A stretch of DNA of 64,000 nucleotides from Candidatus Micrarchaeia archaeon (GTDB lineage Archaea; Micrarchaeota; Micrarchaeia; Anstonellales; Anstonellaceae). This document shows positions 1 through 64,000 of the stretch, one piece after another. Within the stretch, counting starts at the first letter, position 1; the number at the start of each line of letters is the position of its first letter. The notes under the pieces were generated by a model, which saw nothing but the letters and a program-made list of their open reading frames with translations, was not told where the DNA came from and searched no databases. Made by a program: the position numbers and the translations under genes. The stretch lies in contig JBAZLL010000003.1 of the NCBI GenBank assembly GCA_041650255.1, positions 64,801 through 128,800 on the forward strand, written 5' to 3'.

Positions 1-556
1 GGCAAAATATCGGGATATTATTTTTTGCGCACCAATACACAATGGACTTTTCATCCTTTATCTCAAGCCCCAAATCATGTATTATCTCATTGGGCGCAAG
101 CATCCTTCCCTTTTCCTTTTGCTTCTCAAATTCTTTTTCAAAAAAAGGCATAAGCAATTTTTCCAATTTTATATAGCTTGCATTATTGATGATAATATTT
201 CCAACGCGGTTCTTTCCCAACTTGTGCAATCTAATGTCGTCCTCTTCAAAAGAGGCAATTTCAAATGATGAAAACGATTTCATCACGTCTTCCTCAACCG
301 AGCCAATCGCGGTTATAATCGCATCCACTTTTTTCTCCTTGCAAAGCTGGGCAAAAATTTCTCTCATCCCACAGCTCACCATGTTTGTTGTAAATGCCAA
401 AAACACTTTCGCATCGCTCTTGTTAATCTCCTTCAAAAGCAATGCCGCCTTTCCAACTTCGGTTGCCTGCAAGCCCGCATTTTCCATCTGCTCAAGCAGT
501 TGTGAAACCTTCATGTCCGGCTTAATGCAAAATCCTTCAACTTTTTTCGCGCTCAT
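1..556 (-). CDS. dys: Deoxyhypusine synthase. The C-terminus is cut by the window edge, so there is no stop codon and it is absent from the ORF track.
   Basis: Reverse-strand translation from the ATG at comp. 554-556 reads MSAKKVEGFCIKPDMKVSQLLEQMENAGLQATEVGKAALLLKEINKSDAKVFLAFTTNMVSCGMREIFAQLCKEKKVDAIITAIGSVEEDVMKS...HKLGKNRVGNIIINN. This matches conserved DHS blocks (FLxFTSNxVSxGxRE, TTAGxVEEDxxK, NRxGN). Confidence 0.8.
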   Translation of the reverse strand, partial: MSAKKVEGFCIKPDMKVSQLLEQMENAGLQATEVGKAALLLKEINKSDAKVFLAFTTNMVSCGMREIFAQLCKEKKVDAIITAIGSVEEDVMKSFSSFEIASFEEDDIRLHKLGKNRVGNIIINNASYIKLEKLLMPFFEKEFEKQKEKGRMLAPNEIIHDLGLEIKDEKSIVYWCAKNNIPIFC

Positions 557-648
557 AATTAATCACTAAAAAACAAGATTTAAATAGACTCGTGCGAGCC
601 AAATTTCATCCGACCGATTTTTACTGCCTTCAGACATTGCCAAAATCC

Positions 649-1548
649 TTATGCCCTGCCTGCGCGCGGCAGGGAAACGGATATCTCATCGCCGCCGACC
701 GATAGCTTTTGCCTCATGTTTTTGGACTCAATATATTGTCTTTGAAGGCTCTCAAACTCTTCCGATTCTTGCGGGTTCATCGGGTCTGCCTGGCTTTTGG
801 TAATGAGAACTTGTATTCTTCTGGATACTTGCCCCAACTTTTTTTCGTTTTCTTCCCACCCGGGCTCGTCTTCTTTTTTTATCCAAAAGCTTTTGGGGGT
901 GTTTCCGGCACCCATAATTTTCTTCTCAATCTGATTATCCCATCCTAAAACGTCTGTAATTTCAGATTTTTTTTTATCAAGCGTGAGTGTATCCCCGCAA
1001 ATGTATGCAAATACGCCGAGCCTGCCCATCGAGCTCACAATGTCTTGTCTTTGCTCCTGCTTTAATGAGCTGATATTTACAAGCTCGTTGGAGCCGGACT
1101 CAATTACCACTCTCAAATTCTCGGCTTCTTTTCTGGGCAGGCTGTTAAGTATAATCGTAAGTCTTGCAATCTGCTCTCGGCTCTCAAAATTTGCCTTTGT
1201 ATATGCCGCCCTCTTTTTTAGCAAATCATAAGTCGGCCCGCTCTTTGTCTTCATGGCCTCGTCAAGCTCGGTCTTTGAATGCTGTGCAATCTCGGCGCTC
1301 AATGAATTAATTTCCGCGCGATGCGGCACAATCGTTATTATATCTACGTTTTTGAGCTTCTGCTCAATCGGTCGCAGAACGATGTCAATCTCAGAAAGCT
1401 GTTTTGAAATCGCGCTCACATGCTCGTCAACTTCGCTCGCGCCCTTTCTAATCAGAAATTCCTTCCTAAATCCGGCTTCCACTTTTTTTCGGCTAAGAGA
1501 AGCGTGTTCCACCAAATCCGAGCTTGTAATCACTATTGAATCTTCCAC
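649..1548 (-). CDS. Hypothetical protein of about 299 aa, probably coiled-coil, with no recognised domain.
   Basis: Long ORF 649..1713. I prefer the in-frame GTG at comp. 1546-1548 because a TATA-like TTTATATTTTAT lies about 25 nt upstream and the upstream extension looks like noncoding read-through. The sequence is rich in E, K, Q and L heptad-like segments. Confidence 0.5.
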   Translation of the reverse strand: MEDSIVITSSDLVEHASLSRKKVEAGFRKEFLIRKGASEVDEHVSAISKQLSEIDIVLRPIEQKLKNVDIITIVPHRAEINSLSAEIAQHSKTELDEAMKTKSGPTYDLLKKRAAYTKANFESREQIARLTIILNSLPRKEAENLRVVIESGSNELVNISSLKQEQRQDIVSSMGRLGVFAYICGDTLTLDKKKSEITDVLGWDNQIEKKIMGAGNTPKSFWIKKEDEPGWEENEKKLGQVSRRIQVLITKSQADPMNPQESEEFESLQRQYIESKNMRQKLSVGGDEISVSLPRAGRA

Positions 1549-1796
1549 GCAAGTTAAAGGTAGATAAAATATAAAAGGGGCAATGATGATTTTTTTCAAA
1601 AAATATTTTAAGAAGTGAAAATGAATCCGGGAATCTCTTCCCAGATTTATTTTGACCTTCGGGACCGGGCAATCAACAAGATGGTGTGGGAGGTGAAGTA
1701 CCCAGCCCTTCATAGGTCAAAAATATAAATTCGGCGCCTGTGCCTAGCAGGCACCGATTAATTCTGTCGCCTTGCCGATGATATTGCAAGCATGAT

Positions 1797-2246
1797 TCAT
1801 TTTATTTTATAATACACCTTTCTTCCCGCCTGTTGTTTCTCAAGCACTCCCAGACTCGCAAGCCTGTTCAATCGTGCCGAGGCGGCATTTGTTCCCTTAT
1901 ACTTAAAGTGCGCCTGTACGTCTGTCGCGCACACCACGCCCTTTGTACGTATAATATTCACTATCTGTTCGTCCGCCGGCGCGAGCAACATTTCGCCCCG
2001 CGCAAGCATTACTGATGCCGGGCCTTGGGTTCCGCTCACGCTTACCCCGCCAAATGCAGTCATCACCCCTGAGTCCTGCTTTGGCGCCGCCCAAATATCT
2101 GCTGTCTTGGATTCGCTTGCACCACTTGAGAGTCTGCCTTCAACCATATCTAGCCTGTTTTCCATTCTCTCCATCTGAATTTGAAGCTCTTTCATCATTG
2201 AAGCTAGCTCAACGGTCGCCTTTGCTAGTTCAATTCTTTCAGCCAT
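1797..2246 (-). CDS. Putative DNA-binding protein with an N-terminal coiled coil and a C-terminal winged helix-turn-helix.
   Basis: The C-terminus (IVNIIRTKGVVCATDVQAHFKYKGTNAASARLNRLASLGVLEKQQAGRKVYYKI) has the typical wHTH layout, ending in the beta-wing K-VYY-I. The N-terminus (ELQIQMERMENRLDMVEGRL) is coiled-coil-like. Confidence 0.55.
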   Translation of the reverse strand: MAERIELAKATVELASMMKELQIQMERMENRLDMVEGRLSSGASESKTADIWAAPKQDSGVMTAFGGVSVSGTQGPASVMLARGEMLLAPADEQIVNIIRTKGVVCATDVQAHFKYKGTNAASARLNRLASLGVLEKQQAGRKVYYKIK

Positions 2247-2283
2247 TTTGATACCTTTTTATATTTTGAATTCCTTGAGCCCA

Positions 2284-2334
2284 TCATGATGGAATCACAA
2301 TATGCTCATGACTATATCATGACATTGTCATGAC
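2284..2334. promoter_or_regulatory. Four TCATGA(C) boxes phased at multiples of 11 bp upstream of the wHTH gene. Candidate operator array.
   Basis: TCATGA begins at 2284, 2306, 2317 and 2328, giving spacings of 22, 11 and 11 bp. The core is a 6-bp palindrome. The boxes lie 38-90 bp upstream of the ATG at comp. 2246. Confidence 0.4.
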
Positions 2335-2480
2335 CTCCTTTTTAATACTTTCTCCTCTCCGACGTAAAAAAAATCAGATTTTTAATACGCTTTGAACTAT
2401 AAATTACCATAATTCGCAAGCAAATATATACAAAAATTCAAAAAATAGATAAAAAAGGAGGCACAGGTTTATCGGGATCA

Positions 2481-2957
2481 CTATTTTTTCTTTATTCTTC
2501 CCAGCAGTTTAGGTGCAATGCAATATCCCCCTAGGACGCTAAGCATACTTACGAATGAATAAAATAGTCCAAGCAGAATAGTCGAAATCAAGATTATACT
2601 TGGTGTTTCAAACGAAATCAGAGCAAATATAGAAATCACTGCAAATATACTGTTTAATAAAAAAATACCTCCAGAAAGCTTTATTGCAAATTTCTCATCT
2701 CCTCCTTTGAGCACTCTTTCTGAGATTATATATGCTACCACTCCTGACAATACAGCCCCAAATGTTAAACAAAGTGATGTGAATAATACGGACTCTGCGC
2801 TAATTGTTTCTGTGCAGGAATAAGAGTCAGACTCGGATATACAAAATACTACAGAAGGAACTCCTAAAACTATAATACTGATAATAGATATTGCGAGAAT
2901 AATGATTGTGATAATAGAATAGCTTGCAATTGACAAAATATACTCTTTCCATCTCAT
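2481..2957 (-). CDS. Small integral membrane protein with about 4 TM helices. Function unknown.
   Basis: 158-aa ORF consisting almost entirely of hydrophobic helices (IASYSIITIIILAISIISIIVLGV..., LFTSLCLTFGAVLSGVVAYII..., IFLLNSIFAVISIFALISF..., LISTILLGLFYSFVSMLSVLGG). Confidence 0.6.
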   Translation of the reverse strand: MRWKEYILSIASYSIITIIILAISIISIIVLGVPSVVFCISESDSYSCTETISAESVLFTSLCLTFGAVLSGVVAYIISERVLKGGDEKFAIKLSGGIFLLNSIFAVISIFALISFETPSIILISTILLGLFYSFVSMLSVLGGYCIAPKLLGRIKKK

Positions 2958-2973
2958 ACAATCACACTCTCGT

Positions 2974-3522
2974 TTATGTGCACTCTTCTTTTTGCACTTC
3001 TCGATACTTCGTTACTGTATTACAAACTTGCTGATATTTTATCACATCTTTGCAAACTTGTTTTGTAGGTATGCTTGTTTCGTAACAGTAGCATGTAGAA
3101 CCTGATGCCTTTACTCTGTACTCAAAAGTATGTGATTGAAGAGGGTAGATATATGCTGTCTGTTCTTCTCCGTTTTTCTGTCCATTAATATCTACTCCTG
3201 CATATGCATTGAAACTTCCGGCTTCATCGTCCAGATTTGCAATAGAGCAAGAACTTACTATCCAATCCCCTATCAGTCCTTCATGGTTACAAATTATTTC
3301 TCCTTTTGTATATTTCAAATTTACTTGAGAACATTCGGTGTCGGTGTAAGGAACAGTATCGCATTCCTGATCATAATATGGCTCTTGAATCGTTTTTGTA
3401 GTGCATTTAGGCGTCTGAGTGGTTGTTGGTTGGGTTTCTGTCGTTTGCTTTGAAGCAAGACAGCCAAAAGAAAGTAAAAATATACCTACTATGAATAGAG
3501 AAATAATTGTTTTCATTGACAA
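2974..3522 (-). CDS. Secreted or lipobox-type Cys-rich protein. Function unknown.
   Basis: The N-terminus MKTIISLFIVGIFLLSFGC is a signal peptide with a lipobox-like SFGC. A T/Q/P linker (TTETQPTTTQTP) follows. The mature part contains many Cys residues. Confidence 0.6.
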   Translation of the reverse strand: MSMKTIISLFIVGIFLLSFGCLASKQTTETQPTTTQTPKCTTKTIQEPYYDQECDTVPYTDTECSQVNLKYTKGEIICNHEGLIGDWIVSSCSIANLDDEAGSFNAYAGVDINGQKNGEEQTAYIYPLQSHTFEYRVKASGSTCYCYETSIPTKQVCKDVIKYQQVCNTVTKYREVQKEECT

Positions 3523-3746
3523 ACCTCCTTGTAACCGTCAAGACATCTACAAGTATCACAATCACCTGTTAGCGAGGTATGGATACATTCACAACCCGTT
3601 GTTTGTTGGCAGTGATATTGATTTACTGTTTTATATTGCGGAACCTGTTGGCAATTTTTTCCTAATTTTTGTACTTCGCTAATACATCCTGCGCTCAGGA
3701 TAATAAGTGTCAATATTCCTAAAATCAACAATTTCATGTCATACAC
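3513..3746 (-). CDS. Small secreted or lipobox-type Cys-rich protein of 77 aa.
   Basis: The N-terminus MKLLILGILTLIILSAGC has a lipobox-like SAGC. There are about 10 Cys in roughly 55 mature residues. The gene overlaps the downstream gene by 10 bp, which suggests an operon. Confidence 0.5.
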   Translation of the reverse strand: MYDMKLLILGILTLIILSAGCISEVQKLGKNCQQVPQYKTVNQYHCQQTTGCECIHTSLTGDCDTCRCLDGYKEVCQ

Positions 3747-3836
3747 CCAGAAGTCTTTATACTATATTATTTTAATAGCTTACTATTAATTCATTTCTAA
3801 TAATATAATTTGAATGCCTTCTGCTTTATCCGTTTT

Positions 3837-4097
3837 ATGGTTGATTTAAGGCTGTTAAGACTCTTGAGCAACAAATCAGTTCTTGATGTTCTGGCGCAAA
3901 TCTCATTAAAAGAAAGCCGTTTCAAGGAACTCTCAGTCATTTCAAATGAACGAATGCGTTCAATAAGGTTAGCCGAGCTTGAGGAATTCAAACTCATAGA
4001 AAGAGTTGGCAGAAAACTGAATGGAAAAATAATCTCTTTTTATAAGATAACTGAGAATGGAAAAATGGTTTTGAAAGCGGTCGAACCTTTGAAATGA
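3837..4097 (+). CDS. Small winged-HTH DNA-binding protein.
   Basis: MVDLRLLRLLSNKSVLDVLAQISLKESRFKELSVISNERMRSIRLAELEEFKLIERVGRKLNGKIISFYKITENG has a wHTH pattern. I prefer the ATG at 3837 because TAATAATATAAT lies about 30 nt upstream. The ORF-track start is a TTG at 3810. Confidence 0.55.
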   Translation: MVDLRLLRLLSNKSVLDVLAQISLKESRFKELSVISNERMRSIRLAELEEFKLIERVGRKLNGKIISFYKITENGKMVLKAVEPLK

Positions 4098-4246
4098 AAT
4101 TCTATTGATTGTTAAGATTTACTTGGGCTTCATTTTTCTCCTTCCTATGTAAAGCCTTTTTTATACATGCAAAAATATCTTATACAACAAGCAACGGAAA
4201 ACTCCCCTACCAAAGTCTAAAAATAAGCCCCTCCAATCTCTTTTCT

Positions 4247-4885
4247 ATGCCCGAAAAAGCGATAATAGTCGTAGATATACGCGAGCCAGACGAGCACATT
4301 TCTTTTTTGCGCGCTCTAAATATCGACGTGCAAATTCAAACCCTCTCCGTCGGCGATTTTATTCTATCTGAAAGAGTGGCAGCCGAGAGAAAAACCAGAG
4401 CCGACTTCCAAGCAAGCGTTATAGACGGGCGGCTCTTTGAGCAAATGAAACGCCTCACCCAAGCTTATCCTCGTGTGGTTCTAATTGTAGAAGGCACCTC
4501 AAACGAGCAACGCCTAAGCCGGCCCGCCCTCTTAGGTGCCTATTCATCTCTAATAGCAGAATACGGAGTCTCGCTCTTTTTTTGCCACGACGCAAAAGCA
4601 ACAGCCGAAATTCTTGCAAGCATGGCAAAATACGAACAAATATCAAAAAAATGTGCCCTTAGAATAAATGCAAAACAAAAAGCCAACACTCCTGCACAGG
4701 AGCAATTGGCGCTAATAGAGGCTCTGCCAAAAACCGGTCCCGCGCTTGCAAAAAACATGCTTTTGCACTTCAAAACGCCCATGAACATATTCAACGCAAC
4801 ACAAAAAGAGCTAGAAGAAGTGGGTTTAATTGGTGCAAAGAGGGCAAAGCTTATTAGAAACCTCTTAGATAGTGTATATAAATAA
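4247..4885 (+). CDS. Short archaeal XPF/ERCC4-family structure-specific nuclease with a C-terminal (HhH)2 domain.
   Basis: The ERCC4 signature is VGDFILSERVAAERKTRADF (GDxn-ERKxxxD). The HhH repeats are LIEALPKTGPALAKNML and LEEVGLIGAKRAKLIRNLL. I prefer the ATG at 4247 (MPEKAIIVVDIRE). Confidence 0.8.
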   Translation: MPEKAIIVVDIREPDEHISFLRALNIDVQIQTLSVGDFILSERVAAERKTRADFQASVIDGRLFEQMKRLTQAYPRVVLIVEGTSNEQRLSRPALLGAYSSLIAEYGVSLFFCHDAKATAEILASMAKYEQISKKCALRINAKQKANTPAQEQLALIEALPKTGPALAKNMLLHFKTPMNIFNATQKELEEVGLIGAKRAKLIRNLLDSVYK

Positions 4886-5150
4886 AAAAATAAGTAAAAA
4901 TTACATTAAGTTAATATATGTTGCACCTAAAAGTGGGCAATGTGATGTACAAACGGCGTTGCATCGCCTGTATTTGTGCTCAAAATGGAGGATAAGGTTG
5001 TAAATGTTATAAAAGTCTGGTTAAATGAACACAGAACCAAAACAACAATCAACGTAAGCTCTCTCGTAGGAGCGTTTTAGAAAAAGTCATATTAACAATT
5101 CAGCACCGTTTGCAAATATCAAAAAATGGATAAAGGAGGCACAGAAGGAG

Positions 5151-5522
5151 ATGGCATCATCAAAGAAAAAAGGTGCAGTTAAAAAATCAAAGGCACCCGC
5201 TCCCAAAAAGTCTAAGGTCGCAAAGGCTAAACCGCACAAATCTGCGCCAAAAAGCTCTGTATCCGAGCCAATGCCGCTAAGGCGGGTTTCACAAAGTGTG
5301 CAGGCATCTCTGAACGAGATTAAGAGCGAGCTAAACCTTGCTCCGGCATACGCCCCTCAAGAAGTAGGTGCAAAAAAACCTCCAATGGTATTGGACAAAG
5401 TGTACTTGCAGTCCATGTCCTTTGAAATGGCTTCAATGCGCCAGGCACTTGATAGAATCGGGCGACAGCTTGACAAGCTTGAAAGAGAGCTTTCCGCGCA
5501 CAGGCAGGCCGGCGACGAATAA
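5151..5522 (+). CDS. Hypothetical protein with a Lys/Ala/Pro-rich basic N-terminus and a C-terminal coiled coil.
   Basis: The N-terminus is MASSKKKGAVKKSKAPAPKKSKVAKAKPHKSAPK. The C-terminus is MRQALDRIGRQLDKLERELSAHRQ. GGAGG lies 7-11 nt upstream of the ATG. Confidence 0.5.
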   Translation: MASSKKKGAVKKSKAPAPKKSKVAKAKPHKSAPKSSVSEPMPLRRVSQSVQASLNEIKSELNLAPAYAPQEVGAKKPPMVLDKVYLQSMSFEMASMRQALDRIGRQLDKLERELSAHRQAGDE

Positions 5523-5700
5523 ATTTCTTTTTTATTATTATTCTAATTTTTCTTCCCCAGTTTTTCTTCAAACCTTTTCTTTCAACCTCTTTCTTCAAGC
5601 CCTTTCTTCTTTCAACATTTTCATCCAACTCTTCTTTCAACTTTTTCTTTTACATTACTTTTCGCTTTTTCTTTTCTTGCTTTCTCCTCATTCAATCTTT
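5523..5700 (+). terminator. Pyrimidine-biased (C/T-rich) tract of about 180 bp with multiple oligo-T runs. Probable archaeal terminator region.
   Basis: The tract starts right after the stop at 5522 and consists of T-runs and CTTTC-type motifs almost free of purines. Similar tracts follow other plus-strand genes (24205-24260, 29750-29870). Confidence 0.35.
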
Positions 5701-5740
5701 CTGTGTTCCCTATAAAAATTTCAGCTCTCTTACACAAGCA

Positions 5741-6757
5741 ATGGACAAAAATTTGTGCATGCGCCTAAACAACACCCTTTACGGGCTGGACGTGCTCGGC
5801 GGCGAAATAAACTATATTTCGCACGCGCACACGGACCACTCCTATGCCCTAAAAGCAAAAGCGCCGATTTTTTGCTCGGACATAACCTCGCAAATTCTGG
5901 GCATTGAATATAATGAAAATGAAAAAATAAAAGAAAAAACCGAACACTTGGAATCAAACTCAAAAAAACAAAAATCCGCCCCGGTCCGAATCCCCATTCC
6001 AAAAAATTTCAAATTCGCCGATGCAGGGCACATTTTGGGCTCAACACAGCTTGAGGCGCAAACCGACGAATTTGGCAAGCTTGTATATACCGGCGACTTC
6101 AAATTGCGCGACGGGCTAACGCTAAAATCCGCAAAAGTGCTTGAGTGCGACACTCTCATTTGTGAATGCACTTACGGCACTCCCGAAGCAAAATTTCCAA
6201 AACCTGAGGAAGTTTATGAAAATATGCAAAAATGGAGCAAACAAAATTCAAATTCAATACAGCTTTGGGGCGGCTATTCCACAGGAAAGGCGCAAGAGCT
6301 CATAAAATTTCTAAATGATTACACAAATACAACTCCAATCGTCCCGCCGCAAATATCTCAAATTTGCGCCCATTACAAGCGCAATGGCGTAAAGCTTGAA
6401 TGGCTGGATTCCACTTCATCAGAAGCGCAAGAGCAGATGCGCTGTGCATTCTGCGCGGTCTTTCCACCGCACCAGCTAAACAAAAAATTTGCATGGCAAA
6501 TCGCATCCGCGCACAAACGCACCACAAAAGTCGCAGTTGCAACGGGCTGGACCGGCTTTAGAAAAATTTCTGCCGATGCGAGTTTTCCTCTTTCGGATCA
6601 TGCCGACTTTGGCGAAATTTACGACTATGCCCTTTCAAGCAATGCAAAAAAAGTATTTCTCGTGCACGGAGAAAATACATATACTGCAAAAAAACTAAAA
6701 GAAAAAGGAATTAACGCGTTTGCAATCGACCAGATTCAAAAAGAAATCCGAGAATAA
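5741..6757 (+). CDS. MBL-fold beta-CASP nuclease of the small type, similar to ligase-associated exonuclease or mRNA 3'-end processing factor.
   Basis: MBL motifs: HAHTDH, DAGHILGS, YTGDFK. Beta-CASP motifs: ECTYG (A), LSDHAD (B), LVHGE (C). The TATA sequence CTATAAAAAT lies about 30 nt upstream of the ATG. Confidence 0.8.
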   Translation: MDKNLCMRLNNTLYGLDVLGGEINYISHAHTDHSYALKAKAPIFCSDITSQILGIEYNENEKIKEKTEHLESNSKKQKSAPVRIPIPKNFKFADAGHILGSTQLEAQTDEFGKLVYTGDFKLRDGLTLKSAKVLECDTLICECTYGTPEAKFPKPEEVYENMQKWSKQNSNSIQLWGGYSTGKAQELIKFLNDYTNTTPIVPPQISQICAHYKRNGVKLEWLDSTSSEAQEQMRCAFCAVFPPHQLNKKFAWQIASAHKRTTKVAVATGWTGFRKISADASFPLSDHADFGEIYDYALSSNAKKVFLVHGENTYTAKKLKEKGINAFAIDQIQKEIRE

Positions 6758-6868
6758 TTTGCGAATCAAAATCAGTCTGCGAAACAAAAACCAAAAAAAA
6801 AATTAGAATAAAATAACTAAAATAAAACAATTAAAATAAAATAACTAAAATAAAATAATTTTAGGCAT

Positions 6869-7183
6869 TTATCTTGGCTCTGCATCCGGGCAGAATTTTC
6901 TGAACGCCTCATAATGCATATCGTTTAGTCCTACTGCCATGTCATGCACTTGTCCAAGCTGGTCATACATCTTGAGTATCACGCTCACTTTTCCAAGCGG
7001 CAATTCCGAGACTTTTTCAATTTTTTTCACATAGCTAAACGGCGAGCGAATGAGCTTTCCATTGTATTTTACGACAATTCCGCCTTCGCATACATATATC
7101 GTCCCGTTTTGCTCAAATCCATCTTCATATATTGGATATGATTGAGAAACCATTCCAAAAATGCTGTCTTTCTGACTTGCCAT
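6869..7183 (-). CDS. Hypothetical small protein of about 104 aa.
   Basis: ORF 6869..7258. I prefer the internal ATG (MASQKDSIFG) because the longer form would leave only 9 bp for two divergent promoters. Confidence 0.4.
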   Translation of the reverse strand: MASQKDSIFGMVSQSYPIYEDGFEQNGTIYVCEGGIVVKYNGKLIRSPFSYVKKIEKVSELPLGKVSVILKMYDQLGQVHDMAVGLNDMHYEAFRKFCPDAEPR

Positions 7184-7267
7184 CAAAATCAACCCCTCAT
7201 AATCAGTAAAATATGCCAATTCACTTACAATCCTCAAATTTATATAGATTAAGCTCATCGCTTTAGC

Positions 7268-8911
7268 ATGGCAAAAAAGGCTCAGTCCTCAACAGAATAT
7301 CTTGCCACCTACGGGTGGGCTATGTTATTGCTCGTGCTTGTCGTCGCATTTTTGGTCGGCTCGGGCATTTTCAATCCTTCAAAATTTGCAAATGAGGAAT
7401 GCACAATACAACCGAATTTGCCCTGCACTGATTATTACGTCGCCGCATACGAAGGAAGAAGTGCATTAGATTTGTCCTTTAATGTTACAAACACCATGGG
7501 CTTTCCGATTGCAATAGTTGGCTATTCGGTTGAAGTGGATAAAATAGAAACCGTCAAATGCAATGAAGCATCATGCGGCTATTTCCTAAAGCAGGGCGAT
7601 TCGGCAGTAATAAACATGAACGATTTTCCCGCCGGATACGACTATACTGAAACCGATTTTGCAAAATTAAAAATAAATATCAAATTCAAAAACTGCAAAG
7701 GAATCGGCTCAACAAAATGCCTGTCCGATGCAACAATTCCAACTTACGAAACCGCCGGAAGAATAAACACTTACCCACGCGGGGTTCCAAGTGGCGGTGT
7801 AATCACACCCTCCTGCAATCTCGGAGCTCGAAGATGTATTGGCAATGTTGTACAAGCGTGCGCAGGCTACGTTCCAAACACATATTGGAAATCAATGGAA
7901 GATTGCGAACTCTCAAATAAAGTTTGCAAAGTGGAGAACGGAATTGCCGCATGCTATGGTAAAGAGGACAACGCATGTGAAGCCGACGAATCAAAATGCT
8001 ATGACAAAACCTACCGAGTCCCGTGCGATGGCGCCACGAACACTTGGGTGGATGTAGGCAGTCTCGGATTGGACAGCCAATGCCCAATGGGTATTTGCAA
8101 AGATATCACGACCTCTGATGGAAAACGCGGCACGCAGTGTGTTCCGGAATGTGATTCATCCTACAAGCCAAATTGCGTTGGAAGCGTTTCTTACACCTGC
8201 AACATGATGGCAGAGCGAATCACCTCCACCGATTGTGCCCTGACTCCCAATGGAGTTTGTGATGAAAACAGCGGAACATGCAAAGTGCAAGTGCACGTGG
8301 ATCTATGCGATGCTGACCATCTCGGAGAGAGAAAATGCAAAGGGGATATAGCTCAAGTATGCTCAGTAGAATGCTCCGGCATGGGACAGCCATTATGGTG
8401 CGACAAGGAGAACTGTGCGCAAAAGGGCGAAACATGCAATAACGGACTTTGCATAGCGGTTGTTCCCGAGGCATGCGAGCCTAATCAGGTGGGTTCAACA
8501 AGATGCAACAGCAAGGGAGATATAGAAAAATGTCTCTTATCCGGTACGTCGTTTGCCTGGTTGTCTGAAGACAAATGCTCTTCAAGAGGTGAAATATGCG
8601 TTGTTGGCAATCCTTGCGTTTGCCAAGAAGTCTGCGAACCCGGAAAATCGCGTTGCAAGGACGGCACCATACAAACATGCGGCACGGATAAAAAATGGGC
8701 TGAAGTTCAAGTCTGCGATTATTATTGCACATTAAAGGTCGATAATCCGGTTTGTGTGGAATGTATATACGCAACCCATTCAAGATGTGATCCCAATGAT
8801 ATCACCAAGCTTATTCATTGCGGTGCGGACTACACATGGAAAACCGGCACAACCGAACAGTGCAAAAACCTCTGTGTTTTCGACAGCCTCGATATGATGC
8901 ACTGCGAATAA
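7268..8911 (+). CDS. Large Cys-rich surface protein with an archaeal class III (type IV pilin-like) signal peptide. Putative pilin or adhesin.
   Basis: The N-terminus MAKKAQSSTEYLATYGWAMLLLVLVVAFLV fits the K-[GA]|Q-x-S-x-E-[FY]-L pilin or DUF361 pattern. The C-terminal approximately 370 aa form about 7 Cys-rich modules such as RRCIGNVVQAC...W...C...C...C. Confidence 0.65.
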   Translation: MAKKAQSSTEYLATYGWAMLLLVLVVAFLVGSGIFNPSKFANEECTIQPNLPCTDYYVAAYEGRSALDLSFNVTNTMGFPIAIVGYSVEVDKIETVKCNEASCGYFLKQGDSAVINMNDFPAGYDYTETDFAKLKINIKFKNCKGIGSTKCLSDATIPTYETAGRINTYPRGVPSGGVITPSCNLGARRCIGNVVQACAGYVPNTYWKSMEDCELSNKVCKVENGIAACYGKEDNACEADESKCYDKTYRVPCDGATNTWVDVGSLGLDSQCPMGICKDITTSDGKRGTQCVPECDSSYKPNCVGSVSYTCNMMAERITSTDCALTPNGVCDENSGTCKVQVHVDLCDADHLGERKCKGDIAQVCSVECSGMGQPLWCDKENCAQKGETCNNGLCIAVVPEACEPNQVGSTRCNSKGDIEKCLLSGTSFAWLSEDKCSSRGEICVVGNPCVCQEVCEPGKSRCKDGTIQTCGTDKKWAEVQVCDYYCTLKVDNPVCVECIYATHSRCDPNDITKLIHCGADYTWKTGTTEQCKNLCVFDSLDMMHCE

Positions 8912-8994
8912 TCTTTTCTCTTTCCTTTACTTACTTTTTTAAACTGTTTTCGCCTAATGTGCTACGGGTAAAAAGAAGGTTGGCGGTAGATAAA

Positions 8995-11900
8995 TTGTAT
9001 TACATAAGCAACATAAAATTCAAAGGCTTCAAATCATTCAAGAATGCGCAGGCACAATTTCCACAGGGCTTTGTGGCACTCGCGGGCCCAAACGGCTCGG
9101 GTAAATCAAATGTCGCCGACGCAATTCGTTTTTGTTTCGGAGAAATGGGCACAAAGGCAATTCGTGTCCGCCGCGCATCCGAACTAGTTAATCTCAATTC
9201 AACTCACGGCGAAGTGACAATCGTAATACAGCACTCAAAAGAGCAAGACAAAAAATTTGAAATAAACCGAACCATTAGCGCCGATGGAAAAACAGGATAC
9301 AAGCTCAACGGAAAAAGCATGACTCGCACAAACGTGCTTGAGGCATTGCGCCCCCACGGTCTTGAAGTCGGCACCCACAACATAATCGCGCAGGGACAAG
9401 TACAGCAAATAGTTGAAATGAATCCAAAGGACAGGCGCGCAATCATTGACCAGGCTGCCGGAATATCCGAATTTGACGACAAGAAAAAAGAGGCATTGGG
9501 CGAGCTTTCAAAAGTTGAGGCAAAAATTTCAGAGGCAAAAATCGTATTGGCGGAACGCGGTGCCTATCTTCTTGAATTGGAAAAAGAAAAAAATGCCGCC
9601 CTCTCGTATCAGGACGCAAAAACACTTCTTGAGCGCTCCCGTGCAACATTGCTTGGAATTGAATATACAAAACTCAACAACCAATTTGACGAACTTCTAA
9701 AATCAAAGGGCGAACTTGCAACTCAAATCGGCGCCCTTGACGAATCCCTCTCAAAGCTTTCAAAATCAAAAGAGGAGCTTGAGGCAAAGCGAAAAGAGCT
9801 TGCGGACAAGATGAGCCAAGGCGGACAGAAAGAGAGCCTTGTAAGCCAAATACAAGAGGCAAAAGTGCAAATCGCACAGCATCAAACTCTCATAACTCAA
9901 AAGCAGGAATCAATAAAGGATTTTGAAACCCAGCTTGCGACTCTGGCTCAAAAGAAAATGGATTTTGGTCGCCAGCTTGCTTCCACAAACGCACAGCTAA
10001 AACAAAAAGAGCAATATCTCATTACCCTAAAAAAAGAACTTGAACAGGCAAAGTTAAACGCGGGCATTTCGGAAGACGACACCACCCACTCATCGGGAAT
10101 TGACAAATTAAACGAAGAGCTTTCGGATGTTCGCGCGAATAAAGCTTCTACAATAGCAAAATGCGAAGGAATACAGGCGCTAATTGAGCACAAGGGCTCG
10201 CTGGCAAAAGAAACAGCCGCCGAGCTTGAGAAGCTCTCATCAACAAAAGGCTCGGACGAGCTTGAAAAAATGTCTGATGAAATAAAAGAATTAAATTCGC
10301 AGCTCACATCTCTTTTTGACAAGGAAAAGAAATTCAACCGCGACATTCCCGATTTGGATAGAAAGCTTCTTGAGGCAAAAGAGCGCGTTGCCGCATTGCG
10401 CGGTTCAGCCTCCCCGGTCGCAAGAAATCCCGCCCTTCTCACCGTACACGCTCTAAAGGAAGCGAAAATGGGCGGAATATATGGTCTTGTATCCGAACTC
10501 ATCAGCCTTGATGAAGAATATCAGCAGGCAGTTGAAGCATCCGCCGGCGGGCGCCTAAACTATGTAGTGGTGGATTCGCTTGATACAGCCGACACAATAA
10601 TTAAAAAATTAAAATCAGAAAAATCCGGAAGATGCTCATTCATTCCGCTTGACAAAATAATAATCGGGCGAAGTGCAAGCGAAAAATTGCCCCCAAGCGC
10701 TCTTGGGCGCATGATTGATTTCATCAAATATTCACCGGAGCTTGATAATGCAATGCGCTATGTCTTTGAGGACACGCTTCTTGTGAACGACGTTTCAACC
10801 GCGAAAAAAATCGGAATAGGCACATGGAGAATGGTGACACTCGGCGGCGAATTGCTTGAGCGCTCCGGAGTGATAAGTGGAGGAACAAACCGTTCAAGCC
10901 TGATGGCACGCTCTTCATTGCAAAAGGCGGAATCCGATGTGGATTCAATAAAATCCGAGCGCGATGCTCTCTACTCGGACCTTTATTCCGTGCGCGACGA
11001 AATGCAAAAATTGCGAAAAGAGCGAGCATCTGCCGAGCTTAAGCTTCGCACAAAAGAGGCGGAGCTTGGCGCCGGCGCAGACAGGCAGGCACGCACCCAA
11101 AAACTCAAAGAATCGCTTTTGGCGCATAACCAAGAGCTTGAAAAACAAAAATCCTCATTGCAGGAACTAACTTCCTCCATTCGCGAGCTTGAGAAAAAAG
11201 AACAATCACTTCTAAGCTCTCTTTGCGCGACAAAAGAAATGCAAGCAAAGCAAAAAGAAGAGTCCAAGAAAAAAGCCGGAGACAGCCAGAAAAAATACGA
11301 GGACGTTTTGGAAAAGCATTCTCAATTCCTCACAGACATAGACTCAAAGAAGCAGGAGTCAAACCTTTTGCAAACCCAAATAGACGAATCCGCACAAGAA
11401 CATTCCCGCGTTTTGGCTTCTCTTGAAGAATGCAAAAAACAAATAAAATCCAGCGAATCCGGCTTGAAGAAATCCGAATCCGAGCTTGCGAAATTTGAGC
11501 AGGCATTGCAGGAAGTCAGCGCTACCGTGAAAAAATATTATGCAAAAATGCAATCATTGCAGTCCGAGCTTGACACACTTGGTGCACAGGAAGGCAAGGC
11601 AAAATTTGAGCGCGATGCACTCGTGCGAACGCAAAACGAGGTAAATATAAAACACGCAACCATTGAGACAAAACTTGTGGATGTAAAGGCGGAATGGGAA
11701 AAATATGCAAGCGTGCAGGCATTTGACAATATTTCAAAATCCGAGCTTGAGCAAAACATCAAATCTTCCGAGGCAAAAATGAACGAGCTTGGCATGGTCA
11801 ATCTAAAGGCGCCCCAGCTTTATGACGAGAAAAAAGCCGAGCTTGAGGGAATCGGGCAAAAGGTCGGCACACTACAAAACGAGAAAGAGGCAGTTCTTTC

Positions 11901-12438
11901 GCTCATAGAAGAAATAGAAACAAAGAAATTGCGATTGTTTAATGAAACATTTAGCGCGGTGAATACTCAATTCAAGAAACTGTTTGCAATGGTGTTCAAA
12001 GGCGAAGGCACTCTTATGCTTGACGATCCATCAAACCCGCTTGATTCCGGGCTTGGAATGCGCGTGCGCGGAATACATGACAAACGTGACAAATATCTGG
12101 AGTCAATGTCCGGAGGCGAGAAAACCCTTCTCGCACTTATGTTAATCTTCTCATTGCAGATGAAAAAGAGCGCCCCCTTCTACATTCTGGATGAGGCGGA
12201 GGCCGCTCTTGACAAGGTGAACGCCTCCAAAATGGCGGACTTTATCCGCCAGATGAGCAAGGGCTCGCAATTCATAACTATCACTCACAACGACGCAATT
12301 CTCTCTGCCGCGGATGTTGTACTCGGAGTAGCGCGCGATGAGAACGGCTCTCGCATTGTCGGAGTGCAACTAAGCCACGGTTCGCAATTTGTAAAAAAAG
12401 AATCTCCAATCACGGAATCTGCAAATCCGATGTCTTAG
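8995..12438 (+). CDS. smc: Chromosome segregation ATPase SMC.
   Basis: The N-terminus LYYISNIKFKGFKSF...ALAGPNGSGKSNVADAIRFCFGE contains Walker A. Long coiled coils flank a hinge (GIYGLVSELISLDEEYQQAVEASAGGRLNYVVVD). The C-terminus MSGGEKTLLALMLIFSL...FYILDEAEAALD contains the signature motif and Walker B. The start is uncertain: in-frame TTG 8995, TTG 8980 or GTG 8959. Confidence 0.9.
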   Translation: MYYISNIKFKGFKSFKNAQAQFPQGFVALAGPNGSGKSNVADAIRFCFGEMGTKAIRVRRASELVNLNSTHGEVTIVIQHSKEQDKKFEINRTISADGKTGYKLNGKSMTRTNVLEALRPHGLEVGTHNIIAQGQVQQIVEMNPKDRRAIIDQAAGISEFDDKKKEALGELSKVEAKISEAKIVLAERGAYLLELEKEKNAALSYQDAKTLLERSRATLLGIEYTKLNNQFDELLKSKGELATQIGALDESLSKLSKSKEELEAKRKELADKMSQGGQKESLVSQIQEAKVQIAQHQTLITQKQESIKDFETQLATLAQKKMDFGRQLASTNAQLKQKEQYLITLKKELEQAKLNAGISEDDTTHSSGIDKLNEELSDVRANKASTIAKCEGIQALIEHKGSLAKETAAELEKLSSTKGSDELEKMSDEIKELNSQLTSLFDKEKKFNRDIPDLDRKLLEAKERVAALRGSASPVARNPALLTVHALKEAKMGGIYGLVSELISLDEEYQQAVEASAGGRLNYVVVDSLDTADTIIKKLKSEKSGRCSFIPLDKIIIGRSASEKLPPSALGRMIDFIKYSPELDNAMRYVFEDTLLVNDVSTAKKIGIGTWRMVTLGGELLERSGVISGGTNRSSLMARSSLQKAESDVDSIKSERDALYSDLYSVRDEMQKLRKERASAELKLRTKEAELGAGADRQARTQKLKESLLAHNQELEKQKSSLQELTSSIRELEKKEQSLLSSLCATKEMQAKQKEESKKKAGDSQKKYEDVLEKHSQFLTDIDSKKQESNLLQTQIDESAQEHSRVLASLEECKKQIKSSESGLKKSESELAKFEQALQEVSATVKKYYAKMQSLQSELDTLGAQEGKAKFERDALVRTQNEVNIKHATIETKLVDVKAEWEKYASVQAFDNISKSELEQNIKSSEAKMNELGMVNLKAPQLYDEKKAELEGIGQKVGTLQNEKEAVLSLIEEIETKKLRLFNETFSAVNTQFKKLFAMVFKGEGTLMLDDPSNPLDSGLGMRVRGIHDKRDKYLESMSGGEKTLLALMLIFSLQMKKSAPFYILDEAEAALDKVNASKMADFIRQMSKGSQFITITHNDAILSAADVVLGVARDENGSRIVGVQLSHGSQFVKKESPITESANPMS

Positions 12439-12513
12439 AGATTGCAATCTGATTCATGCGTCCCTTTTTTGTTCGCAATTTCTTTCTTGGCTTTTTCCTA
12501 TTTTTTATGTCAA

Positions 12514-13698
12514 CTAATTTTTCCACCACTTAACTACCTGTGTGGAATTCATTGACGCATTAATTGAGTAAATTCCATCAGAGCTTGCATTGACATAAAT
12601 GCTTCCAACCTTGTCTGTTCGGTGCAAATTCGCGCCGGAAATAAGTATTCTCTGCAATGTTGTATTACTGGGCAGTCCAAGCTTGTTTGCTCCCACGCTT
12701 ATTACGACCTCTTTCGGGTCAATCTTATCATAAACAATTGACGGAGTCGGCCTTCCCTCTCCGTTCTTTCTCCATTTGTAAACTGCGCATTGAGAGTTTA
12801 TTTTTCCAACAATCGGCGCTTCGGTCTCCTGTGTCAAATCGCTTGGTAAAAACGCGCAGAATTTGCCCATATTTATTTTCAGCACAATTGAATTCGCTTC
12901 CGCATAATTTGCATATTCGCTTTCTTGCGGATTTAGCACCTCAATCTCAAGTACTCCGTGCACAATCGCATCCCCCGCTTTTGGATTTACTACGAATGCC
13001 TCCCGCTTTTGCAATATTTCCATCGCATCCAATGCAAAAAATGACGAAGGCAATTCCTTGGAAACCCACACTTCATACACTGCAAATCTTTTGAGAATCG
13101 CATCCAGCCCGCCCGTTTTTTGCTCGCTCCAGGAAGAAATCACAAGCGCATCAATCTCGTCAACTCCAAGCTCTTTGAGCGTGTCGGATAGATTTTGTGC
13201 ATTCTGTGCAAGCCCCGTGTCAATAAGCATTGTGTAATCGGCAGTCTTCACAAGTGTCGCATCCCCCATTCCCACATCCAAAAAGAGCATTTTGATAGTT
13301 CCTTGTGCCTTCGCGCTTGTTTCTGTTTCGTTTAACAAAATTTGAGATTCATTTTGCGCGGTTCCATTTGTATTTATTGTTCCATTGCCTGCGCTCGCAT
13401 TGCCGACAACGCTGGCATTAATCATACTTGCATTCAAGCTTTCATTTCCAACAGTTGTATTGCTCCCGATTACAGGCGTATTATTTTGTGTTTGCACAGG
13501 CGTTGTTTGAGTAGGTGTGGTTTGCACTGGTGTGGTTTGAGTAGGCGTAGTTTGTCCAATTGGCTTTCCAATAATCACATCGTCCGGATTTGCCCGTGTC
13601 GGGTCTATTCCCGGAGCGGGCGCACCATAAGGAAACAATGCGCATCCACAAAGCATAAACGAGGCAAGAAGAACTGCCGCAATTACAACCATTCTCAT
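12514..13698 (-). CDS. Membrane or lipobox-anchored extracellular MBL-fold hydrolase resembling the ComEC/Rec2 C-terminal domain.
   Basis: The MBL signature LFLDVGMGDATLVKTADYTMLIDTG is the ComEC-type FLDVGQGD...LIDxG pattern. The N-terminus MRMVVIAAVLLASFMLCGC is lipobox-like. A TTPTQTTPVQ x2 linker follows, then a cluster of N-x-S/T sequons. Confidence 0.7.
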   Translation of the reverse strand: MRMVVIAAVLLASFMLCGCALFPYGAPAPGIDPTRANPDDVIIGKPIGQTTPTQTTPVQTTPTQTTPVQTQNNTPVIGSNTTVGNESLNASMINASVVGNASAGNGTINTNGTAQNESQILLNETETSAKAQGTIKMLFLDVGMGDATLVKTADYTMLIDTGLAQNAQNLSDTLKELGVDEIDALVISSWSEQKTGGLDAILKRFAVYEVWVSKELPSSFFALDAMEILQKREAFVVNPKAGDAIVHGVLEIEVLNPQESEYANYAEANSIVLKINMGKFCAFLPSDLTQETEAPIVGKINSQCAVYKWRKNGEGRPTPSIVYDKIDPKEVVISVGANKLGLPSNTTLQRILISGANLHRTDKVGSIYVNASSDGIYSINASMNSTQVVKWWKN

Positions 13699-13783
13699 AA
13701 GTGCAAAACAGAAGCATAAAATAAAAAGACAGCACACGCACTTTGCGCAAGCCATGCAGTAAAATACTCTTTCGCGATTTTTT

Positions 13784-14383
13784 CTATTTGCTCTGCGCCC
13801 TTAGCATCTCCGTTCGCGCAATCTCAAGCTGTCCGCGCGCAACATCCTGCTTTCTTTTAAAATTGGGCAATACGGAATTTGAAAATCTGATAACGGAAAT
13901 CTGTTCGTACAAATCCCCCATCAAATCAAAATAATATTCGGCTTCCTTTGTCCTTCCGGCTTTTAGCTCCTCCAAAATCTGCCTTCTAAACTCCCCTGTC
14001 GCATCGCAAAGCCCAAGCAAATACACCTGCGGGCTCACCTTTAATTTCTTATAATCGGGCAATGGCCAATGCTCAATAGCTGCAAGAAGCAATTTTGCCT
14101 CCACCACTTCCTGCCAAATCGGCGCAAGTAAATAATCCCATTTCTCATCCGATGCCGGAAGCTTTGCAAGCCCCTTATCCAGCGCCTCAAGCTCTTTTTT
14201 GGCAGATGCAATATCTCCATAATGAAGCATCTTTATCGCGGTAGCACACATTCTCACAAGCGGTCTGCTCTTTGAAATAATTTCATCATGCGCTTTCTCA
14301 TTTTTTTCAAGCATTTTTATTATTTCATCAATTCTCAATTCGTTTTTGCTTTTTTTCATGTGTGCCATAACAAAATCTATCAT
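13784..14383 (-). CDS. Translin-family nucleic-acid-binding protein.
   Basis: The protein is all-helical, about 199 aa, and carries the blocks YLLGLCDATGEFRRQILEEL and NFKRKQDVARGQLEIARTEM, typical of the archaeal translin/TRAX family. Confidence 0.65.
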   Translation of the reverse strand: MIDFVMAHMKKSKNELRIDEIIKMLEKNEKAHDEIISKSRPLVRMCATAIKMLHYGDIASAKKELEALDKGLAKLPASDEKWDYLLAPIWQEVVEAKLLLAAIEHWPLPDYKKLKVSPQVYLLGLCDATGEFRRQILEELKAGRTKEAEYYFDLMGDLYEQISVIRFSNSVLPNFKRKQDVARGQLEIARTEMLRAQSK

Positions 14384-14421
14384 GCCCTTATTTTAAAAAC
14401 TGCGCATCCCAATTTTCAAAT

Positions 14422-15102
14422 ATGGAAAAGGAATGGATTGTTCTTTCAGTCGGCGGTTCCTTGCTAAATGATGGCAAGCCAAATGTGCAAATGGCATGTG
14501 CCCTTGCGAAAATATTTGATTCCACCGGCAAAAACATGGCAATAGTGGTTGGCGGAGGCAAAGAAGCCCGAGCCGCTTCGGATTCCGCACGCAAAAAATT
14601 TGGCAATGAATTTGATGCGGATCTTGCAGGAATAAAAATTACAAGAAAAAATGCAAATGTCCTGCGAAAAGCCCTGGGTTCATCTGCCGGAAAAAAAATA
14701 TTTGAAGATTTTGAAGAGGCAAGAGCCGCCTGCAAAAAGCAAAAATACGTTCTCATGGGAGGAACAATTCCGGGCATCACAACAGACGCGGATGCCGCTC
14801 TTTTGGCGGAAGCAATAGGTGCAAAAAAGCTGGTCAACATGAGCAAAACCGCTATTTTTGATTCGGATCCCTCAAAAAATGCAAATGCGAAAAAATTTGA
14901 CATTCTCACACATGCTCAACTTTTGCAATTGGCTCAAAAATCAGACCAAAGAATGGCAGGCACCCATTTCATATTTGATTTGCTTGCCTGCACCCTCATT
15001 GCCCGCTCAAAAATAGAAACTCACTTCATTGATGGGCGAGACGAATCTGATGTGAAAAACGCAATTTTAGGCAAGCGCCACAACGGTTCAATTGTAAAAT
15101 AG
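14422..15102 (+). CDS. pyrH: Uridylate (UMP) kinase, archaeal type.
   Basis: Matching blocks: SVGGS, IVVGGGKEAR, GIKITRKNA, MGGTIPGITTDADAALLAE and the C-terminal HNGSIV. All parallel archaeal PyrH. Confidence 0.85.
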   Translation: MEKEWIVLSVGGSLLNDGKPNVQMACALAKIFDSTGKNMAIVVGGGKEARAASDSARKKFGNEFDADLAGIKITRKNANVLRKALGSSAGKKIFEDFEEARAACKKQKYVLMGGTIPGITTDADAALLAEAIGAKKLVNMSKTAIFDSDPSKNANAKKFDILTHAQLLQLAQKSDQRMAGTHFIFDLLACTLIARSKIETHFIDGRDESDVKNAILGKRHNGSIVK

Positions 15103-15181
15103 CAACAAACCGATTCCAAATAATAATATCAAACCGATTCTAAAATAATACACTTTCGCAATCTTTCAATCTTTTTGCTTT

Positions 15182-15889
15182 CTAATCTCTCACTGTGTCA
15201 TATTTGCTTGCCGGTCTTCCAAGCAAATGAGATGAAAAATAGTTTTGCGTATGAAATAGCAAATATTTCTTATAGCCCCAATTTCTAATTCTGCGCAAAG
15301 AATACATCACAATTGCCGATGGAACAAATTTCACTTTTCCCACTTTTCGCGCTCTCTTAATCAAATCCGTATCCTCTCCGGTTGTAAGCATCACATTCAT
15401 TCCGCCAATTTTTCTAAAAGCGCTGGCTCTAATTGCCATATTGCTTCCCGCCAGATAGTCCATTCCAATAATGCTTGAAATATATGCCGCAAAAAGAGCC
15501 GAATATTTTAACAAAAACACTTCAACAAATCTGCCTTGGTGCGGCACAATCCAGCCGTAAGCGGCGGAAACATTTTTGTCCTCAAACGCTTTTGCGACAT
15601 TTTTAATCCAGTCTTTTTTTGGCAGTGCATCTGCATCGGTATACAAAAATATTTCTCCACTGGCAATATCCGCGCCTGCTTGCCTTCCTGCGGAAATTGT
15701 ATGTGTATGTTCAATCGCCACTTTTGCGCCGTGCTTTCTTGCAATAGAAACAGTATTATCCTTTGAAACCCCATCTGCTACAATAACTTCAACTTCGCCA
15801 TCATATTCTTGCGCTTTTATCGCTTCAATCACTCTTCCAATCACCCTCTCCTCATTAAGCGTTGGAATAATCACTGATACCTTCACCAA
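15182..15889 (-). CDS. Family 2 glycosyltransferase.
   Basis: VSVIIPTLNEERVIGRVIEAIKAQ...EVIVADGVSKDNT...YTDADA shows the GT-A fold DxD-type motifs. Confidence 0.8.
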   Translation of the reverse strand: MVKVSVIIPTLNEERVIGRVIEAIKAQEYDGEVEVIVADGVSKDNTVSIARKHGAKVAIEHTHTISAGRQAGADIASGEIFLYTDADALPKKDWIKNVAKAFEDKNVSAAYGWIVPHQGRFVEVFLLKYSALFAAYISSIIGMDYLAGSNMAIRASAFRKIGGMNVMLTTGEDTDLIKRARKVGKVKFVPSAIVMYSLRRIRNWGYKKYLLFHTQNYFSSHLLGRPASKYDTVRD

Positions 15890-16016
15890 AACCCCTCTAT
15901 CTTGTCAGAAAATATACTGCAATAATTATCAAGCTGATTAAAAATGCGCTGAAAATCAATTGGTCGTTCATTCGATAACCCAACTAAATATTAATCTGCT
16001 ATTATTAAACTTATTC

Positions 16017-17123
16017 ATGAAGGTCGCCTTTGTTTCAGACACTCATTTTGGCTATTCCCGTTTTGAGCAGGACGCGCAAGCACAAGGCGAGTCCGCAATA
16101 TTGGATGCCTGCTCAAAAGCCGACGTTCTTCTGCTTGGCGGGGACATCTTTGACCAACGCATTCCAAAAATGGAAACCCTTGCAAGCACGGCAATCCTTT
16201 TGCAAACCGCGCAAAAAATGCTTCCAAACAATGGCTTTGCAAAAATATTGGGAATTCACGGAACTCACGAATCCCGCTCAAAAGACGCACTCAATCCAAT
16301 CGCTCTCATGGCAAAACTCGGATTAATGGAGGATGTGCACAATCGCACAATCGTGCTTGAGAAAAAATCTTCCGACAATTCTACAGAAAAAATCGCAATT
16401 TCCGGGCTTGGCGGCATTCCCGATGATTTGGTGAAAGAGGCATTGCCGCGCCTTTCCTGCAAACCAATTCCGGACGCGCAAAACTTTTTTCTCTTTCATC
16501 AGACAATGCAGGAATATGTCCCGCAGGCAAAAGGTCTTGCCTCATTAGAAGATTTACCCGCCGGCTATGATTGGTATTTGTGCGGGCACATTCACTCAAA
16601 AAAAGAATTTATGAACAAAAAGCTTCTGATTCCCGGCTCCACCGTTCTCACACAACAAAAAGACGAGGAGCAAAGCCAAAAAGGCTATTTTCTAATTGAT
16701 ACAAAAACAAAGCAGGCAGATTTCATTCAAATAAAAGTGCGCCCTTTTCATGTAAGCGAGCTTGAATTTGAAAACGCGTCCGCAGTGAATGTTCGCATCG
16801 CAGTGCAAAAAGAGCTTGAAAATCTTTTGCAAAAACAATGGGAGGCAAAGCCCATTCTCAAAATCAGGCTAAAGGGCTCGCTCAAAAAAGGCTCTTCGGA
16901 TTTGGATTTGTCCGATATAACTACCGAAAAGGCAATTCTCAGCTTAGACAACCGCCTTGATGGAAATTCACTGCTTGATGAAATAGCGCAACTAAAAGAG
17001 GAGCGGCTCACGCGCGCAACCCCCCTGCAACTCGGAATGTCCATTTTGCGCGTTAATGCAAAAAGAGCCGGCATGAGCGAGGAAAGAGCAATGCAATACT
17101 TTGAAAAATATTCAAATGATTAA
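16017..17123 (+). CDS. mre11: DNA double-strand break repair nuclease Mre11.
   Basis: Calcineurin-like phosphoesterase motifs: MKVAFVSDTHFG, LLLGGDIFD, GIHGTHE, LCGHIHS. I prefer the ATG at 16017. Confidence 0.8.
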   Translation: MKVAFVSDTHFGYSRFEQDAQAQGESAILDACSKADVLLLGGDIFDQRIPKMETLASTAILLQTAQKMLPNNGFAKILGIHGTHESRSKDALNPIALMAKLGLMEDVHNRTIVLEKKSSDNSTEKIAISGLGGIPDDLVKEALPRLSCKPIPDAQNFFLFHQTMQEYVPQAKGLASLEDLPAGYDWYLCGHIHSKKEFMNKKLLIPGSTVLTQQKDEEQSQKGYFLIDTKTKQADFIQIKVRPFHVSELEFENASAVNVRIAVQKELENLLQKQWEAKPILKIRLKGSLKKGSSDLDLSDITTEKAILSLDNRLDGNSLLDEIAQLKEERLTRATPLQLGMSILRVNAKRAGMSEERAMQYFEKYSND

Positions 17124-17162
17124 TGCAACATCTTTTTATTCTTTTCAACACATGATATTCCT

Positions 17163-17783
17163 ATGTTAACCCTCTTTAGCCTAAACAATCGCTCTTTAAA
17201 AAAAGCAGTAAAGTGCGAAAAAAATCCGTTTACGCTCTCAAGGATTCTCAACGAAAATAATATCGCAAGAATCGGCGTACATCCTTTCTTCTATTCGGAT
17301 CTGGGCGAGCGGGGGCTTTTTAGCCTAACCAAATCCATTACATATGAAAAATATCTTGACTTCATAATACCTCTTTTCTCACACCGTTTTGATTTTGAAA
17401 AATCGCTCTTTATTTTTGAGAATACTGTTTATTCATGCAAAACTGCACAAATGATTTTTGATTCACATTCGGCGAATTTTTCGCAAACCCTCCCAAACTA
17501 TTTTTCCATAAATGGAAAAATATTCGCTTACGGTCCTAATGTTTCAATCATTTCATCCTGCGCAGAAGAGCGTGCATGCATTCAAAAAAACCGCGCAAGC
17601 AAATCGTTTGATTCACTAGTCAGCCTGCTTGAAAAAAGCTCGGGAGTATTTGTATTTGGGATGTTTGCAGAGGACTGCGTTGCAAAAGCAATAATAGATA
17701 TTCGCAAAATACTTGCAAAAATAGGAAAGCATACGTGTGTTTTGCACAATCATGCAACAACAAAATACATGCACGAATTCTAA
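17163..17783 (+). CDS. Hypothetical protein of 206 aa.
   Basis: The call rests on the ORF only. It has no recognised motif and no Walker A, so it is not Rad50. Confidence 0.4.
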   Translation: MLTLFSLNNRSLKKAVKCEKNPFTLSRILNENNIARIGVHPFFYSDLGERGLFSLTKSITYEKYLDFIIPLFSHRFDFEKSLFIFENTVYSCKTAQMIFDSHSANFSQTLPNYFSINGKIFAYGPNVSIISSCAEERACIQKNRASKSFDSLVSLLEKSSGVFVFGMFAEDCVAKAIIDIRKILAKIGKHTCVLHNHATTKYMHEF

Positions 17784-17823
17784 ATAAAATTAAAAAAAAA
17801 GAAAAAGTAAACACCAAGAAAGC

Positions 17824-19164
17824 CTATTCTCCTCTTAGCTGTTTCATATGTGCAATTCTTTTCTCAATCAGCTCAGCAGTTCCAATATCCCCACGATGCC
17901 AGAGCGGACCGGTAAGTGCAGTGCATCCGACTTCCGCAATCTTTTCCGCATTCGAAATCGTGTCCGCTTTTCCAAGCACCGCGACGCTTCTTGATTTGCC
18001 TGAATATATTTTACCCTCTTTCTTCTCAACAGATGCAAAATATATTTGCGCCCCGCTGTCTTTGAGCACATCACTATCCACATAAATCTCTTCCGCCGCA
18101 ACGCTCTTTTCCGGATATCCGTTTGGCACCAGATATTTCACAACCGTTGCGCTTGTTTCCCAATCTATTTCAATTTCAGAAAGTTTTGCATCCGCAATTT
18201 TATCAAAAACATCATAGAGCGAAGCTTTGAGCAATGCAAGAACATTCATCGCTTCCGGATCGCCAAAGCGGGCATTTGTCTCAATAACCTGTACTCCTTC
18301 TTTGCCTGCCATAAACTGACCGTACATAACTCCTTTGAACACGACCTCTTCCTTGAGCAGTGCTTCCATTATGTTTTCCATAATTTTTTGCGCCTGCTCA
18401 TAGTCGCTGTTCTTCATGAACGGCAAAAGTTTTGTGTTGTCCGTATATGAGCCCATCCCGCCGGTGTTCGGTCCCATGTCCTCATTATATGCCTGCTTAT
18501 GGTCCTGCACGCACGGCATCGCGACAAGTGTTTTTCCATCGCAAAATGCCATGAGCGTAAATTCCTCGCCTTCAAGTTTTTTTTCAACAATAAGCCCGCC
18601 TTCGCCGCCAATAGAATTCACCAGAACATCGCGCGCATACTTTTTTGCCTCTTTTATGTCCGCAAGCTGAAAGCCCATCACTTTTACTCCCTTGCCTCCG
18701 GTGAGCCCGACAGGCTTTATCGCGACCTCGCCAAGCTTGTCAATAAATTCATCCACTCCCTTTGTGCTTGTAAAATGTTTATACTCCGGACACCCTTCAA
18801 TAGAGTGTCTTTGCATCAAGTCCCGTAGATATTTTTTGTCCCATTCAATCCTTGAAGCGAATCTTGTGGGAGAAGCGCACCTAATCTGCGCATTCTCAAG
18901 CTCTCCGCCCACTCCTGCTGCCAATACCGCGTCCGGGGATGCAAAAGCCAAATCAATTTTCTTCCCTTTTGTCCACTCAACTATTTCAGGGCCATTCTCA
19001 ATATCTCCGATTGTAAACTCCCCTCCGCTTGAGAGGCACAGTTTCATTATTCCCGGATTTTTGGCATTCATATAGGCAAAAAGCTTAACGCCTGCCTTTT
19101 TGCACACTGCCTGTGCAATCGCGTGTTCGCGGGCTCCGTTTCCAATCAGAAGAAAATTTGGCAT
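17824..19164 (-). CDS. purD: Phosphoribosylamine--glycine ligase (GAR synthetase).
   Basis: The N-terminus is FLLIGNGAREHAIAQAV. ATP-grasp blocks are present (AIKPVGLTGGKGVKV, EEFTLMAFCDG, DHKQAYNEDMGPNTGGMG, IETNARFGDPE). Confidence 0.9.
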   Translation of the reverse strand: MPNFLLIGNGAREHAIAQAVCKKAGVKLFAYMNAKNPGIMKLCLSSGGEFTIGDIENGPEIVEWTKGKKIDLAFASPDAVLAAGVGGELENAQIRCASPTRFASRIEWDKKYLRDLMQRHSIEGCPEYKHFTSTKGVDEFIDKLGEVAIKPVGLTGGKGVKVMGFQLADIKEAKKYARDVLVNSIGGEGGLIVEKKLEGEEFTLMAFCDGKTLVAMPCVQDHKQAYNEDMGPNTGGMGSYTDNTKLLPFMKNSDYEQAQKIMENIMEALLKEEVVFKGVMYGQFMAGKEGVQVIETNARFGDPEAMNVLALLKASLYDVFDKIADAKLSEIEIDWETSATVVKYLVPNGYPEKSVAAEEIYVDSDVLKDSGAQIYFASVEKKEGKIYSGKSRSVAVLGKADTISNAEKIAEVGCTALTGPLWHRGDIGTAELIEKRIAHMKQLRGE

Positions 19165-19168
19165 AAAA

Positions 19169-20269
19169 TCAGTTATCCCTTGCTTTTTTTACCTCTTCTA
19201 TCAAATCCTCTTTTCCTGCAAAATATTTTCTTGCAGGTGCAAGCGTCAAAATCAATTCTCTTGCAACCGCCATTTTCAAATCGGACGGGTGCAGTTTTCC
19301 CTCTTCAAAAGCGCGTTTTAGTTCGGCAACGTTTTCAAATTCAACATTCCCGCCGAATTTTGTGTCCCTCTCCACCAAAAGCGGTTTGTCCCGCAGTACA
19401 AACAATTCCGCGTAATCAATAATCGGATTTCCTTCAACAATTTTTTCCGGGCAATGCGCCTTTTTCATTTTTCGCATTATTTCCTCTTCCGAGTCATGAA
19501 TGAAAATGCACGAATCCGGATTTGATTTTGACATTTTATTTTCAATCATCAGTTCATCCGCATTTTCGTCCCCGCCGCTTTTGCCTGAGTGCGCATCCAT
19601 CCTTTTTGGTCCTTTCAATCCGCCAATAAGCTTTCCGTGAAGTGCAACCGGCTTTTTCTTTTTCATTTTGTCCGCCAGCTCGCGCGCAAGCACATGCACT
19701 TTTCTCTGGTCCATTCCCGCGTGCGCAATATCCACGTCAAGCGCCCACATATCCGCCACTTGCATTGCGGGGTACAAAATCGCCGAAGATTGAAGCACAT
19801 CCTTTTCCGTTCTTCCCATAATGGTTGTGCATCTTAGCATTCTTGCAACAGTCGTCTCTTTTTCTACCCTTAGGACATCTGCCCAGTAGTCGTTTCCCCT
19901 CTTTTCGTACAATTCGCTCCCGAGCACATAATCAACTTTTCCTTCTTCAAGCCCGAGTGATACAAAGCATTGTTTGAAATATCCCTTCGCAACCTTTTGC
20001 GCCAATTGCAAATCCCCGCCCAATTTCCCATTTATCCATCCATGGTAATCTGCTAAAAAGATGGTCGGCTTAATTCCTGCCTGCATAAAATCTTTTACTT
20101 TCATCGCAGTAATCAGCCCGGTGCCAAGATGCACAAGCCCCGAAATTTCAAATCCGATGTAGTGCTTTGGATGCGCGTTTGTCTCAAAAAGATTTCGCAA
20201 TTCGCCCTCTGTAAGCACTTCGCTGATTCCGCCCTTTCTCACAAGCTGCATTTTATGCTCTATGTCCAT
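19169..20269 (-). CDS. tyrS: Tyrosyl-tRNA synthetase, archaeal type.
   Basis: The sequence is collinear with the archaeal TyrRS pattern: YIGFEISGLVHLG, LADYHGW, AILYPAMQVADMWALDVDIAHAGMDQRKVHVLAREL, KMSKS, KKAHCPEKIVEGNPI, FGGNVEF...LHPSDLKMAVAREL. Confidence 0.85.
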   Translation of the reverse strand: MDIEHKMQLVRKGGISEVLTEGELRNLFETNAHPKHYIGFEISGLVHLGTGLITAMKVKDFMQAGIKPTIFLADYHGWINGKLGGDLQLAQKVAKGYFKQCFVSLGLEEGKVDYVLGSELYEKRGNDYWADVLRVEKETTVARMLRCTTIMGRTEKDVLQSSAILYPAMQVADMWALDVDIAHAGMDQRKVHVLARELADKMKKKKPVALHGKLIGGLKGPKRMDAHSGKSGGDENADELMIENKMSKSNPDSCIFIHDSEEEIMRKMKKAHCPEKIVEGNPIIDYAELFVLRDKPLLVERDTKFGGNVEFENVAELKRAFEEGKLHPSDLKMAVARELILTLAPARKYFAGKEDLIEEVKKARDN

Positions 20270-20670
20270 ACCTTACTCTTGTGAATGCAAAATTTAAAAT
20301 GCGGCGCATAAGAAAAACCGCCAAAATCTAGGCACTTTTAAATATCAATTCATTCTTGCATTTTTTCTTTGCGCAAATTCCAAAACTCATTTGGTGTTTT
20401 GAACCTTTCGTGGTTAATTCGCGTTTGTTGCAAACACACAAACACACAAAGCTTTCCAATATTCAATCTGTTTTTAAATTTCAACTCAGCAGTTAGTCTG
20501 CACGGGGAAACGGGACAGATACAAGCTCATAAAAAAGCGTTTTGGCGTGGGAGCCGAACTGTTTTTGGCGCTTGTGTTTCTTGCGCGCGCCGATAATATA
20601 GTTTTGCAAAAAATGCACAAGCACCCCTTTGGGGTTGATGCTTGCCCGCATTTTATGGGGTGGGGTATTC

Positions 20671-23600
20671 ATGGCAAACGAAGCGCAAAAACAAGATACA
20701 AATTCAAGCAACGAACATACACAATCCGCCGGTCTCAAAATAGAGCGCCGCTTAACTTTGGAAGGAACAGACGTCTTCTCGCAATTTGAATACGAATACC
20801 GCTCTTCAACAATCAGAAACCCCGACGGCTCGGTAGTATTTGAACTTACAAATATAGAAGTGCCAAAAGGCTGGTCCCAAGTCGCAACAGATATTCTTGC
20901 TCAAAAATATTTTAGAAAAGCCGGCGTGCCCCAACGCGGCTCCGATGGAAAAATAATTTTAGACCCCGCAACAAACGAACCGATTCTTGGAAGCGAAACT
21001 TCAATAAAGCAAATAGTAAAACGCCTTTCATCCTCTTGGCGCCATTGGGGAGAGCGCTATAATTATTTTGCATCACAGCACGACGCCGAAATATTTGAAG
21101 AAGAGCTGACTTACATGCTTCTCTCGCAAATGGCGGCTCCGAATTCCCCCCAATGGTTTAACAACGGACTCGCGCTCTCTTACGGAATAAACGGTAAAAG
21201 CCAGGGGCATTTTTTTGTTGATGCAAAAAGCGGCGAGCTCAAAACCTGCGAAGACGCATACACCCATCCGCAATTGCACGCCTGTTTCATACAAAGTGTT
21301 ACGGACGATTTGGTAAACGAGGGCGGAATTTTTGACCTTCTCACACGCGAAGCCCGTCTCTTCAAATACGGCTCGGGTACAGGCACAAACTTTTCATCCC
21401 TTCGCTCCAGTGGCGAATCACTTTCAGGAGGCGGAAGGTCTTCAGGCTTAATGTCTTTTCTAAAAATTTACGACCGTGCGGCGGGCGCAATAAAATCCGG
21501 TGGCACAACTCGCCGGGCGGCAAAAATGGTAATCGTAAATGTGGACCATCCGGACATAGAAGAATTTGTAAATTGGAAAGTGAACGAGGAGAAAAAAGTC
21601 GCCGCACTCGTATCCGGTTCGCGCTCAATAAGAAAATCCTTAAACAAAATAATGCAGGTCGCAATTGAGGAGCACTCAACAGACTTTAGCGGAAACAAAC
21701 GACTACGTCAAGTTGTAGCGGGGGCACTGGCAAGAAACGTCCCACTAAATTATGTTTTGCGCGCACTTTCCCTTTCACAGCAAGGTCTTAGCAAATTTGA
21801 TTTTCCCCTCTTTGATACTCATTATGAAGGCGAAGCATACATCACAGTTTCCGGGCAAAATTCAAACAACACCGTGCGAATTACAAATCGCTTCATGGAA
21901 GCGGTGGATACGGACGACAATTGGCGCCTTGTGCGCAGAACGGACGGCAAAATCGCCCGCGAGCTAAAAGCGCGCGAGCTTTGGAACCAAATATCTTCCG
22001 CCGCATGGGCATGCGCCGATCCGGGTCTGCAATTTGACGACACAATAAATGAATGGCACACCTGCCCAATCGACGGGCGCATAAACGCCTCAAACCCGTG
22101 TTCGGAATACATGTTCCTTGACAACACTGCATGCAACCTTGCCTCTCTAAATCTGTCCAAATTTTTGGACGAAGAGCAAGGCACTCTTAGAATAGATGAT
22201 TATTTGCACGCAATTCGTCTTTGGACAATCGTGCTTGAAATTTCCGTTCTAATGGCAGGTTATCCATCTTCCGACGTTGCACAGCGCTCATACACTTACC
22301 GCACGCTCGGGCTTGGCTATGCAAATTTGGGCACCGTGCTCATGGTATTGGGTATTCCTTACGACAGCCCGCAGGCATTGGCAATCTCGGGTGCACTTTC
22401 TGCAATTCTTACCGGGCAATCCTATGCAACAAGCGCGGAGATGGCAAAAATTATCGGACCATTTGAAGCATACGAGCGCAACAAAAGTTCAATGCTCAAG
22501 GTTATGCGAAACCATCGCCGTGCCGCTTACAATGTAAAGCATTCCGAATACGAAGGTCTTAGCATAAAACCGATCGGAATAGACGAGATAAACGCCCCCA
22601 ACTATTTGGTAAAAGCGGCCCGCGACAGCTGGGATCACGCACTCGAATTGGGTGAAAAATACGGATACCGCAACGCGCAAACAACCGTAATAGCACCGAC
22701 TGGTACAATCGGACTTCTCATGGATTGCGACACCACCGGAGTTGAGCCCGACTTTGCAATTGTCAAATTCAAAAAGCTTGCAGGCGGCGGCTATTTCAAA
22801 ATAGTAAATCATTCCGTGAAAAAAGCCCTCAAGCGGCTGAATTATTCAAAGGCACAAATAGAAGCGATAGAACAATACTGCAAAGGGCACGGCACGCTTG
22901 TCGGTTGCCCGAAAATAAACCGCGAATCATTAAAGGAAAAAGGCTTTTCCGATGAAAAAGTGGATTTGGTGGAGCGCCAGATGCCCTCCGTATTTGACAT
23001 AAAATTCGCATTCAATCAATACGTGCTCGGATCCGAGTTTCTCAAAATGCTCGGTGCAACCGATGCGGATCTTTCCAATCCGAAATTCAACATTCTCAAA
23101 TTCCTCGGATTTGAAAAAGAGGATATCTCGCGCGCAAACGATTATGTTTGCGGCACAATGACAATTGAGGGTGCGCCCCATCTAAAACCCGAACACTATG
23201 CAATATTTGATTGTGCATCAAAATGCGGCAAAAAAGGCACGCGCGCAATTGCTTATCAGGCGCACATACGCATGATGGCGGCAGTTCAGCCTTTCATCTC
23301 CGGCTCAATTTCAAAAACAATCAACATGCCAAAGGACGCAACAATTGATGATGTGAAAGAAGCATATCTTCTCTCTTACAAAAAAATGTTAAAGTGCAAT
23401 GCGCTTTATCGCGACGGCTCAAAACTTTCACAGCCACTCAACGCCACAAGCGAATCGGAAGAGGAGGAGCTTGAGGCATTGACTGCACTTTCGGCAGAAG
23501 CTGAAAAAGCAATGGATCAGGAAGCGATTCAGCCAGTTGTTCTCTCCACTTTGCAGAGAAGAAAACTTCCTTCAAGAAGGCACGGCTTTGTGCAAGAGGC

Positions 23601-24204
23601 GCGGGTCGGCGGGCACAAGGTTTATCTCAAAACGGGCGAATATCCAGATGGAAAACTCGGAGAAATATTTATCGACATGTACAAAGAAGGTGCCTCGTAT
23701 AAGTCATTGCTCAACTGCTTTGCGGTTGCAGTCTCAAAAGGCTTGCAATACGGGGTTCCGCTTGAGGAATTTGTGGACACATTCACCTTCACCCGCTTTG
23801 AGCCTTCCGGTCCTGTGAGTGGGCACGAAGCGGTGAAAAATTCCACCTCAATTGTGGATTACATCTTCCGCGTGCTCGGGTACGAATATTTGCACCGCAC
23901 CGATTTTGTGCATGTAAAACCGGTTTCAATATCCGTCTCCTCCGAGCAGGCAACCCTCTCTCCGCCAACAAAGCAGATAGAGCAATCTTCGGATGGGCTT
24001 GAAAAGGGCGAGGACGAAATGCTTTCGGCGGGTCAGAAGCAGGCACAAACCCCTCCTTCTGCGTCCCCTCATGAAAAAATAAAAGAGGCAAAGGCTCTCG
24101 GATACACCGGCGACCCTTGCGGCGGATGCGGCTCAATGAAAGTAAAGAGAAACGGAAGCTGTACGGTTTGCCTTGATTGCGGAGAAACAAGCGGGTGTTC
24201 GTAA
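20671..24204 (+). CDS. nrdJ: Adenosylcobalamin-dependent (class II) ribonucleotide reductase, long form.
   Basis: Matching blocks: [79 protein letters not shown], and the C-terminal Cys cluster [32 protein letters not shown] prefer the ATG at 20671. Confidence 0.9.
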
Positions 24205-24257
24205 GTTTTTTTCTTTAATTTTTGTTCTTAACTTTTTTTATTTTCTTTTTCTCTATT

Positions 24258-24935
24258 TCACATTCTCTTTACCAATTCAATCAGCTCTTGCGGCTTTTCA
24301 ATTTCAAAATCCGCAACTGTGCCGTCATTCCCGTAATTATGCCCATACTTAGCAAAACAAGTTTTCATCCCTGCACTTTTCGCGCCCTTAATATCGCGGG
24401 ACGGATTATCCCCAACCATCAAACAATCCGAGGGTTCAAGGGAAAGTTTTTTTGAAATGAACAAAAACGGTTCCACGCCCGGCTTGTAAATATTTGTGTC
24501 ATGAAAAGTGCCAATCGCCTCAAAATATTTTTGCAAATTTACAAATTCCAATCTTTGGTGCGCCTGCTCCTTCGCCGCATCCGTAAGCACCGCAAGCCTA
24601 TACTCCCCTCCCAACCCACAAAGCATTTGCTCCACCCCTTCATAAGGTCTTAGCATCTGCGATTTCTTTCTCAAATAAGCGGTAATCGCCGCATTTCTAA
24701 TCCTCTCAAATTTCGGCTTTTCAAATTTGAACGGCTTTAGCAATTCGCTAAAAGTCAGCTGGTATTCAATCCCGTGCGTCTCGTATATTTTGAAAATAAG
24801 GTCCCGAACTCTCTTTTCATTCATCTCAAGACCGGCGCCAACCATCGCCCGCGCCGCCTCGTCCGCCGACTCCTGCTTAAACTCCCAAAAATTTACCAGA
24901 GTATTATCCAAATCAAAAATAATCGCCTTGACCAT
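24258..24935 (-). CDS. HAD-superfamily phosphatase.
   Basis: HAD motif I is MVKAIIFDLDNTL. Motif III/IV is VGDNPSRDIKGAKSAGM. Confidence 0.75.
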   Translation of the reverse strand: MVKAIIFDLDNTLVNFWEFKQESADEAARAMVGAGLEMNEKRVRDLIFKIYETHGIEYQLTFSELLKPFKFEKPKFERIRNAAITAYLRKKSQMLRPYEGVEQMLCGLGGEYRLAVLTDAAKEQAHQRLEFVNLQKYFEAIGTFHDTNIYKPGVEPFLFISKKLSLEPSDCLMVGDNPSRDIKGAKSAGMKTCFAKYGHNYGNDGTVADFEIEKPQELIELVKRM

Positions 24936-25025
24936 AAGAAAACCAAAAAACATCCATTTGTGTTCAATTTCTGCCGCTTTCCTTCACGCAACTAAATTAT
25001 AAAATACGGACACCCAGATTAACTC

Positions 25026-25796
25026 ATGCCTCGCTCAAATTTCAAGCTCCGTTCATGGGCTCAAGTCGTGGATATGCTCAAGGACTGCCAGCTTTTGCTT
25101 GAAGTCACCGACGCAAGGCGAATAACGCAAACCCGGGTTCCGAAAATGGAAAAGGGCTTTGACGACAAATTCATAATCGCCGCAACAAAAGCAGACATGC
25201 TCCCGACTTTTCCAAAAAATTCCAAACTGGGCAAAATCCCGCTTTTCTACTGCTCTTCAAGAACAAGAGAAGGAATTGACAATCTCAAAGATTATATCCT
25301 CAAATTCGCAAGAAAAAAGAAAAGAGGCATCGCAGATGTTCTAATATTCGGAATTCCAAACGTTGGCAAGAGCTCCCTGATAAACGCGCTCACCGGCAGG
25401 CATGCAACAAAAACCGGCTTTCGCTCCGGAATAACTAGGGGCGTGCAATGGATTCACTTCGCGGAAAACGTCCGGCTTGTGGACGCACCCGGAGTTGTGG
25501 ACCTCGCAACAATGCCCGAAGAGCTTGCCCTAAATTCCGCATACGATGTGCAGATGCTAAAAAATCCTATGCAGGTGGCGGAAAAAATATTGGGCGAATT
25601 TTTGTATCTAAAAGATGATTCCATCTTTACTCATTACAAAGTTTCAAAGTCGGAAGACATTCAAGAACTTCTTTCAGACATCTCAAAACGCCGAGGCAAG
25701 CTCTCAAAAGGCGGCGAGCCCGATATAGATGAAGCCGCAAGAATATTGGTGCGCGATTGGCAGAAAGGAAAAATATTGCCAAAATCGCCAGAATAA
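25026..25796 (+). CDS. Circularly permuted GTPase of the YlqF/RbgA/YawG type, a ribosome-biogenesis GTPase family.
   Basis: G4 (ATKADML) precedes G1 (GIPNVGKSSLINALTG) and G3 (DAPGV). This is the permuted motif order. Confidence 0.7.
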   Translation: MPRSNFKLRSWAQVVDMLKDCQLLLEVTDARRITQTRVPKMEKGFDDKFIIAATKADMLPTFPKNSKLGKIPLFYCSSRTREGIDNLKDYILKFARKKKRGIADVLIFGIPNVGKSSLINALTGRHATKTGFRSGITRGVQWIHFAENVRLVDAPGVVDLATMPEELALNSAYDVQMLKNPMQVAEKILGEFLYLKDDSIFTHYKVSKSEDIQELLSDISKRRGKLSKGGEPDIDEAARILVRDWQKGKILPKSPE

Positions 25797-25843
25797 AATC
25801 AAAATACGTTTTTGCAAACAGCTCTTCTCAACAAAAATTCTAT

Positions 25844-26275
25844 TTATCCGACTAACGCTCTTCTTGTTGCTTCTTCTTTTGAGAAAAGACTTTTTTTTAT
25901 CATTTCATCCATTACGCTCTGCAAAACCATTTCTCTTCTCTGAAAAGTAGGCTCTTCAACTCCATCCTCATAAATCAGGCGCACTTTGTATTTTTTTATA
26001 ATAGTCTTTCTATCCGCTTCAAGCACATTTAATCTTTCATCATAACCGGAACCGTGCTCACCAAAAGAAAAACTGTTTCTTATTCCAATTTCCTTGCGCT
26101 CTTTTTTTATAATCCTGATTTTCTTGTCAATTTCAGAAACTTTTATCGCGTCCCCCTCACTCAAAATCAGCATATTGTATACAAATCCCTTAGCCCCAAC
26201 CACCTCTCCTCCCTCATTTTTCATGCCCGATGGTTCCGCGCTAAGAATATAATAAAAATTTCCTTCGTCCGCCAT
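25844..26275 (-). CDS. Hypothetical protein of 143 aa.
   Basis: The call rests on the ORF only. It is divergent from the thyX-like gene. Confidence 0.45.
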   Translation of the reverse strand: MADEGNFYYILSAEPSGMKNEGGEVVGAKGFVYNMLILSEGDAIKVSEIDKKIRIIKKERKEIGIRNSFSFGEHGSGYDERLNVLEADRKTIIKKYKVRLIYEDGVEEPTFQRREMVLQSVMDEMIKKSLFSKEEATRRALVG

Positions 26276-26338
26276 ATTTTCTTAACTAACGCGAGCATCT
26301 TTATAATTGTTCAATTGCTTGTATTTGCGGGAGGTTTT

Positions 26339-27979
26339 ATGGACGAATTTAGCCAAGCTGAAGCAGAATTGCTCAAGCCCTATGTCACAAACACAAACAA
26401 AAATGTCTTTGGCTTAATCAACCTGCCCCAAGTTGTCTGCGGCGCTCTTTTCTCAAGATATTCCCGCTCTTCAAAAAGCGCAAGGCGCGTTCTTTTGGAA
26501 GAATTTATGCAGGACCCGCAAATGCATTTTGCGGAAATAGTCGGCAGTGCAAAAAATTCTCCAACCCAGCTCATTGCAACGAAAAAAGCGGAAGAATTTT
26601 ACGACCGCGTTCTCGTCGGCTTCGGAGACGATTCCGTCGCCGAATTGGGCGGGGCTCACATCGCCTGCGAGCAAATATCCAATCTTGCCACAAAATTCAC
26701 CCAAGATTCAAGAATAGGCATCTCCCCTCTTGAAAAAAGCACCCGCTATGTTTATTTTGACAAAAAACAGGATGGAAAATATCTTTACTATTGTGGAAAA
26801 GAAATCACCGAGAGCGAAGTTGGAAAAATATACGAGAAAACCTGCGATTTGCTCTTTGACACTTATGTTTCTCTCATGCAAAAAGTTTCTGAAAAACTTA
26901 TGCAAAAATATCCAAGGGAAAAAGATGCATCCGAGCGTGCATATTCATCCGCAATTCGCGCCAAAACCTGCGACATTTTGCGCGGGCTTCTTCCGGCGGG
27001 AACGCTTACAAACTCCGGCTTTTACGGAAACGGGCGCTCGTTCGAATATCTCCTGACAAAAATGTATTCCTCCGATTTGCCCGAAGTGAAAAATCTTGCA
27101 ACACAAATGCAGGAAGAGCTTTCTTTCTCAATTCCCTCTTTCGTAAAACGCGCGAATAACAAATACGGAATCGCGACACAGCAATACTGGATTGACACTC
27201 GCACGCAAACAAAAAAATTAGTTGAAGATAAATTCTTGACTGCAAATTTGCCAAAAGAAAAAAACAGCACAGAAGAATCTACTCCCGAAGTACAACTAAT
27301 TTATTTTGATGAGAATGCGCATGAAAAACTGTCTGCCGCAATTCTTTTTGAATTTGGAATGGATTATGCGTCTGCAAAAAAGAAAGCATCCTCCCTTTCC
27401 AAAGGGCAACAACTTGAGCTTATCTCATCATACGTTGGAAAAAGAGGCAACCGCCGCCAAAAGCCCGGGCGTGCATTCGAGCATGTTTTCTATACATTTG
27501 CAATTTGCGCAAATTTTGGTCAGTTCAGGGATTTGCACAGGCATCGAATTCTCACTCAAATGCGTCAGCCTCTTTCATGCGAAAACGGATACGATATGCC
27601 GCCAGAGCTTGTGCAAATGGGTCTTGATTTTGAATTTTCATCCGCAATGCAGGAAGCGAAAGCCTCTTACGAGCAAATAAATTCTGTCCTTGGGCCCGCG
27701 CTTGCCCAATATGTTGTGCCTATGGCTTACCGAATGAAATGGTATATGCACTTAAACCTGCGCGAGACATTCCATCTGATAGAGCTTCGTTCTGCGCCGC
27801 AGGGCCACACCGACTATCGCCGCGTGGTGATAAAAATGCTTGATGAAATGAAAGCGGTACAGCCAGAGCTTGCCAATTTCATAATATTTGCAAACCGCGA
27901 GGATATTGCCCTTGAGCGCCTTGATGCGGAAAAAAGAATAGATGAGCGTCTAAAAAAAATTGATGAAAAAAAATATTAG
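26339..27979 (+). CDS. thyX: ThyX-family protein (flavin-dependent thymidylate synthase-like), unusually long at about 546 aa.
   Basis: ThyX-like blocks: CGALFSRYSRSS, AELGGAHI, GQFRDLHRHRILTQ, ETFHLIELRSAPQGH. I prefer the ATG at 26339, with the TATA sequence CTTTATAATT about 30 nt upstream. Confidence 0.6.
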   Translation: MDEFSQAEAELLKPYVTNTNKNVFGLINLPQVVCGALFSRYSRSSKSARRVLLEEFMQDPQMHFAEIVGSAKNSPTQLIATKKAEEFYDRVLVGFGDDSVAELGGAHIACEQISNLATKFTQDSRIGISPLEKSTRYVYFDKKQDGKYLYYCGKEITESEVGKIYEKTCDLLFDTYVSLMQKVSEKLMQKYPREKDASERAYSSAIRAKTCDILRGLLPAGTLTNSGFYGNGRSFEYLLTKMYSSDLPEVKNLATQMQEELSFSIPSFVKRANNKYGIATQQYWIDTRTQTKKLVEDKFLTANLPKEKNSTEESTPEVQLIYFDENAHEKLSAAILFEFGMDYASAKKKASSLSKGQQLELISSYVGKRGNRRQKPGRAFEHVFYTFAICANFGQFRDLHRHRILTQMRQPLSCENGYDMPPELVQMGLDFEFSSAMQEAKASYEQINSVLGPALAQYVVPMAYRMKWYMHLNLRETFHLIELRSAPQGHTDYRRVVIKMLDEMKAVQPELANFIIFANREDIALERLDAEKRIDERLKKIDEKKY

Positions 27980-28141
27980 TTTGAAAATTGGCTGATAAAA
28001 ATAAAAATTAGTTTGAAAAAAGTTTAGTTTGAAATTTGGCATTTGAAACTTTCATTTGCAACAATTCAAAACATTTGGGGAAAGAGTTATATGTGCAAAA
28101 CTTTCCCCTCTTTACAATCATCATATTAATGAGGTGTAAAA

Positions 28142-29005
28142 ATGGCAGAAACAACGACAGAAATCCATCATACGCATCCCGGCGAGAGCCACTCACACAT
28201 GCATTCAGGTGCATGTGCAGATTCAGGCACCGGAATGTATGTATTGGCATTGGCAGTAATCATCAGCACACTAATGCTTGCCGGTGCGATCTGGTTCTCC
28301 TTAAGCTCGCTCACAGCATCTGTGGACAGCCTCGGGGGCACAATTGCGGCAAAGCAGCTTAGCGTAACTGTTCCAAGCACGACAGACTCCGGCACGGGTA
28401 CGGCAGTAAAAGAGACGACTCCAACTCCAAGTGGAGTGGTTGCCGCGCAACTCGGATCCAAAGTAACTATTGACACGACCGGCAGACCCACACGCGGCGC
28501 AAGCAATGCAAAAGTAAAAATAATCGAGTTCTCGGACTTTGAATGCCCATACTGTGAACGCGGATATGGCAACATCGAGTCGGTACTCAAAGAGTTTAAC
28601 GGAAGTGTGAGCGTAACATTCATGAACTACCCGCTCTCATTCCACCCCAATGCACAGAAGGCGGCAGAGGCGGCAGAGTGCGCGAACAAACAAGGCAAAT
28701 TCTGGGAATATTACGACACCCTCTTTACAACAAGATTGCTTACTGTTAGCGACCTCAAAAAACACGCATCAGACCTCAAGCTTGACACAACTGCATTCAA
28801 CACATGTCTGGACTCTGGCGAAATGACCAAAACCGTCACCGACCAAGCAACCCTTGGCTCATCGCTCGGCGTTTCCGGCACACCAAGCTTTTTCATCAAT
28901 GGCAAATTGCTTGTAGGCGCCATTCCGGTGGACAACTATGCGGACAGCTCTGGGCAGATGCACGAGGGCCTTAGCGCAATAATAACAAAGGAGCTTGCCT
29001 CCTAA
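28142..29005 (+). CDS. Membrane-anchored DsbA-like thiol:disulfide oxidoreductase.
   Basis: The active site is FECPYCERG. DsbA-family blocks are present (PNAQKAAEAAECANKQGKFWEY, GVSGTPSFFINGKLLVGAIP). A His-rich N-terminus (HHTHPGESHSHMH) precedes a single TM. Confidence 0.75.
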   Translation: MAETTTEIHHTHPGESHSHMHSGACADSGTGMYVLALAVIISTLMLAGAIWFSLSSLTASVDSLGGTIAAKQLSVTVPSTTDSGTGTAVKETTPTPSGVVAAQLGSKVTIDTTGRPTRGASNAKVKIIEFSDFECPYCERGYGNIESVLKEFNGSVSVTFMNYPLSFHPNAQKAAEAAECANKQGKFWEYYDTLFTTRLLTVSDLKKHASDLKLDTTAFNTCLDSGEMTKTVTDQATLGSSLGVSGTPSFFINGKLLVGAIPVDNYADSSGQMHEGLSAIITKELAS

Positions 29006-29106
29006 TTTTTTATTTTTTTATATTTTATTTTTCTTACTGATTTTTCCATATACTTATAAATTTCGCATAATTATCTCTATATAATATTTTTTGAGGTGTT
29101 TTTCAA

Positions 29107-29748
29107 ATGGAATGCAAACAACAGCCATTGTACGTTTTCTCGCTTGTGCTTTTGGTATGCGCGGCAATTCTCTCGGGCGCAATCTGGTTTTCAATAAACT
29201 CGCTTTCATCATCCGTTTCTGCAGTGGAGCAGACAATTCTTGCGAAAAATTTTGCAATTAATGTAAATGGCTCTGTGCAGGGAAAAACAAACAACACTGT
29301 TGCACCGACCCCGACGCAACCCACTCCTTCACAGCCAACTCCGACTCCGACTGCAAAAATAACCGATGTAAAAACAGTGGATGGCAACTTCAAGCAGACA
29401 ACCGAAGCAGTATGCAAAAATGGTAGTGCGGTAATTGTTCGCATGTTCACAACCACTTGGTGCCCTCACTGTGTATGGGAAAAGCCCGTAATGAAGGCGG
29501 TAACAAGCACATTCGGCGACAAAGTGGATTTGAGAATCTATGATGTTGATGTGCAAGGTCAAACCCCTGCATCGGAAGAGGCAATTTGGGCAAAATACAA
29601 TCCGGGCGGCTCAATTCCAACCCTTGTAATCGGCTGTAAATACTACAAGATTGGAAGCGGCGAATCAATCGGAGAAGATACAGAAAAAGCGGCAATCAGA
29701 AAAATAATCTGTGAAGAACTGGGAACGGACGCACCATCATTCTGCTAA
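29107..29748 (+). CDS. Membrane-anchored thioredoxin-fold protein with a CPHC active site.
   Basis: The order is an N-terminal TM, a PTPTQPTPSQPTPTPT linker, then TTTWCPHCVWEKP...GGSIPTLVIG (Trx fold with cis-Pro). Confidence 0.65.
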   Translation: MECKQQPLYVFSLVLLVCAAILSGAIWFSINSLSSSVSAVEQTILAKNFAINVNGSVQGKTNNTVAPTPTQPTPSQPTPTPTAKITDVKTVDGNFKQTTEAVCKNGSAVIVRMFTTTWCPHCVWEKPVMKAVTSTFGDKVDLRIYDVDVQGQTPASEEAIWAKYNPGGSIPTLVIGCKYYKIGSGESIGEDTEKAAIRKIICEELGTDAPSFC

Positions 29749-29959
29749 GTCCATACTCTCTTTCTTTCTTTTCTGTTTTTTTGTTTTTTACTTCTCTTTT
29801 TAATTTAGTTTTTCTCTCTTTCTTTCTTCTTTCCAACTTTTTTATTTTCGGCATTTTTACGGGGTAATTTTGCATTTTCACCTTTTTTTCAATTCGGCGA
29901 TAGCCTTTTATTCAACTCCCAATCCTATAACATCTTACAAACCATTAGTTGTGAGAATA

Positions 29960-32221
29960 ATGAAACTAATTATAGCTGAAAAGCCAAAAGTCGCACAAAA
30001 GATAGCCGATGCACTCTCCGACTCATCGGTGCAGAGAAAAAAAGGCAAAGGTCAGTCCTATTATTTTGAATTTGAAAAAAACGGCGAAAACATAGCCGTC
30101 GCTCCGGCAGTCGGACATCTTTACTCATTGGAAGAGTCCAAAAAATCAAACACCTATCCCGTGTTTGATATAGAATGGCGACCTGCTTATGAAATTTCCA
30201 AGGATTCCGATTACACCAAAGGCTATGTGCAAACAATTGAAATGCTTGCAAAAGATGCGGACGAAATAATAATCGCCTGCGACTATGATGTGGAAGGCTC
30301 ACTAATCGGATACAATGCAATGCGATATGCCGGGCACCGCGATGTTGGCACACGAATGAAATTTTCCTCCCTCACAAAAGAGGATTTGGTTAATGCCTAC
30401 ACGGAGCGCGGCGATTTGGATTTGGCAAACGCATTAGCCGGAGAATCCCGTCACATCCTTGATTGGTATTATGGTATTAATCTTTCAAGAGCGCTCATGA
30501 GCGCAGTTCGTTCAACCGGCAAATTTCAGGTAATGAGCATCGGGCGAGTGCAGGGTCCCGCGCTAAAACTTTTGGCGGAAAAAGAAAAGTCAATCAAGGC
30601 ATTCATTCCAACTCCATACTGGGAACTCACATGCGAAATAGACAAAATCCGCTTCAAGCACGAAAAGCAAAAGTTCACCGATCAAAACGAGGCAAAAACA
30701 ACATTTGAACTCTCAAAAAATCCCCCTCAAAAAATTACTGAAATAACAAAAAAGCCATTTATCCAAAAGCCAAATCCTCCGTTTGATTTGACCTCTTTGC
30801 AGGTGGAAGCTTACAAGCAATTCAAATTTCCCCCGCAACAAACTCAGGCAATCGCCCAAACTTTGTATGAAAATTCAATGATTTCCTACCCAAGAACCTC
30901 GTCTCAAAAATTGCCTGCAAAATTGGGTCTTGACAAAATAATTCTAATCCTTTCAAAACAGGCGGCGTATGCCCCCCTTTGCCAAAAGCTGATTCACAAA
31001 AAACTTTTCACGCCCTTTGAAGGCAAAAAAGAGGACCCCGCCCATCCGGCAATCCATCCGACCGGCCAGCACGCGGCGGTAGGCGCAAGAGAGCAAAAGG
31101 TATATGATTTAATCGTAAAAAGATTTCTTTCATGCTTTGCGCCCGATGCAACCCGCGAATCCCAAAAAGTTGTAGCCCTTTGCGGAACTCAAAATTACAC
31201 AACAAACGGCGCAAGAACAATTGAGAATGGCTGGTTTGAATTTTATGCTCCATATCTGAAGCTTGAAGAGGTCACTCTTCCAGCATGGACTCTGGGGCAA
31301 GCGGTAAATGCAACCGACTTTAAAATGGAGGAGAAAATGACCCAGCCTCCAAAGAGATTTACTCCAGCTTCAATTATCTCCGAGCTTGAAGACAGAAATT
31401 TGGGCACAAAAGCGACCCGCGCAACTATAATTGAAACCCTCTTCAAACGAGGCTATTTGACCGGCACAAAATCAATTGAAGTATCCTCATTTGGTCTCTC
31501 TGTTGCAAATGTAATGGACAAATACGCACCCGAAATAATGGATGAGGAACTCACTCGCGAAATAGAAAAGGAAATGGAAGCAATTCAAGAAGATCCGATT
31601 CATGCCAAAAACGTAGTTGAAAACGGCAAAAAAATCCTGACAAAAACGCTTGAAAAATACAAGCCCCACGAAAAAGACGTTGGAAAAGAACTTACCGGCG
31701 GATTGGCTGATGCACGCGCGGAAGCCTCGCAACTCGGTCCATGCCCGACTTGCAAAACCGGCACATTGAGAAAAATCCTCTCAAGAAACAAAAAATGGTT
31801 TGCAGGCTGTTCAGGTTACCCAAACTGTACCCAAACTTATCCATTGCCCCAGATGGGATTGATTGAATCAACCGGCAAGGCTTGTGAACATGATGGCAGT
31901 CCCATCATAAAAGTAATAAGAAAAGGCAAGCGCCCATTTGAAATGTGCGTCGCAGTCGGTTGCCCCTCAAAAGCAAGCTGGGGTGCTTACAAAAAGCCGT
32001 TGCAGGCGGCAAAACCCGAATCGGCCGCAACAAAATCCGCAACTGCCACAACTGCAAAATCTGCCCCTACCGCAACCGCGAGCCTTGCAACCACTTCAAA
32101 ATCCGCCTCTAATACTGCTACAAATTCCACTACAACTTCAAAATCAAAATCTGGTGCAGTTGCAAAAACCCCTTCCGCAAAAAAGCCGAGAAAAACTTCT
32201 TCAAAAAAGAAAGTTGAATAA
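29960..32221 (+). CDS. topA: Type IA DNA topoisomerase (archaeal TopA, topo I/III-like).
   Basis: The Toprim domain is MKLIIAEKPKVAQKIA...ACDYDVEGSLIG. The catalytic region is ISYPRTSSQKL. Zn ribbons are CPTCKTGTL...CSGYPNC. The C-terminal tail is S/T/A/K-rich. I prefer the ATG at 29960. Confidence 0.9.
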   Translation: MKLIIAEKPKVAQKIADALSDSSVQRKKGKGQSYYFEFEKNGENIAVAPAVGHLYSLEESKKSNTYPVFDIEWRPAYEISKDSDYTKGYVQTIEMLAKDADEIIIACDYDVEGSLIGYNAMRYAGHRDVGTRMKFSSLTKEDLVNAYTERGDLDLANALAGESRHILDWYYGINLSRALMSAVRSTGKFQVMSIGRVQGPALKLLAEKEKSIKAFIPTPYWELTCEIDKIRFKHEKQKFTDQNEAKTTFELSKNPPQKITEITKKPFIQKPNPPFDLTSLQVEAYKQFKFPPQQTQAIAQTLYENSMISYPRTSSQKLPAKLGLDKIILILSKQAAYAPLCQKLIHKKLFTPFEGKKEDPAHPAIHPTGQHAAVGAREQKVYDLIVKRFLSCFAPDATRESQKVVALCGTQNYTTNGARTIENGWFEFYAPYLKLEEVTLPAWTLGQAVNATDFKMEEKMTQPPKRFTPASIISELEDRNLGTKATRATIIETLFKRGYLTGTKSIEVSSFGLSVANVMDKYAPEIMDEELTREIEKEMEAIQEDPIHAKNVVENGKKILTKTLEKYKPHEKDVGKELTGGLADARAEASQLGPCPTCKTGTLRKILSRNKKWFAGCSGYPNCTQTYPLPQMGLIESTGKACEHDGSPIIKVIRKGKRPFEMCVAVGCPSKASWGAYKKPLQAAKPESAATKSATATTAKSAPTATASLATTSKSASNTATNSTTTSKSKSGAVAKTPSAKKPRKTSSKKKVE

Positions 32222-32222
32222 T

Positions 32223-33194
32223 TTATTGTATCTCGCCGACCAATTCCTCAAGCAAATCCTCAATCGTGACAATCCCAATCATTTTTTGGCTTGAATCTGC
32301 GACAACCGATATATCCTTGCCGGCCTTTTGCATTCTCTCAAACACATTATGAATCCTTTCTTTTGGTCCAAACACCAACGGTTTTTGAGCTATATGCACA
32401 CAATCTGTTTTTGGATCTGTCATCATTGCCATCGCAATTTCGCGTAAATTTACAAATCCAATCGCCCGTCCCTGCTCATTCACAATAGGAAATCTGGAAT
32501 GTTTGTTTTTTGCTGCAATTTCAAATGCACTCCAAACCGGAGTACCCGCATTTATCATTGCTACATATGAAACTGGGGTCATTACTGCTTCAACAGGTTT
32601 TTTATCAAACTCAAGTACATTTGCAATCATCTTCTCTTCCTTTTCAGTAATGCTCTTGTGCTTTGCACCCAATCTCACGGCAGTCCGAACTTCCTCTTCA
32701 CTAAACTTCTCAATTCCGGTTGCCGTGGAATAAATACCTGGCACAAGCCGATTCACCGCCTCAAAAACAAGCACAAGCGGAGTAAACACCCAGCAAAATA
32801 CCTCAATTGCCGGAGCAACCGCCAGTATAAATTTGTCTCCATAAGTGGTCGCGGCGCTCTTTGGCATTATGTCTCCAAAAGCAATTAGCAAAAAGCTCAT
32901 CATCGCAACCGCCGCGCCTATGCCCGCTTCCGAGCCAAGTAAAGTTATCGCCATAGAAGTTGCAAATACGGATGCCGCAACCGATGCGATATTATTTCCA
33001 ATAAGTAGTGCAATTATCACTCTTCTTCGGTTCTGTTTAAGCCGTTGCAGACTCTCGGCACCATTTGCTTTCTTCTCAATCATTGTGTGCATGCGAATAT
33101 TGCTAATTGAGAGAAAGGACACTTCTGCCGCCGCAAAAAATGCAGCAATCGCAATAAAGAGTAAAATTCCCATAAATTCATATATCGCCTGCAT
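32223..33194 (-). CDS. CNNM/DUF21 membrane domain plus CBS-pair protein (CorB or hemolysin-like putative divalent-cation transporter).
   Basis: The N-terminal TM domain (FFAAAEVSFLSIS...ALLIGNNIA) is followed by two CBS motifs (VMTP..., IGIVTIEDLLEELVGEI). Confidence 0.8.
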   Translation of the reverse strand: MQAIYEFMGILLFIAIAAFFAAAEVSFLSISNIRMHTMIEKKANGAESLQRLKQNRRRVIIALLIGNNIASVAASVFATSMAITLLGSEAGIGAAVAMMSFLLIAFGDIMPKSAATTYGDKFILAVAPAIEVFCWVFTPLVLVFEAVNRLVPGIYSTATGIEKFSEEEVRTAVRLGAKHKSITEKEEKMIANVLEFDKKPVEAVMTPVSYVAMINAGTPVWSAFEIAAKNKHSRFPIVNEQGRAIGFVNLREIAMAMMTDPKTDCVHIAQKPLVFGPKERIHNVFERMQKAGKDISVVADSSQKMIGIVTIEDLLEELVGEIQ

Positions 33195-33304
33195 GTTCCT
33201 ATTCTAATCTCTTTGTTTATAACGTTTTTTGAAAATGCACGTTTTAATGCATATTTCCCGCCTAAGGCACGTGTTTTTATAAATTCCATCCGCACAATAT
33301 TATT

Positions 33305-34858
33305 GTGAAAATAAAACGAGCCCTTATCTCTGTCTATGACAAAACAGGCCTTTTGGATTTGGCAAAGGCGCTTCATCATCACGGCGTGCAAATACTATCT
33401 TCCGGCGGCACTGCCAAGGCTCTAAAGCGCGCCGACATTCCTGTAATTGAAATTTCAAAATATACAAACACTCCCGAACTTTTTGAGGGGCGGGTAAAAA
33501 CTTTGCACCCAAAAATTCACGGCGGCATACTTTTTCGCCGGGACAACAAAAAAGACATTGAGGAGGCAAAGAAAAACAGCATCCTTCCAATCGACTTGGT
33601 AGTTGTAAATCTTTATCCATTTGAAAAAGTCACAAAACAGGAAAACATCACAAAAGAAGTCGCAGTTGAAAACATAGATATCGGCGGTGTATCGCTCATT
33701 CGCGCCGCGGCAAAAAACTACAAATACACATCCGTATTGGTGGACCCTGAAGATTATCCGCGTTTTATACAGGATTTTGAATCAAATGACGGTGAAATAT
33801 CCGACGAAAAAAGATACAATCTAATGGTAAAGGCATTCGAGCGCTCATCGCACTATGATTGGGCAATCTCCCGCTTTTTCGGCGGGGAAGGAGACGAGAA
33901 ATTCCCTTATCGAATGAAACTCATATTTGAGCGCGCATATCCCCTGCGATACGGTGAAAATCCGCATCAGCAGGCGGCAGCATATCGCCTTGTGGGAGAG
34001 CGCTCTCTCTTTGACGCGCGATTATATTCCGGCAAAGTAATGAGCTACAACAACTTTTTGGATGCGGATTCCGCATTGCATCTCATCCGTGAATTCTACG
34101 GAAAGCACGCATGTGTCATCCTAAAGCACAATAATCCGTGCGGGGTTGCATTAGGAAAAACCTTGCAAGAGGCTTATTCGCGCGCATATGCTTCAGACCC
34201 GCTTTCTGCATTCGGCGGAGTATTGGCATTTTCCTCCCGCCTTGATGTTGACACTGCCCAGTCAATCGGCAACAAATATTTGGAAGTGGTGCTTGCGCCC
34301 GGATACGAACCCGAGGCTCTCAATATTCTAAAGCAAAAGCCATCAAGGCGCATATTGGACATTTCCGATTTGTTTGTGCCCGTATATCCGGGGGATGTAA
34401 CCTTCAGGCACATTTCCGGCGGAATGCTTTATCAGCACGAAGACCCGGTAATTTATGACCTTCGCACGGCACAAGTTGTCACAGCAAAAAAGCCGACCGA
34501 CACTCAATGGCGCGACATGTATTTTGCAATGGCGGTTGCAAAGCACACAAAATCAAACGCAGTCACTCTTGCAAAAAACGAGCAGATTATCGGCGTTGGT
34601 GCAGGGCAGATGTCAAGAATAGATTCCACAAAAATCGCGCTTTCAAAAGCAAAACAAAACAACTTTGATACAAGCGGTGCAGTTGCGGCATCGGACGCAT
34701 ACTTGCCTTTCCCGGATACAATTGAAGCTCTTGCGGCACAGGGAGTTGCCGCACTCGTGCAGCCCGGCGGCTCAATTAACGATGAAAAATCAATAATCGC
34801 CGCAAACGAGCATGGCATGGCAATGGTATTTACTGGATTCAGGCACTTCAAGCATTAA
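33305..34858 (+). CDS. purH: Bifunctional AICAR transformylase/IMP cyclohydrolase.
   Basis: Matching blocks: KRALISVYDKTGL, GRVKTLHPKIHGGIL, DIGGVSLIRAAAKN, KHNNPCG, and the C-terminal QPGGSINDE. The start codon is GTG, with TTTATAAA 29 nt upstream. Confidence 0.9.
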   Translation: MKIKRALISVYDKTGLLDLAKALHHHGVQILSSGGTAKALKRADIPVIEISKYTNTPELFEGRVKTLHPKIHGGILFRRDNKKDIEEAKKNSILPIDLVVVNLYPFEKVTKQENITKEVAVENIDIGGVSLIRAAAKNYKYTSVLVDPEDYPRFIQDFESNDGEISDEKRYNLMVKAFERSSHYDWAISRFFGGEGDEKFPYRMKLIFERAYPLRYGENPHQQAAAYRLVGERSLFDARLYSGKVMSYNNFLDADSALHLIREFYGKHACVILKHNNPCGVALGKTLQEAYSRAYASDPLSAFGGVLAFSSRLDVDTAQSIGNKYLEVVLAPGYEPEALNILKQKPSRRILDISDLFVPVYPGDVTFRHISGGMLYQHEDPVIYDLRTAQVVTAKKPTDTQWRDMYFAMAVAKHTKSNAVTLAKNEQIIGVGAGQMSRIDSTKIALSKAKQNNFDTSGAVAASDAYLPFPDTIEALAAQGVAALVQPGGSINDEKSIIAANEHGMAMVFTGFRHFKH

Positions 34859-34860
34859 GC

Positions 34861-35030
34861 TTTCTTTTTCTTTTGTGCTCAAAAGAAAAAGAAACCTTGG
34901 AAAGAAAAAGAAAAACGGGATGCTTTTCTTTTCTGCTCAAAAGAAAAAGAAACCTTGGAAGGAAAAAGAAAAAAGGATGGTTTTCTTTTCTGCTCAAAAG
35001 AAAAAGAAACCTTGGAAAGAAAAAGAAACC
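34861..35030. repeat. Tandem repeat of about 2.9 copies with a 57-58 bp period. Each unit carries a T-rich/A-rich imperfect palindrome.
   Basis: The unit core is TTTCTTTT(C/G)TGCTCAAAAGAAAAAGAAACCTTGGAA(A/G)GAAAAAGAAAAA. GCTC centres lie at 34877, 34935 and 34992. The first palindrome starts 3 nt after the purH stop codon. Confidence 0.85.
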
Positions 35031-35075
35031 TGCCATTTCAATCTGCTTATAAAATATCTTCACATTTGCTATTTC

Positions 35076-35609
35076 ATGAAAGCGGCAAGGAAATTGCATG
35101 CAATTTTTATTGGAAGATTTCAGCCCCCCCACTTAGGGCACGAAAAGGCAATTTCCTATCTTCTGAAAAAATATGAAAAAATAACAATTGCAATCGGCTC
35201 ATCAAACAAAAAACGGGATTCAACAAATCCGTTCTGCGCGCGCGAGCGTCTGTATCTTTTAAGAAAAATAATTCACTCTCACGCTGGTTGGAAAAACAAA
35301 ATTTCATTATGCCTTCTGAAAGACAACCCTTCAGACAAGCAATGGGCCCTTTCATTTCGCAAACGATTTTCCCCAAACAAGTACGCAATTTTTTCCGCAA
35401 ATTCCCTTGTAAGAAATCTTTTGAAGAAAGAGGGTTATGCTCTTGATGGTTCTCCCCTTTTCAACCGCATTGAATGGGAAGGCACAAAAATAAGGGAAAA
35501 AATGCGAAAAAATATCCCTTGCAGTTTGCGATTACCAGTCTCAATAAGGCAGTATATGAAATCAAAGGGGGAGAAAATAATATGTGCTTGCAAACAAGAT
35601 GCAATCTAA
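35076..35609 (+). CDS. nadM: Nicotinamide-nucleotide adenylyltransferase, archaeal type.
   Basis: FIGRFQPPHLGHEKAI matches the GRFQPxHxGH motif. I prefer the ATG at 35076, with the TATA sequence CTTATAAAATAT about 25 nt upstream. The ORF-track N-terminal extension merely translates the tandem repeat. Confidence 0.8.
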   Translation: MKAARKLHAIFIGRFQPPHLGHEKAISYLLKKYEKITIAIGSSNKKRDSTNPFCARERLYLLRKIIHSHAGWKNKISLCLLKDNPSDKQWALSFRKRFSPNKYAIFSANSLVRNLLKKEGYALDGSPLFNRIEWEGTKIREKMRKNIPCSLRLPVSIRQYMKSKGEKIICACKQDAI

Positions 35610-35673
35610 TTCAACTCAACGAGTGGAAACTAATTAAAAATAAATAAAAAAGCACAAAAATAATTCCGGCGGA

Positions 35674-36318
35674 TTAATTTGCAATTTCAATAGTTGCCCA
35701 GTCGCCAAGAGATGCGCGCAATGCGGCTTCAAGCCCGCGCGCCTTTGTCTGTTCGGTCTTTGCGGCAATAATAATTTTTTTCTTTGCCCCATTCTCCTTT
35801 ATCTCTATTTTGGCTTCAAACTGTGTTGCAAGCTCGTGCGCCTTTTTCTCAGGCTCACTTATGACATCAATGAGTTTTATGTCGTATTTTAGGTCCTGCC
35901 CCGCCAACGGGTGGTTAAAATCAAGCATAATTCTTCCGGAAGAAACGGTTTTCACAAGCGCGGGAACGCCGTCAATTGTAACCATCAAGCCCGCAATTGC
36001 CTGTATTCCGTGTTTTTCAAACTCTTTTTGCGGCATCACTCGCACAAGCTCATTATGCCTTTTTCCAAAAGCCTTGTCTGCGGGAATAAAAATTTGCTCA
36101 TTCTTTCCCAACTGGAGTTTTTGCATCGCTTCCTCAAGACCAGCAATCATCGCGCCGCGCCCAACAATTACGAGCCTAGGCCCGTATTTTGATGCGTCAG
36201 ACCAAATTCCCGAATCCTTTGCAACTTTCTCATCAGTACTCTCAAATGCAGAATTGTCCGATACCAGACGCCCTGTTAGTTCGAGCCTTACGAGATCTCC
36301 TTTGCCTGTTTTTACCAT
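35674..36318 (-). CDS. FKBP-type peptidyl-prolyl cis-trans isomerase (archaeal long FKBP, SlyD-like with an insert-in-flap).
   Basis: Matching blocks: GDLVRLELTGRL, GRGAMIAGLEEAM, FGKRHNELV, LDFNHPLAGQDLKYDIKLIDV. Confidence 0.8.
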   Translation of the reverse strand: MVKTGKGDLVRLELTGRLVSDNSAFESTDEKVAKDSGIWSDASKYGPRLVIVGRGAMIAGLEEAMQKLQLGKNEQIFIPADKAFGKRHNELVRVMPQKEFEKHGIQAIAGLMVTIDGVPALVKTVSSGRIMLDFNHPLAGQDLKYDIKLIDVISEPEKKAHELATQFEAKIEIKENGAKKKIIIAAKTEQTKARGLEAALRASLGDWATIEIAN

Positions 36319-36480
36319 CAGCTTCGCCTCTTACAAACCAAACACTCGCCATCGGCGAAGTCCGACAAAAATTTTATTTTTGTCATAAAATCAATACCTC
36401 ATTATTGTCCAATTCTCTTTAAAAAGATGTTTAGCTATTCTAATTTATAATAATTTCAAATTTTTACTTGCGGGGATTTC

Positions 36481-37683
36481 ATGTTTAAACTAAGCAAAAA
36501 CGATTACATAAAATATGGAACATACGTACTCATCCTTATCTTTATCCTCTCAACTGCGGGAATTTATTTGGGCAGTTTCGGTTCATCTTCAAAGACTCAA
36601 ACCGCTACTCCCGATATAATAAGCGGAAGGGCAGTTGCAAATGCGACCATCATCTCATGGGAACCCTCAATAGAAGTGTCTGGTGACAGCAAGGAGCTTG
36701 CCTCACTGGTTTCGCAGCTCAAAGCAAACGGCAGTGTAACTCACGACATAAAATTGAGCAACGGGCGAATACTCATGCTCAACGGCTCATCATCAATCGT
36801 GCAAATCTCATCTCAAATAGAACGGCTCGGGCTCAAGCCTTATTCGGATGCCGTTCTTTTTGTCGGTCCAATAACAATTATTGCCGAAAACACCACGACT
36901 TTTGCGGGACAGAACTTTAGGCAAAAGCTTGTTCCGATATTTGAAGTGGGCGACACGTTTGAAGTTTCTTTCAGCGCGCAAGCCGCCAACTCAATTGTTT
37001 ATGCCGCAAGCTCGCTTAGCATAATGCAAAGCCCTTCATTCTCCGTGCAATTAAACGCCATAAATTCATCTCTAAATTCAACGGCATTGGTAATCTCAAT
37101 TCCATGGTCCGAACGCAATGCAAATTATTCTCAATTCATAAATAGCCTTCCGAGCGGAGCTTATGCAAATATGACTTCGCGCTCGTTTGTGACATTTTCA
37201 CAAGTTGTGTCAAATGAAATATTGCAAAATATTTCCTCTTCAAAGCCGGCATATATTACCAGCCTGCAACCAAGCGTAATCTCTTTGAATCCAAAATATT
37301 CAAACGAATCAGAGGTAAAATCTTACTTTGCGCAATTCGGTCTTAATCCAATATTTGCAGAATCTTCAATTGAAATAAATTCAAACTCTTCCGACCCGAT
37401 GGTTCTTCAAAACATTTCTTCGCAATTTTTGAATTTATATCCAAATTCGTCTGCAAAATTAAGCAACGCCTATGGCATCTCGCTTAGGTTGCCGCAGGAA
37501 TTCTCATACGCGGGCAAGAATTACACTTTGGTTGAGCCAAATCCAATTGTTCTAATATCTGGTTATCCTCCATCCGAAGATGGCATTGTGAGCCTTAGCA
37601 TTATCGCAGTTGGAAACAAAGTTATACAATACACTCCCGAAGGCTACTATGTTTTGCCCAAATCAGTGCAAAACAGCTCTTAG
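36481..37683 (+). CDS. Membrane-anchored Ser/Asn-rich extracellular protein with many N-glycosylation sequons. Function unknown.
   Basis: The N-terminal TM is YGTYVLILIFILSTAGIYLG. There are at least 14 N-x-S/T sequons (NAT, NGS, NTT, NSS, NST, NYS, NMT, NIS, NES, NYT and others). Confidence 0.55.
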   Translation: MFKLSKNDYIKYGTYVLILIFILSTAGIYLGSFGSSSKTQTATPDIISGRAVANATIISWEPSIEVSGDSKELASLVSQLKANGSVTHDIKLSNGRILMLNGSSSIVQISSQIERLGLKPYSDAVLFVGPITIIAENTTTFAGQNFRQKLVPIFEVGDTFEVSFSAQAANSIVYAASSLSIMQSPSFSVQLNAINSSLNSTALVISIPWSERNANYSQFINSLPSGAYANMTSRSFVTFSQVVSNEILQNISSSKPAYITSLQPSVISLNPKYSNESEVKSYFAQFGLNPIFAESSIEINSNSSDPMVLQNISSQFLNLYPNSSAKLSNAYGISLRLPQEFSYAGKNYTLVEPNPIVLISGYPPSEDGIVSLSIIAVGNKVIQYTPEGYYVLPKSVQNSS

Positions 37684-37734
37684 TGCAATTATCTCATTTC
37701 TTTTTCACTAATTAGTTTTTCTTTTGGATAATAA

Positions 37735-37768
37735 TTTCTTTTTCTTTTGAGCTCAAAAGAAAAAGAAA
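37735..37768. terminator. Perfect 34-bp palindrome (17-bp arms) of T-runs and A-runs. Probable bidirectional terminator between the 36481 gene and tRNA-Ala.
   Basis: TTTCTTTTTCTTTTGAG|CTCAAAAGAAAAAGAAA. I checked the pairing base by base across 37735-37768. It lies 7 nt from the tRNA 3' end. Confidence 0.6.
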
Positions 37769-37774
37769 AGCCTT

Positions 37775-37846
37775 TGGACATCGGGGGATTCGAACCCCCA
37801 GCCTCCTGCATGCCATGCAGGCGCGCTACCGTTGCGCCAGATGCCC
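37775..37846 (-). tRNA. tRNA-Ala with anticodon GGC. No CCA is encoded.
   Basis: The manually folded cloverleaf is GGGCATC/TG/GCGC-AACGGTA-GCGC/G/CCTGC-ATGGCAT-GCAGG/AGGCT/GGGGG-TTCGAAT-CCCCC/GATGTCC-A. The G3:U70 alanine identity pair is present and the T-loop is TTCGAAT. Confidence 0.85.
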
Positions 37847-37900
37847 ATAGAAAGAAGTGTAAAAATTAAAAAAAAGAAAAAAATAAAATCAGGAATTAAA

Positions 37901-38125
37901 TCAAGCCGGAGAGATATATACTACCGAATCTCCGCGCAAAAGGACAGTTCCGATTCCGCGTTTTACTTCTCCGTTTACAAGTTGCTCGGCTTTTTCAAGC
38001 ACAATGTTCATGTGAACATCGTAGCTTACCATTGTGCCGCGCATCTCGTAGTTTCCTTTCATTCCGATGATTACTGAATTGTTCAATGATGCATTTAGAA
38101 CATCAAAAGGTCTCTTTTCTGGCAT
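37901..38125 (-). CDS. Sm-like archaeal protein (LSm/SmAP).
   Basis: Sm1 is VIIGMKGNYEMRGTMVSYDVHMNIVL. Sm2 is TVLLRGDSVVYISP. Confidence 0.85.
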   Translation of the reverse strand: MPEKRPFDVLNASLNNSVIIGMKGNYEMRGTMVSYDVHMNIVLEKAEQLVNGEVKRGIGTVLLRGDSVVYISPA

Positions 38126-38268
38126 AATAAATCCACCTCAAAAAATAATTGCGAAAGAGATAAAGGGATTAAAGTTTAAAAAACTCGGTATGCGTGCCGT
38201 CCGCCAGTTTGAAGTTGTCGAAATCATAAAACAAAGAAAAAATAAACCTTGCCTTATTCTATCTAGCA

Positions 38269-39405
38269 ATGAATATCCAAAAACAGCACGTTGCATTCAT
38301 CGTTTTCGCAATTCTGGCAATCACGACAATATTTTTCGCATACCAGTGCATCGTTTTCTCCTCGGAAATATTTCATTTGCAGGGGATTTTAGAACAAAAA
38401 GATTCTCAAATAGGCGCGCTTGAGCAAAAACAGTCCGAACTGCAAAAAAATATCTCCATTGCAAACATTGAGCTAAGCAGTGCAAATTCCCTTCTTGGGC
38501 AAAAAACAAATCAAATTTCCTCTTTGGAGCAACAGCTTGAGGATGCAAACTCAAACATCGCGCAAAAGCAAATAGAACTAAACAAATACAACCTGCAAGT
38601 ATCCCAAATACAAGATGAGCTAACCTCAATGCAGGAAGAAATAAACTCCTCAATGCAGTGGTTTAAGCAAAATTCCATCCTACCAAAAAATTATTCGTGG
38701 GCTCTTGATATTTTTCAAAAAAGAATAATTGACGAATGCATCTACAAAGGGGAATTGAATCTTGCCTGCATAAATTATCTAACCGACCGAACCGCGCTTC
38801 AAATCAAATACAAATCCGACATTGAAGCCGGCTCGCAAGATCATTTGCAATCTTTGGAGCAGACAATAAAGCGCGAAGGCGGGGACTGCGAGGATTATTC
38901 ACTTTTCATAAAAGCAGTTCTCAACTACATCAAATCACAAAATCAGGACGTGCAAATAAAATCGTGGGAAGAAGGCGATTCAAAATTCATCGTCTGGCCG
39001 CAGAATCCAACATCAGGCACTTATTCCTATTATCCAAACTCGCAAAAAAAACTCATTGGAAATTTGCAATCATCATATCCTTATGTCATCTGCTACTCTG
39101 TTGATTCGGCTTCCGGGCATTGCAGAATAGCAATCTCGCAAAATAAAATAAATTCAACTTCGCAGATTTCCCTTCTTGAAGGCGCAAACATATTTGAGCC
39201 GCAAAACGGAAGATACACTGGTGTTATCGGGTGCGAATATCAAATCTGTACATCAAATCAACAAACTTGTTATGCAAATGCCAATTCAATCGTAATTATA
39301 ATTTCTGATTCGGATATTTACGAGGTAAAAGGCGGAAATTGGACATCATATTCCAAACTTTATGATGAATCCAACACATTATTGCAAAATTTTTTGAAAA
39401 ATTAG
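38269..39405 (+). CDS. Membrane-anchored protein with an extracellular coiled coil and a C-terminal globular domain. Weak hint of a transglutaminase-like Cys protease fold.
   Basis: The N-terminal TM is VAFIVFAILAITTIFFAYQCIVF. Q/L/E-rich heptads follow. The GGDCEDYSLF motif and a later SGHCRIAI resemble the Cys and His elements of transglutaminase-like cores. Confidence 0.45.
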   Translation: MNIQKQHVAFIVFAILAITTIFFAYQCIVFSSEIFHLQGILEQKDSQIGALEQKQSELQKNISIANIELSSANSLLGQKTNQISSLEQQLEDANSNIAQKQIELNKYNLQVSQIQDELTSMQEEINSSMQWFKQNSILPKNYSWALDIFQKRIIDECIYKGELNLACINYLTDRTALQIKYKSDIEAGSQDHLQSLEQTIKREGGDCEDYSLFIKAVLNYIKSQNQDVQIKSWEEGDSKFIVWPQNPTSGTYSYYPNSQKKLIGNLQSSYPYVICYSVDSASGHCRIAISQNKINSTSQISLLEGANIFEPQNGRYTGVIGCEYQICTSNQQTCYANANSIVIIISDSDIYEVKGGNWTSYSKLYDESNTLLQNFLKN

Positions 39406-39474
39406 CAAAAATAAGAAAAGGTTTTTATATATCATAAGATTCTTCATTAACGAACATTTGAGGTGGTAAGTTTG

Positions 39475-39576
39475 GTGAAAAAGAAAGCAGCTAAAAGATC
39501 GGCAAAAAGACATGTAAAAACACATGCAAAGAAAAAATCAACGAAGAAGAAATCAACAAAGAAAAGAAAAAGGTAA
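39475..39576 (+). CDS. Candidate tiny ORF of 33 aa, extremely basic. It is below the ORF-track length cutoff.
   Basis: Translation is VKKKAAKRSAKRHVKTHAKKKSTKKKSTKKRKR*. GAGGTGGT lies 8-15 nt upstream. The TATA-like TTTTTATATAT is at 39422-39432. The start is GTG 39475 or TTG 39472. Confidence 0.35.
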   Translation: MKKKAAKRSAKRHVKTHAKKKSTKKKSTKKRKR

Positions 39577-39585
39577 GGTGAACAA

Positions 39586-39717
39586 ATGAACAAAGCAGGA
39601 AACGCAACAAGGCGATCTTCGCGCAAAGGGCGCGCAAGGGCGGCAGCAAAATCTAAGAAAATACGAGGAAAAGCGCAATCAAAGCGTTCATCCTGCAAGT
39701 GCAAGTGTTGCCACTAA
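39586..39717 (+). CDS. Candidate small ORF of 43 aa, basic, with a C-terminal Cys cluster.
   Basis: Translation is MNKAGNATRRSSRKGRARAAAKSKKIRGKAQSKRSSCKCKCCH*. AAGGTGA lies 5-11 nt upstream of the ATG. A T-rich tract follows the stop. Confidence 0.4.
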   Translation: MNKAGNATRRSSRKGRARAAAKSKKIRGKAQSKRSSCKCKCCH

Positions 39718-39752
39718 TTTTTTATCTTTTTATCTTTGTTTTTATCTATTTC
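39718..39752 (+). terminator. Oligo-T tract with TTTTTATC repeated three times, located after the small ORFs.
   Basis: The sequence is TTTTTTATCTTTTTATCTTTGTTTTTATCTATTTC, immediately after the stop at 39717. It sits between convergent genes. Confidence 0.45.
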
Positions 39753-39807
39753 TAACGCGGTGAATTTTTTTTCAACGGTTCTCTCCCTCAAAAGTAATCC
39801 ACAATAT

Positions 39808-42045
39808 TTATTCTCCCGATATCCCAAGCCCTTTCATCGCAAGAGAAAGCGCCTCCTTCTTATTCAAATAATAATTATTGTTTCCGCACTGCGGGCTGAA
39901 TATGCATTTTGGGCATCCCGCAACGCATTCGCATCCGGCGAGTCTTTCATGCGACATACTTATGCACTCGCCATATCTTTTCATCATTACTTCCGAAAGC
40001 CCGCTCCCGCCCTCAATTCCTTCATAATAAAATATTCTTCCGTCCGGATAAGATATGCCGCCTATTTCCGACGCGTCCGCGCCGCTAAGTGCCGGCATCA
40101 TTGCAATGCTCACATGTTCAAGCGCATGCAATCCATCCGTAAAACCCTGCTTTTGCTCTGCCCACACGTCCCAATCCGCCCAAAATGCCCGCGTATCAAA
40201 CTCATAAGACAACGGCTCGTCAATTTCATGGCGCGAAACAGTTGCGCCGCTAAAAGAATCCTTTACAACATACCCGTGCACTTCATCTACAATGTGCACT
40301 CTTCCCATTCCCATCTCAATAAGATTCCATCTTGAATTTTTTTCAATTTTAAGTATTTCCGCATTTTTTGTCTTTAGCGCCTGTGTATAATATTGCCCGT
40401 CATCATCGCTTCTTCTCACCAGCGCGGTTTTTTTGTTCATGTCAATTCCAAGACTCTCAAATCTTTTTCCCCCAAGCAAATAAGTTGCCCCTTCATAAAG
40501 CTCGCCGATTCCAATCGCCATTTCCCGCTCTCCGATTGATTTGCCGCTGTCTGCGTCAATTATTTTTATCCGATGCCCTGCATTTCTCACCGACATCTTT
40601 CTTGCCTTTATTACCCCCTCCTTGGTCGCGACAAACATATCCGAAAAATTTCTCACAAGTCCCTCTTCTTTGAGCTTTGAGCAAATAGCAATATCCTCTT
40701 CCCGCAATTCATTTTGCATAATCGGTCTGTCTTTACACGCCGACATTATATGCAATGCGCGCACATGTTCATTGTAAGCGTTTGCATAGCACTCTTCCGG
40801 CTTTCCCTCAATGTAATTTTTCGGATTTTGCGCATAATACTGGTCAAGTGGCAGTTGTCTTGCAACCATTATTGCATAACTTTCCTGTCCTTTTCTTCCT
40901 ACCCGCCCGACTCTCTGCCTCATCTGCGTAACTGTTCCGGGAAAGCCTGCAAGTATCGCCGCATCGGCATCGCCGATATCCATGCCGAGCTCAAGCGCGC
41001 TTGTTGCCGCAAGCACTTTTATCCTTCCACTATGAAATCCGCTCTCAAGTCTTCTTCTCTCTTCGGGCAAAATGCCTGCACGATATACCGCAACCTCCAT
41101 ATTCGCACTATGTCCTATTGCAGAAAGCCTTTCCGCCATATTATGCGAATTTGCAAAAATTATCGTCTTCTTGTTAATTTCTTTCGCAATTTTCAAACAA
41201 GTAGTAACCACGCTCTCATCGGAAGAATTCACAATCGCATGATTTATTTTCCCCCTCGGCGCGCCATCGCCTTCAATAAGCTCAAAATCATCTCGCAGGC
41301 AAATCTTTGATGCAAACTCAATCGGATTCCCAATCGTTGCGGACGACACAATATATTGCACCTGCTCGTTCGCAATCACAATCCCGCCCATGTCATCAAG
41401 GTCAAGAAGGCTTCCCTGCACAAACTTTTTCTTGCCCGCAAGCTCATTTTCTTTTTCCTCTTTCTTCGCGGCTTTCAAAAGCCTCTGCAGTCTCCACATA
41501 ATATTTGCGACATGGCATCCGACATTTCCCGAATAAGCATGTATCTCGTCAATCACAACATATTTGAGTCTGGCAAAAAAATTTTTCCAAAGCTTATTGT
41601 TAGTAAGCATGAAATGCAGCATATCCACATTTGTGATTATCACATGCGGCATATCTGCCCTTATTTTCGCCCTCTTGCTTGCGGGTGTGTCTCCATCGTA
41701 CACTTCCGCACGAATTCCAAGCATTCCAAATTCGCGCACCCTTGCCCATTGGTCGCGCGAGAGCGCCTTTGTCGGAAAAAGAAGCAAAGAGCATTTGCCG
41801 CGCAATGCCGCCTCCACGACCGGCACCATATAACATTCGCTCTTTCCGGCGGCGGTCGGAGCCATAAGCACGATATTTTTTCCTTCCCTGATTTTTTTAA
41901 TCGCCAGTGACTGGTGTGAATATAATTTTTTTATGCCCCTGCCCTTTAGCACTTCGCGTATCGCTTCATGAATCTGCACCGAGTCGTCATATTGCGCGCC
42001 CTTTCCTTTTTGCACAAACCATTTGGGGTTATAGTCATCAAGCAT
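39808..42045 (-). CDS. DEAD/DEAH-box SF2 helicase with a C-terminal DUF1998/MrfA-type Zn-binding domain (YprA/MrfA/Hrq1-like).
   Basis: Motif I is LMAPTAAGKSE. Motif II is VIDEIH. Motif VI is QMRQRVGRVGRKG. The C-terminus LAGCECVAGCPKCIFSPQCGNNNYYLNK is the 4-Cys DUF1998 signature. Confidence 0.85.
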   Translation of the reverse strand: MLDDYNPKWFVQKGKGAQYDDSVQIHEAIREVLKGRGIKKLYSHQSLAIKKIREGKNIVLMAPTAAGKSECYMVPVVEAALRGKCSLLLFPTKALSRDQWARVREFGMLGIRAEVYDGDTPASKRAKIRADMPHVIITNVDMLHFMLTNNKLWKNFFARLKYVVIDEIHAYSGNVGCHVANIMWRLQRLLKAAKKEEKENELAGKKKFVQGSLLDLDDMGGIVIANEQVQYIVSSATIGNPIEFASKICLRDDFELIEGDGAPRGKINHAIVNSSDESVVTTCLKIAKEINKKTIIFANSHNMAERLSAIGHSANMEVAVYRAGILPEERRRLESGFHSGRIKVLAATSALELGMDIGDADAAILAGFPGTVTQMRQRVGRVGRKGQESYAIMVARQLPLDQYYAQNPKNYIEGKPEECYANAYNEHVRALHIMSACKDRPIMQNELREEDIAICSKLKEEGLVRNFSDMFVATKEGVIKARKMSVRNAGHRIKIIDADSGKSIGEREMAIGIGELYEGATYLLGGKRFESLGIDMNKKTALVRRSDDDGQYYTQALKTKNAEILKIEKNSRWNLIEMGMGRVHIVDEVHGYVVKDSFSGATVSRHEIDEPLSYEFDTRAFWADWDVWAEQKQGFTDGLHALEHVSIAMMPALSGADASEIGGISYPDGRIFYYEGIEGGSGLSEVMMKRYGECISMSHERLAGCECVAGCPKCIFSPQCGNNNYYLNKKEALSLAMKGLGISGE

Positions 42046-42144
42046 TTATTTCATCCCGCAAAAATTTGCAATTTTTGCAATCAGGCTTGGGCCTTGGGCT
42101 TTTGCCCTCCTTTTTCACCGGCAAAATTTTGGCTAAAAAGAAAA

Positions 42145-43899
42145 TTATTGGCTGATAAAAAAGTACTGCAGCCTCTCGCCTTTTTTATCCAGCATCACAA
42201 AGCCAAATCTCTCAAATTGGAACGCATTTCTTTCAATGTCAAAAAGGCAGGTCCGCTCTGTCCAGCCCCATACCTCTTCAAGCGAGTTTTCATTGAACTT
42301 TTCATCAATATACAAATCATGGGGCACAAGCACGCACGCAACCGCTTTTGCCGAATCTGCAACCCATTGCATTTTTTTCTGCACGTTCCCCTCGTCCGAT
42401 ACAAATTCGCACTCAAGCACATCCATCTGCCCTTCTTTTCCATCTGGCATATGTGCACTAATTTTTCTTTTTGCCTTAAGCTTTACATTGCACCAATCTT
42501 TGAGCCTGAAAGTTTCCCCCTCAGCAATCGCATCTGCATCTGCTTGGCAAATATATGCCGGAGAGCTTGCAAGCATTTCCCGAACCCCGAGCCCTTCATT
42601 TTGCGGATGGTTTTTCACAGAAATATTTTTCTGCATCAGGCCGGATATTTCCACACGGGCAGGTTGATGCACAAAAAATCTTCTCTGTGCATTCACATCT
42701 ATAATCTTTCTATTTTCGGAAAGCAATTTGTCCCATCCGGGTTCGCTCTCAACTTTTGTGAGACCGAAAGAAAGCACGAATTTCTTAATCGCCTCGGGTG
42801 TTATGCCCCGTTTTTTCAATGCCGCCAAAGTCGGCAGGCGTATATCATCATAGCCCGAAACTTTTCCCTCTTCAATCAGCGGGGTAATAAGTCTCTTTGA
42901 AATCGGCGCGCCCTTTATCGCAAGTCTTGAGAAAGAAATCAATTTCGGTTTTCTCATCTCAAGTGCGTCAAGTATCGCATAATAAAGCTCGTCGCGAAGC
43001 TCATACTCCTTTGAGCGCATCGCATGTGTCACTCCTTCGGTGGAATCAATTATCGGCGCCGCAAAATCATAGGACGGCCAGCATTTGTATTTGTCTTTTT
43101 GCCTAAAATGCGGGGCATCAATAATTCTAAACAGAGTTGGGTCCCTCATAACCGTATTATCCGATTTCATGTCCCCCTTATATCTCACAATCGCCTGCCC
43201 TGTTGTAAATTTTCCATTCATCATTTTTCTAAAATCAATTACGTTCTCTTCGGGCATTTTGCACTGGCAATCGCATCTTTTGCCGCTTTCGCGCCCTTTT
43301 TTTATCTCATCCTGCGAGCAAGTGCAAACATAAGCCATACCTTTGAGCATCAGCTCGTCCGCAAGCTCGTAATATTTTTCCATATAATCCGACGAATATG
43401 TAATTTCAAAATCCCATTTTATTCCAAGCCACCTAAGATATTCAATGGTCGCATCCACGAATTCCTGTTTTGATTTTAGCGGATTTGTCTCGTCCATTCG
43501 CAATCTCATTTTTCCGCCGTGCGCGCGCGCTCCTTCAAAATTCAAAAAAGCCGCCTTTGCATGACCAATGTGCAAAAAGCCCGATGGCTCCGGCGGAAAT
43601 CTCGTAATGACTTTTCCCTGCACTGCATTCGGAAGGCTGATTCCCTTTTCCTCCTCTTTCTTTTTCTCTTCAAACGAATATTTTGAAAGCTCTGCCTCAA
43701 CCTGCTCCTTTGTCATCTCGTTTATCCTTTGTACTTCCACCGCGATTTTTCCCATAAGCTCCTTTGTCTGGTTTTTCATTTGCGGGTGCTCGGAAAGCAC
43801 TTTGCCGATAATCTTGCCGGCGTTTGCAGAGCCATAATCATGCGCATTCTTTAGCGCCCATTTGTTTATGCTAATTTCAATCTCATCCATGTATTTCAC
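42145..43899 (-). CDS. gltX: Glutamyl-tRNA synthetase, archaeal type with an N-terminal helical domain.
   Basis: The HIGH region is RFPPEPSGFLHIGHAKAAFLN. Other blocks are RMDETNP, WPSYDFAAPIIDS and GVTHAMRSKE. The start is GTG 43899 or ATG 43890. Confidence 0.9.
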   Translation of the reverse strand: MKYMDEIEISINKWALKNAHDYGSANAGKIIGKVLSEHPQMKNQTKELMGKIAVEVQRINEMTKEQVEAELSKYSFEEKKKEEEKGISLPNAVQGKVITRFPPEPSGFLHIGHAKAAFLNFEGARAHGGKMRLRMDETNPLKSKQEFVDATIEYLRWLGIKWDFEITYSSDYMEKYYELADELMLKGMAYVCTCSQDEIKKGRESGKRCDCQCKMPEENVIDFRKMMNGKFTTGQAIVRYKGDMKSDNTVMRDPTLFRIIDAPHFRQKDKYKCWPSYDFAAPIIDSTEGVTHAMRSKEYELRDELYYAILDALEMRKPKLISFSRLAIKGAPISKRLITPLIEEGKVSGYDDIRLPTLAALKKRGITPEAIKKFVLSFGLTKVESEPGWDKLLSENRKIIDVNAQRRFFVHQPARVEISGLMQKNISVKNHPQNEGLGVREMLASSPAYICQADADAIAEGETFRLKDWCNVKLKAKRKISAHMPDGKEGQMDVLECEFVSDEGNVQKKMQWVADSAKAVACVLVPHDLYIDEKFNENSLEEVWGWTERTCLFDIERNAFQFERFGFVMLDKKGERLQYFFISQ

Positions 43900-44153
43900 T
43901 CAAAAATTGTGGTTTCTTCATATGTGTATTTGTGCATTTCTTTCTCTATTTGTTTGTCCTTTAGCTTATTCACTTCCGTACATACTTCTCTGACAATATT
44001 CATAAGCTCGCCTTTCTCATCAACAAGCGCCGGATATTCCCTTAGCACATTCACAATGACTTTTGCAGGAATTGCAAATCTTACTTCATGCGCGCACTTC
44101 AGCGCCCATTTTCTTATGTTGTGTCTGAACTCTTTGCTGTCTTCCACTCTCAC
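43896..44153 (-). CDS. Stand-alone 85-aa paralog of the GluRS N-terminal domain.
   Basis: IRKWALKCAHE..AKVIVNVLREYPALVDEKGELMNIVREVCTEVNKLKDKQIEKEMHKYTYEE aligns with GluRS residues INKWALKNAHDYGSANAGKIIGKVLSEHPQMKNQTKELMGKIAVEVQRINEMTKEQVEAELSKYSFEE. Confidence 0.55.
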   Translation of the reverse strand: MRVEDSKEFRHNIRKWALKCAHEVRFAIPAKVIVNVLREYPALVDEKGELMNIVREVCTEVNKLKDKQIEKEMHKYTYEETTIFE

Positions 44154-44156
44154 ACC

Positions 44157-45263
44157 CTAAATATAATTTGTTTCCGCAAATCTCTTCTTTTTTGTTCCGG
44201 TTATGTCCCGCCTTGCAAAATCTGCGGGTTCAATTCCCCGCAGTCTCAATATCTCGGCAGACCTGCCTGTAATAAGCACCGGAGCGCACGCAAGCTCTTG
44301 CACGCTCTTTGCACCGCACAAAAACATCGCTGCCTTGAATTGCTCTTTCCAAATTTTTATTTCATCCTCGCACTTCTTGGCTTTCAAGAACGGTATTGCC
44401 GCACCGGCAAGTTTTGCCCCAAGCGCGATAGAATTTGCAACATCAATTCCATCTCTTACTCCGCCACTGCAAATAGTATCTCCATACTGTGCGCTTTCCA
44501 CAAGCGCCGGAATGCTTGGATAGCCCCATTCTTCAAAACCGGCAAGCCTTCCACCCCTTGCATACTCGACTTTGCTCCAGGATGTTCCTCCCCGTCCGGC
44601 GACATCCACTATTTTTACTCCGGCATCAAAAAGTTTTTTCGCGCAATCGCCGTTTATTCCGGCACCGGTTTCTTTTGCAATCACGGGCACATTAATATTT
44701 GAGCAAAGTTTCTCAATCGACACTATCACCTGCCCAAAATTTGTCTGCCCTTCGGGCTGTATCGCCTCTTGCAACGAGTTCAGATGCACATTCAGCGCGT
44801 CCGCGTCAATTTTATTTATCATCCACTCAATTTTCTTTACATCATATTCCTTTATCTGAACGGCTCCGATATTTGCGATAATTGGGATGCTTGGCGCCTC
44901 TTTTCTCACCATGTATGTATTTGCTTTTGATTCATCCTCAAGCATCGGTCTGCACGAGCCGAGCGCGAGTGCAATTTTTTCCTTCTCTGCAACAATCGCA
45001 AGTTTCTTGTTTATCTCCAAGCCTTTTTGAGTTCCGCCCGTCATCGCGCTGATTAGAATCGGGGCATCAAGTCTCTTTTTCAAAAAGTTCGTGCAAGTGT
45101 TTATTTTTGCCAAATCCGCCTCCGGCAGGGCATTGTGCACAAGCAAAACATCTTCAAATCCGGCCCCCTGGCAGTATTGAACATTTTCCTCTTCGCAAAT
45201 TTTTATGTGCGCATCCTTTCTTTCCTGAGTTGCAGATGTTTTTGTCATAACAAATCTGCTCAT
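44157..45263 (-). CDS. fni: Isopentenyl-diphosphate delta-isomerase, type 2 (FMN-dependent).
   Basis: Matching blocks: KDAHIKIC, ISAMTGGT, IAKETGAGI, VDVAGRGGTSWSKVEYAR, SGGVRDGIDVANSIALGA. Confidence 0.85.
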   Translation of the reverse strand: MSRFVMTKTSATQERKDAHIKICEEENVQYCQGAGFEDVLLVHNALPEADLAKINTCTNFLKKRLDAPILISAMTGGTQKGLEINKKLAIVAEKEKIALALGSCRPMLEDESKANTYMVRKEAPSIPIIANIGAVQIKEYDVKKIEWMINKIDADALNVHLNSLQEAIQPEGQTNFGQVIVSIEKLCSNINVPVIAKETGAGINGDCAKKLFDAGVKIVDVAGRGGTSWSKVEYARGGRLAGFEEWGYPSIPALVESAQYGDTICSGGVRDGIDVANSIALGAKLAGAAIPFLKAKKCEDEIKIWKEQFKAAMFLCGAKSVQELACAPVLITGRSAEILRLRGIEPADFARRDITGTKKKRFAETNYI

Positions 45264-45311
45264 TTTTACTTTAAAAAGAGTATGATAAATTTCGTCAAAA
45301 AACGTTGTTCT

Positions 45312-46142
45312 CTATATAAAAACAAGTGAAGCATAAGCCACTACACTGCTTTCATTCCCGTTTGTTTCTTTCCCCGAATTAGTATATTTTAGCAATTTTG
45401 CCTCTTTTTTTCCAGCCAGCTTTGCATAATAAATAGCCGCCGCAATCGGTCCATGCCCGCAAATGCTAAGCCCGTTTTGTTCAACTTCTCTTTCAAGCGC
45501 ATTTGCATCAAGTTTTTTGATAAATTCAATGGGCATCTTATCCATCAATTTTGCCCTTTCCCCGCTTTCATAATGTGTGAAATCGGAAGATGCCAAAAGC
45601 AAAATATTTCTGTCTTTGAATTCATTGTCCGAGCAAGCGTCAAAAATTGCCTTTCCAACTTCAGACGCAATTTTCTCCCCCTGCACCCCTATGCAAATTG
45701 CAACAATTTTTGCTTTCGGGTTAATCCTTTGAATGAACGGAAGCATCACTTCAATCGAGTGCTCGCGAAAATGCGCCGCCTCATTTCTTCTCATCAACGG
45801 GCAAGATAAAATAATTTTTGCCGCCAATCTCAAATCGGTGGAACTTGTGCCAATCGGCGTTTTCCAATCTTCAAAAGAAACAGAAACAATTTCTCCAAGC
45901 CCTGTATGGTTCGGGCACAAAATAACCATGCTTGTATTTTCCTTCTTCAAATTTTTCTCAAGTGCGGCAAAAGAATATCCCGCCGTTTTCCCGGAATATT
46001 CATATCCAGCGTGAGGTGCAATCGCAATATTTGCGCTTACGCTAACCTCTTTTCTTCCCTGTGCCAAGAATGCATCCACCTCTCTTGTGAGAGTGTTTGC
46101 ATTCAGCGGATAAAACGAGCCTGCAACTGCCGGATATCTCAT
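45312..46142 (-). CDS. MEMO1-family protein (AmmeMemoRadiSam system protein B-like).
   Basis: Matching blocks: MRYPAVAGSFYP, IAPHAGYEYSG, LLASSDFTHY, ICGHGPI. I prefer the ATG at comp. 46140-46142. Confidence 0.75.
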   Translation of the reverse strand: MRYPAVAGSFYPLNANTLTREVDAFLAQGRKEVSVSANIAIAPHAGYEYSGKTAGYSFAALEKNLKKENTSMVILCPNHTGLGEIVSVSFEDWKTPIGTSSTDLRLAAKIILSCPLMRRNEAAHFREHSIEVMLPFIQRINPKAKIVAICIGVQGEKIASEVGKAIFDACSDNEFKDRNILLLASSDFTHYESGERAKLMDKMPIEFIKKLDANALEREVEQNGLSICGHGPIAAAIYYAKLAGKKEAKLLKYTNSGKETNGNESSVVAYASLVFI

Positions 46143-46167
46143 AAAAAAATAAAGGAAAGAAAAGATA

Positions 46168-47523
46168 TTAAGCTGAGCTATAATACAGCTTGACCTTTTC
46201 AATAAGCCCTTCATTTCCAACATAGAGCGAAGTTACCTGGTCCATATTGGCTATGGGCGTATCCAGAAGCGAGCCGAGTTTGCCGTCATAAGATTTTCCG
46301 CCTGCCTGTTCAACCAAAAACGAAAGCGGTATGCCCTCGTACAGCAATCTCAGCTTCGGAGCAGGATAGAAGAAAATTCCGCCTTCACGCAAAAGACTTG
46401 CAATCTCCATGACTGCGGCTCCGGAACATCTTATTTTATAATTTGGTAAAAATTCCTTTACGACAAATTCGCTAAACTCCGGGCTCCAGGAGGTATTTCC
46501 ACCCGGAATAACCAAGCTCGGTTTTTGAGGTATTTTTATATTCTGCCCGTCGGCCATCTGTTCAAACTGTGAAAAGCCTCTGTTACCATAATTCTTCACA
46601 AGCTCGTGTACTCCGTCCCCCGTGCTATAAATAAACGAGAAAACCGGACCATACAAAATAATTGCCGCCGCCTTTAGCTCTCTGCCGCTTTTTGGCTCAT
46701 TATCTTCATAAACTCCTAAAATGGAGCCAAAAATATTTCTGGTTTTTATATTTCCCGAGCCATCCAGCGGGTCTAATGTAATAATGTATCTTCCACTCTT
46801 GTACCTATACCTGAATTTACTATCTTTCGGGTCAATCGGGTGGTCAAGCTCTTCGGAATAAATTCTTTTTATTTCCCCTGTACGAAGCATTGTTTTGCAC
46901 AAGACATTATTCGCCCAATCATCAAGCTCTTTTTTAATCTCTTTATATTTGTTCATCAATTTCTCGTCCGCCATCTCGGTATTCCCAATCTCCTTCTTGT
47001 TTTCTGCAAGCCTTCTTTCCAAATGAGAAGTAAATCTTAGTTGCATATCCACCGAGCCGTAAGCAAATGTCAGCATTATTTTTGCAAGTCCTCGGTCAAG
47101 TTTCTCAAACGGATTGCCTTTTTCAATTTCCGCAAGTTTCATTGCAAGCGGTGTTGACCTTATCGGAGATAAAATCTGCGTGCGCTTGTACAATTCATAG
47201 AGCCACCAGTGGGCGCTGTCAATTTTATTCGTATCAATCATTTTATCTATTTTTTTCATGAAGACTTTTTCGCACAATTCAAGGTCGCTATAAATATCCA
47301 CGTCCTTATTGTCCTCTTTCATAAATGCATAATCTACAAATGCCTTTGTGAATGGGGTGATTTCGGTTCTCCAATATACTTTTCTTGGAATATCTACAAA
47401 CGGATTCAGGCCAATTAACTTTTTTGAATTAAGAAAAAGTTTCTGCTCTGTGTAACGTTGTTTATTCGGACTCGGAAGAGGTTTTGGTTCGGTGTAATAT
47501 CGCCTATCGTTATGTCCTGCCAT
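46168..47523 (-). CDS. fbp: Class 1 fructose-1,6-bisphosphatase-like protein with a long divergent N-terminal region.
   Basis: Matching blocks: LDPLDGSGNI, YGPVFSFIYSTGDGVHEL, GGIFFYPAPKLRLLYEGIPLSFLVEQAGGKSYDG. The metal-binding DPLDGS motif sits at about residue 250, far later than in the roughly 330-aa enzymes. Confidence 0.75.
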   Translation of the reverse strand: MAGHNDRRYYTEPKPLPSPNKQRYTEQKLFLNSKKLIGLNPFVDIPRKVYWRTEITPFTKAFVDYAFMKEDNKDVDIYSDLELCEKVFMKKIDKMIDTNKIDSAHWWLYELYKRTQILSPIRSTPLAMKLAEIEKGNPFEKLDRGLAKIMLTFAYGSVDMQLRFTSHLERRLAENKKEIGNTEMADEKLMNKYKEIKKELDDWANNVLCKTMLRTGEIKRIYSEELDHPIDPKDSKFRYRYKSGRYIITLDPLDGSGNIKTRNIFGSILGVYEDNEPKSGRELKAAAIILYGPVFSFIYSTGDGVHELVKNYGNRGFSQFEQMADGQNIKIPQKPSLVIPGGNTSWSPEFSEFVVKEFLPNYKIRCSGAAVMEIASLLREGGIFFYPAPKLRLLYEGIPLSFLVEQAGGKSYDGKLGSLLDTPIANMDQVTSLYVGNEGLIEKVKLYYSSA

Positions 47524-47555
47524 TTTTACATCTCCCTTTTGTTTTGTAGCTCTTC

Positions 47556-48083
47556 TTATCTTTCCTCCTTGCACGGGATTACCGCCAATATATTAGACAG
47601 CCCGACCGCCCTAATATCTTCTGTCTTTATTTCAATAACATTCAAATCCTCTTTTAATTGAAAAATAAGCTCACTCACAAACGCATTCCCCTTTTGTTTG
47701 TAATTGTACCATCCCTTGTATATTCCAAGCTGGGGAATAAACTCTTTAACATCTTCAGCTGTAAATGAAAATTCGTTAAGCAATTTCTTTGCAATACGTA
47801 TGTCATCATAAGTAATATTGTCGCACACAAGCAGAGTCACAAATGCTTCATGAAGTTTAATCATTACACTTTTTTGTTTGCCAAATACATTTCCAGAGCT
47901 TGCACTTTTGCTGTTAGAGTCAACCTCACCCAGATGTCCCTTAAAGTTAGTAAAAAGCTTTTCAAAATTAGAAGTTTGTATTTTTTCAGTCAGAGTTTGC
48001 AATTTCTTAATACTTTCAGTTCCATTCCCATTGCTCTGTTCCACATTTTTCAAAACCTTTGACGCCATCAGCACCACCGACAT
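47556..48083 (-). CDS. Hypothetical protein of 175 aa.
   Basis: The call rests on the ORF only. It has no recognised motif. Confidence 0.4.
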   Translation of the reverse strand: MSVVLMASKVLKNVEQSNGNGTESIKKLQTLTEKIQTSNFEKLFTNFKGHLGEVDSNSKSASSGNVFGKQKSVMIKLHEAFVTLLVCDNITYDDIRIAKKLLNEFSFTAEDVKEFIPQLGIYKGWYNYKQKGNAFVSELIFQLKEDLNVIEIKTEDIRAVGLSNILAVIPCKEER

Positions 48084-48172
48084 CTATTATAGTTGGTTAA
48101 ACTTAATATTGCTGTTGTCGCAAAGCTTGCGCTATTTGCACATAAAAAATTCGGGAAGATTATGCAATCTGC

Positions 48173-48940
48173 TCAATCCACTAAAATAGTGTATTTTGAA
48201 ATATAGATTTGCGCCAACATCACGATAAGATACGGCAATATTATGAGCGAATTAAACGCAATCACAATAAGCGGTCCAATCACATGCGGAATGAACGGAA
48301 CCGAATTCACAACAAAGAGCACAATCACGTCAACAATTGAGAGCAACATTAATGCCACAACCATCCAAAGCAACACCAAAGACGGCTTTTTTCTTATAAT
48401 GCTAAAGCTTCTTTGCATCGCCCTAAACGGTCTTACCTCATCCATAACCATTGCGGTGGGCAAAAAGAGCAATCCGAGCCCGACAATCAAATTCAGCAAA
48501 GGCGCGAGATATTTTTGTATCTGATACTCGTAAGTGATAAGCTGTATAAGCAGAAGCAATATTGTGGCGATAAGGAAAATCATAAACACCGAATTTGTGT
48601 GTTTTGTAATCGCCTTTATCTCCTCTAAAGTGAGCCCCTTTAGTGTTCTCTGCCTCTTCACCACTAAATTTATGCCGACAATGGCAAAGCTCATCAAATA
48701 AAGCGAAATCAGCAAAGACGCAATCATTATCCCGCTGTCAACCGGAGTCAAATCAACGATACTTCCGGTTCTCAAATAGGCGCCTCCAAGCGCGATATAA
48801 ACCGGGTCTGCCGGGTTAATCATTCCGACAATTATCGGCAATATCATGCCGAAAAGCCCCGGAACCGAAGCCACAAGTATAAGCCAGATATTTTTAGTGT
48901 ATATTTCCCACGTATAGTCCATGATGGATTTGCCTGCCAT
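48173..48940 (-). CDS. Integral membrane protein with about 6 TM helices. Function unknown.
   Basis: The protein shows a repeated pattern of hydrophobic helices throughout its 255 aa. Confidence 0.55.
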   Translation of the reverse strand: MAGKSIMDYTWEIYTKNIWLILVASVPGLFGMILPIIVGMINPADPVYIALGGAYLRTGSIVDLTPVDSGIMIASLLISLYLMSFAIVGINLVVKRQRTLKGLTLEEIKAITKHTNSVFMIFLIATILLLLIQLITYEYQIQKYLAPLLNLIVGLGLLFLPTAMVMDEVRPFRAMQRSFSIIRKKPSLVLLWMVVALMLLSIVDVIVLFVVNSVPFIPHVIGPLIVIAFNSLIILPYLIVMLAQIYISKYTILVD

Positions 48941-49064
48941 GCAACACCCTCTTGGTAGTATAGGGGGGCAATATGTTTTAAATCTGCATTTCCCATCTTA
49001 TATTTAGAGTTTTTTTATCGCTATTGGAAAGACCGTTATAATCATCTGATATAAAAGGGATAAA

Positions 49065-49781
49065 ATGGAACAAAAAAACTTTACTCGCGGGCTTGCATTC
49101 ACTCTGCTTTTTGCCGCATTAGGCACTATTGCAAACTTTATCCCCCTTGCAAAAATATTGGGAATGCAGGGAAGCACTTTTAGCGCATTTGATTTAATCG
49201 CCCCTATTCCGGTGGCATTCTTAGGTTTGTCCTCCGGGCTTGCGGCAATTCTTATCGCAAAGCTCTCCGCAGGCATAGCAACCGGCGCGGCAATGGATGC
49301 CTCAACCTTTTTGCGCCTGCTTCCCCCATTGGGTGCGGGCCTGTTTTTCTGGTCATACAAGCACGACATGAAACACTCAATTCTCATACAAGCGGCGATT
49401 CCCGCACTGGCAATGGTCGCATTTATTTTCAATCCGGCAATATTTGGCACAAGTGCAATGGCTTACGCCCTGTTCTGGCTGATTCCAATCGCGGTAATTT
49501 TCCTGCCCGACTACACATATCTTCGCAGTCTTGGCGCAACTTTTTGCCAGCACGCGATAGGCTCGGTTCTTTTCCTTTACACAATTCCGGCATTGCAGAA
49601 TCCGCAAATATGGCTCGCGCTAATTCCAATCGTGGTGGTGGAGAGACTTCTCTTTGCGCTGGGGATAACAATTTCCTTCAAGGCAATCGCGCTCATGTAC
49701 GACAAATTCCATTTTGTAATACGCACGCAAAACAATTCGCCCTCGCCAATGCCCGCTCCACAAAAGAAAGAAAAAAACTAA
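49065..49781 (+). CDS. Integral membrane protein with about 6 TM helices. Function unknown.
   Basis: The 238-aa ORF is hydrophobic, Gly/Ala-rich in its helices, and ends in a polar tail (NNSPSPMPAPQKKEKN). Confidence 0.55.
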   Translation: MEQKNFTRGLAFTLLFAALGTIANFIPLAKILGMQGSTFSAFDLIAPIPVAFLGLSSGLAAILIAKLSAGIATGAAMDASTFLRLLPPLGAGLFFWSYKHDMKHSILIQAAIPALAMVAFIFNPAIFGTSAMAYALFWLIPIAVIFLPDYTYLRSLGATFCQHAIGSVLFLYTIPALQNPQIWLALIPIVVVERLLFALGITISFKAIALMYDKFHFVIRTQNNSPSPMPAPQKKEKN

Positions 49782-49837
49782 TTTTTTCAACGGATTGGCA
49801 GTGAAGGATTTTTAAATGCACTAAGAGTGCAAAATGC

Positions 49838-51919
49838 ATGAGCGAGCCATACCTGATAGAAATCTCATCAGAAGCCGGAAGAAAGGTCGGCGGAATCTAC
49901 ACTGTAATAACAAGCAAATCCCGTTATGCTCTAAAACATTTTGAAAAAAGATATCTATACATCGGCTTTTACGATGAGAAATGTGCGCAGGACGTAAAGT
50001 TTTCCCAGCCGGAAGGCGAGTTAAAGGAAATTTTTGACGAGCTTGCATTGCAGGGAATATTCTGCCATTATGGAGAATGGCTCTATGCCCAAAACACTCC
50101 GATAATATTGGTGGATGCAAAAAGCTTCGGGCAAAAAAACGTTCAATATGACGATGCCGGGCAATCTCATTACGATATAGAATCAAATCACATAAAATTT
50201 CTTTTATGGAAGCATTTTGGCATAGACTCGTTAATGGAAAAATCATGGGATTACGATGAGAATGTTGTGTGGGGCTGGGCAGTCGGGATGCTCATTGAAA
50301 AGCTTGCAAAAATATCGCCCTACAAAGAGCACAAATTAATCGGGCAATTCCACGAATGGATAACCGGCTCCGCGCTCTTGTACACAAGAATGCGCGGCTT
50401 GCCGATAGCAACCGTTTTCACGACACACGCAACCGTTCTTGGGCGCTCTCTTGCCGCTTCCGGCGCGGATGTGATGGCGCTTTCCCAATCATCTCATTCT
50501 CAAATAGATGTCTCAAAAGCATACCAACTAAAAGTGGAAGGAAAGCACCAGCTTGAAATGGCGGCGGCAAAAAAGTGTCACGTGTTTGGCACTGTGTCCG
50601 AAACAGTTGCACAAGAAGTCAGATACATTTTGGGAAGATATCCCGACGTTGTAATGCTTAATGGAATGGACTTTGAGCATAGCATGGCGGAAGCGCAGGT
50701 GCGCGACATCTCCGAGTACGTGCGACACGAGATTTTACAGCTCAGCGAAGCAATTCTCACTCCCTATCAAAGTGCCCGATATGACAATGCAATGATTCTT
50801 TTCATTTCCGGCAGATACGAATTCACCAACAAAGGATTTGACATTTTCATAGATGCAATGGGCAAGCTCAACAAAAGAATAAAGCAAAAAGGGGCAAAAA
50901 AACAAAAGCAGGTAATCGCCTTTATTTTCGCCCCCTCCGCGGTCCGGGGTCCGAAAGTGTCGATAATTCGCAACTATCTTCTTCTTGACAAGATGAATGA
51001 AGTGCTGGACGCATCGCCCGGCGCGAACATAAAAAAACACTATCCAAATGTCATGTCAAGAATCAACGAGGTAAAAACCTCCCTTAAGCGCGACCTTCTC
51101 ACAATGAATTCAAGTTTTATCAAGGAAAACAACGAGCCTCCCGTCTGCCTGTTTGATCTGAACTACGCAAACGACCAAATAATCTCCGCATGCGAAAAGG
51201 CCGGTCTTAGAAACGGCGAGCATGATATGGTAAAAGCATTCTTTTATCCAACCTATCTAAAGCCAAACGACGGTCTGCTCAACATGAGCTATGATGATAT
51301 AATTTCCGGCATGGATGTGGGAATATTCCCCTCAAGGTACGAGCCTTTCGGATACACTCCTCTTGAAGCGGGATTGAAATTTAGTATCGCAGTCTCAACC
51401 GATTCAGCAGGTTTTGGAAGGTTCCTTCTATCAAAAGAAAACCTCGAAAACAGAGGCGTAAAAATACTAAAAATGGCGGGCGGAGCGGATTCTGCATCCA
51501 CCCAATTGGCAGACTATCTTCAGTCAATTTACTATTCCGAGCCGGAGCAAATACTGGAGAAAAAAGAGGATTCGTACAATCTCATGCACCTCTTTGATTG
51601 GAAAATGCTTATTTCAAATTACATAAACGCTTACGATTTGGCGCTTGAGCGCGCGGGCAAGGAAGATGCGCAAAAGCCTGTGCAAGTGCATTCTCAGCGC
51701 TCCATTATATCTGCCTCAAAAAAATTATCCAACGCAGTGCTTGAATCAAGCCTGCCTCTGATGTCAAATGCAAATAAAAAAGCCGGTTCAAATGCAAAAG
51801 GCGCTGTGCACAATGCAAAGGAAAAAAGCATTTCACACAATGCGGCCGCGCGCATATCTTCACGCGCGCAGAAAAAATCCGGCAAACATTTAGGGGCAAA
51901 AACCAAAAAAAGAAAGTAA
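49838..51919 (+). CDS. GT3-type (eukaryote-like) glycogen synthase with a basic C-terminal tail.
   Basis: The N-terminus EISSEAGRKVGGIYTVITSK matches the GT3 EVAxEVxNKVGGIYTV block. Other blocks are FHEWITG, TTHATVLGR and FPSRYEPFGYTPLEA. The last approximately 70 aa are K/A/S-rich. Confidence 0.75.
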   Translation: MSEPYLIEISSEAGRKVGGIYTVITSKSRYALKHFEKRYLYIGFYDEKCAQDVKFSQPEGELKEIFDELALQGIFCHYGEWLYAQNTPIILVDAKSFGQKNVQYDDAGQSHYDIESNHIKFLLWKHFGIDSLMEKSWDYDENVVWGWAVGMLIEKLAKISPYKEHKLIGQFHEWITGSALLYTRMRGLPIATVFTTHATVLGRSLAASGADVMALSQSSHSQIDVSKAYQLKVEGKHQLEMAAAKKCHVFGTVSETVAQEVRYILGRYPDVVMLNGMDFEHSMAEAQVRDISEYVRHEILQLSEAILTPYQSARYDNAMILFISGRYEFTNKGFDIFIDAMGKLNKRIKQKGAKKQKQVIAFIFAPSAVRGPKVSIIRNYLLLDKMNEVLDASPGANIKKHYPNVMSRINEVKTSLKRDLLTMNSSFIKENNEPPVCLFDLNYANDQIISACEKAGLRNGEHDMVKAFFYPTYLKPNDGLLNMSYDDIISGMDVGIFPSRYEPFGYTPLEAGLKFSIAVSTDSAGFGRFLLSKENLENRGVKILKMAGGADSASTQLADYLQSIYYSEPEQILEKKEDSYNLMHLFDWKMLISNYINAYDLALERAGKEDAQKPVQVHSQRSIISASKKLSNAVLESSLPLMSNANKKAGSNAKGAVHNAKEKSISHNAAARISSRAQKKSGKHLGAKTKKRK

Positions 51920-51952
51920 TCTGCTATTTTTTTTATTCAACCTGCTATTTTT

Positions 51953-52495
51953 TTATTCATTTTCCTCTTGCGCCTCAATCCAGTCCGTCTCAAACACGTC
52001 TATATAATCCTTCACAATCTCCCCTTCAAAAACAGCCGCCGCCTCCCTATTTTCATTCATTGCCGCTTTTGAAAAATTAATTGAGCCAACAAGCACTCTT
52101 TTCCCGTCAATAATCATCATCTTTGAATGCGTGAGCTTGTAAGAAAGCGAAGCCCATTTGAGTTCAACCCCTCCCTTTTGCAATGCAGATGAAATTTTGT
52201 CAATATTGTATGAATTTGTTCGCGATTCCAAAATAACTCGCACCCTAACCCCTCTTTGCGCCGCCAGCGCCAGCTCATCCGCAACTTTTTCATTTGTAAA
52301 AACGTACATCTCAAGTGAAATGCTATTATTCGCAGACCTAATCAGCGATAATATTTCCTCCTGCGAGCCGGGCGAGAAAATCGGATATGCCAAATCGGCG
52401 CATTGCGTCTTTTGAGTGGACATCCAAATTCCGCAAATAAGCAAAATTGCAAATACTCCAATCAGCGCCCCTGCAAAAAAGCTTTTCGTATCCAA
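51953..52495 (-). CDS. Membrane-anchored single-HKD phospholipase D-family protein (Nuc-like nuclease architecture).
   Basis: An N-terminal TM (FFAGALIGVFAILLICGIWM) is followed by one HKD motif, THSKMMIIDGKRVLVGSINFS. The total length is about 180 aa. Confidence 0.75.
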   Translation of the reverse strand: MDTKSFFAGALIGVFAILLICGIWMSTQKTQCADLAYPIFSPGSQEEILSLIRSANNSISLEMYVFTNEKVADELALAAQRGVRVRVILESRTNSYNIDKISSALQKGGVELKWASLSYKLTHSKMMIIDGKRVLVGSINFSKAAMNENREAAAVFEGEIVKDYIDVFETDWIEAQEENE

Positions 52496-52616
52496 AAAAT
52501 CAACTTCGGATTCTAATCAAAATTTCAGATTGTATAAATCATTCAAGCATTAACAAAATCAATCTCAAATATTAAAATAATTTTGCAAAATTAAACGCTT
52601 TGTTTGCAAATTTTTC

Positions 52617-53681
52617 TCATATAAGTTTGACAAGCCCGCGTCCGATCTCATTCAAATCCGCGCCAAGAATCGCGCCTGTTTGACGTATGAATGTAAATGT
52701 GATAATCAGCGCCACCATCGGGAAAAACATCGCCTGCAAATAAAATAGCGGGATGAAATTCTTTGCCTTGTAAATCAGGCTGGATACGTCTCCCGACCTT
52801 GCGCGCAATGCATCCGATGCCCTTTGTACTCCCTCAAGGCTCACCATATCATATCCCCTGCTCACATCCAGCATAGCCGGCGGAGCCCGAAACTCCGTGC
52901 AAAAAGATTCGCCCGGAGGCTGAAGGGTCATGAGCATTGCAAGGCTGATTGGGTACACTGCGAAAAATCCTATTCCCATCGCAAGGAGCATTCCTCCTGC
53001 GCCCCTGCTCATTGGAAATATCCTTAGTATAAGCCCGATTTGAAACATAAGCGGCGCGACATATTTCATTACCGACAAAAGTCTGATTTGTATCCAATGC
53101 AACAAAAGCAAAAAGTTCAAATGCCCTATAATATATTCAAACAGGCTGGTGTAAACAGTCGTGTACCATCCACCAAGCGGTTCCACTCCGAGCGTTTCTG
53201 TTTTTGTGGAGCCGACAAGTTTGTAATAAAAGTTCACGCTGTAAAGCACGCGATAAATATCCTGCTCGCAACTAATCATTGTTTCCACCAAAAATGCCTG
53301 TGAAAATCTAAACGGATCAAGCGTAACTTTTTGGTCTGTCGGGTCAATCCCCGCATCTCTTGCATTTTGCGCAAGCACCGGGCTTGAGAAATAAGTTTGA
53401 GTTACCACGCCGGACATAACGCTCCAGGTAAGTCCCACAAGCGCCACGAGCATTCCAGCAAGCAGGAATGTGACTATCACCTGCATATATTCTCCCTTTG
53501 CCCACAAACGCAGAGAATTGATATTGAATGCAATTCCAATCATCTGCAAAAGCACAACTACAAGCAGGCTGATAAGCCCAATCACCAAAATGTTTGACGA
53601 CCACGCAAGCCAGCCCGGGCTGGCAAAAAGCGCATTCAAAAATTGTGGGCTTGCAACCAAGTCTGCTCCAGTTATCATCAA
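52617..53681 (-). CDS. Paralog family member F (354 aa). Polytopic membrane protein of unknown family.
   Basis: Shares the family motifs SLRLWAKGEYMQV (after TM1), GVEPLGGW, and the core IQIRLL...FQIGLILRIFPMSRGAGGMLLAMGIGFFAVYP. The C-terminal tail is GADLNEIGRGLVKLI. Confidence 0.7.
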   Translation of the reverse strand: MMITGADLVASPQFLNALFASPGWLAWSSNILVIGLISLLVVVLLQMIGIAFNINSLRLWAKGEYMQVIVTFLLAGMLVALVGLTWSVMSGVVTQTYFSSPVLAQNARDAGIDPTDQKVTLDPFRFSQAFLVETMISCEQDIYRVLYSVNFYYKLVGSTKTETLGVEPLGGWYTTVYTSLFEYIIGHLNFLLLLHWIQIRLLSVMKYVAPLMFQIGLILRIFPMSRGAGGMLLAMGIGFFAVYPISLAMLMTLQPPGESFCTEFRAPPAMLDVSRGYDMVSLEGVQRASDALRARSGDVSSLIYKAKNFIPLFYLQAMFFPMVALIITFTFIRQTGAILGADLNEIGRGLVKLI

Positions 53682-53730
53682 ATCATCCGATTAATTTTAC
53701 CATTTTGTTTTAAGCCTGTGCAAAGTGCCA

Positions 53731-54951
53731 TCAAATCATCCTTGTCAGGTTTGTCAAATCCATCTCGGTTCCAAGGAAAGTCGTAAGCGACCTTGCAACC
53801 TCAACATATATTACCAAATTAATAATGGGCAATATTACCGCCGCAATAACATACAAAAGCGCAATCTGATAAGGCCAGAAAACAGTTTGCGCAAATTTTT
53901 CTATCTGAGTGTCATCTCCTCTTTCCTGGGGGTTTGCAAATGCAAAGAAATTCACGACATTTTTCTCAACTGTTGCATCCTGTTTTTGCTCAACCAGCGC
54001 AGGCTTTTGAGGGTTTGGCTCATACATTCCAAACTCCTCATTAATTTGCTCCGCTCCCTCTTTCGGGCTGAAGAGTTCCTCACTCGGCGTCTGGCCTGTT
54101 AATACTGACTCCTCGCCCACCGAAAGCCTTTGCGCTTCTTCCTGTGCGCTCTTTGTAAATTGGTCAAACGAGGAATACACAATCAAATCATTCGCCATCA
54201 ATACGAGTGGATAATAAAAGAGCGAAGCAATTCCAAACCCAAGCAGTGCGCCTCCAAACTCGCGGGTAGGCTCAAATGTTCTCATAAGCAACCCGAGCGG
54301 AAGCATATAATACGGCACCGCCAAAAGGAAAAAGTCCAAAATTCTCATTTGTATAAGCACGCTCAAATAAGCGAGTATAAATCCGCTCACGCCAACAAGA
54401 AAAACATTCATCAATTGCTGAAATCCGGCAAGAGGTTCAATAGCATATCCTATTCCCATAGGGCTTGAATTCCACGTCAATTTGAAAATATATGAAAACG
54501 CCCCATTAAGCATTATCAGCACTTGGAAAATATCGTCTCCTCTCACCTTCACTTTCTGCAAAAATGCCTGCGATGCGCAAAACGGCGTAAGAGTGGGTGT
54601 GCCATACGCCGAGCACGCCTGCAAATTTTCCGCTATGATTTCTTCCGCTCCCGCCCCTTCGGACCATTTATACAAAAATGCAACATTCCAATTGCACATT
54701 CCATAAACCCATCCCGCAAGCAATATCGCGATTATCGCAGTGGCAAGCACTTGAAACATTTCAAATCTGCACCAAGCCTCAAGCTTTGAAATTCTCAACA
54801 GCTGGGATGCAAAATACGTCAGAATCAAAAAGAACGAGGTGCCAAGCAGTGCCACAAACACAAGCCCGAGCCAATTTCCTCCAAGCACATTATCAAAAAT
54901 CGCCGGCGTAAGGGAAGCGTCAAGCGACCTGCAATATGTCGGTATGTCCAT
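53731..54951 (-). CDS. Paralog family member E (406 aa). Polytopic membrane protein with an acidic/Q-rich insert.
   Basis: Family motifs: KLEAWCRFEMFQV, IEPLAGF, and the core IQMRIL...LPLGLLMRTFEPTREFGGALLGFGIASLFYYP. The C-terminal tail is GTEMDLTNLTRMI. Confidence 0.7.
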   Translation of the reverse strand: MDIPTYCRSLDASLTPAIFDNVLGGNWLGLVFVALLGTSFFLILTYFASQLLRISKLEAWCRFEMFQVLATAIIAILLAGWVYGMCNWNVAFLYKWSEGAGAEEIIAENLQACSAYGTPTLTPFCASQAFLQKVKVRGDDIFQVLIMLNGAFSYIFKLTWNSSPMGIGYAIEPLAGFQQLMNVFLVGVSGFILAYLSVLIQMRILDFFLLAVPYYMLPLGLLMRTFEPTREFGGALLGFGIASLFYYPLVLMANDLIVYSSFDQFTKSAQEEAQRLSVGEESVLTGQTPSEELFSPKEGAEQINEEFGMYEPNPQKPALVEQKQDATVEKNVVNFFAFANPQERGDDTQIEKFAQTVFWPYQIALLYVIAAVILPIINLVIYVEVARSLTTFLGTEMDLTNLTRMI

Positions 54952-54960
54952 TCATTACAC

Positions 54961-56562
54961 CTAAAATATTTTTTCAAACATGCTCAAATCAATCTCTGTT
55001 CCCAGCAGTTTTGTGAACTCCTTAATCATTGTAAGCGTTATGAAAATATTGAATAATGGCACAAGTATTGAAACTATAAGCACATAAAACACTGTCGTTG
55101 AAATAAGCGTCAGCATATACGTTGCCAAAAATATCGTAATCAGCGAAGAGGGTAGCGAGCCTGTGACAAACTGAAGCAGACCAAACGCAAGCAATGTGCC
55201 CCATCCCGCGTTTTGTATAAATTCTTTTAAGAAAGTAAGCGCGCCGAAAGTGGACAGCTTGAAAAAGCACACCGCTCCCTGCCCCTGTTTACTGCTAAAA
55301 TCCGCACACGCCTTGTAATTATCAAATACCTCGTCGCTTCCGCTTAGTTGCACTATTTTCCCCTCATTCCCAACCCAGTCTGAAACGGAACGTTGCCCTG
55401 CAAATTGTGCATACAAATAATTCTCAAGTGCAATCGCGCTCACGTTCAACACGAACGGGAACACAAAGAAAAATCCGATTGCAATCGCAATAAGTACATT
55501 CCCAACTCTTTCAACTCCAAATGAGCGCAAAAAGAGTCCGAGGGGCACAAGCACAATCATCAGCCGTGTTTGCACAAACATCAAAAACCAAAGTTGCACA
55601 TACCATGCGCCAACCGCAACCGCTAGTGATGAGAGCATCATTCCAAGCGAATCAAAAATCGGTCTGAAAGCCGGTGCAAATGAAAACGATATTCCGATAA
55701 CTCCTGCCGGTCTAAAATACGGTGTAAGATTTCCAATCATTGACAAAAATGCGGTAATTGAGGTCATTGTTACGAACTCATAAATAATCGTGTTTCTCAC
55801 GGTTTCCGCAAAATTAATCGCGCTGTCAATTTGGAAAAGACCGATTCCAAGCGCATTTTTCGTCTCGTGAATACTCACAAGCACAAATGCGCTTGAGAGC
55901 ACGGTCAAAATAAGAAGCGACTTTGCGACATTTGACAAAAACTGCTTTGACCATGCCTGTATTCTCGCGCCGAGAATTCCAGACAGCATATATCCCAGTG
56001 TGCCAAAAACCGCCAATATAAGCAGTACCTTATACGCCAAATCAATCCATCCATAATCCGGCTGGTATATGTCTCCCGAATTTGTGTGCGGGCTCCACAT
56101 CTCCTGTGTAAAAACATCTGGAATAAGCCAGCCAAACATTTTTGCACTCGGCACCCCTGATGCGACAAACAGCACGACTGTTAGGCAGGCAATCAGCAAA
56201 AATTTATTTTTCATTCCAAAATTTTGCACGGCCTCCACTGATTTGACAATAGGCGAATCTTCAGAAATTTTCCAGCCGCCCGCATTTTCCAATTCAAATT
56301 TCTTATAATTTTTTTCCAGCTTTTTCGTGCTCTTCATTTCAAAAAATCCCTTAATAATTTTTTTATCATCGCTTTTATTTTGTATCCCGTCCAAATTTTC
56401 CAATCCGTATTTTTTTTCATCTTTTGCGGGCTCGTTCGCATATTCAGATACCTTTTGTGTTTTATCTTCAGACGCCCCACTAATTTGTTCATACGCGCCG
56501 ACAATTTCTCTATCCAAATTCGCGCCATCGCCTTTTTCTTTCATCCTGTCGGTTTTTTCCAT
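54961..56562 (-). CDS. Paralog family member D (533 aa). It has a hydrophilic N-terminal approximately 120 aa followed by a polytopic membrane domain.
   Basis: Family motifs: IQAWSKQFLSNV, and the core VQLWFL...VPLGLFLRSFGVERVGNVLIAIAIGFFFVFP. The C-terminal tail is GTEIDLSMFEKIF. Confidence 0.7.
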   Translation of the reverse strand: MEKTDRMKEKGDGANLDREIVGAYEQISGASEDKTQKVSEYANEPAKDEKKYGLENLDGIQNKSDDKKIIKGFFEMKSTKKLEKNYKKFELENAGGWKISEDSPIVKSVEAVQNFGMKNKFLLIACLTVVLFVASGVPSAKMFGWLIPDVFTQEMWSPHTNSGDIYQPDYGWIDLAYKVLLILAVFGTLGYMLSGILGARIQAWSKQFLSNVAKSLLILTVLSSAFVLVSIHETKNALGIGLFQIDSAINFAETVRNTIIYEFVTMTSITAFLSMIGNLTPYFRPAGVIGISFSFAPAFRPIFDSLGMMLSSLAVAVGAWYVQLWFLMFVQTRLMIVLVPLGLFLRSFGVERVGNVLIAIAIGFFFVFPFVLNVSAIALENYLYAQFAGQRSVSDWVGNEGKIVQLSGSDEVFDNYKACADFSSKQGQGAVCFFKLSTFGALTFLKEFIQNAGWGTLLAFGLLQFVTGSLPSSLITIFLATYMLTLISTTVFYVLIVSILVPLFNIFITLTMIKEFTKLLGTEIDLSMFEKIF

Positions 56563-56564
56563 AT

Positions 56565-58277
56565 CTATATCAGCCTGCTCAAGCCCGCAATTTCAATGTC
56601 TCCGCCAAGTGAGGGGGATAATACCTTTATTGATGCCAACGCAACCATTAGTGAAATAAATGGCGCAATAAGGCTAAATATCAGCAGTTTTGCCATGTTA
56701 TCAATCGTTCCGTTTTCGCCAAAAAGTGAATAGCCCCCTCCTGCAACCGCTCCGACTCCAACAAGCGGGCCGACCGCATCGGCAAATCCCTGCGAATATC
56801 CCTGCCAAAGCCTCTTTTCCCAGCTTTCCCTTTTAATCTCAAGAAAAGAGTTCACTTCATCTTCCCCGGTATCTTTCGTATAACATATATCCACAATCAT
56901 TTTTGTCTGCTCATCAAGCAATCCGTCTTCATTAACAAATTCTTGCCTGAAATTTGAATAAGTGTTCATATCAGAAGTGCATCTGCACGAATTCTCATTG
57001 CAATAATAATCCGTTTCCCTGCCGGAAATAGTATTTCCATATTCATCTCTTGGCGGACAGGAAAGCCCATACTCGCCGCATTCCTCTCCTTCATCAATTT
57101 CTCCGTTCTTGCAAAGCGGGCTATAATCCGGCGCACCCTTAACCGCCTGCACTTGGTCTCTTTCCACTCCTTCAAAATTTATGTCTGTGCGATAAATGTT
57201 ATATCCTATCTGCTCAATCTGCGCAGGTGTGCTGTTCCACGGACCGGTAAACGAATAGAGCACCGAGCTCCAAAACACATACATCATCGGAAACACAATG
57301 TAAAATCCTATCGCCAATGCAATAAGAAGCCCGCCCAGCCTTCGCGTGAAATACATTGAGCGGAAAAATATCCCTGCCGCCAAAAAGAACGGGAAAAATG
57401 CCAAATGCATAAAATCAATGATAAACTGCTGTGCCCGCGTAATCATCAAATTTTTCATCAGCACATCAAACACAAAGCTCAACGTTTCCACAACGGGCGT
57501 AAGCCCGGCAAGCGGCGAAACCGAGAGCGCGCCTCCCGGTGCGGGTATTCCCTTAAAGCCAAATCCTGCCGTTGAAAGCGGATATAAAATCGCATTGATT
57601 CTTACAATTGAGAGTGCCTGCCCTTCGGTTGATTTTGCCAGTATATTCAAATAATCCTCGGCGATGATAATATGACACGGTCTTTCTTTCCCCTGTGTCA
57701 GCGGCGAGCCGGAATCTGACGGATAGCATCTTGCATTCACATACGCGCTCCATTTCAGCCCGATATTTTCAACGCCGTTAATTGTCGGTGAATCTCCGAG
57801 CGTATTATATGTCGGCAGGCTCGCGCAAATTATCCCAAGCGAATTTACAATCATCAATATGCCCATCAAAATCAATGCCGTATATCCAAGCTGAATAATT
57901 TCTGATTTTACCCACGCTTTGAGCTTGTCATCCTGCATAAAGCTTGCATAAAACCACGAGAGCGTGCAAATCGCAATTCCTATTCCTAATGCTGCGGCAA
58001 TCGGGGCGCTCCAAATCCCCCACCAAAGCCCGAACTTTTCGCTTATTCCCCCGTCCTGTCCGCTTGATTGATCAACGCAACCGGACATGAAAAATAAAAT
58101 CGCAAACATTGCCGCAAACAAAATCGGCTTCAACCGCGCATTTCTCAATGCTTCAAACGCATTCAAATTCGGCGCATTCAAAATTTTATTTGCATTTTTT
58201 TGCAAAGCATCCACTGGCGCATCTTTGTGCAAAAACGATTTTTCATTTTCATCTGATTTTGCTTTTTTCATTTTCAT
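56565..58277 (-). CDS. Paralog family member C (570 aa). It has a lipobox-like N-terminus and a Cys-rich insert.
   Basis: Family motifs: KLKAWVKSEIIQL, VSPLAGLTPV, and the core QQFIIDF...LAAGIFFRSMYFTRRLGGLLIALAIGFYIVFP. The insert is CKNGEIDEGEECGEYGLSCPP...YYCNENSCRC. The C-terminal tail is GGDIEIAGLSRLI. Confidence 0.7.
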   Translation of the reverse strand: MKMKKAKSDENEKSFLHKDAPVDALQKNANKILNAPNLNAFEALRNARLKPILFAAMFAILFFMSGCVDQSSGQDGGISEKFGLWWGIWSAPIAAALGIGIAICTLSWFYASFMQDDKLKAWVKSEIIQLGYTALILMGILMIVNSLGIICASLPTYNTLGDSPTINGVENIGLKWSAYVNARCYPSDSGSPLTQGKERPCHIIIAEDYLNILAKSTEGQALSIVRINAILYPLSTAGFGFKGIPAPGGALSVSPLAGLTPVVETLSFVFDVLMKNLMITRAQQFIIDFMHLAFFPFFLAAGIFFRSMYFTRRLGGLLIALAIGFYIVFPMMYVFWSSVLYSFTGPWNSTPAQIEQIGYNIYRTDINFEGVERDQVQAVKGAPDYSPLCKNGEIDEGEECGEYGLSCPPRDEYGNTISGRETDYYCNENSCRCTSDMNTYSNFRQEFVNEDGLLDEQTKMIVDICYTKDTGEDEVNSFLEIKRESWEKRLWQGYSQGFADAVGPLVGVGAVAGGGYSLFGENGTIDNMAKLLIFSLIAPFISLMVALASIKVLSPSLGGDIEIAGLSRLI

Positions 58278-59348
58278 CTAATCCCATTTTTGTGAAAAGA
58301 ATTTCATTCCCGCTTTTATGAACGTGACTACGAGAATCATATTCATCGCGGGCAAAAATACTGCCTGAAACGCAATATACGAAAGCGTTTTTGTCATCCC
58401 GTCATTTCCAATAAAATCCTCCTTTATACTCGGAAGCATTTGCACGCTCAAACTATTATAGAACGAGCCGCTCGTGAAAAGATAATCCGTTGTGGACGAT
58501 TCCATCCCGCTGCACATATCACATCCATACTCCTCAACATAAAGCTGTGTCATTATCTGCGCATTCATCACAAATGCAAATGGCATAACGAAATAAAGTG
58601 CGAACGCGGTTGCCATCAAAAACGAACCGGCATCCCTTGTGGGCGAAAACACTCTCATGATAATTCCCGCGGGCAAAATCAAAGTCATCGCGCTCGCGTG
58701 AATTAATTGCAATCCCATCTGTTGCACCATTATGCTTGCCGCAAACGGCGTGATGAACATCACAATCAAATCAATCGCGCGGTCAATCACGTCAAAGCCT
58801 GGAAATGTCGGAAAAGAAAATCCCCATCCTGCCGCCGCTGCATAAAATCTGCTTTTCATTCCCGCCAAATACTGCACTCCAATTTTTACTCCCTCAAGTT
58901 TTATCGTGGTGGCGCTTGTAATGCATGTAACTTTTTGCAGATAATTGTTTGCCAAATCAAAACTGCTTGCGCCCCAATGGTCCGTCACTATCTTGTCTAC
59001 AACAACCGCGCTTGAGAAAATAAGAATTCCGATAAGTATACTAATCGTTACCTGATACAATTCGCTGTTTGCATAAGTTTCCCATTCGGCGTTTTTCACC
59101 GATTTTGATATCATATGTACAAGCGACGCGATAAAAATAACTGCCGCAATGCAGAGTATCGTCATATTTGAAAGCGATTGATAATCCGGCGCGGAAAGAA
59201 AATTCTCATCCCCTAAATTCGGAATTCCCGCGCCCGGATTTTGCGCAAAAACAAATGGCATGAGCATTGCAAGCACAATAGCAATCGCAAATATTGCAAG
59301 CGCTCCATTGCGCAAAATTCTGTCATTGCACAAAATTTCATCCTTCAT
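58278..59348 (-). CDS. Paralog family member B (356 aa). Signal-peptide-like N-terminus and polytopic membrane domain.
   Basis: Family motifs: AEWETYANSELYQV, and the core VQQMGLQLI...LPAGIIMRVFSPTRDAGSFLMATAFALYFVMP. The C-terminal tail is divergent. Confidence 0.7.
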   Translation of the reverse strand: MKDEILCNDRILRNGALAIFAIAIVLAMLMPFVFAQNPGAGIPNLGDENFLSAPDYQSLSNMTILCIAAVIFIASLVHMISKSVKNAEWETYANSELYQVTISILIGILIFSSAVVVDKIVTDHWGASSFDLANNYLQKVTCITSATTIKLEGVKIGVQYLAGMKSRFYAAAAGWGFSFPTFPGFDVIDRAIDLIVMFITPFAASIMVQQMGLQLIHASAMTLILPAGIIMRVFSPTRDAGSFLMATAFALYFVMPFAFVMNAQIMTQLYVEEYGCDMCSGMESSTTDYLFTSGSFYNSLSVQMLPSIKEDFIGNDGMTKTLSYIAFQAVFLPAMNMILVVTFIKAGMKFFSQKWD

Positions 59349-59351
59349 CTT

Positions 59352-60863
59352 CTACACCAATTTGCTCATTCCAAATATTCTCGGCTCTCCGCCGATTGCA
59401 ATGCTGATGTCTTTGAAAAGCGTGACGCAAATAATAATCGTGTTTGCCAAAAAGAGCAGGTTCAATGCAAACCACTGCATGCTCGTCGTGAATTGGTCAA
59501 TGATTGCGGAAAAGAAATATTCAACAGGCAATATCGGACCAAATATGGCTCCGAAATTTGCCATATAATTCATCACTATTCCAGAATTTTTCACAAACGC
59601 CTCGCTCACCGCCTTTTGCTGGCTTGCAGGAACTCTCGGATCCGAGTTTTTGCCATCGCTCCAAATCGTTTCCACTATCTTATCCGAAACGTCCTGTCCC
59701 TGCTCTTCAAATCCGCCCGGTCCCGCAATATTTTTTTGCACCCGCGCGGCAAACTCTGCCTGTGTCTCGCCCGGATTGGGCGTGCAAATCTCAAGCATGG
59801 ACTGATAATTTGTCCAGTCAATCATCGCCGGCTTTGCATCTTTTTCCCATAATGCGTTGAAATAAATCTGCTCGTTAATCCAAAGCGTGATTGGAAATAT
59901 GAAATAAAACACAAGCGCCAACGCGATAAGCGTCGCGCCTGTCTTTCTTGTAAACGGAATCGCCTTAAACGCAATCCCAAGAGGCAAAAAAACTGTAAGC
60001 GCATTTTGGTGCACGAATTGCAAAACTGTTTTTTGCACTACAACTGCCACCAGCCCGACACCTATCATGTCTGTGAGCATAACCATCGCATCCGATACCG
60101 GCGTAAGTCCGGCATTTGGTGCCAAATCAAGTGAAATACTGCTGACAAGCGGCTCTGGCAAATAAGCGCTCACTCCGAAAGTTGAAACCGGTCCAAGCAA
60201 AAATTCAAGCGTGAAAAGGCTCATGTAAATATTCATCATGTGCCCGAACATTATTCCCTTGCTCATTTCCGGCTGACCAAGTACTGTTCTTTGCGCCTCC
60301 CACATATTATCGTAAGCGCTGATGTAATCCAAATCAAATCCCTGTCCCGCAACCTCTTCCGAAATCAAAACGGCATCTTCTGTAAATGGCATGCATCCCA
60401 AAAACCAGTCAGTTTGCGCGAACAAATGATTTTCAGGCTGTGTCGAATCGGCAATATTGTATATATGCTGGTTTTCCATGCAAATTCCGGTAATTGAGCT
60501 GTCAATCGCTCCCTCACGCGGTGCCGAGAGCATTGTGCTTGATGCAACATTTTTGGCAAATATCCCGTACGCAACAAGGCTTCCCATGACAATTGCAATC
60601 ACAATAACCGTGGACACGAGCTCGTACACTTCCTGTTTTGCAAATGCTTTCACATTCGGCAGGTTGAATGCCTCGCCCACCATATAAGAGAGAGAAATAA
60701 TCAGAATCGCAAGTGCAAGCCCGACAACTACAAGGCCCCACCAATCCGGGAAAGCAATCTTTGGTGCTTCAAATCCGGTTACGGTTTGTGCATAAGTGCT
60801 TGAGCTAAGCATTACCATAGCAAGAAAAGCAAGTGCAAAAGCCTGCCTGATACCCACATTCAT
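59352..60863 (-). CDS. Paralog family member A (503 aa), the first gene of the operon. Signal-peptide-like N-terminus.
   Basis: The N-terminus is MNVGIRQAFALAFLAMVMLSSSTYAQ. Family motifs: VKAFAKQEVYEL, LAPNAGLTPV, and the core VQKTVLQFV...LPLGIAFKAIPFTRKTGATLIALALVFYFIFP. The C-terminal tail is GGEPRIFGMSKLV. Confidence 0.7.
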   Translation of the reverse strand: MNVGIRQAFALAFLAMVMLSSSTYAQTVTGFEAPKIAFPDWWGLVVVGLALAILIISLSYMVGEAFNLPNVKAFAKQEVYELVSTVIVIAIVMGSLVAYGIFAKNVASSTMLSAPREGAIDSSITGICMENQHIYNIADSTQPENHLFAQTDWFLGCMPFTEDAVLISEEVAGQGFDLDYISAYDNMWEAQRTVLGQPEMSKGIMFGHMMNIYMSLFTLEFLLGPVSTFGVSAYLPEPLVSSISLDLAPNAGLTPVSDAMVMLTDMIGVGLVAVVVQKTVLQFVHQNALTVFLPLGIAFKAIPFTRKTGATLIALALVFYFIFPITLWINEQIYFNALWEKDAKPAMIDWTNYQSMLEICTPNPGETQAEFAARVQKNIAGPGGFEEQGQDVSDKIVETIWSDGKNSDPRVPASQQKAVSEAFVKNSGIVMNYMANFGAIFGPILPVEYFFSAIIDQFTTSMQWFALNLLFLANTIIICVTLFKDISIAIGGEPRIFGMSKLV

Positions 60864-60886
60864 TGTCCAGAATTAGGTTTGTTTGC

Positions 60887-60894
60887 TTTTAAAA
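60887..60894 (-). promoter_or_regulatory. TATA-like box for the six-paralog operon.
   Basis: TTTTAAAA lies 24-31 nt upstream of the ATG at comp. 60863. This spacing recurs at other genes in the window. Confidence 0.4.
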
Positions 60895-60942
60895 CCAAAC
60901 CTCACCTGTGTCTATCACTGCATTTTTTATCTGCATCAAGGA

Positions 60943-60964
60943 TTCGGGCGCTAACCCGCCCGAA
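60943..60964. promoter_or_regulatory. GC-rich inverted repeat (8-bp arms, 6-nt spacer) in the divergent control region. Candidate operator.
   Basis: The sequence is TTCGGGCG-CTAACC-CGCCCGAA. It ends 5 nt upstream of the plus-strand TATA box, which is the BRE-proximal position. Confidence 0.4.
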
Positions 60965-60969
60965 AACCA

Positions 60970-60979
60970 TTTATAAAAA
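60970..60979 (+). promoter_or_regulatory. TATA box for the giant plus-strand gene.
   Basis: TTTATAAAAA starts 29 nt upstream of the GTG at 60999. This geometry is compatible with a leaderless transcript. Confidence 0.45.
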
Positions 60980-60998
60980 CCGCCTGCTTATTTATTGC

Positions 60999-63900
60999 GT
61001 GAAAAACAAGTCTTTGCTGCTGTTTTGGCTATTACTATTGCTATCTGCCAGTTTTTCCCAGCAAATTTGTCCCCAATGTTTCGAGAGCAGCATAAGGCTA
61101 AACCTTTCCGAATTTTCTCAAACCCGAATTGTGTACGCACAGGCAACTTATCTCAACGTGACTTTTTACACCCCAGAAGCCGACGATTCAGACTCGGCTT
61201 CGCAAATAGTCAATTCGCAAATGCAAATAGAAGTGCTCAACGCATCCGGCGCGTCCATAAGTTTTTTTGTGGACAATCAGCCGGTCAGCGATGAAAATGG
61301 CGAGCCATCCTGCCAAAACCTGATAACTGATTATGCTGGCATTGTCGAATGCAAAATAATATATGTAAAAAATCCATACACCTCCGACCCTCCGGCAATA
61401 AAATTAGATGACTGGCCCCAGGACGCGCTTCTCACCGCCCGATTGCAATATTCAAACGAAAATCCGCAGATAAAGCCATCAATCTCAAGTCCGGTGCTCA
61501 TCTCAACAAACAACAATCCCTCGCAACAATTGTACACCACATTTTTAATGGCGGCAAGTACCCCGAAAAATATGCTCATCTGTCTGCCCCTGATAATAAT
61601 ATTCGGGCTTCTCATCGCCTCATTACAATACGCCGGAAAAAATCCGCTTTCACTCTTTGACATCACCGTTCCCCGCCTGCCGAATTTGAAAAAAGTGAGA
61701 ATGAAATCTCCGACAATTCCATTGCAACTTAACATGATGGGGAGAATGTCTGCTCGCGTTATCGCAAGAAATGAGCGCGCAATCGAATCCTCATTGCTTG
61801 CGCTTTATCTTCGTTCCGGCAAAAGCAGCGGTTCACTAAAGCAGGTAATCCGCGATATGTTTCCCAGGCGTCCAATTTTAGGTTCCGCAAAAGCGTATAG
61901 CGACGCAGGCTACGATGCCTCGCTTGCAAAACTTCGTTCCCTGATAGACAGTTCCGGCGCAGACAAAAAATACCGCGACATTGCGTGGGCGGCAATAATG
62001 CGCAACATGGAAATTCGTCAGACTCTCATAATCGGACTGAAAACGACCAGCGCGGCAAGGGCAGGTCAATTCTCAAACCGGGCAAGCACAATAAGCGGGA
62101 CTCTTGACCTCATAGGCACCCGCCTTGCAAAACCATGGAAATTAATTCCCTCTCTTGCGAAAAACGAACGGCTGGACGCGCTTCCGGGGCTTCCCTATGT
62201 AGAGCGCACATTTCTCGTAGCGCAAAATTGGATTGGAAGCAAATACTCGAATCTGTCGCTTCGCCGCGCGCTGGTGAAAACACTTGTCGCCGAAACGGCT
62301 CGCTCGCTCGGTGCAAATCCGCAGGCAAAATTCATTCGCGACAATATATTCGACCACAAAAAAATCGGAGACATCCCTCACATAATAGAGCGCCTGCGCC
62401 AGGAAAGCTACATTCTTGGCAGGGCAATAGTTGACGAATACGCCCGCGCGCTCATGATGCCAATCGTGCTCAAAAAAGGCAAGGGCGAAAACGAATATTC
62501 ACTGGATACAAACGCCCTGAAAAACGTCCTTGCAATGATTAAATCTGCGCAGGAAAAAATAGATTCGGATGTGCGCTCGGGCAGAATAGATTCAACATTT
62601 CGCGAATATTATCTAAAAGAGGAAATGATGCGCAGGCTTGCCGACTACATACAAAAAAACAAAGTCGCGTTCTATGATGCGACAGGCTCCCAACTCTCGC
62701 AAAAAGAAGTCGGCGAATTTGTAAAAAATTATGCGCTTGCTTACGCGCAAAAAGCGCGTGAAATAATAATGGCGGACGGCGTTAGCACCGCAGATGGTCG
62801 CTATCCCTCCCTTACCGATTCGCGCGCAAACAAGTTAAATCCCGAAGATGTATATTCCCGTTACAACCAGCTTGTGGCAATGCTTGGTGCCTCCTCAAAA
62901 CAACTGGCGCAGGGAAAAATCCCTCTTGTAATGCTCGGGCACGACATGACAGACCTGTTTGGAAAAGCTGTCAACATCAAGGTAGCCCGCCAGCAGTTGC
63001 AAGCCCAATCCGAAGTTGAAAAATTACAGCAAATCCGCTACATGATGGAAGCCGAGCTGATGAAAAAACAGCTCTTTGATTATATAACTGGTTCGCGCGC
63101 ATTACTGGATAATTACAATAAAAAAATAGAGCCGCTTCTTGGGCAGGGCATTCTCAACAACAACTGGCTCGCGCAACTTGACCATGCAATTTCCCTAAAA
63201 AGTATCCGAGACTTGGCGGATTATTCCCGACGCGGAGAATGGGCGGCCCGCAACTATCTCACGGCCCACTATTCTTACAACACCGACTTTTTGGCGGAGA
63301 CTGAAAAAAACAATCTCAGCGTTCTTCGCCAGCTTTTTTCCAGCCAATTTGACCGGGGCTATGAAGACCTTTTCAGAAACTATGATGTCATGATACGCCG
63401 CAACCAAATGACATATCAAAGCATGAAATCCGTTTTTGAAACCTATATGCCCGGTCAAAAATGGGATGCCGCCGGCTATCAGGCATGGAAGGAAAAAGGT
63501 GTCACATATGCCGACATCAAAAAAGGAGTGTGGATAATAGATGCCCGCCAAACCATTATACCTCTTGCCTCCGGATTTGATTTTGACAAAGACGGCGCAG
63601 TCCGCTCCGCAAGATGCAATGTTGTAAACGGTCGGCTCACTTACGACCATACGGTGATTGACTTTTTGGGCTCCGATTACGCCGAACGCCCGGTGAATGC
63701 CTCTTACATGATAAAAACCGCCGACGGTCGCTGGAGACCCGGTACTCCGACAGACCCGGAAACCGCTACAATTGTACGTCAGCTCAAAAGCTATTACGCA
63801 CAGCTTTCATCTCTCAAATTCGGAGAAGGCAGGTTTGCGGATTACACTGCCGATGGCAAAGTTTCTGATGCCGCCGCAAATATGGATGCATCAGTACGTG

Positions 63901-64000
63901 GTCTTTCCAGAAAACAAATTCTTGAAAACATCGAGCTACTGCAAAATCAGCTCAAAGACCGCATGCGCCTTGTGCCCCGTTCCGCAATTGCGGATGATAT
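60999..64000 (+). CDS. Giant protein of unknown function, at least 1000 aa. It runs off the window edge and is absent from the ORF track. It has a signal peptide, a roughly 165-aa N-terminal domain, one TM helix and a large C-terminal region.
   Basis: I checked the reading frame by hand and found it open from 60999 to 64000 (codon positions divisible by 3). The N-terminus is V/MKNKSLLLFWLLLLLSASFSQQICPQC. The TM helix is MLICLPLIIIFGLLIASL. Beyond it lie at least 800 aa, apparently helix-rich, with no Walker A or other motif that I recognise. Confidence 0.7.
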   Translation, partial: MKNKSLLLFWLLLLLSASFSQQICPQCFESSIRLNLSEFSQTRIVYAQATYLNVTFYTPEADDSDSASQIVNSQMQIEVLNASGASISFFVDNQPVSDENGEPSCQNLITDYAGIVECKIIYVKNPYTSDPPAIKLDDWPQDALLTARLQYSNENPQIKPSISSPVLISTNNNPSQQLYTTFLMAASTPKNMLICLPLIIIFGLLIASLQYAGKNPLSLFDITVPRLPNLKKVRMKSPTIPLQLNMMGRMSARVIARNERAIESSLLALYLRSGKSSGSLKQVIRDMFPRRPILGSAKAYSDAGYDASLAKLRSLIDSSGADKKYRDIAWAAIMRNMEIRQTLIIGLKTTSAARAGQFSNRASTISGTLDLIGTRLAKPWKLIPSLAKNERLDALPGLPYVERTFLVAQNWIGSKYSNLSLRRALVKTLVAETARSLGANPQAKFIRDNIFDHKKIGDIPHIIERLRQESYILGRAIVDEYARALMMPIVLKKGKGENEYSLDTNALKNVLAMIKSAQEKIDSDVRSGRIDSTFREYYLKEEMMRRLADYIQKNKVAFYDATGSQLSQKEVGEFVKNYALAYAQKAREIIMADGVSTADGRYPSLTDSRANKLNPEDVYSRYNQLVAMLGASSKQLAQGKIPLVMLGHDMTDLFGKAVNIKVARQQLQAQSEVEKLQQIRYMMEAELMKKQLFDYITGSRALLDNYNKKIEPLLGQGILNNNWLAQLDHAISLKSIRDLADYSRRGEWAARNYLTAHYSYNTDFLAETEKNNLSVLRQLFSSQFDRGYEDLFRNYDVMIRRNQMTYQSMKSVFETYMPGQKWDAAGYQAWKEKGVTYADIKKGVWIIDARQTIIPLASGFDFDKDGAVRSARCNVVNGRLTYDHTVIDFLGSDYAERPVNASYMIKTADGRWRPGTPTDPETATIVRQLKSYYAQLSSLKFGEGRFADYTADGKVSDAAANMDASVRGLSRKQILENIELLQNQLKDRMRLVPRSAIADD

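What the first reader, a model, noticed from the sequence alone, without database searches (positions are those of the whole stretch)
7268..8911. Pilin-like class III signal peptide fused to about seven Cys-rich repeat modules
The N-terminus MAKKAQSSTEYLATYGWAMLLLVLVVAFLV fits the archaeal prepilin-peptidase substrate pattern: a basic residue, a small residue, Q at +1, then S-x-E-Y-L and a hydrophobic helix. The mature protein is unusually large for a pilin, at about 540 aa. Its C-terminal two thirds consist of about seven modules, each roughly 45-55 aa with 5-6 Cys. Examples are RRCIGNVVQACAGYVPNTYWKSMEDCELSNKVCKVENGIAAC, ERKCKGDIAQVCS..., KSRCKDGTIQTCGTDKKWAEVQVCDYYC... and HSRCDPNDITKLIHCGADYTWKTGTTEQCKNLC. 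This looks like a pilus-tip or pilus-anchored adhesin. No pilus ATPase or PilC-like gene is adjacent.
Basis: partly seen in the sequence, partly recalled or inferred. Interest (0 to 1): 0.6.

Follow-up and report, generated by a model that had tools for sequence, protein, structure and literature searches.

The report
Modular archaeal pilin with cysteine-rich tail
A tiny symbiotic-type archaeon (Micrarchaeota, from a landfill metagenome) encodes a pilus-subunit-like protein whose outer end is a string of seven small disulfide-locked domains of a previously undescribed type; it is most likely an attachment protein, an interesting but not revolutionary variant of the known 'modular pilin' design.

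Summary
The ORF at 7268-8911(+) is real: 547 aa with the quoted N-terminus and 51 Cys.

Residues 1-~175 belong to a large, unannotated DPANN family of ~170-aa proteins (1786 hits). Across 101 homologs the class III processing motif is invariant: K/R at -2, G/A/S at -1, Q at +1, E/D at +5. AlphaFold gives an N-terminal helix plus a beta-sandwich (pLDDT 90). Its best matches, by fold and by sequence profile, are solved archaeal type IV pilins (8FK7 at E=1e-4, Aap pilin 8Q30 at E=7e-4).

Residues 180-547 form seven six-Cys modules. Five are statistically related by sequence and two only by Cys spacing. One module folds confidently (pLDDT 95) into a small beta-sheet domain. It has no Pfam or PDB relative and only a weak fold likeness to pacifastin inhibitors.

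Orthologs occupy the same slot (small divergent gene | pilin | SMC) in eight Micrarchaeota genomes, with a conserved core and a fast-changing tail. Other family members carry LamG, beta-helix, Ig or fibrinogen-like tails instead.

Best reading: a modular minor pilin that acts as an adhesin. The genome-wide search for the peptidase and the assembly motor could not be run because the tool was shut.

The parts
7239..7246 (+). TATA box TTTATATA, centred about 25 nt upstream of the ATG. This implies a leaderless or near-leaderless transcript and supports ATG 7268 as the true start.
   Evidence: Sequence read. The spacing rule for archaeal promoters is established knowledge. This is inferred, not measured.
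7268..8911 (+). Whole gene: a 547-aa modular pilin-like protein, stop codon included.
   Evidence: an identical Logan contig
7268..7282 (+). Predicted leader peptide MAKKA (residues 1-5), with the predicted cleavage between A5 and Q6.
   Evidence: Motif conservation in 101 homologs; criteria from PMC4371748. Cleavage itself was not shown.
7283..7363 (+). Mature N-terminal hydrophobic helix (residues 6-32: QSSTEYLATYGWAMLLLVLVVAFLVGS), with E at +5 and the invariant Y-G-W.
   Evidence: AF2 helix 6-32; conservation; hydropathy
7364..7777 (+). Globular pilin domain (residues 33-170): a beta-sandwich with three local Cys pairs (45/53, 98/103, 143/151).
   Evidence: AF2 pLDDT 89.9; Foldseek top hit 8fk7; profile hits to 8fk7 and 8q30; Cys 143/151 co-occur in 37 sequences, are both absent in 64, and never occur singly
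7778..7804 (+). Low-confidence linker (residues 171-179: RGVPSGGVI).
   Evidence: pLDDT falls to 67 and then 52 over the last two 10-residue blocks of the model
7805..7954 (+). Cys-rich module 1 (residues 180-229, 6 Cys). It is the most consensus-like module and is positionally conserved in all orthologs.
   Evidence: iE 2e-17; invariant C183, C190, C198, W207, C213, C220 and C229 in the three closest orthologs
7964..8140 (+). Cys-rich module 2 (residues 233-291, 6 Cys). It is divergent and supported only by Cys spacing.
   Evidence: iE 0.73
8141..8281 (+). Cys-rich module 3 (residues 292-338, 6 Cys). It is divergent and supported only by Cys spacing.
   Evidence: iE 2.2
8294..8452 (+). Cys-rich module 4 (residues 343-395, 8 Cys).
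   Evidence: iE 5e-11
8462..8623 (+). Cys-rich module 5 (residues 399-452, 7 Cys).
   Evidence: iE 2e-12
8624..8755 (+). Cys-rich module 6 (residues 453-496, 6 Cys). This is the module that was modelled: five beta-strands.
   Evidence: iE 5e-15; pLDDT 94.8
8756..8908 (+). Cys-rich module 7 (residues 497-547, 6 Cys), a divergent C-terminal module.
   Evidence: iE 0.014
8912..8945 (+). T-rich stretch after the stop codon, of archaeal oligo-T terminator type. The SMC gene begins near 8995.
   Evidence: sequence; SMC N-terminus mapped; termination is inferred
6872..7183 (-). Conserved divergently transcribed small gene. It is about 104 aa if it starts at MASQKD; the 129-aa ORF reaching 7258 is probably over-extended. 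It lies next to the pilin slot in all nine loci examined and has no known family.

Best explanation
This gene encodes a modular type IV pilin-like protein of a Micrarchaeota (DPANN) archaeon. Shown or strongly supported: the precursor has a five-residue leader (MAKKA) ending in the archaeal prepilin-peptidase motif K-A|Q, with E at +5. A ~27-residue hydrophobic helix follows, then a ~140-residue beta-sandwich homologous to solved archaeal type IV pilins. After a short flexible linker comes a ~365-residue tail of seven small beta-sheet modules, each with six Cys (eight in module 4, seven in module 5). [quoted passage not shown] The helix then docks into the core of an Epd-like (system 1) type IV filament built mainly from the short ~170-aa members of the same family. 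Because the tail is bulky, the protein would sit at the tip or be a rare subunit. The disulfide-locked modules would form a robust stalk or binding surface that contacts a host cell or a surface. The tail is the fast-evolving, exchangeable part, and the pilin core is the conserved adaptor.
For: The motif is conserved in 101 of 101 homologs: K/R at -2, G/A/S at -1, Q at +1, E/D at +5, followed by invariant Y-G-W. These are the archaeal prepilin criteria and the EppA-substrate signature described in PMC4371748 and PMC2910488. An exhaustive phmmer search finds 1786 relatives, nearly all 150-200 aa and aligned to residues 3-170, so the N-terminal third is a free-standing pilin-sized unit. AF2 gives pLDDT 89.9 with a helix at 6-32 plus a beta-sandwich. 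The top Foldseek hit is the Pyrobaculum type IV pilus subunit 8fk7 (E=2.2e-4), and the Aap pilin 8q30 is also listed. An independent profile search gives 8fk7 at E=1e-4 and 8q30 at E=7e-4. Cys counts are even in 94 of 101 members, and Cys 143/151 co-occur strictly, which implies extracellular disulfides. The tail modules are a true homologous unit with a confident compact fold (pLDDT 94.8). Other long family members carry NosD/beta-helix, LamG, fibrinogen-C or Big_1/invasin tails, all typical ligand-binding or adhesin domains; LamG is also the add-on of the bacterial modular pilin PilC (PMC8179133). The core is 33-56% identical among orthologs, against 25-35% for the tail, where most of the shared residues are Cys; tails vary from 186 to 419 aa. 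The same slot is conserved in eight genomes. The gene has its own TATA box and a T-rich terminator. Scattered pilin genes, with the motor encoded elsewhere, are the rule in DPANN, and most such genomes carry an ATPase, a platform protein and a peptidase (PMC13705601).
Against: No prepilin peptidase, assembly ATPase or platform gene was demonstrated in this genome: the whole-genome search was shut, and none lies in the 64-kb window. There is no expression, processing or filament evidence, and no RNA runs were found. Pfam PF04021 (Class_IIIsignal) does not hit the protein, and only 3 of 49 relatives hit it weakly. TM-scores to solved pilins are low (0.36/0.45), partly because of the orientation of the helix relative to the globular domain. 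Class III signal peptides also occur on non-filament proteins such as bindosome binding proteins. The tail's binding function is purely inferred, and its only weak structural neighbours are protease inhibitors.
Confidence: 0.6

Rival explanations
1. It is a cell-surface protein that uses the class III signal only for export and anchoring, in the manner of a bindosome or pseudopilus. It would be processed by the prepilin peptidase but stay at the membrane or in a very short stub. There it would present the Cys-rich tail as part of the cell envelope rather than on a long pilus.
For: Archaeal class III signals are common on non-pilin binding proteins (PMC13705601). Membrane-associated pilins can promote adhesion without assembled pili (PMC4371748). 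No motor genes lie nearby. The gene is a stand-alone unit among housekeeping genes.
Against: The N-terminal third is not just a signal. It is a full pilin-type helix plus beta-sandwich, homologous to filament-forming pilins, and it is shared with roughly 1700 short, pilin-sized proteins.
Confidence: 0.25
2. The tail is an array of small disulfide-rich protease-inhibitor-like domains, analogous to pacifastin. It would protect the cell surface or the pilus, or interfere with host proteases, rather than mediate adhesion.
For: The best Foldseek PDB neighbours of the modelled module are all pacifastin-type inhibitors: 2xtt_A, 2f91_B, 2vu8_I, 1gl1_I and 7sgq_F. They show TM-scores (target-normalised) of 0.6-0.73 and rmsd of 1.5-3.0 A over 26-33 columns. 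Pacifastin itself is a tandem array of six-Cys domains (my own knowledge).
Against: The E-values are not significant (0.19 to about 1). The Pfam scan of the whole protein returned no family at all at E<=10, hence no pacifastin model either. The Cys spacing differs from what I recall of pacifastin (from memory, not tested). There is no conserved reactive-loop motif, and the module profile finds nothing in the PDB by sequence.
Confidence: 0.05
3. It is an ordinary Sec-type signal peptide or an uncleaved N-terminal signal anchor on a secreted Cys-rich protein, and the pilin resemblance is incidental.
For: A charged N-terminus followed by a hydrophobic stretch is also the plan of Sec signals. Pfam and NCBIfam give no pilin annotation.
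Against: The K/R-G/A/S-Q...E motif is invariant before the hydrophobic segment in 101 of 101 homologs. The helix continues into the folded domain. There are significant profile matches to two solved archaeal pilins.
Confidence: 0.05

Closest known systems
EppA-processed Epd pilins of Methanococcus maripaludis (DUF361 / Pfam PF04021 class; archaeal T4F 'system 1')
   Same: Both have a short basic leader ending in K/R-G/A, an invariant Gln at +1 and Glu at +5, followed by a hydrophobic helix. PMC13705601 reports system-1-type pilins in 1990 DPANN genomes.
   Different: PF04021 does not hit the protein. The motif is Q-x-S/A-x-E-[YF]-L-x-T-Y-G-W-A rather than QXSXEXXXL. This protein is three times pilin size and has a Cys-rich tail. 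The major Epd pilin is described as lacking a globular domain, whereas this family has a beta-sandwich.
Bacterial modular pilins (Streptococcus sanguinis PilB with a vWA module and PilC with a ConA/LamG lectin module; Raynaud et al. 2021, PMC8179133)
   Same: The architecture is the same: a pilin module, a short linker and a grafted functional module or modules. The predicted location at the tip and the adhesion role also match. Sister proteins of the present family carry LamG, as PilC does.
   Different: The pilin core here is archaeal (beta-sandwich, K-A|Q site), not the bacterial IPR012902 alpha/beta pilin fold. The grafted part is seven copies of an undescribed six-Cys domain. The text searches of that paper found no mention of archaea; its survey was keyed on the N-terminal IPR012902 motif and is described for bacteria.
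Solved archaeal type IV pilins: the Pyrobaculum calidifontis pilus subunit (PDB 8FK7) and the Sulfolobus acidocaldarius Aap pilin (PDB 8Q30)
   Same: Both have an N-terminal helix plus an Ig-like beta-sandwich. Profile E-values are 1e-4 and 7e-4, and Foldseek E-values are 2e-4 and 8e-3.
   Different: Sequence identity is only about 10-17%. Those are ~140-aa shaft subunits without C-terminal modules, they come from Thermoproteota, and their processing sites are not of the Q(+1) type (the Aap sites are RALS).
Sulfolobales bindosome substrate-binding proteins (class III signal fused to a functional domain)
   Same: An archaeal precedent for a class III signal and N-terminal helix fused to a large functional extracellular part, encoded away from the assembly genes.
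   Different: Those carry ABC-type solute-binding domains and sit beside transporters. Here there is a true pilin beta-sandwich and a Cys-rich repeat tail, and no transporter is nearby.
Pacifastin-family serine protease inhibitor domains (for example SGPI-1, SGTI, PMP-C)
   Same: Both are small, three-disulfide, antiparallel beta-sheet domains that occur in tandem arrays. They are the best structural neighbours of the module.
   Different: The match is not significant (E>=0.19) and there is no sequence or HMM match. The Cys spacing differs, and the module has five strands and a conserved Trp.

Membership tests
Archaeal type IV pilin-like proteins (class III signal peptide proteins) | The processing site precedes the hydrophobic domain: a charged residue at -2, G/A/S at -1, and a short leader. 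| tested here: met
   In the target the site is K4-A5|Q6 with a 5-aa leader. Across 101 homologs K/R at -2 and G/A/S at -1 are found in 101 of 101. The criteria are quoted from PMC4371748.
Archaeal type IV pilin-like proteins (class III signal peptide proteins) | An N-terminal hydrophobic alpha-helix followed by a globular, usually beta-rich, domain. | tested here: met
   The AF2 model has pLDDT 89.9, a helix at 6-32 and strands from 44 to 168.
Archaeal type IV pilin-like proteins (class III signal peptide proteins) | Detectable homology to experimentally established pilins. | tested here: met
   The profile of 101 sequences against the PDB gives 8fk7_A at E=1e-4 and 8q30_A at E=7e-4. The Foldseek top hit is 8fk7_A at E=2.2e-4.
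Archaeal type IV pilin-like proteins (class III signal peptide proteins) | A cognate A24-type prepilin peptidase, a VirB11-type ATPase and a TadC/FlaJ platform protein in the same genome. | not tested
   The genome search and the fetch from genomes were shut. None of these genes lies in the 64-kb window. The only leads are an unverified first-reader note of a 'preflagellin peptidase' elsewhere in this genome and a literature statement that most DPANN genomes carry these genes.
Archaeal type IV pilin-like proteins (class III signal peptide proteins) | Actual cleavage by the peptidase and incorporation into a filament. | not testable with these tools
   This needs mass spectrometry and electron microscopy. 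No RNA or proteome data were found.
DUF361 / Pfam PF04021 (Class_IIIsignal, EppA substrates) | The motif QXSXEXXXL with Q at +1. | tested here: inconclusive
   The target reads Q-S-S-T-E-Y-L-A-T. Q(+1), S(+3) and E(+5) are present, but the Leu is at +7, not +9. The family consensus is Q-A-A-I-E-Y-L-M-T. The motif is taken from PMC2910488.
DUF361 / Pfam PF04021 (Class_IIIsignal, EppA substrates) | A match to the Pfam HMM at the gathering threshold. | tested here: not met
   There is no hit even at E<=10, for the whole protein or for its first 44 aa. Only 3 of 49 relatives hit, at E>=0.37.
Modular pilins (sensu Raynaud et al. 2021) | An N-terminal pilin module joined by a short linker to one or more extra, independently folding modules not specific to pilus biology. 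| tested here: met
   The pilin module spans 1-170, a low-pLDDT linker spans 171-179, and seven modules span 180-547. Caveat: that definition was built on bacterial IPR012902 pilins.
Pacifastin inhibitor domain | A match to the family HMM and its Cys pattern. | tested here: not met
   No Pfam family matches at E<=10, and there is no PDB sequence match for the module profile. There is only a non-significant fold likeness.

The most novel reading that the evidence does not exclude
Together with its ever-present small divergent partner gene, the slot upstream of SMC is a dedicated, lineage-wide 'display cassette' of Micrarchaeota. A conserved pilin adaptor presents a rapidly diversifying array of a new disulfide-rich domain family. 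That tail is the determinant of host-cell recognition for these episymbionts, that is, a host-range device. The small cytoplasmic partner would act as its dedicated regulator or export factor.
Probability: 0.2. Interest if true: 0.65.

Novelty: new variant of a known kind. Interest (0 to 1): 0.42.

Why it matters
DPANN archaea such as Micrarchaeota live attached to other cells, yet how they recognise and hold on to hosts is largely unknown.

This gene shows that the 'graft a binding module onto a pilin' design, documented for bacteria, is also used in these archaea. It is built on a very large pilin family (about 1800 representatives) that current domain databases do not annotate at all.

It also defines a new, compact six-cysteine domain that folds confidently and could be expressed and tested.

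The conserved core with a variable tail, at a fixed genomic slot, gives a concrete candidate for host-contact specificity. That candidate can be tested by binding assays, by structure determination, and by cryo-ET in the few Micrarchaeota co-cultures that exist.

Tried and rejected
- **Domain databases.** Pfam and NCBIfam scans of the whole protein and of its first 44 aa gave nothing, even at E<=10.
- **PDB by sequence.** phmmer of the whole protein against the PDB gave nothing.
- **Tail homologs.** A word-index homology search restricted to the tail (residues 180-547) returned only the query itself.
- **Own contig.** The look-up of encoding contigs for the protein itself reported 'not on record', so the contig beyond the window could not be annotated.
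- **Context of short homologs.** Two short homologs (P0053, P0166) are singletons among housekeeping genes, which says nothing about the machinery.
- **Two-module alignment.** An alignment of two modules for structure prediction (A5) was misaligned in its first half and was abandoned in favour of the single-module alignment A6.
- **Other module searches.** A fold search of the module against viral predicted structures gave no significant hit. The module profile against the PDB gave only chance-level sushi and LDL-receptor hits.
- **Small divergent gene.** It has no Pfam or PDB relative.
- **FlaFind paper.** The original paper (PMC1797317) is not held. The FlaFind-style regex I ran is therefore from memory and is offered only as a lead.
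- **Earlier findings by sequence.** The search of earlier findings by sequence found no look-alike.
- **Rejected idea.** I rejected a functional link to the downstream SMC gene. In L010 the SMC gene has moved to the other side and the other strand, while a pilin gene still occupies the slot beside the small gene.
Full report
**Observation**

The ORF at 7268..8911 on the + strand is open. It contains 51 Cys, 6 in residues 1-182 and 45 in residues 183-547 (12.3% of the tail).

The tail divides into seven modules, at residues 180-229, 233-291, 292-338, 343-395, 399-452, 453-496 and 497-547.
- They are 44-59 aa long and carry 6, 6, 6, 8, 7, 6 and 6 Cys.
- The recurring spacing is C-x6-9-C-x7-10-C-x11-18-C-x3-7-C-x6-13-C.
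- A loose regular expression for this spacing matches 5 times, against a mean of 1.4 and a maximum of 4 in 2000 composition-preserving shuffles.

Support for the modules as a repeated unit is uneven.
- Modules 1, 4, 5 and 6 are clearly similar to each other, with Smith-Waterman z of about 3-8 against shuffled partners.
- After HMM iteration on orthologs, module 7 becomes marginally significant (iE 0.014).
- Modules 2 and 3 are supported only by their Cys pattern.
- An HMM trained only on this protein's modules 1, 4, 5 and 6 detects independent modules in other proteins: P0011 at 8e-8, P0017 at 1e-6 and P0008 at 1.4e-6.
- The iterated module HMM, searched against 2482 six-frame fragments of the window and all fetched loci, hits only the orthologous genes.

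The repeats are therefore real. An identical 20-kb contig in Logan's independent assembly of a landfill metagenome run covers 6800-9300 without a difference. This is probably the source sample, so it is not independent biological support.

**The N-terminal third is a pilin-sized unit from a very large unannotated family**

Curated libraries are silent on the protein: Pfam, NCBIfam and PDB phmmer give no hits. An exhaustive phmmer search of 1.84 billion representatives nevertheless finds 1786 relatives at E<=1e-3. Nearly all of the listed ones are 150-200 aa long and align to query residues ~3-170.

Source names place them in Micrarchaeota/Anstonellales, Aenigmatarchaeota, Altiarchaeota, Nanohaloarchaeota and Marsarchaeota. 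They are labelled 'hypothetical protein', apart from two LamG-domain members, one of them named as such.

In an alignment of 101 of them, the following positions are conserved:
- position -2 is K/R in 101 of 101;
- position -1 is G/A/S in 101 of 101;
- position +1 is Gln in 101 of 101;
- position +5 is Glu/Asp in 101 of 101;
- Y-G-W at +10 to +12 is invariant;
- the leader is usually 3-10 residues long.

These are the criteria given for archaeal prepilin-peptidase substrates: G/A/S at -1, a charged residue at -2, and a site that precedes the hydrophobic domain. The Q(+1)/E(+5) pair is the signature of EppA-type substrates of Methanococcus (PMC4371748; PMC2910488).

Cys counts in the family are even in 94 of 101 members. 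Cys143 and Cys151 are either both present (37 sequences) or both absent (64), and never occur singly. This is what disulfide pairs in an exported domain would give.

**Structure of the core**

With the 101-sequence alignment, AlphaFold2 gives a confident model (pLDDT 89.9, pTM 0.76). It has a helix at 6-32 followed by a beta-sandwich (strands 44-168), with confidence falling after residue ~170.
- The best Foldseek match in the PDB is the Pyrobaculum calidifontis type IV pilus subunit 8FK7 (E=2.2e-4). The Sulfolobus Aap pilin 8Q30 is also listed. The remaining hits are generic Ig-like sandwiches.
- Independently, a sequence profile of the family against PDB sequences gives the same two archaeal pilins as its only hits below E=1e-3: 8fk7_A at 1e-4 and 8q30_A at 7e-4.
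- TM-scores are modest (0.36/0.45), with a large rmsd that reflects the orientation of the helix relative to the globular domain.

I take the convergence of motif, fold and profile as good evidence that residues 1-170 are a genuine archaeal type IV pilin module.

**The tail module**

I aligned 21 significant modules from the window and from orthologous loci. C2 to C6 are invariant, Trp is nearly invariant, and the consensus is xxCxxGxxRCx(n)Cx(n)Wx5Cx(n)Cx(n)C.
- AlphaFold2 folds module 6 (residues 454-497) with pLDDT 94.8 into a compact domain of five short strands.
- No PDB or viral structure matches significantly.
- The top PDB neighbours are consistently pacifastin-type protease inhibitors (E 0.19 to about 1; target-normalised TM-scores 0.6-0.73 over 26-33 columns).
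- The module profile finds nothing in the PDB by sequence.
- Neither this protein nor five other tail-bearing relatives match any Pfam family.

The module is best described as an undescribed small disulfide-rich beta domain. I could not obtain model coordinates, so its disulfide connectivity remains undetermined. The total of 45 tail Cys is odd, so at least one Cys is unpaired or makes an intermolecular bond.

**Relatives and context**

Orthologs lie in the same slot in eight Micrarchaeota assemblies: RMMBL-type hydrolase gene (+), small ~104-aa gene (-), pilin gene (+), SMC (+).
- The core is 33-56% identical among orthologs. The tail is only 25-35% identical, largely through shared Cys. Tails range from 186 to 419 aa and from 20 to 45 Cys.
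- In one rearranged genome (L010) the SMC gene lies elsewhere. The slot beside the small gene there holds two short tail-less pilins of the same family.
- Other long family members carry quite different tails: NosD/beta-helix, LamG, fibrinogen-C-like and Big_1/invasin-like.

The pattern is a conserved pilin adaptor with exchangeable extracellular modules, all of ligand-binding or adhesin type.

The gene has its own TATA box (TTTATATA, 7239-7246, about 25 nt before the ATG), which suggests a leaderless transcript. A T-rich stretch follows the stop codon. The upstream 129-aa ORF is probably over-extended: homologs begin at the equivalent of MASQKD (7183), which leaves an 84-bp divergent promoter region.

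**Mechanism proposed**

Shown: the architecture, the conservation, the homology and the fold.

Inferred:
1. Sec-dependent membrane insertion.
2. Cleavage between A5 and Q6 by an A24-type class III signal peptidase that accepts Gln at +1.
3. Docking of the helix into an Epd-like (system 1) filament, whose shaft is made of short family members.
4. A position at the tip, or as a rare subunit, because of the bulky tail.
5. The seven disulfide-locked modules acting as a sturdy stalk or binding surface for a host cell or substrate.

I put about 0.9 on 'class III-signal pilin-family protein with an extracellular disulfide-rich tail'. I put about 0.6 on the full pilus-borne adhesin model. The main rival (0.25) is a membrane-proximal, bindosome-like display without a long filament. 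A protease-inhibitor array and an ordinary Sec signal are each at about 0.05.

**What could not be done**

Within the 64-kb window I found none:
- no P-loop protein of VirB11 type;
- no multi-TM protein with a GxGD motif;
- no Pfam hit among the multi-TM ORFs.

There are two leads only. Earlier unverified notes of this scan mention a 'preflagellin peptidase' and a seven-gene pilin cluster elsewhere in the same genome. A 2026 survey reports that in DPANN the T4F genes are scattered, that most genomes carry an ATPase, a platform protein, pilins and a peptidase, and that 1990 genomes encode system-1 (Epd-like) pilins (PMC13705601). The absence of adjacent machinery is therefore expected and is not evidence against the model.

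**Comparison with what is known, and novelty**

The protein works like a modular pilin as defined for bacteria (S. sanguinis PilB and PilC; PMC8179133). It carries an Epd/EppA-type processing motif.

It is not a member of Pfam PF04021 by HMM (tested, not met), and the QXSXEXXXL motif is only partly met. Membership of the broader class of archaeal type IV pilin-like proteins is met for motif, architecture and homology. It is untested for the cognate machinery and untestable here for processing and assembly.

The new elements are these:
- a very large DPANN pilin-core family that is absent from domain databases;
- an undescribed six-Cys domain that forms the tail;
- a fixed genomic slot with a conserved small partner gene.

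Similar 'pilin core plus Cys-rich tail' genes at another slot (S7/EF-2) have already been noted in this scan, so the theme recurs in Micrarchaeota. I rate this a new variant of a known kind, with moderate interest (0.42).

Noticed in passing
L001 6041-6043 (also L007): The ortholog in Micrarchaeota assembly GCA_043802645.1 has a single in-frame TAG after codon 350. The same frame stays open for 246 more codons, which encode further Cys-rich modules; the separately called 187-aa gene is just its tail. It could be a nonsense mutation, a sequencing error or read-through, and this is undecided.
   Followed up: partly
window 6872-7183 (-); L001 4599-4904, L002 130-441, L008 5336-5647, L009 5588-5893, L010 5576-5887, L011 5601-5894, L012 5611-5901: A small (~104-aa) cytoplasmic-looking protein is transcribed divergently from the pilin gene in all nine loci, including the rearranged L010. 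It is more conserved (55-72% identity) than the pilin core and has no Pfam or PDB relative. It may be a dedicated partner or regulator.
   Followed up: partly
L010 5935-7066 (+): In this Micrarchaeota genome the slot beside the small gene holds two tandem short (198- and 180-aa) tail-less pilins of the same family instead of one tail-bearing gene. SMC lies on the other side, on the opposite strand.
   Followed up: partly
window 52617-60863 (-) and 60879-63998 (+): Six consecutive multi-TM ORFs (353-570 aa) and a divergent giant ORF have no Pfam match at E<=0.01. Earlier notes of this scan already describe them as a six-paralog membrane operon with a giant partner.
   Followed up: partly
window 2974-3516 (-) and 3513-3737 (-): Two small ORFs (180 aa with 6% Cys; 74 aa with 12% Cys) have lipobox-like signal peptides (…FGC, …AGC) and no Pfam family. 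They may be further small Cys-rich secreted proteins. They do not contain the tail module.
   Followed up: partly
window 7268-8911: The protein has an odd number of Cys: 51 in total and 45 in the tail, with 8 in module 4 and 7 in module 5. At least one Cys must therefore be free or form an intermolecular disulfide.
   Followed up: no
proteins P0010, P0012, P0127, P0133, P0150, P0261, P0267 (relatives, not in the window): The same pilin core is fused in other DPANN archaea to NosD/right-handed beta-helix, LamG, fibrinogen-C-like or Big_1/invasin-like domains. P0010 and P0012 also have an acidic PGDGE-type linker and a Cys-rich segment before the beta-helix.
   Followed up: partly
window 12514-13755 (-): A secreted 413-aa protein has a TPxQT-repeat linker and a weak metallo-beta-lactamase match (21 bits, below the Pfam cut-off). 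It resembles a ComEC-type extracellular nuclease or hydrolase and lies next to SMC. It appears conserved in the related loci: a gene of similar size and orientation follows SMC in L001 and L002.
   Followed up: no
L006 2729-3397 (-): A 222-aa protein with a Kazal_1 protease-inhibitor domain (precomputed Pfam) lies near a short family pilin on a 542-kb metagenome contig (ENA/NCBI); its taxon was not checked. It is another small disulfide-rich inhibitor-type domain.
   Followed up: no

Follow-up and report, generated by a model that had tools for sequence, protein, structure and literature searches.

A conserved block of six paralogous membrane proteins in Micrarchaeota looks like an undescribed cell-envelope machine

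Six consecutive genes (paralogs A to F, 52617-60863, Table 1) of the window, the whole 64-kb stretch of DNA that was analysed, encode mutually paralogous membrane proteins that look like an undescribed cell-envelope machine, because no known family or solved fold matched them. We give about even odds (a probability of roughly 0.5) that A-F form an obligate hetero-oligomeric envelope complex, with one copy per paralog, that works with a giant protein encoded nearby as a conduit or platform. An earlier note on this DNA had already suggested a hetero-oligomer; this idea, still a proposal, was much strengthened by the finding of six orthogroups in fixed order in 32 of 32 loci.

The positions of the six ORFs and the intergenic gaps (3, 0, 2, 9, and 49 bp from A to F) were as first read. 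However, the F start was more likely ATG 53678, which would give a protein of 353 aa and an E-F gap of 52 bp, and the C start may lie two codons later, the public gene call being 568 aa long. The start of D is uncertain because the ORF opens with a K/E-rich extension of ~115 aa that is missing from its orthologs; starting at an internal Met would give a canonical signal peptide (MKNKFLLIAC…). The window holds one copy each of A-F, and the family HMM matched these six ORFs and no others. The genes do form a tight operon, as the earlier note had proposed, and translational coupling is plausible since many orthologous loci have 4-bp overlaps at these junctions; such overlaps were frequent at all five junctions, as expected of equimolar, co-translated subunits. 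The DPANN host was also borne out, the NCBI entry identical to protein A being a hypothetical protein from Candidatus Micrarchaeia archaeon.

Table 1. Features of the six-gene block and its surroundings in the window.
Feature	Coordinates	Strand	Basis or remark
Paralog A, 503 aa	59352..60863	-	ORF, BLASTP, and profile comparison
Paralog B, 356 aa	58278..59348	-	ORF and alignment
Paralog C, 570 aa	56565..58277	-	ORF and alignment
Paralog D, 533 aa as ORF	54961..56562	-	ORF and alignment
Paralog E, 406 aa	53731..54951	-	ORF, BLASTP, and profile comparison
Paralog F, 354 aa	52617..53681	-	ORF
Divergent intergenic region, two TATA-like boxes	60864..60998	.	Read from sequence
Giant gene, N-terminal 1,000 codons in window	60999..64000	+	Start probably GTG 60999
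Possible accessory gene, Nuc/Zucchini-type PLD-superfamily nuclease, 180 aa	51953..52495	-	Pfam PLDc_2

Exactly six family genes in the order A-F were present in every locus with enough sequence, that is, in 27 loci from 40 GTDB species representatives, in the source contig, and in four further loci (L051-L054). Each of the six positions in the 27 genome-scan loci best matched, by BLAST, the window paralog of the same position, and every gene of L053 and L054 scored best against the profile of its own position. The orthologs have diverged to 30% identity or less, yet their number, order, and tight coupling did not vary; the block is ancient. At a threshold of E<=1e-3, the family comprised 2,962 representative clusters (50% identity), and all organism-named matches were from Micrarchaeota.

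The mutual paralogy claimed from shared motifs was far beyond chance. BLASTP gave colinear matches around the core for every pair among A-F, and hhalign between orthogroup profiles returned probabilities of 99.3-99.8% (E 4e-20 to 2e-29). Inspection of the alignments showed that the motifs first listed were real: a W-x-K-x-E-x-x-Q motif follows TM1, the core reads Q...L...LPxG..(L)RxF..TR..GG...P, a variable hydrophilic insert is present, and a tail of the form G-x-(D/E)-x-(D/E)...L-x-K-L-I comes after the last TM in all of the six but one. Residues G296, R300, G309, and P324 (A503 numbering) were at least 95% conserved among 114 family members. B is the sole paralog of the six without the tail, which was also absent from the consensus of its 27-locus orthogroup and from L051-L054 where the C-termini were read, and this amounts to a built-in five-plus-one asymmetry. 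Tandem duplication is the simplest origin of such a set, and the outside loops differ strongly among paralogs, as would suit independent homo-oligomeric transporters or channels for different substrates that were clustered by duplication only. However, independent paralogs normally vary in number and order, which here are invariant along with the tight coupling, and one paralog consistently lacks the tail; we thus consider independent transporters very unlikely.

Each of the six proteins has five hydrophobic segments, A-D having a signal peptide or lipobox and E and F short N-tails. K+R density was 15-18 per 100 aa in two short loops versus 6-7 in the two long loops, and Cys density was 1.4-2.1 per 100 aa in the long loops versus 0-0.5 in the short loops and tail. 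From sequence, we infer an N-out topology with five TM helices and C-in, the conserved motifs probably facing the cytoplasm and the variable, Cys-bearing inserts the outside. Conservation peaked in the predicted cytoplasmic hairpin (0.58), the tail (0.45), and loop 1 (0.41), and was lowest in the outside segments (0.11-0.15). AF2 models of A (pLDDT 74.7, pTM 0.72) and F (pLDDT 85.9, pTM 0.80) were all-helical and contained helices of 36-50 residues, longer than the bilayer alone would require.

The paralogs also have features of their own. A, with a signal-peptide-like N-terminus, five TM helices, and the tail GGEPRIFGMSKLV, has outside regions consisting of a TM2-TM3 loop of ~150 aa and an insert of ~120 aa. 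C combines a lipoprotein-type signal (…FFMSGC; lipoprotein signal models) with a Cys-rich outside insert, the position of which grows to ~970 aa in other lineages (L051), and D carries a 410-aa N-terminal extension in L051. The outside insert of E is acidic and Gln-rich, and its tail reads GTEMDLTNLTRMI; F is the most compact of the six and ends in GADLNEIGRGLVKLI.

The giant neighbour was confirmed as a divergently transcribed plus-strand gene running past the end of the window, and in the source contig it encodes a bitopic protein of 1,809 aa. A signal peptide (MKNKSLLLFWLLLLLSASFSQQ) is followed by ~165 aa outside, a single TM at ~188-212, and a predicted cytoplasmic region of ~1,600 aa, with two CPxC pairs near the C-terminus. 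The topology proposed for A-F places their tails in the cytoplasm, on the same side as this 1,600-aa domain, and the tails may be docking peptides, as the earlier note supposed. The giant gene lies divergently upstream of the block in 24 genome-scan loci and in L054. In L051, a co-oriented gene whose homology to the giant was confirmed comes downstream of the block, after one for a large Cys-rich lipoprotein; L052 has a similar layout, judged by gene size only, and no giant-sized gene was called among the genes flanking the block in L053. Three arrangements (divergent upstream, downstream, and off the immediate flanks) argue for a functional link over mere synteny. From about residue 300 onwards, the sequence of the giant protein diverges rapidly between clades, which is odd for a conserved mechanical partner. 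In the divergent intergenic region, the centre of one TATA-like box, TTTTAAAA (60887-60894), lies ~27 nt upstream of the A start codon, and a second, TTTATAAAAA (60970-60979), ~25 nt upstream of the GTG of the giant gene. Both may act as promoters, and at these distances the transcripts would have a short leader or none.

No ATPase or other energy-coupling protein was conserved within or adjoining the block in the loci scanned, a HerA/VirB4-like ATPase occurring within 10 kb in only 2 of 45 loci, and no Walker A motif was found in the giant protein; no motor was thus identified for a transport mechanism. A complex without a linked motor could be structural: as an anchor or spacer in the membrane, it would hold the S-layer in place or present variable surface domains (adhesins) to a host. 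In agreement with this, the outside segments are the most variable and in some lineages are longer by hundreds of residues, genes for large Cys-rich lipoproteins lie alongside, and an S-layer overlies the membrane in Micrarchaeota according to a preprint (bioRxiv 10.1101/2021.04.28.441871). However, the strongest conservation is cytoplasmic and a 1,600-aa cytoplasmic partner is linked, both needless for a purely external scaffold, and the length of the five-TM core does not vary, conserved polar and charged residues (Q277, R300, and R306) lying in or beside its TM helices. A structural role alone is therefore rather unlikely.

Searches of Pfam, NCBIfam, PHROGs, PADLOC, and PDB sequence profiles returned no significant match, and Foldseek searches of PDB and BFVD with the two AlphaFold models gave nothing significant (best E about 0.1, TM <=0.35). 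The novelty of the family thus withstood, as far as the tools allowed, comparison with VirB6/TrbL, FlaJ/TadC, ABC/ECF, and FliPQR, none of which gave a high-probability match. Polytopic enzymes, such as glycan polymerases or ligases or lipid-modifying enzymes, are barely probable: one member had a weak Wzy_C match (E 0.01) and R/Q/E residues are conserved, but no enzyme-family match was reproducible among the 114 members, the conserved residues lie at the tip of a cytoplasmic helix-hairpin instead of an outside catalytic loop, and Foldseek found no GT-C or Wzy-type structure.

The genes flanking the block depend on the clade, with the PLD nuclease and glycogen synthase in one and secF-secD in the other, and give no consistent functional hint. 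The nuclease, which has an N-terminal membrane anchor, is encoded on the strand of the block, 121 bp past the end of F. Related PDB entries are 4ggj (E 2e-13), 1byr Nuc (E 3e-13), and 6ehi NucT (E 2e-8), and DrmC models match the protein as well. Twelve loci of the window's clade, the window's own included, have the nuclease gene downstream of F and co-oriented with it, directly after F in seven and with a ~300-aa gene between in five, the smallest gaps being 2-7 bp; it was absent downstream of the block in the second clade.

Nuc of pKM101 and NucT of H. pylori accompany T4SS-based DNA transfer, and the nuclease found in one clade could thus fit extremely diverged VirB6/TrbL/CedA-type channel subunits in a type IV secretion-like system domesticated to transfer or take up DNA or protein. 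VirB6 of A. tumefaciens is N-out and C-in, with five TM helices and a large outside TM2-TM3 loop, which is also the plan proposed for A-F, and Rickettsiales, with virB6 paralogs in tandem, and Sulfolobales, with CedA and CedE as a pair, would offer parallels. Three independent signals, each weak, agree with this reading. Among the best 50 Foldseek matches of the F model, no natural (non-designed) protein had a higher TM-score than TrwI/VirB6 of the R388 stalk (E 0.54, probability 0.57, TM 0.29/0.35); a phage 'TrbL' protein was third in BFVD (E 0.33); and CedE and CedA were the two NCBIfam families with the largest number of matching members (2 of 114 each; best E 2.5e-4 and 0.0099), the Ced match of the window's C covering the TM3-TM4 core. 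CedE is a 5-TM VirB6 homolog that may form hetero-oligomers with its paralog CedA (PMC11868833), and host-dependent Patescibacteria retain a chromosomal T4SS with very divergent VirB6 (PMC12102498).

These hints were not supported when tested. Pfam TrbL/VirB6 had no match at E<=1 in the 114 members or seven consensus sequences, the consensus sequences did not match CedA or CedE, and the Ced E-values are at the noise floor of the same table (TorD 7.7e-4, KefC 2.6e-3). Using hhalign, family and orthogroup profiles reached probabilities of at most 5.7% against TrwI alone and a 9-sequence MPF_T VirB6 profile, and VirB6 was missing from the best 50 Foldseek matches of the A503 model. Neither a VirB4/CedB-type ATPase nor a VirB2-like pilin gene was conserved nearby, and the family was not found on the viral contigs searched. 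A VirB6-type identity is thus unlikely.

VirB6/TrbL, the inner-membrane channel subunit of type IV secretion-like systems, with its archaeal relatives CedA, CedE, and TedA, is nonetheless the sole family giving recurring sequence and fold hints, all sub-threshold. It resembles A-F in size, inferred plan, long helices beyond the membrane, and several paralogs that may hetero-oligomerize, but has one or two paralogs compared to six fixed ones here, and nothing in T4SSs corresponds to the conserved C-terminal tail or the giant bitopic partner. Two other likenesses are analogies. Mycobacterial Mce1-4 each have six paralogs, MceA-F, forming a heterohexameric needle; the proteins combine a single TM with an MCE domain, and their partners are YrbE permeases and the MkI ATPase. 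The shared logic is that of six divergent paralogs in fixed order in one operon, each with a variable terminal region and each supplying a single protomer, with long helices, of an assembly that spans the envelope, but A-F have five TM helices, no MCE domain (Pfam negative), and no linked permease or ATPase. In flagellar and type III secretion, related membrane proteins built of helical hairpins assemble into a helical, pseudo-hexameric export gate, FliP5-FliQ4-FliR1, which recalls the five-plus-one asymmetry, but A-F have no Pfam FliP/Q/R or Foldseek match, a different TM count, and no other secretion components. Tweety homologs (TTYH1-3), eukaryotic proteins with five TM helices, N-out, C-in, and an outside helical bundle made of TM extensions, recurred in the Foldseek lists of both models and share this gross plan, but at noise level (TM-scores 0.11-0.19, E >=0.4) and with no sequence similarity.

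The hetero-oligomeric complex would consist of six different subunits, one copy each, in the cytoplasmic membrane, most likely as a ring or lock-washer of six. TM2, TM3, and TM5 would extend past the membrane as very long helices and, with one or two further helices, build an outward stalk bearing the variable, Cys-containing inserts specific to paralog and lineage. On the cytoplasmic face, the W-K-E-Q loop, the basic TM3-TM4 hairpin (R-x-F-x-x-T-R-x-x-G-G), and the acidic C-terminal tail of five subunits may fix subunit order and/or dock the cytoplasmic domain of the giant protein, and energy may come from this partner or from an unlinked source. The six paralogs belong to a large, uncharacterised family, so far only from Micrarchaeota, where the assembly may span the envelope as a conduit or platform, either passing a macromolecule or lipid between the cell and its surroundings or host, or bringing the two into contact.

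Six consecutive minus-strand ORFs, here named A to F in order of transcription and collectively called the block, had been described in an earlier note as mutual paralogs, and this description was borne out by the ORFs themselves and by pairwise comparisons of their products. Every pair aligned colinearly in BLASTP around one common core, and when the six orthogroup profiles (each covering one same-position paralog across genomes, and built from 27 genomes) were compared with each other by hhalign, probabilities of 99.3-99.8% were obtained, with E-values ranging from 4e-20 to 2e-29. The motifs reported as common to the six proteins were likewise reproduced in a MAFFT alignment. A family HMM run against the 64-kb window matched the six ORFs and no other, and the gaps between consecutive genes were 3, 0, 2, 9 and 49 bp. 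Protein A is identical to a deposited "hypothetical protein" of Candidatus Micrarchaeia archaeon. The start of D is uncertain, because its orthologs (about 400-450 aa) are devoid of the K/E-rich N-terminal extension of about 115 aa encoded by the first ~115 codons of 54961-56562 (minus strand). An internal methionine in D (MKNKFLLIAC…) would yield a standard signal peptide; either the start was mis-assigned, or a cytoplasmic extension and an additional TM helix may have been acquired in this lineage.

Coordinates of the six paralogs and of associated genes. L001 is a locus extending past the end of the window and L051 a contig from a more distant lineage; all other positions are those of the window.
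Feature	Location	Strand	Remarks
Paralog A, 503 aa	59352-60863	-	ORF
Paralog B, 356 aa	58278-59348	-	ORF
Paralog C, 570 aa	56565-58277	-	ORF
Paralog D, 533 aa	54961-56562	-	ORF
Paralog E, 406 aa	53731-54951	-	ORF
Paralog F, 354 aa	52617-53681	-	ORF; ATG 53678 is more likely the true start
Nuc/Zucchini-type PLD-superfamily nuclease, 180 aa, N-terminal membrane anchor	51953-52495	-	121 bp downstream of F
Cys-rich lipoprotein, 959 aa, 36 Cys	L001:1356-4235, just past the window end		Next to the giant gene
Cys-rich lipoprotein, 1,069 aa, 63 Cys	L051:18183-21392		Beside the giant gene or the six-gene block

The family is large, and all its proteins are annotated as hypothetical. When databases were searched exhaustively by HMMER with a profile of the six paralogs, some 3,000 representative clusters at 50% identity were obtained (2,962 with E<=1e-3; 2,156 with E<=1e-10), and every match bearing an organism name came from Micrarchaeota, Micrarchaeia or Anstonellaceae. 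Scanning a single genome for each GTDB species gave 40 loci, all from Micrarchaeota except three titled only "archaeon". Exactly six family genes on one strand were found in all 27 scan loci having enough upstream DNA, the best match of each gene was the window paralog of the same position (27/27 at all six positions), and 4-bp overlaps were frequent at all five junctions. Four contigs from more distant lineages (L051-L054) again carried six genes in the order A-F. Because the same number and order recur in the 27 scan loci and in these four contigs, the six paralogs are older than the radiation of the sampled Micrarchaeota and have kept their number and order unchanged since. Independent paralogs would not be expected to hold number and order over such divergence, and A-F may thus assemble, one copy of each, into a single hetero-oligomeric complex; that they are independent transporters appears very unlikely.

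Five strongly hydrophobic segments were observed in each of the six proteins. The N-termini of A, B and D resemble signal peptides, that of C carries a lipobox, and E and F begin with short N-tails. Lysine and arginine together amount to 15-18 residues per 100 aa in two short loops versus 6-7 in two long segments, and nearly all cysteines lie in the two long segments. Because the short loops are basic, the long segments are not, and the cysteines are distributed in this manner, we infer a layout with the N-terminus outside, five TM helices and a cytoplasmic C-terminus, an assignment based on hydropathy, the signal peptides or lipobox of A-D, positive-inside statistics and cysteine distribution. 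In this predicted layout, TM1 and TM2 would be joined by a cytoplasmic loop (W-x-K-x-E-x-x-Q), TM2 and TM3 by an outside helical loop of 60-150 aa, TM3 and TM4 by a cytoplasmic hairpin (LPxG..R.F..TR..GG), and TM4 and TM5 by a variable insert on the outside (40-220 aa, but ~970 aa in one lineage); behind TM5, the extreme C-terminus would consist of the cytoplasmic tail G-x-(D/E)-x-(D/E)…L-x-K-L-I. Conservation scores were 0.58 for the hairpin, 0.45 for the tail and 0.41 for the first loop, versus 0.11-0.15 for the outside segments, so that conservation is concentrated on the presumptive cytoplasmic side. B has no C-terminal tail, whether in the window, in its orthogroup consensus or in L051-L054.

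The C orthologs P0293 (L051:10001-13846) and P0289 (L052:2884-6222) reach 1,281 and 1,112 aa through an insert, up to ~970 aa long as measured in L051, that occupies the place of the variable outside insert, and orthologs of D are lengthened at the N-terminus by about 300-410 aa. In the extra sequence of these enlarged C and D orthologs, Pfam recognised no domain, and when unusually long family members were inspected for fusions (Rosetta-stone approach), their added length was invisible to Pfam.

F and A were both modeled by AlphaFold2 as all-helical, with good confidence for F (pLDDT 85.9, pTM 0.80) and fair confidence for A (the A503 model; pLDDT 74.7, pTM 0.72). Helices of 36-50 residues are predicted in both models and, as modeled, would have to project well beyond the bilayer. 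No internal duplication was detected when TM1-2, TM3-4 and TM5 were compared.

We searched for relatives among known families and folds. Only noise-level matches were obtained in Pfam and NCBIfam with the six proteins, 114 relatives and seven consensus sequences, and none in PHROGs or PADLOC with the six proteins. Searches of the PDB by sequence profile with three alignments gave a best E-value of 0.15. Foldseek searches of the PDB with the F and A503 models, and of BFVD with one model, gave no match with E<0.07, and TM-scores did not exceed 0.35 for any natural protein. According to the earlier note, novelty would be refuted by a high-probability match of the core to a characterised family such as FlaJ/TadC, FliPQR or the ABC or ECF permeases, and no such match was found: the HMMs of T2SS-F/FlaJ/TadC, FliP/Q/R and the ABC and ECF permeases in Pfam and NCBIfam were absent at E<=1 for the six proteins and seven consensuses, and from the 25 most-matched families of the 114 members, and FlaJ/TadC, FliP/Q/R and ABC/ECF proteins were absent from the Foldseek matches of both models. 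MCE domains were not matched in A-F by Pfam, and MCE heterohexamer transporters have in common with A-F only the operon logic of six fixed paralogs. Against this background, it is hardly to be expected that the six proteins are enzymes. No description of the block was found in the searchable literature on Micrarchaeota, DPANN, VirB6 or giant proteins. By these searches, the block fits no known family or fold and constitutes a new sequence family without detectable structural relative.

A single lead, the VirB6/TrbL/CedA group, came up repeatedly at sub-threshold level. The predicted topology of A-F has the features of the VirB6 type (N-terminus outside, some five TM helices, a long outside loop between TM2 and TM3, and a C-terminus in the cytoplasm), a topology that is not family-specific. 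TrwI, the VirB6 protein of plasmid R388 whose solved structures (PDB 7o3v/8rt9) were used for comparison, had the top TM-score among natural proteins in the best 50 PDB matches of the F model; the match to 8rt9_F was below significance (E 0.54, probability 0.57, TM 0.29/0.35). A phage "TrbL" protein ranked third among BFVD matches. VirB6 was not among the best 50 Foldseek matches of the A503 model. The TrbL/VirB6 family of T4SS channel subunits (PF04610) was not matched at E<=1 by the six proteins, the 114 members or the seven consensuses. When family and orthogroup profiles were aligned by hhalign with TrwI and with a shallow, exclusively proteobacterial MPF_T profile of nine sequences (TrwI and eight plasmid homologs), probabilities were 0.05-5.7%, versus 99.3-99.8% in the paralog-to-paralog control. 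Comparison of the hairpins with VirB6 and with the VirB2 pilin TrwL was also negative.

CedE, a protein with five TM helices, has been described as paralogous to CedA and structurally homologous to VirB6 (PMC11868833; PMC9905601). CedE and CedA (NCBIfam NF053657 and NF041796) were the NCBIfam families with the most members matching, that is, 2 of 114 each, with best E-values of 2.5e-4 and 0.0099, which were no better than those of plainly spurious matches in the same table. Protein C scored 15.7 bits against CedE, for a curated cut-off of 400, and the consensus sequences did not match either model.

A motor was sought with phmmer, using VirB4, VirD4, VirB11 and HerA-like ATPase queries, in 730 kb of related loci. 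No VirB4-type ATPase or VirB2-like pilin was conserved near the block, and no ATPase lay in it or adjoining it; a HerA/VirB4-like ATPase occurred within 10 kb in two of 45 loci (L009 and L051), in neither case inside the operon. The ORF of L009 (5653-8979, minus strand; 1,109 aa), similar to VirB4 (TrwK, E 2e-7) and to HerA/DUF87 ATPases, is situated ~4.7 kb downstream of F in genome LFW-29 only, is not a conserved neighbour, and may belong to an integrated element.

Membership in the VirB6/TrbL/CedA group is thus not supported, because hhalign probabilities were at most 5.7%, the Ced models were missed by the consensuses, VirB6 was missing from the A503 matches, and no VirB4-type ATPase or pilin is conserved near the block. 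An ultra-diverged, T4SS-like VirB6 set is accordingly regarded as unlikely, and we estimate at about one chance in five to six that a deeper profile or structure comparison will link the block to VirB6/CedA.

Upstream of the block, a giant gene is transcribed divergently on the plus strand and runs past the end of the window. GTG 60999, which is preceded by a TATA-like box, is its probable start; another such box lies ~27 nt before the start codon of A. The protein (1,809 aa) comprises a signal peptide, an outside portion of about 165 residues and a single TM helix, behind which come a strongly basic stretch and a cytoplasmic part of about 1,600 residues that contains two CPxC pairs but no Walker A motif. 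The giant matched nothing in Pfam, NCBIfam, PHROGs, PADLOC or the PDB, and a homolog search returned a single partial protein. The giant gene was found divergently upstream of the block in 24 scan loci and in L054. In L051, it is located downstream on the same strand, behind a large Cys-rich lipoprotein gene; L052 has a similar layout judged by gene size, its large genes showing no homology to the giant, and no giant-sized gene was called adjoining the block in L053. The persistence of this linkage in different gene arrangements argues for a functional tie between giant and block. The 959-aa lipoprotein matched no entry of Pfam, NCBIfam, PHROGs, PADLOC or the PDB, and no homology could be detected between the two Cys-rich lipoproteins, which come from very different lineages, or between either of them and any family.

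The window itself is ordinary chromosome. It encodes SMC, PurD, a class I tRNA synthetase (Trp/Tyr family), class II RNR, ThyX, a DsbA-like protein, a topoisomerase, PurH, GluRS, Memo, FBPase, glycogen synthase and one tRNA. No sign of a mobile element, virus or defence system was found: the flanks are housekeeping genes, the PHROGs and PADLOC searches were blank, and no relatives were found on IMG/VR viral contigs. The PLD nuclease, which among solved structures is closest to MitoPLD/Zucchini, Nuc (pKM101) and NucT (H. pylori), sometimes follows F by only 2-7 bp in genomes of the same clade, where it may be a seventh operon gene. In 16-17 loci of a second Micrarchaeota clade (L014-L035; e.g., L020:11012-13870), the block is followed on its own strand, after 34-560 bp, by secF- and secD-like genes, assigned by eye from sequence.

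Other genes of the window also have unusual features. The class II RNR ORF (20629-24204, plus strand; 1,191 aa) has its barrel domain matched in two stretches, as well as a TSCPD domain, and an insertion such as an intein is possible. A 641-aa ORF (26054-27979, plus strand) has a ThyX (Thy1) domain at residues 435-605 only, its long N-terminal part being without Pfam match. A DsbA-like thioredoxin-fold protein (28142-29005, plus strand) and a second thioredoxin-like protein (29107-29748, plus strand) would suit an organism whose secreted Cys-rich domains, for instance in C and in the 959-aa lipoprotein, are disulfide-bonded. Five ORFs of 238-547 aa (649-1713 and 48173-48940, minus strand; 7268-8911, 36481-37683 and 49065-49781, plus strand) had no significant Pfam match, and none belongs to the six-paralog family.

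The block consists of six ancient, ordered, tightly coupled paralogs linked to a giant bitopic protein. An asymmetric assembly would have a use for six different subunits, five tailed and one tailless. The long TM extensions could build an outward stalk bearing the variable surface domains, and the basic hairpins and acidic tails could hold the ring together, dock the cytoplasmic domain of the giant, or both. Exchange with a host or the environment, for which such a complex may provide the conduit or platform, is what we consider the most likely role, with a probability of roughly one half. The MceA-F heterohexamer and the FliP5R1 gate are known cases of asymmetric design, to which A-F can be likened by design logic only. 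The main weakness of this reading is that no energy source is linked to the block; a complex serving only as a structural or adhesive scaffold is a less probable, minor alternative.

For Micrarchaeota, as DPANN archaea, no dedicated apparatus for contact or exchange with other cells is known. We would suggest, tentatively, that the block and the giant represent a class of archaeal envelope machine not seen before. It would be a hetero-hexameric stalk or conduit of five-TM subunits whose fold is new, known to date only from Micrarchaeota and conserved in all lineages sampled there. Such a machine would have no relationship to Mce, Sec/Tat or secretion of types II, III, IV or VII, and would serve for contact with host cells or the environment, or for uptake from them. 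The module is single-copy and of eight-gene scale (six ordered paralogs, the giant and, in two of the lineages examined, a large Cys-rich lipoprotein), its six-paralog design predicts a 1:1:1:1:1:1 asymmetric assembly, and the fold of F is confidently predicted (pLDDT 86) and unmatched in the PDB. Should the block turn out to be an ultra-diverged VirB6/CedA system, T4SS-like machinery would be extended to DPANN archaea, which would be likewise notable. This is a conserved, large and unannotated family and, as it is absent from Pfam and NCBIfam, its definition would annotate thousands of proteins.

Follow-up and report, generated by a model that had tools for sequence, protein, structure and literature searches.

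Described systems closest to the locus

The closest described systems are the Ced and Ted DNA import systems of Crenarchaeota, in which CedA, CedE and TedA form the VirB6-like pore, CedB and CedD are the VirB4-like ATPases and CedA1 and TedC the pilins (PMC9905601, PMC11868833). CedA has a paralog, CedE, with which it is proposed to assemble into a hetero-oligomer (PMC11868833). In monoderm T4SS, VirB1 combines an SLT and a peptidase domain, and its homologs in Patescibacteria often add an M23 domain (PMC12102498). For archaeal episymbionts, cryo-ET of the Micrarchaeon ARM-1 revealed a 21-nm barrel-shaped docking complex in the envelope (PMC11329633).

The locus studied here is situated at the end of the window, i.e. 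the whole 64,000-nt stretch of DNA that was analysed, and belongs to a module of eight genes: a giant gene (G), six paralogs (p1–p6) and a lipoprotein gene (H). No description of this module was found in the literature on DPANN and Micrarchaeota. Like Ced and Ted, it is a chromosomal archaeal system organised around polytopic proteins (5–6 TM helices), and CedA and CedE are the only recurrent family matches of the conserved core of the p3 orthologs, with a similarity far under the family thresholds. Unlike Ced and Ted, which have one or two pore paralogs, the Micrarchaeota module has six fixed ones, its cluster is devoid of a VirB4-like ATPase and of a clear pilin, and it includes the bitopic protein G of 1,500–2,650 aa together with the muralytic-type lipoprotein H.

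With the T4SS of Patescibacteria/CPR and of Gram-positive monoderms the module shares a candidate VirB6-like membrane part and a large, putatively VirB1-like hydrolase (M23 in CPR and in the H of locus L007), and with the Patescibacteria/CPR epibionts an ultrasmall organism, a reduced genome and a conserved chromosomal location (PMC12102498). However, the VirB4, TrsD, VirB3 and VirB2 arrays that define monoderm T4SS were not found with the module, which is archaeal, and those systems have no counterpart of G. In the rvh T4SS of Rickettsiales, VirB6 is represented by four or five enlarged paralogs arranged in tandem, and VirB4, VirB8-11 and VirD4 are retained. Tandem proliferation of putatively VirB6-like genes in an obligately host-associated organism with a reduced genome is common to both, whereas rvh lacks a G-like protein and the homology of p1–p6 to VirB6 is unproven. 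H can also be compared with fam00969, a secreted DPANN protein with an SLT-like domain and a proposed action on the partner's wall; it differs in being a lipoprotein of 750–975 aa, in its place in a fixed eight-gene module and in its confinement to Micrarchaeota. This last comparison concerns H, not G.

Reading frame, start and length of gene G

The frame of G, translated from GTG 60999 to the window end at 64000, runs for 1000 codons without a stop; we estimate the chance of such a run at about 1e-23, with ~5% stop codons at the local composition. The gene is missing from the program-made ORF list because its frame runs off the window end. The preliminary description had regarded it as a very long real gene ending outside the window, and both an identical public contig and full-length homologs bore this out. 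The window is identical (100% over 12,870 nt) to the ENA contig ERZ27247363 k141_2121193 (L003, 337 kb), and on this contig the extension to the stop codon, which had been suggested as a check, gave a gene of 1,809 codons (9869–15298). The window carries the 5′ 55% of it. The coordinates of all features are given in Table 1.

The homologous contig L001 stops inside G, and the start of G differs among public gene calls, as might be expected if the long frame were an artefact of misassembly or of gene fusion during calling, or were simply non-coding. This explanation is effectively refuted by the identical sequence in two independent assemblies and by full-length homologs in many genomes, with motifs conserved along the whole length. 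G is a real gene encoding a protein of 1,809 residues.

The nearest upstream in-frame stop is located at 60801–60803, and the start candidates in frame are TTG 60879, GTG 60999 and later ones. GTG 60999 was preferred because the alignments of the homologs P0003 and P0004 begin at profile positions 1 and 5 and include a comparable signal peptide, the ICPQC motif (residues 23–27) is conserved and a conserved BRE/TATA-like element lies upstream. The public gene model (P0002) begins at GTG 61131, 44 codons too late, and loses the signal peptide; moving the start 44 codons upstream corrects the annotation and restores it.

Table 1. Positions of the features of the locus within the window
Feature	Position	Strand	Basis or remark
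G, first 1000 codons	60999..64000	+	open frame; remainder ends ~2.4 kb past the window
Predicted signal peptide of G, residues 1–22, VKNKSLLLFWLLLLLSASFSQQ	60999..61064	+	hydropathy; similar signal peptide in homologs
Predicted ectodomain of G, residues 23–186 (164 aa), acidic	61065..61556	+	composition; 30-sequence alignment A4
Predicted single TM helix of G, residues ~187–214, with invariant Cys195	61557..61640	+	hydropathy 2.53; conservation
Juxtamembrane signature motif M-x-Y-x-GKNPLSLFDITVPRLP, residues 209–228, predicted cytoplasmic face	61623..61682	+	conservation
Start of the predicted cytoplasmic region of G, residues 215–1000	61641..64000	+	composition; segment profiles
Divergent intergenic region G/p1, 135 bp	60864..60998	.	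sequence, repeats
p1, 503 aa, polytopic membrane protein	59352..60863	-	
p2, 356 aa	58278..59348	-	
p3, 570 aa, Cys-rich loop	56565..58277	-	core weakly matches CedE/CedA
p4, 533 aa	54961..56562	-	
p5, 406 aa	53731..54951	-	
p6, 354 aa	52617..53681	-	six long helices in the AF2 model (pLDDT 70.5)
Membrane-anchored PLD/Nuc-like nuclease	51953..52495	-	Pfam PLDc_2 4e-27; PDB Zucchini 2.3e-13, Nuc 2.9e-13, NucT 2.1e-8

Relatives and distribution of G

The exhaustive HMMER search yielded 109 representative clusters of relatives of G, the full-length ones of 1,500–2,650 aa, and exposed a family of which a word-indexed protein search (including 13- and 30-member profiles) had given only 9 close relatives. 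All named relatives are 'hypothetical proteins' of Micrarchaeota, Micrarchaeia or Anstonellaceae, apart from one labelled Parvarchaeota; judging from these sequences, the family is found only in Micrarchaeota with that one exception. Homologs with 28–49% identity can be aligned over the full length, which indicates purifying selection on G.

No Pfam family, and no adhesion-type domain among them, was matched by the five family members scanned. The comparison of G with NCBIfam produced only noise, that with PHROGs no match, and the sequence and profile searches of the PDB a best E of 0.11. No similarity to any T4SS component was detectable. The role of regulator that had been considered for G in the preliminary description was not upheld, as no DNA-binding family was found. 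Segment modelling with AlphaFold, also proposed there, was carried out for residues 1001–1809; the AF2 model is mostly helical and of moderate quality (pLDDT 68.9), and it matched no known fold in Foldseek searches of the PDB (best E=0.61, TM<0.1) and of BFVD (best E=8.7e-3, TM 0.07). The tape-measure and designed-helical-bundle matches were rejected as generic long helices.

Predicted topology of G

Based on its sequence features, G is a type-I membrane protein with a cleavable signal peptide, an ectodomain of ~165 aa that contains two invariant Cys, a single TM helix and ~1,595 aa of predicted cytoplasmic sequence. Hydropathy, composition and a motif scan agree with the anatomy first outlined for it: a signal peptide, an N-terminal domain of about 165 aa, one TM helix and a long remainder free of NTPase motifs. 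The hydrophobic signal-like segment spans residues 5–24. Four Cys and three sequons occur in residues 23–190; Cys24/27 are present, Cys105, Gly114 and Cys118 are invariant in alignment A4 (30 sequences), and the ectodomain is predicted to bear a disulfide.

Within the juxtamembrane motif, 30 divergent members all share G213, P216, D221, T223, P225 and P228, and the profile of this segment matches 122 of the 127 fetched proteins. Beyond residue ~300 the sequence is conserved in close relatives only, with profiles for residues 300–1000 matching 29–39 proteins; residues 215–1000 are, by composition only, basic and contain many helix-forming residues. Further along, the C-terminal core (MRDPR...GYQTGQ) is conserved, and two zinc-ribbon-like CPxH...CPxC motifs near the C-terminus (C1621/H1624/C1634/C1637 and C1691/H1694/C1704/C1707), invariant in 13 sequences, fall on beta-hairpins in the AF2 model. 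No Walker A motif is present in G or its close homologs, none recurs in the giant family and there is no SMC-type Pfam match; an SMC/Rad50-like identity of G finds no support in these searches.

The charge after the TM helix is 6 K/R versus 1 D/E. The ~1,595 aa that follow are placed in the cytoplasm because of this positive-inside pattern and the two zinc-ribbon-like motifs, and the initial view of G as a giant surface protein gave way, with only ~165 aa predicted outside. The same evidence bears on the proposal that G is a giant surface or adhesin-type protein with which the episymbiont binds its host directly, the paralogs being accessory or regulated. Examples of large surface proteins exist in DPANN (PMC8204110, PMC5498576), and a signal peptide followed by a Cys-containing N-terminal domain with sequons would suit such a protein. 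Nevertheless, the single TM helix comes after just ~165 of the 1,809 residues, the remainder is predicted to be cytoplasmic and the Pfam scan of the five family members revealed no adhesion domain, so that we consider the proposal quite improbable.

The six paralogs and the intergenic region

The preliminary description had called the six genes upstream of G paralogs, and they proved to be true paralogs. Across the loci compared, the flanking genes all match the paralog profile with E values of 1e-30 to 1e-82. In five of the five loci with DNA, p1–p6 show strict 1:1 orthology and a fixed order, even where the operon has moved.

Exactly 135 bp separate G from the ATG of p1 (60863, reverse strand), the spacer length already reported. 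On the G side a BRE/TATA-like element, 'GAAAACCATTTATAAAAACC', is located 19–28 nt upstream of GTG 60999, with GAAAACCATTTATAAAAA at 60963–60980; on the side of the paralog operon the TATA-like TTTTAAAA (60889–60896) lies inside a palindrome (60875–60902). Both elements are conserved in L006. A GC palindrome occupies 60943–60964. The divergent control region shared by G and the operon, as proposed earlier, is not a general rule, the operon of L007 being downstream of G and convergent.

Among 18,950 NCBIfam models, CedA was the only family matched by more than one of 30 paralogs (three members), and CedE, the CedA paralog, was matched by a fourth. All four matching proteins are p3 orthologs and match over the same core region, with E values of 0.0099–0.11, below significance, and ~15 bits against cut-offs of 330–400. 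Foldseek of the p6 model, for which the paralog alignment used in AF2 had 18 rows, gave R388 TrwI/VirB6 as the best natural PDB matches (probability 0.5–0.6, TM 0.30–0.37, E ~0.5), which are not significant. Individual paralogs showed single weak matches to the T4SS_pilin and Mbov_0395 pilin-like families; the paralogs did not match the Pfam TrbL/VirB6 family, nor did their profile match any PDB sequence. Helical membrane bundles readily give spurious matches, which counts against the CedA and VirB6 signals. Taken as weak but convergent hints, these signals suggest that the paralogs may be distantly related to CedA/VirB6.

Lipoprotein H and the conserved neighbourhood

Just beyond the window lies a third conserved component, overlooked in the preliminary description: the gene of H, a lipoprotein with many Cys and an SLT-like domain. 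Its orthologs of 750–975 aa have a lipobox and 34–36 Cys. The Pfam SLT matches (E=0.011 for the H of the window locus and 0.0034 for that of L008) are both under the gathering score; a catalytic-type E-S and the GLMQ and YNPFNP motifs are present. In one lineage, L007, H carries Peptidase_M23 (E=4.8e-15). Sequence and profile searches with H found no relative in the PDB. These features point to a secreted, cell-wall-hydrolase-like lipoprotein with a predicted SLT-like lytic-transglycosylase/muramidase domain. Peptidoglycan is not known from the hosts of cultured Micrarchaeota, which counts against the apparatus proposed below, in which H opens a wall polymer of the partner.

At each of the six loci examined, G, H and the six paralogs occur together, and this extends to G homologs of ~20% identity. 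G had been put forward as a candidate partner of the six-paralog operon, with co-occurrence in related genomes as the check, and this linkage supports the proposal. The surrounding housekeeping genes (AdoMet decarboxylase, Rpp14, L15e and glycogen synthase) are conserved as well. Because of this context and the absence of PHROG matches, the module is taken to be vertically inherited, not mobile. Were it a mobile element that had been domesticated or integrated, or a virus-derived module, G would be a tape-measure- or internal-virion-like protein, H an endolysin-like one and the paralogs element-encoded membrane proteins. The top BFVD matches of the C-terminal model of G are indeed tape-measure or minor tail proteins, M23 and SLT domains are found in tape-measure proteins and endolysins, and the neighbouring nuclease resembles Nuc of pKM101. 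Those BFVD matches are, however, insignificant (TM<0.12), none of G, H and p1–p6 has a PHROG match and integrase, capsid and terminase genes are lacking; with the same chromosomal surroundings in distant lineages and the strict vertical orthology of the paralogs, such an origin is very improbable. The nuclease itself adjoins the module in three close loci, including L001 and L005, and is outside the conserved core.

At every locus the cluster was free of VirB4/CedB/HerA-type ATPases, coupling proteins and clear pilins, and none turned up in the 64-kb window or the following 10 kb; none of the eight cluster genes in six loci had an ATPase match in Pfam. Each window ORF longer than 500 aa was assigned to another function or had no match, and no small two-helix ORF of the VirB2/CedA1 pilin-like kind adjoins the cluster in the window.

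The module could also be the Micrarchaeon's own envelope-biogenesis or cell-division machine, with flippase-, insertase- or divisome-like paralogs, H remodelling its own wall and G as a cytoskeletal or scaffold tether, without transfer between cells. The lack of an ATPase and a pilin in the cluster would fit such a function, as would vertical, phylum-wide inheritance in a housekeeping context and the M23 and SLT domains, classic hydrolases of bacterial division and remodelling (with NCBIfam matches to MepM and EnvC). Two FtsZ genes lie 6–7 kb upstream in L007, SecD/SecF adjoin p6 in two loci and a YkuD L,D-transpeptidase directly follows H in L005, but each of these adjacencies is found in only one or two lineages. 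Moreover, the window showed no genes for peptidoglycan synthesis, and CedA/CedE is the sole recurrent family signal of the paralogs. On balance, we regard a biogenesis or division machine as unlikely.

Proposed apparatus

The reading that we tentatively prefer, with confidence a little short of even, is that G serves, on the cytoplasmic side, as the scaffold or adaptor of a trans-envelope apparatus that is T4SS/Ced-like and specific to Micrarchaeota. The eight proteins would assemble into one such apparatus, and its membrane channel would be a hetero-oligomer of p1–p6, plausibly a hetero-hexamer, with a distant relationship to CedA/VirB6, which forms the pore in archaeal Ced/Ted and in bacterial T4SS. 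The TM helix and the juxtamembrane motif would dock G to this channel, and its large cytoplasmic arm could be a scaffold, a gate or an adaptor for substrates; the zinc-ribbon-like motifs hint at nucleic-acid or protein cargo. Like VirB1 in monoderm T4SS, H would act extracellularly and open a wall polymer of the partner cell. The putative eight-gene envelope machine may thereby let the Micrarchaeon exchange material with other cells in a contact-dependent way. Counting against this reading are the missing ATPase, coupling protein and clear pilin in the cluster, CedA/VirB6 signals below significance, SLT scores under the gathering threshold and the lack of detectable similarity between G and T4SS components.

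As a concrete, phylum-wide candidate for DPANN attachment or exchange, in which all eight genes are annotated as 'hypothetical', the module bears on whether archaeal episymbionts, like CPR bacteria, depend on a T4SS-derived machine and on whether some Micrarchaeota act on peptidoglycan-bearing partners. A bolder version, which we think doubtful, is that G, H and p1–p6 constitute a new, Micrarchaeota-specific class of archaeal trans-envelope machine: a hetero-hexameric, VirB6/CedA-derived ring without a dedicated VirB4 ATPase, gated or extended by a cytoplasmic 'plug/ruler' of 1,800 aa. It would be the symbiont-side conduit for the uptake of host material and possibly the 21-nm barrel of ARM-1 (PMC11329633).

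Among the genes next to the paralogs, a 56-aa Gly-rich two-helix peptide without a match in the window is encoded beside p6 in L008 only, and a positional counterpart occurs on the P0114 contig.

The giant gene and its start codon

The gene of the giant protein G (plus strand) had been read from the sequence as a frame open for 1000 codons from the GTG at 60999, missing from the ORF track for want of a stop inside the window, and both points hold: the translation of 60999-64000 consists of 1000 sense codons, and the ORF listing omits G only because the frame runs off the window. When the contig is extended, the frame closes after 1,809 codons on public sequence. The ENA contig ERZ27247363 k141_2121193 (337 kb; L003) is identical to the window over 12,870 nt, as is a Logan contig, and an artefactual frame is scarcely conceivable.

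The nearest in-frame stop upstream is at 60801-60803; between it and GTG 60999 lies one other candidate start. The public gene call of G (P0002, 1,765 aa) begins at the internal GTG 61131 and thereby loses the signal peptide and the conserved ICPQC motif (residues 23-27). The alignments of the homologs P0003 and P0004 begin at profile positions 1 and 5, and both proteins carry a similar signal peptide at their start. From the end of the BRE/TATA-like element GAAAACCATTTATAAAAACC, which the homologous locus L006 keeps, it is 19 nt downstream to 60999, a distance that fits a leaderless archaeal transcript. The homolog alignment and the promoter position thus favour 60999 over 61131.

The 135-bp gap reported between G and the divergent operon of six membrane-protein paralogs (p1-p6) is exact, the first paralog ATG being at 60863 (-). 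This spacer contains promoter-like elements for both directions and two palindromes, which may be regulator sites.

Organisation and family of G

Hydropathy analysis agreed with the signal peptide and the one TM helix of the preliminary description, giving a signal-type segment at residues 5-24 and a single TM at residues ~187-214. The 30 residues after the TM include 6 K/R vs 1 D/E. The ectodomain (residues 23-186) is acidic, and its Cys105, Gly114 and Cys118 do not vary among 30 divergent relatives. With ~1,595 of the 1,809 residues predicted to be cytoplasmic, G is not a giant surface protein, and a function as a surface adhesin is highly improbable.

The strongest signature of the family is the juxtamembrane motif M-x-Y-x-GKNPLSLFDITVPRLP directly after the TM; the profile of this segment matches 122 of the 127 fetched proteins. 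Conservation of the middle region (residues ~300-1000) is limited to close relatives (29-39 proteins), and the C-terminal core (residues ~1130-1270; EQTVMRDPR...GYQTGQ...TRTFFTKMTGY) is present in 62 proteins, the most distant ones included. Two zinc-ribbon-like motifs, CPxH-x9-CPxC, span residues 1621-1637 and 1691-1707 and do not vary within the close set. A Walker A motif does not recur across the family, in line with the earlier remark that no NTPase motif was recognised in G.

The AF2 model of residues 1001-1809, built from a 22-row alignment, is mostly helical (mean pLDDT 68.9, pTM 0.52), with a long helical hairpin modelled at very high confidence and beta-hairpins where the two Cys motifs lie. 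In the C-terminal part the family is most conserved at MRDPR...GYQTGQ, a motif that the model leaves unstructured at low pLDDT; this placement suggests a loop for interactions and not the folded core of a catalytic domain.

An exhaustive HMMER search revealed relatives of G in 109 representative clusters at E<1e-3, of which 66 also pass E<1e-10. Members of full length have 1,500-2,650 aa. Every named member of the family is annotated as 'hypothetical protein' and comes from Ca. Micrarchaeota, Micrarchaeia or Anstonellaceae, one of them bearing the label Parvarchaeota. Neither G nor four other full-length members matched Pfam, NCBIfam or PHROGs, and sequence and profile searches of the PDB with G gave no match. 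Foldseek with the C-terminal model found nothing meaningful in PDB and BFVD (TM <0.12); its matches were generic long-helix proteins.

Synteny of the module

Six loci were compared: the source contig, L001, L005/L006, the P0114 contig, L008 and L007. The partnership of G with the six-paralog operon, proposed earlier, is seen in all of them, G being linked to six membrane-protein genes and followed by a gene of 750-975 aa in 6/6 loci. Where DNA is available (five loci), every flanking gene matches the paralog profile (1e-30 to 1e-82), a single clear ortholog of each window paralog is present per locus (108-543 bits vs <=69 bits for the next-best), and the order p1 to p6 is constant. This includes L007, the most distant locus, where the operon is relocated downstream of G and convergent with the following gene, H; the divergent control region described as shared by G and the operon is therefore not universal. 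Six paralogs that are ancient, non-redundant and constant in order would suit a hetero-oligomer of fixed stoichiometry.

L007 also carries two tandem FtsZ genes 6-7 kb upstream of G. In L008 and the P0114 contig, a gene of 56-58 aa lies between SecD and p6; for the latter contig only its size and position are available. The L008 gene encodes a Gly-rich membrane peptide of two helices (MWGTIKNVATIAGPAMIAMGGMGG...) that could be a pilin- or holin-like small subunit, and the gene has no counterpart in the window.

Housekeeping genes make up the wider neighbourhood of the module (AdoMet decarboxylase, RNase P Rpp14, L15e, glycogen synthase, SecDF). No VirB4/CedB/HerA-type ATPase was found in the cluster at any locus, in the 64-kb window or in the 10 kb downstream, and no integrase or viral gene was found with the module. 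A mobile or viral module is a very remote prospect; a machine for the cell's own envelope biogenesis or division is unlikely.

The lipoprotein H and a possible relationship of the paralogs to CedA and VirB6

The Cys-rich lipoprotein H is orthologous across the loci examined. It has a lipobox and 34-36 Cys, and its N-terminal domain of ~400 aa is conserved. The SLT-like C-terminal domain gives weak matches to Pfam SLT in two orthologs (E=0.011 and 0.0034) and retains the E-S, GLMQ and YNPFNP motifs (AIGESG...GLMQC...YNPFNP in the L003 protein). In the L007 protein the Glu is lost, and a genuine M23 peptidase (4.8e-15), recognisable by HxxxD and HxH motifs, is present instead. In one Micrarchaeota genome (L005), the gene directly after H encodes a protein with a YkuD_2 L,D-transpeptidase domain (1.8e-15), a further archaeal case of a peptidoglycan-type enzyme.

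When all 30 paralogs were scanned against 18,950 models, CedA was the sole NCBIfam family matched by more than one (three members), and its paralog CedE was matched by a fourth. All four proteins are p3 orthologs, matching with the same conserved core to the same part of the model (E 0.0099-0.11). CedA and CedE are archaeal VirB6-like pore proteins (PMC9905601, PMC11868833). The AF2 model of p6, built from 18 rows, has six long helices (pLDDT 70.5, pTM 0.63); Foldseek returned nothing significant with it, and its best natural-protein matches were TrwI/VirB6 chains of the R388 T4SS (prob 0.5-0.6, TM 0.30-0.37). The agreement of these individually weak signals makes a distant, unproven CedA/VirB6 relationship plausible. 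This case is strengthened by the likeness of H to VirB1-like hydrolases with the SLT+M23 architecture that is typical of T4SS in monoderms and CPR (PMC12102498). Against membership in this group stands the absence from the cluster of the defining VirB4-type ATPase and of a pilin.

In p3 and its close orthologs, the loop that precedes the last TM holds an insert rich in Cys (CKNGEIDEGEECGEYGLSCPP...YYCNENSCRCTS), which suggests a p3-specific, disulfide-bonded extracellular module.

Proposed role of the module

Our tentative reading, to which we give slightly less than even credence, is that G is the bitopic subunit of a Micrarchaeota-specific trans-envelope apparatus. The TM and juxtamembrane motif would anchor G beside a p1-p6 channel, its long cytoplasmic arm would scaffold, gate or recruit cargo, and H would open a wall polymer outside. 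The reality of the gene, its topology features, the family, the synteny and the orthology are shown, and from these we infer a physical complex with a hetero-hexameric p1-p6, T4SS/Ced ancestry and a transfer function. The literature searched held no description of the module, and we rate it as T4SS/Ced-like, a variant not previously described there; a hetero-hexameric conduit of a categorically new type, lacking an ATPase, is unlikely. In the envelope of Micrarchaeon ARM-1, cryo-ET showed an unidentified 21-nm barrel-shaped complex at which host nanotubes dock (PMC11329633); a link to the module is speculation, and is directly testable.

Features of the window and of homologous loci
Feature	Position	Strand	Remarks
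H	L003 15499-18378	+	~1.6 kb beyond window end, immediately after G; 959 aa, 36 Cys
MRDPR...GYQTGQ of G	L003 ~13322-13399		residues 1152-1177; outside window
Palindrome AGGTTTGTTTGCTTTTAAAACCAAACCT	60875-60902		around TATA-like element of paralog operon
Palindrome TTCGGGCG-N6-CGCCCGAA	60943-60964		just upstream of G BRE/TATA
p3	56565-58277	-	
PLD-superfamily protein	51953-52495	-	180 aa, N-terminal TM; directly adjoins p6
Glycogen synthase, eukaryote-type (GT3)	49838-51919	+	693 aa; PF05693 E=7.9e-96
FBPase	46168-47574	-	~200-aa N-terminal extension
ThyX	26054-27979	+	641 aa; Thy1 domain only at residues 435-605, ~430-aa N-terminus of no known kind
Class II ribonucleotide reductase	20629-24204	+	1,191 aa; with TSCPD domain
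SMC gene	8818-12438		annotated
547-aa ORF	7268-8911	+	
354-aa ORF	649-1713	-	
Six-paralog operon	L007 17448-24202		
Tandem FtsZ genes	L007 2784-5185		
YkuD_2 protein	L005 18474-19532	+	
Small gene	L008 1951-2121	+	

Other genes in the window

The PLD protein resembles the nucleases Zucchini/MitoPLD (2.3e-13), pKM101 Nuc (2.9e-13) and H. pylori NucT (2.1e-8); it may itself be a nuclease, anchored in the membrane and linked to the uptake of nucleic acids. It also neighbours p6 in L001 and L005, and not in L007 and L008. The GT3-type glycogen synthase, encoded here by a Micrarchaeon, is kept next to the module in L005. The 547-aa and 354-aa ORFs had no Pfam match, and the former overlaps the annotated start of the SMC gene. 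The ThyX, FBPase and class II ribonucleotide reductase of the window have unusual architectures.
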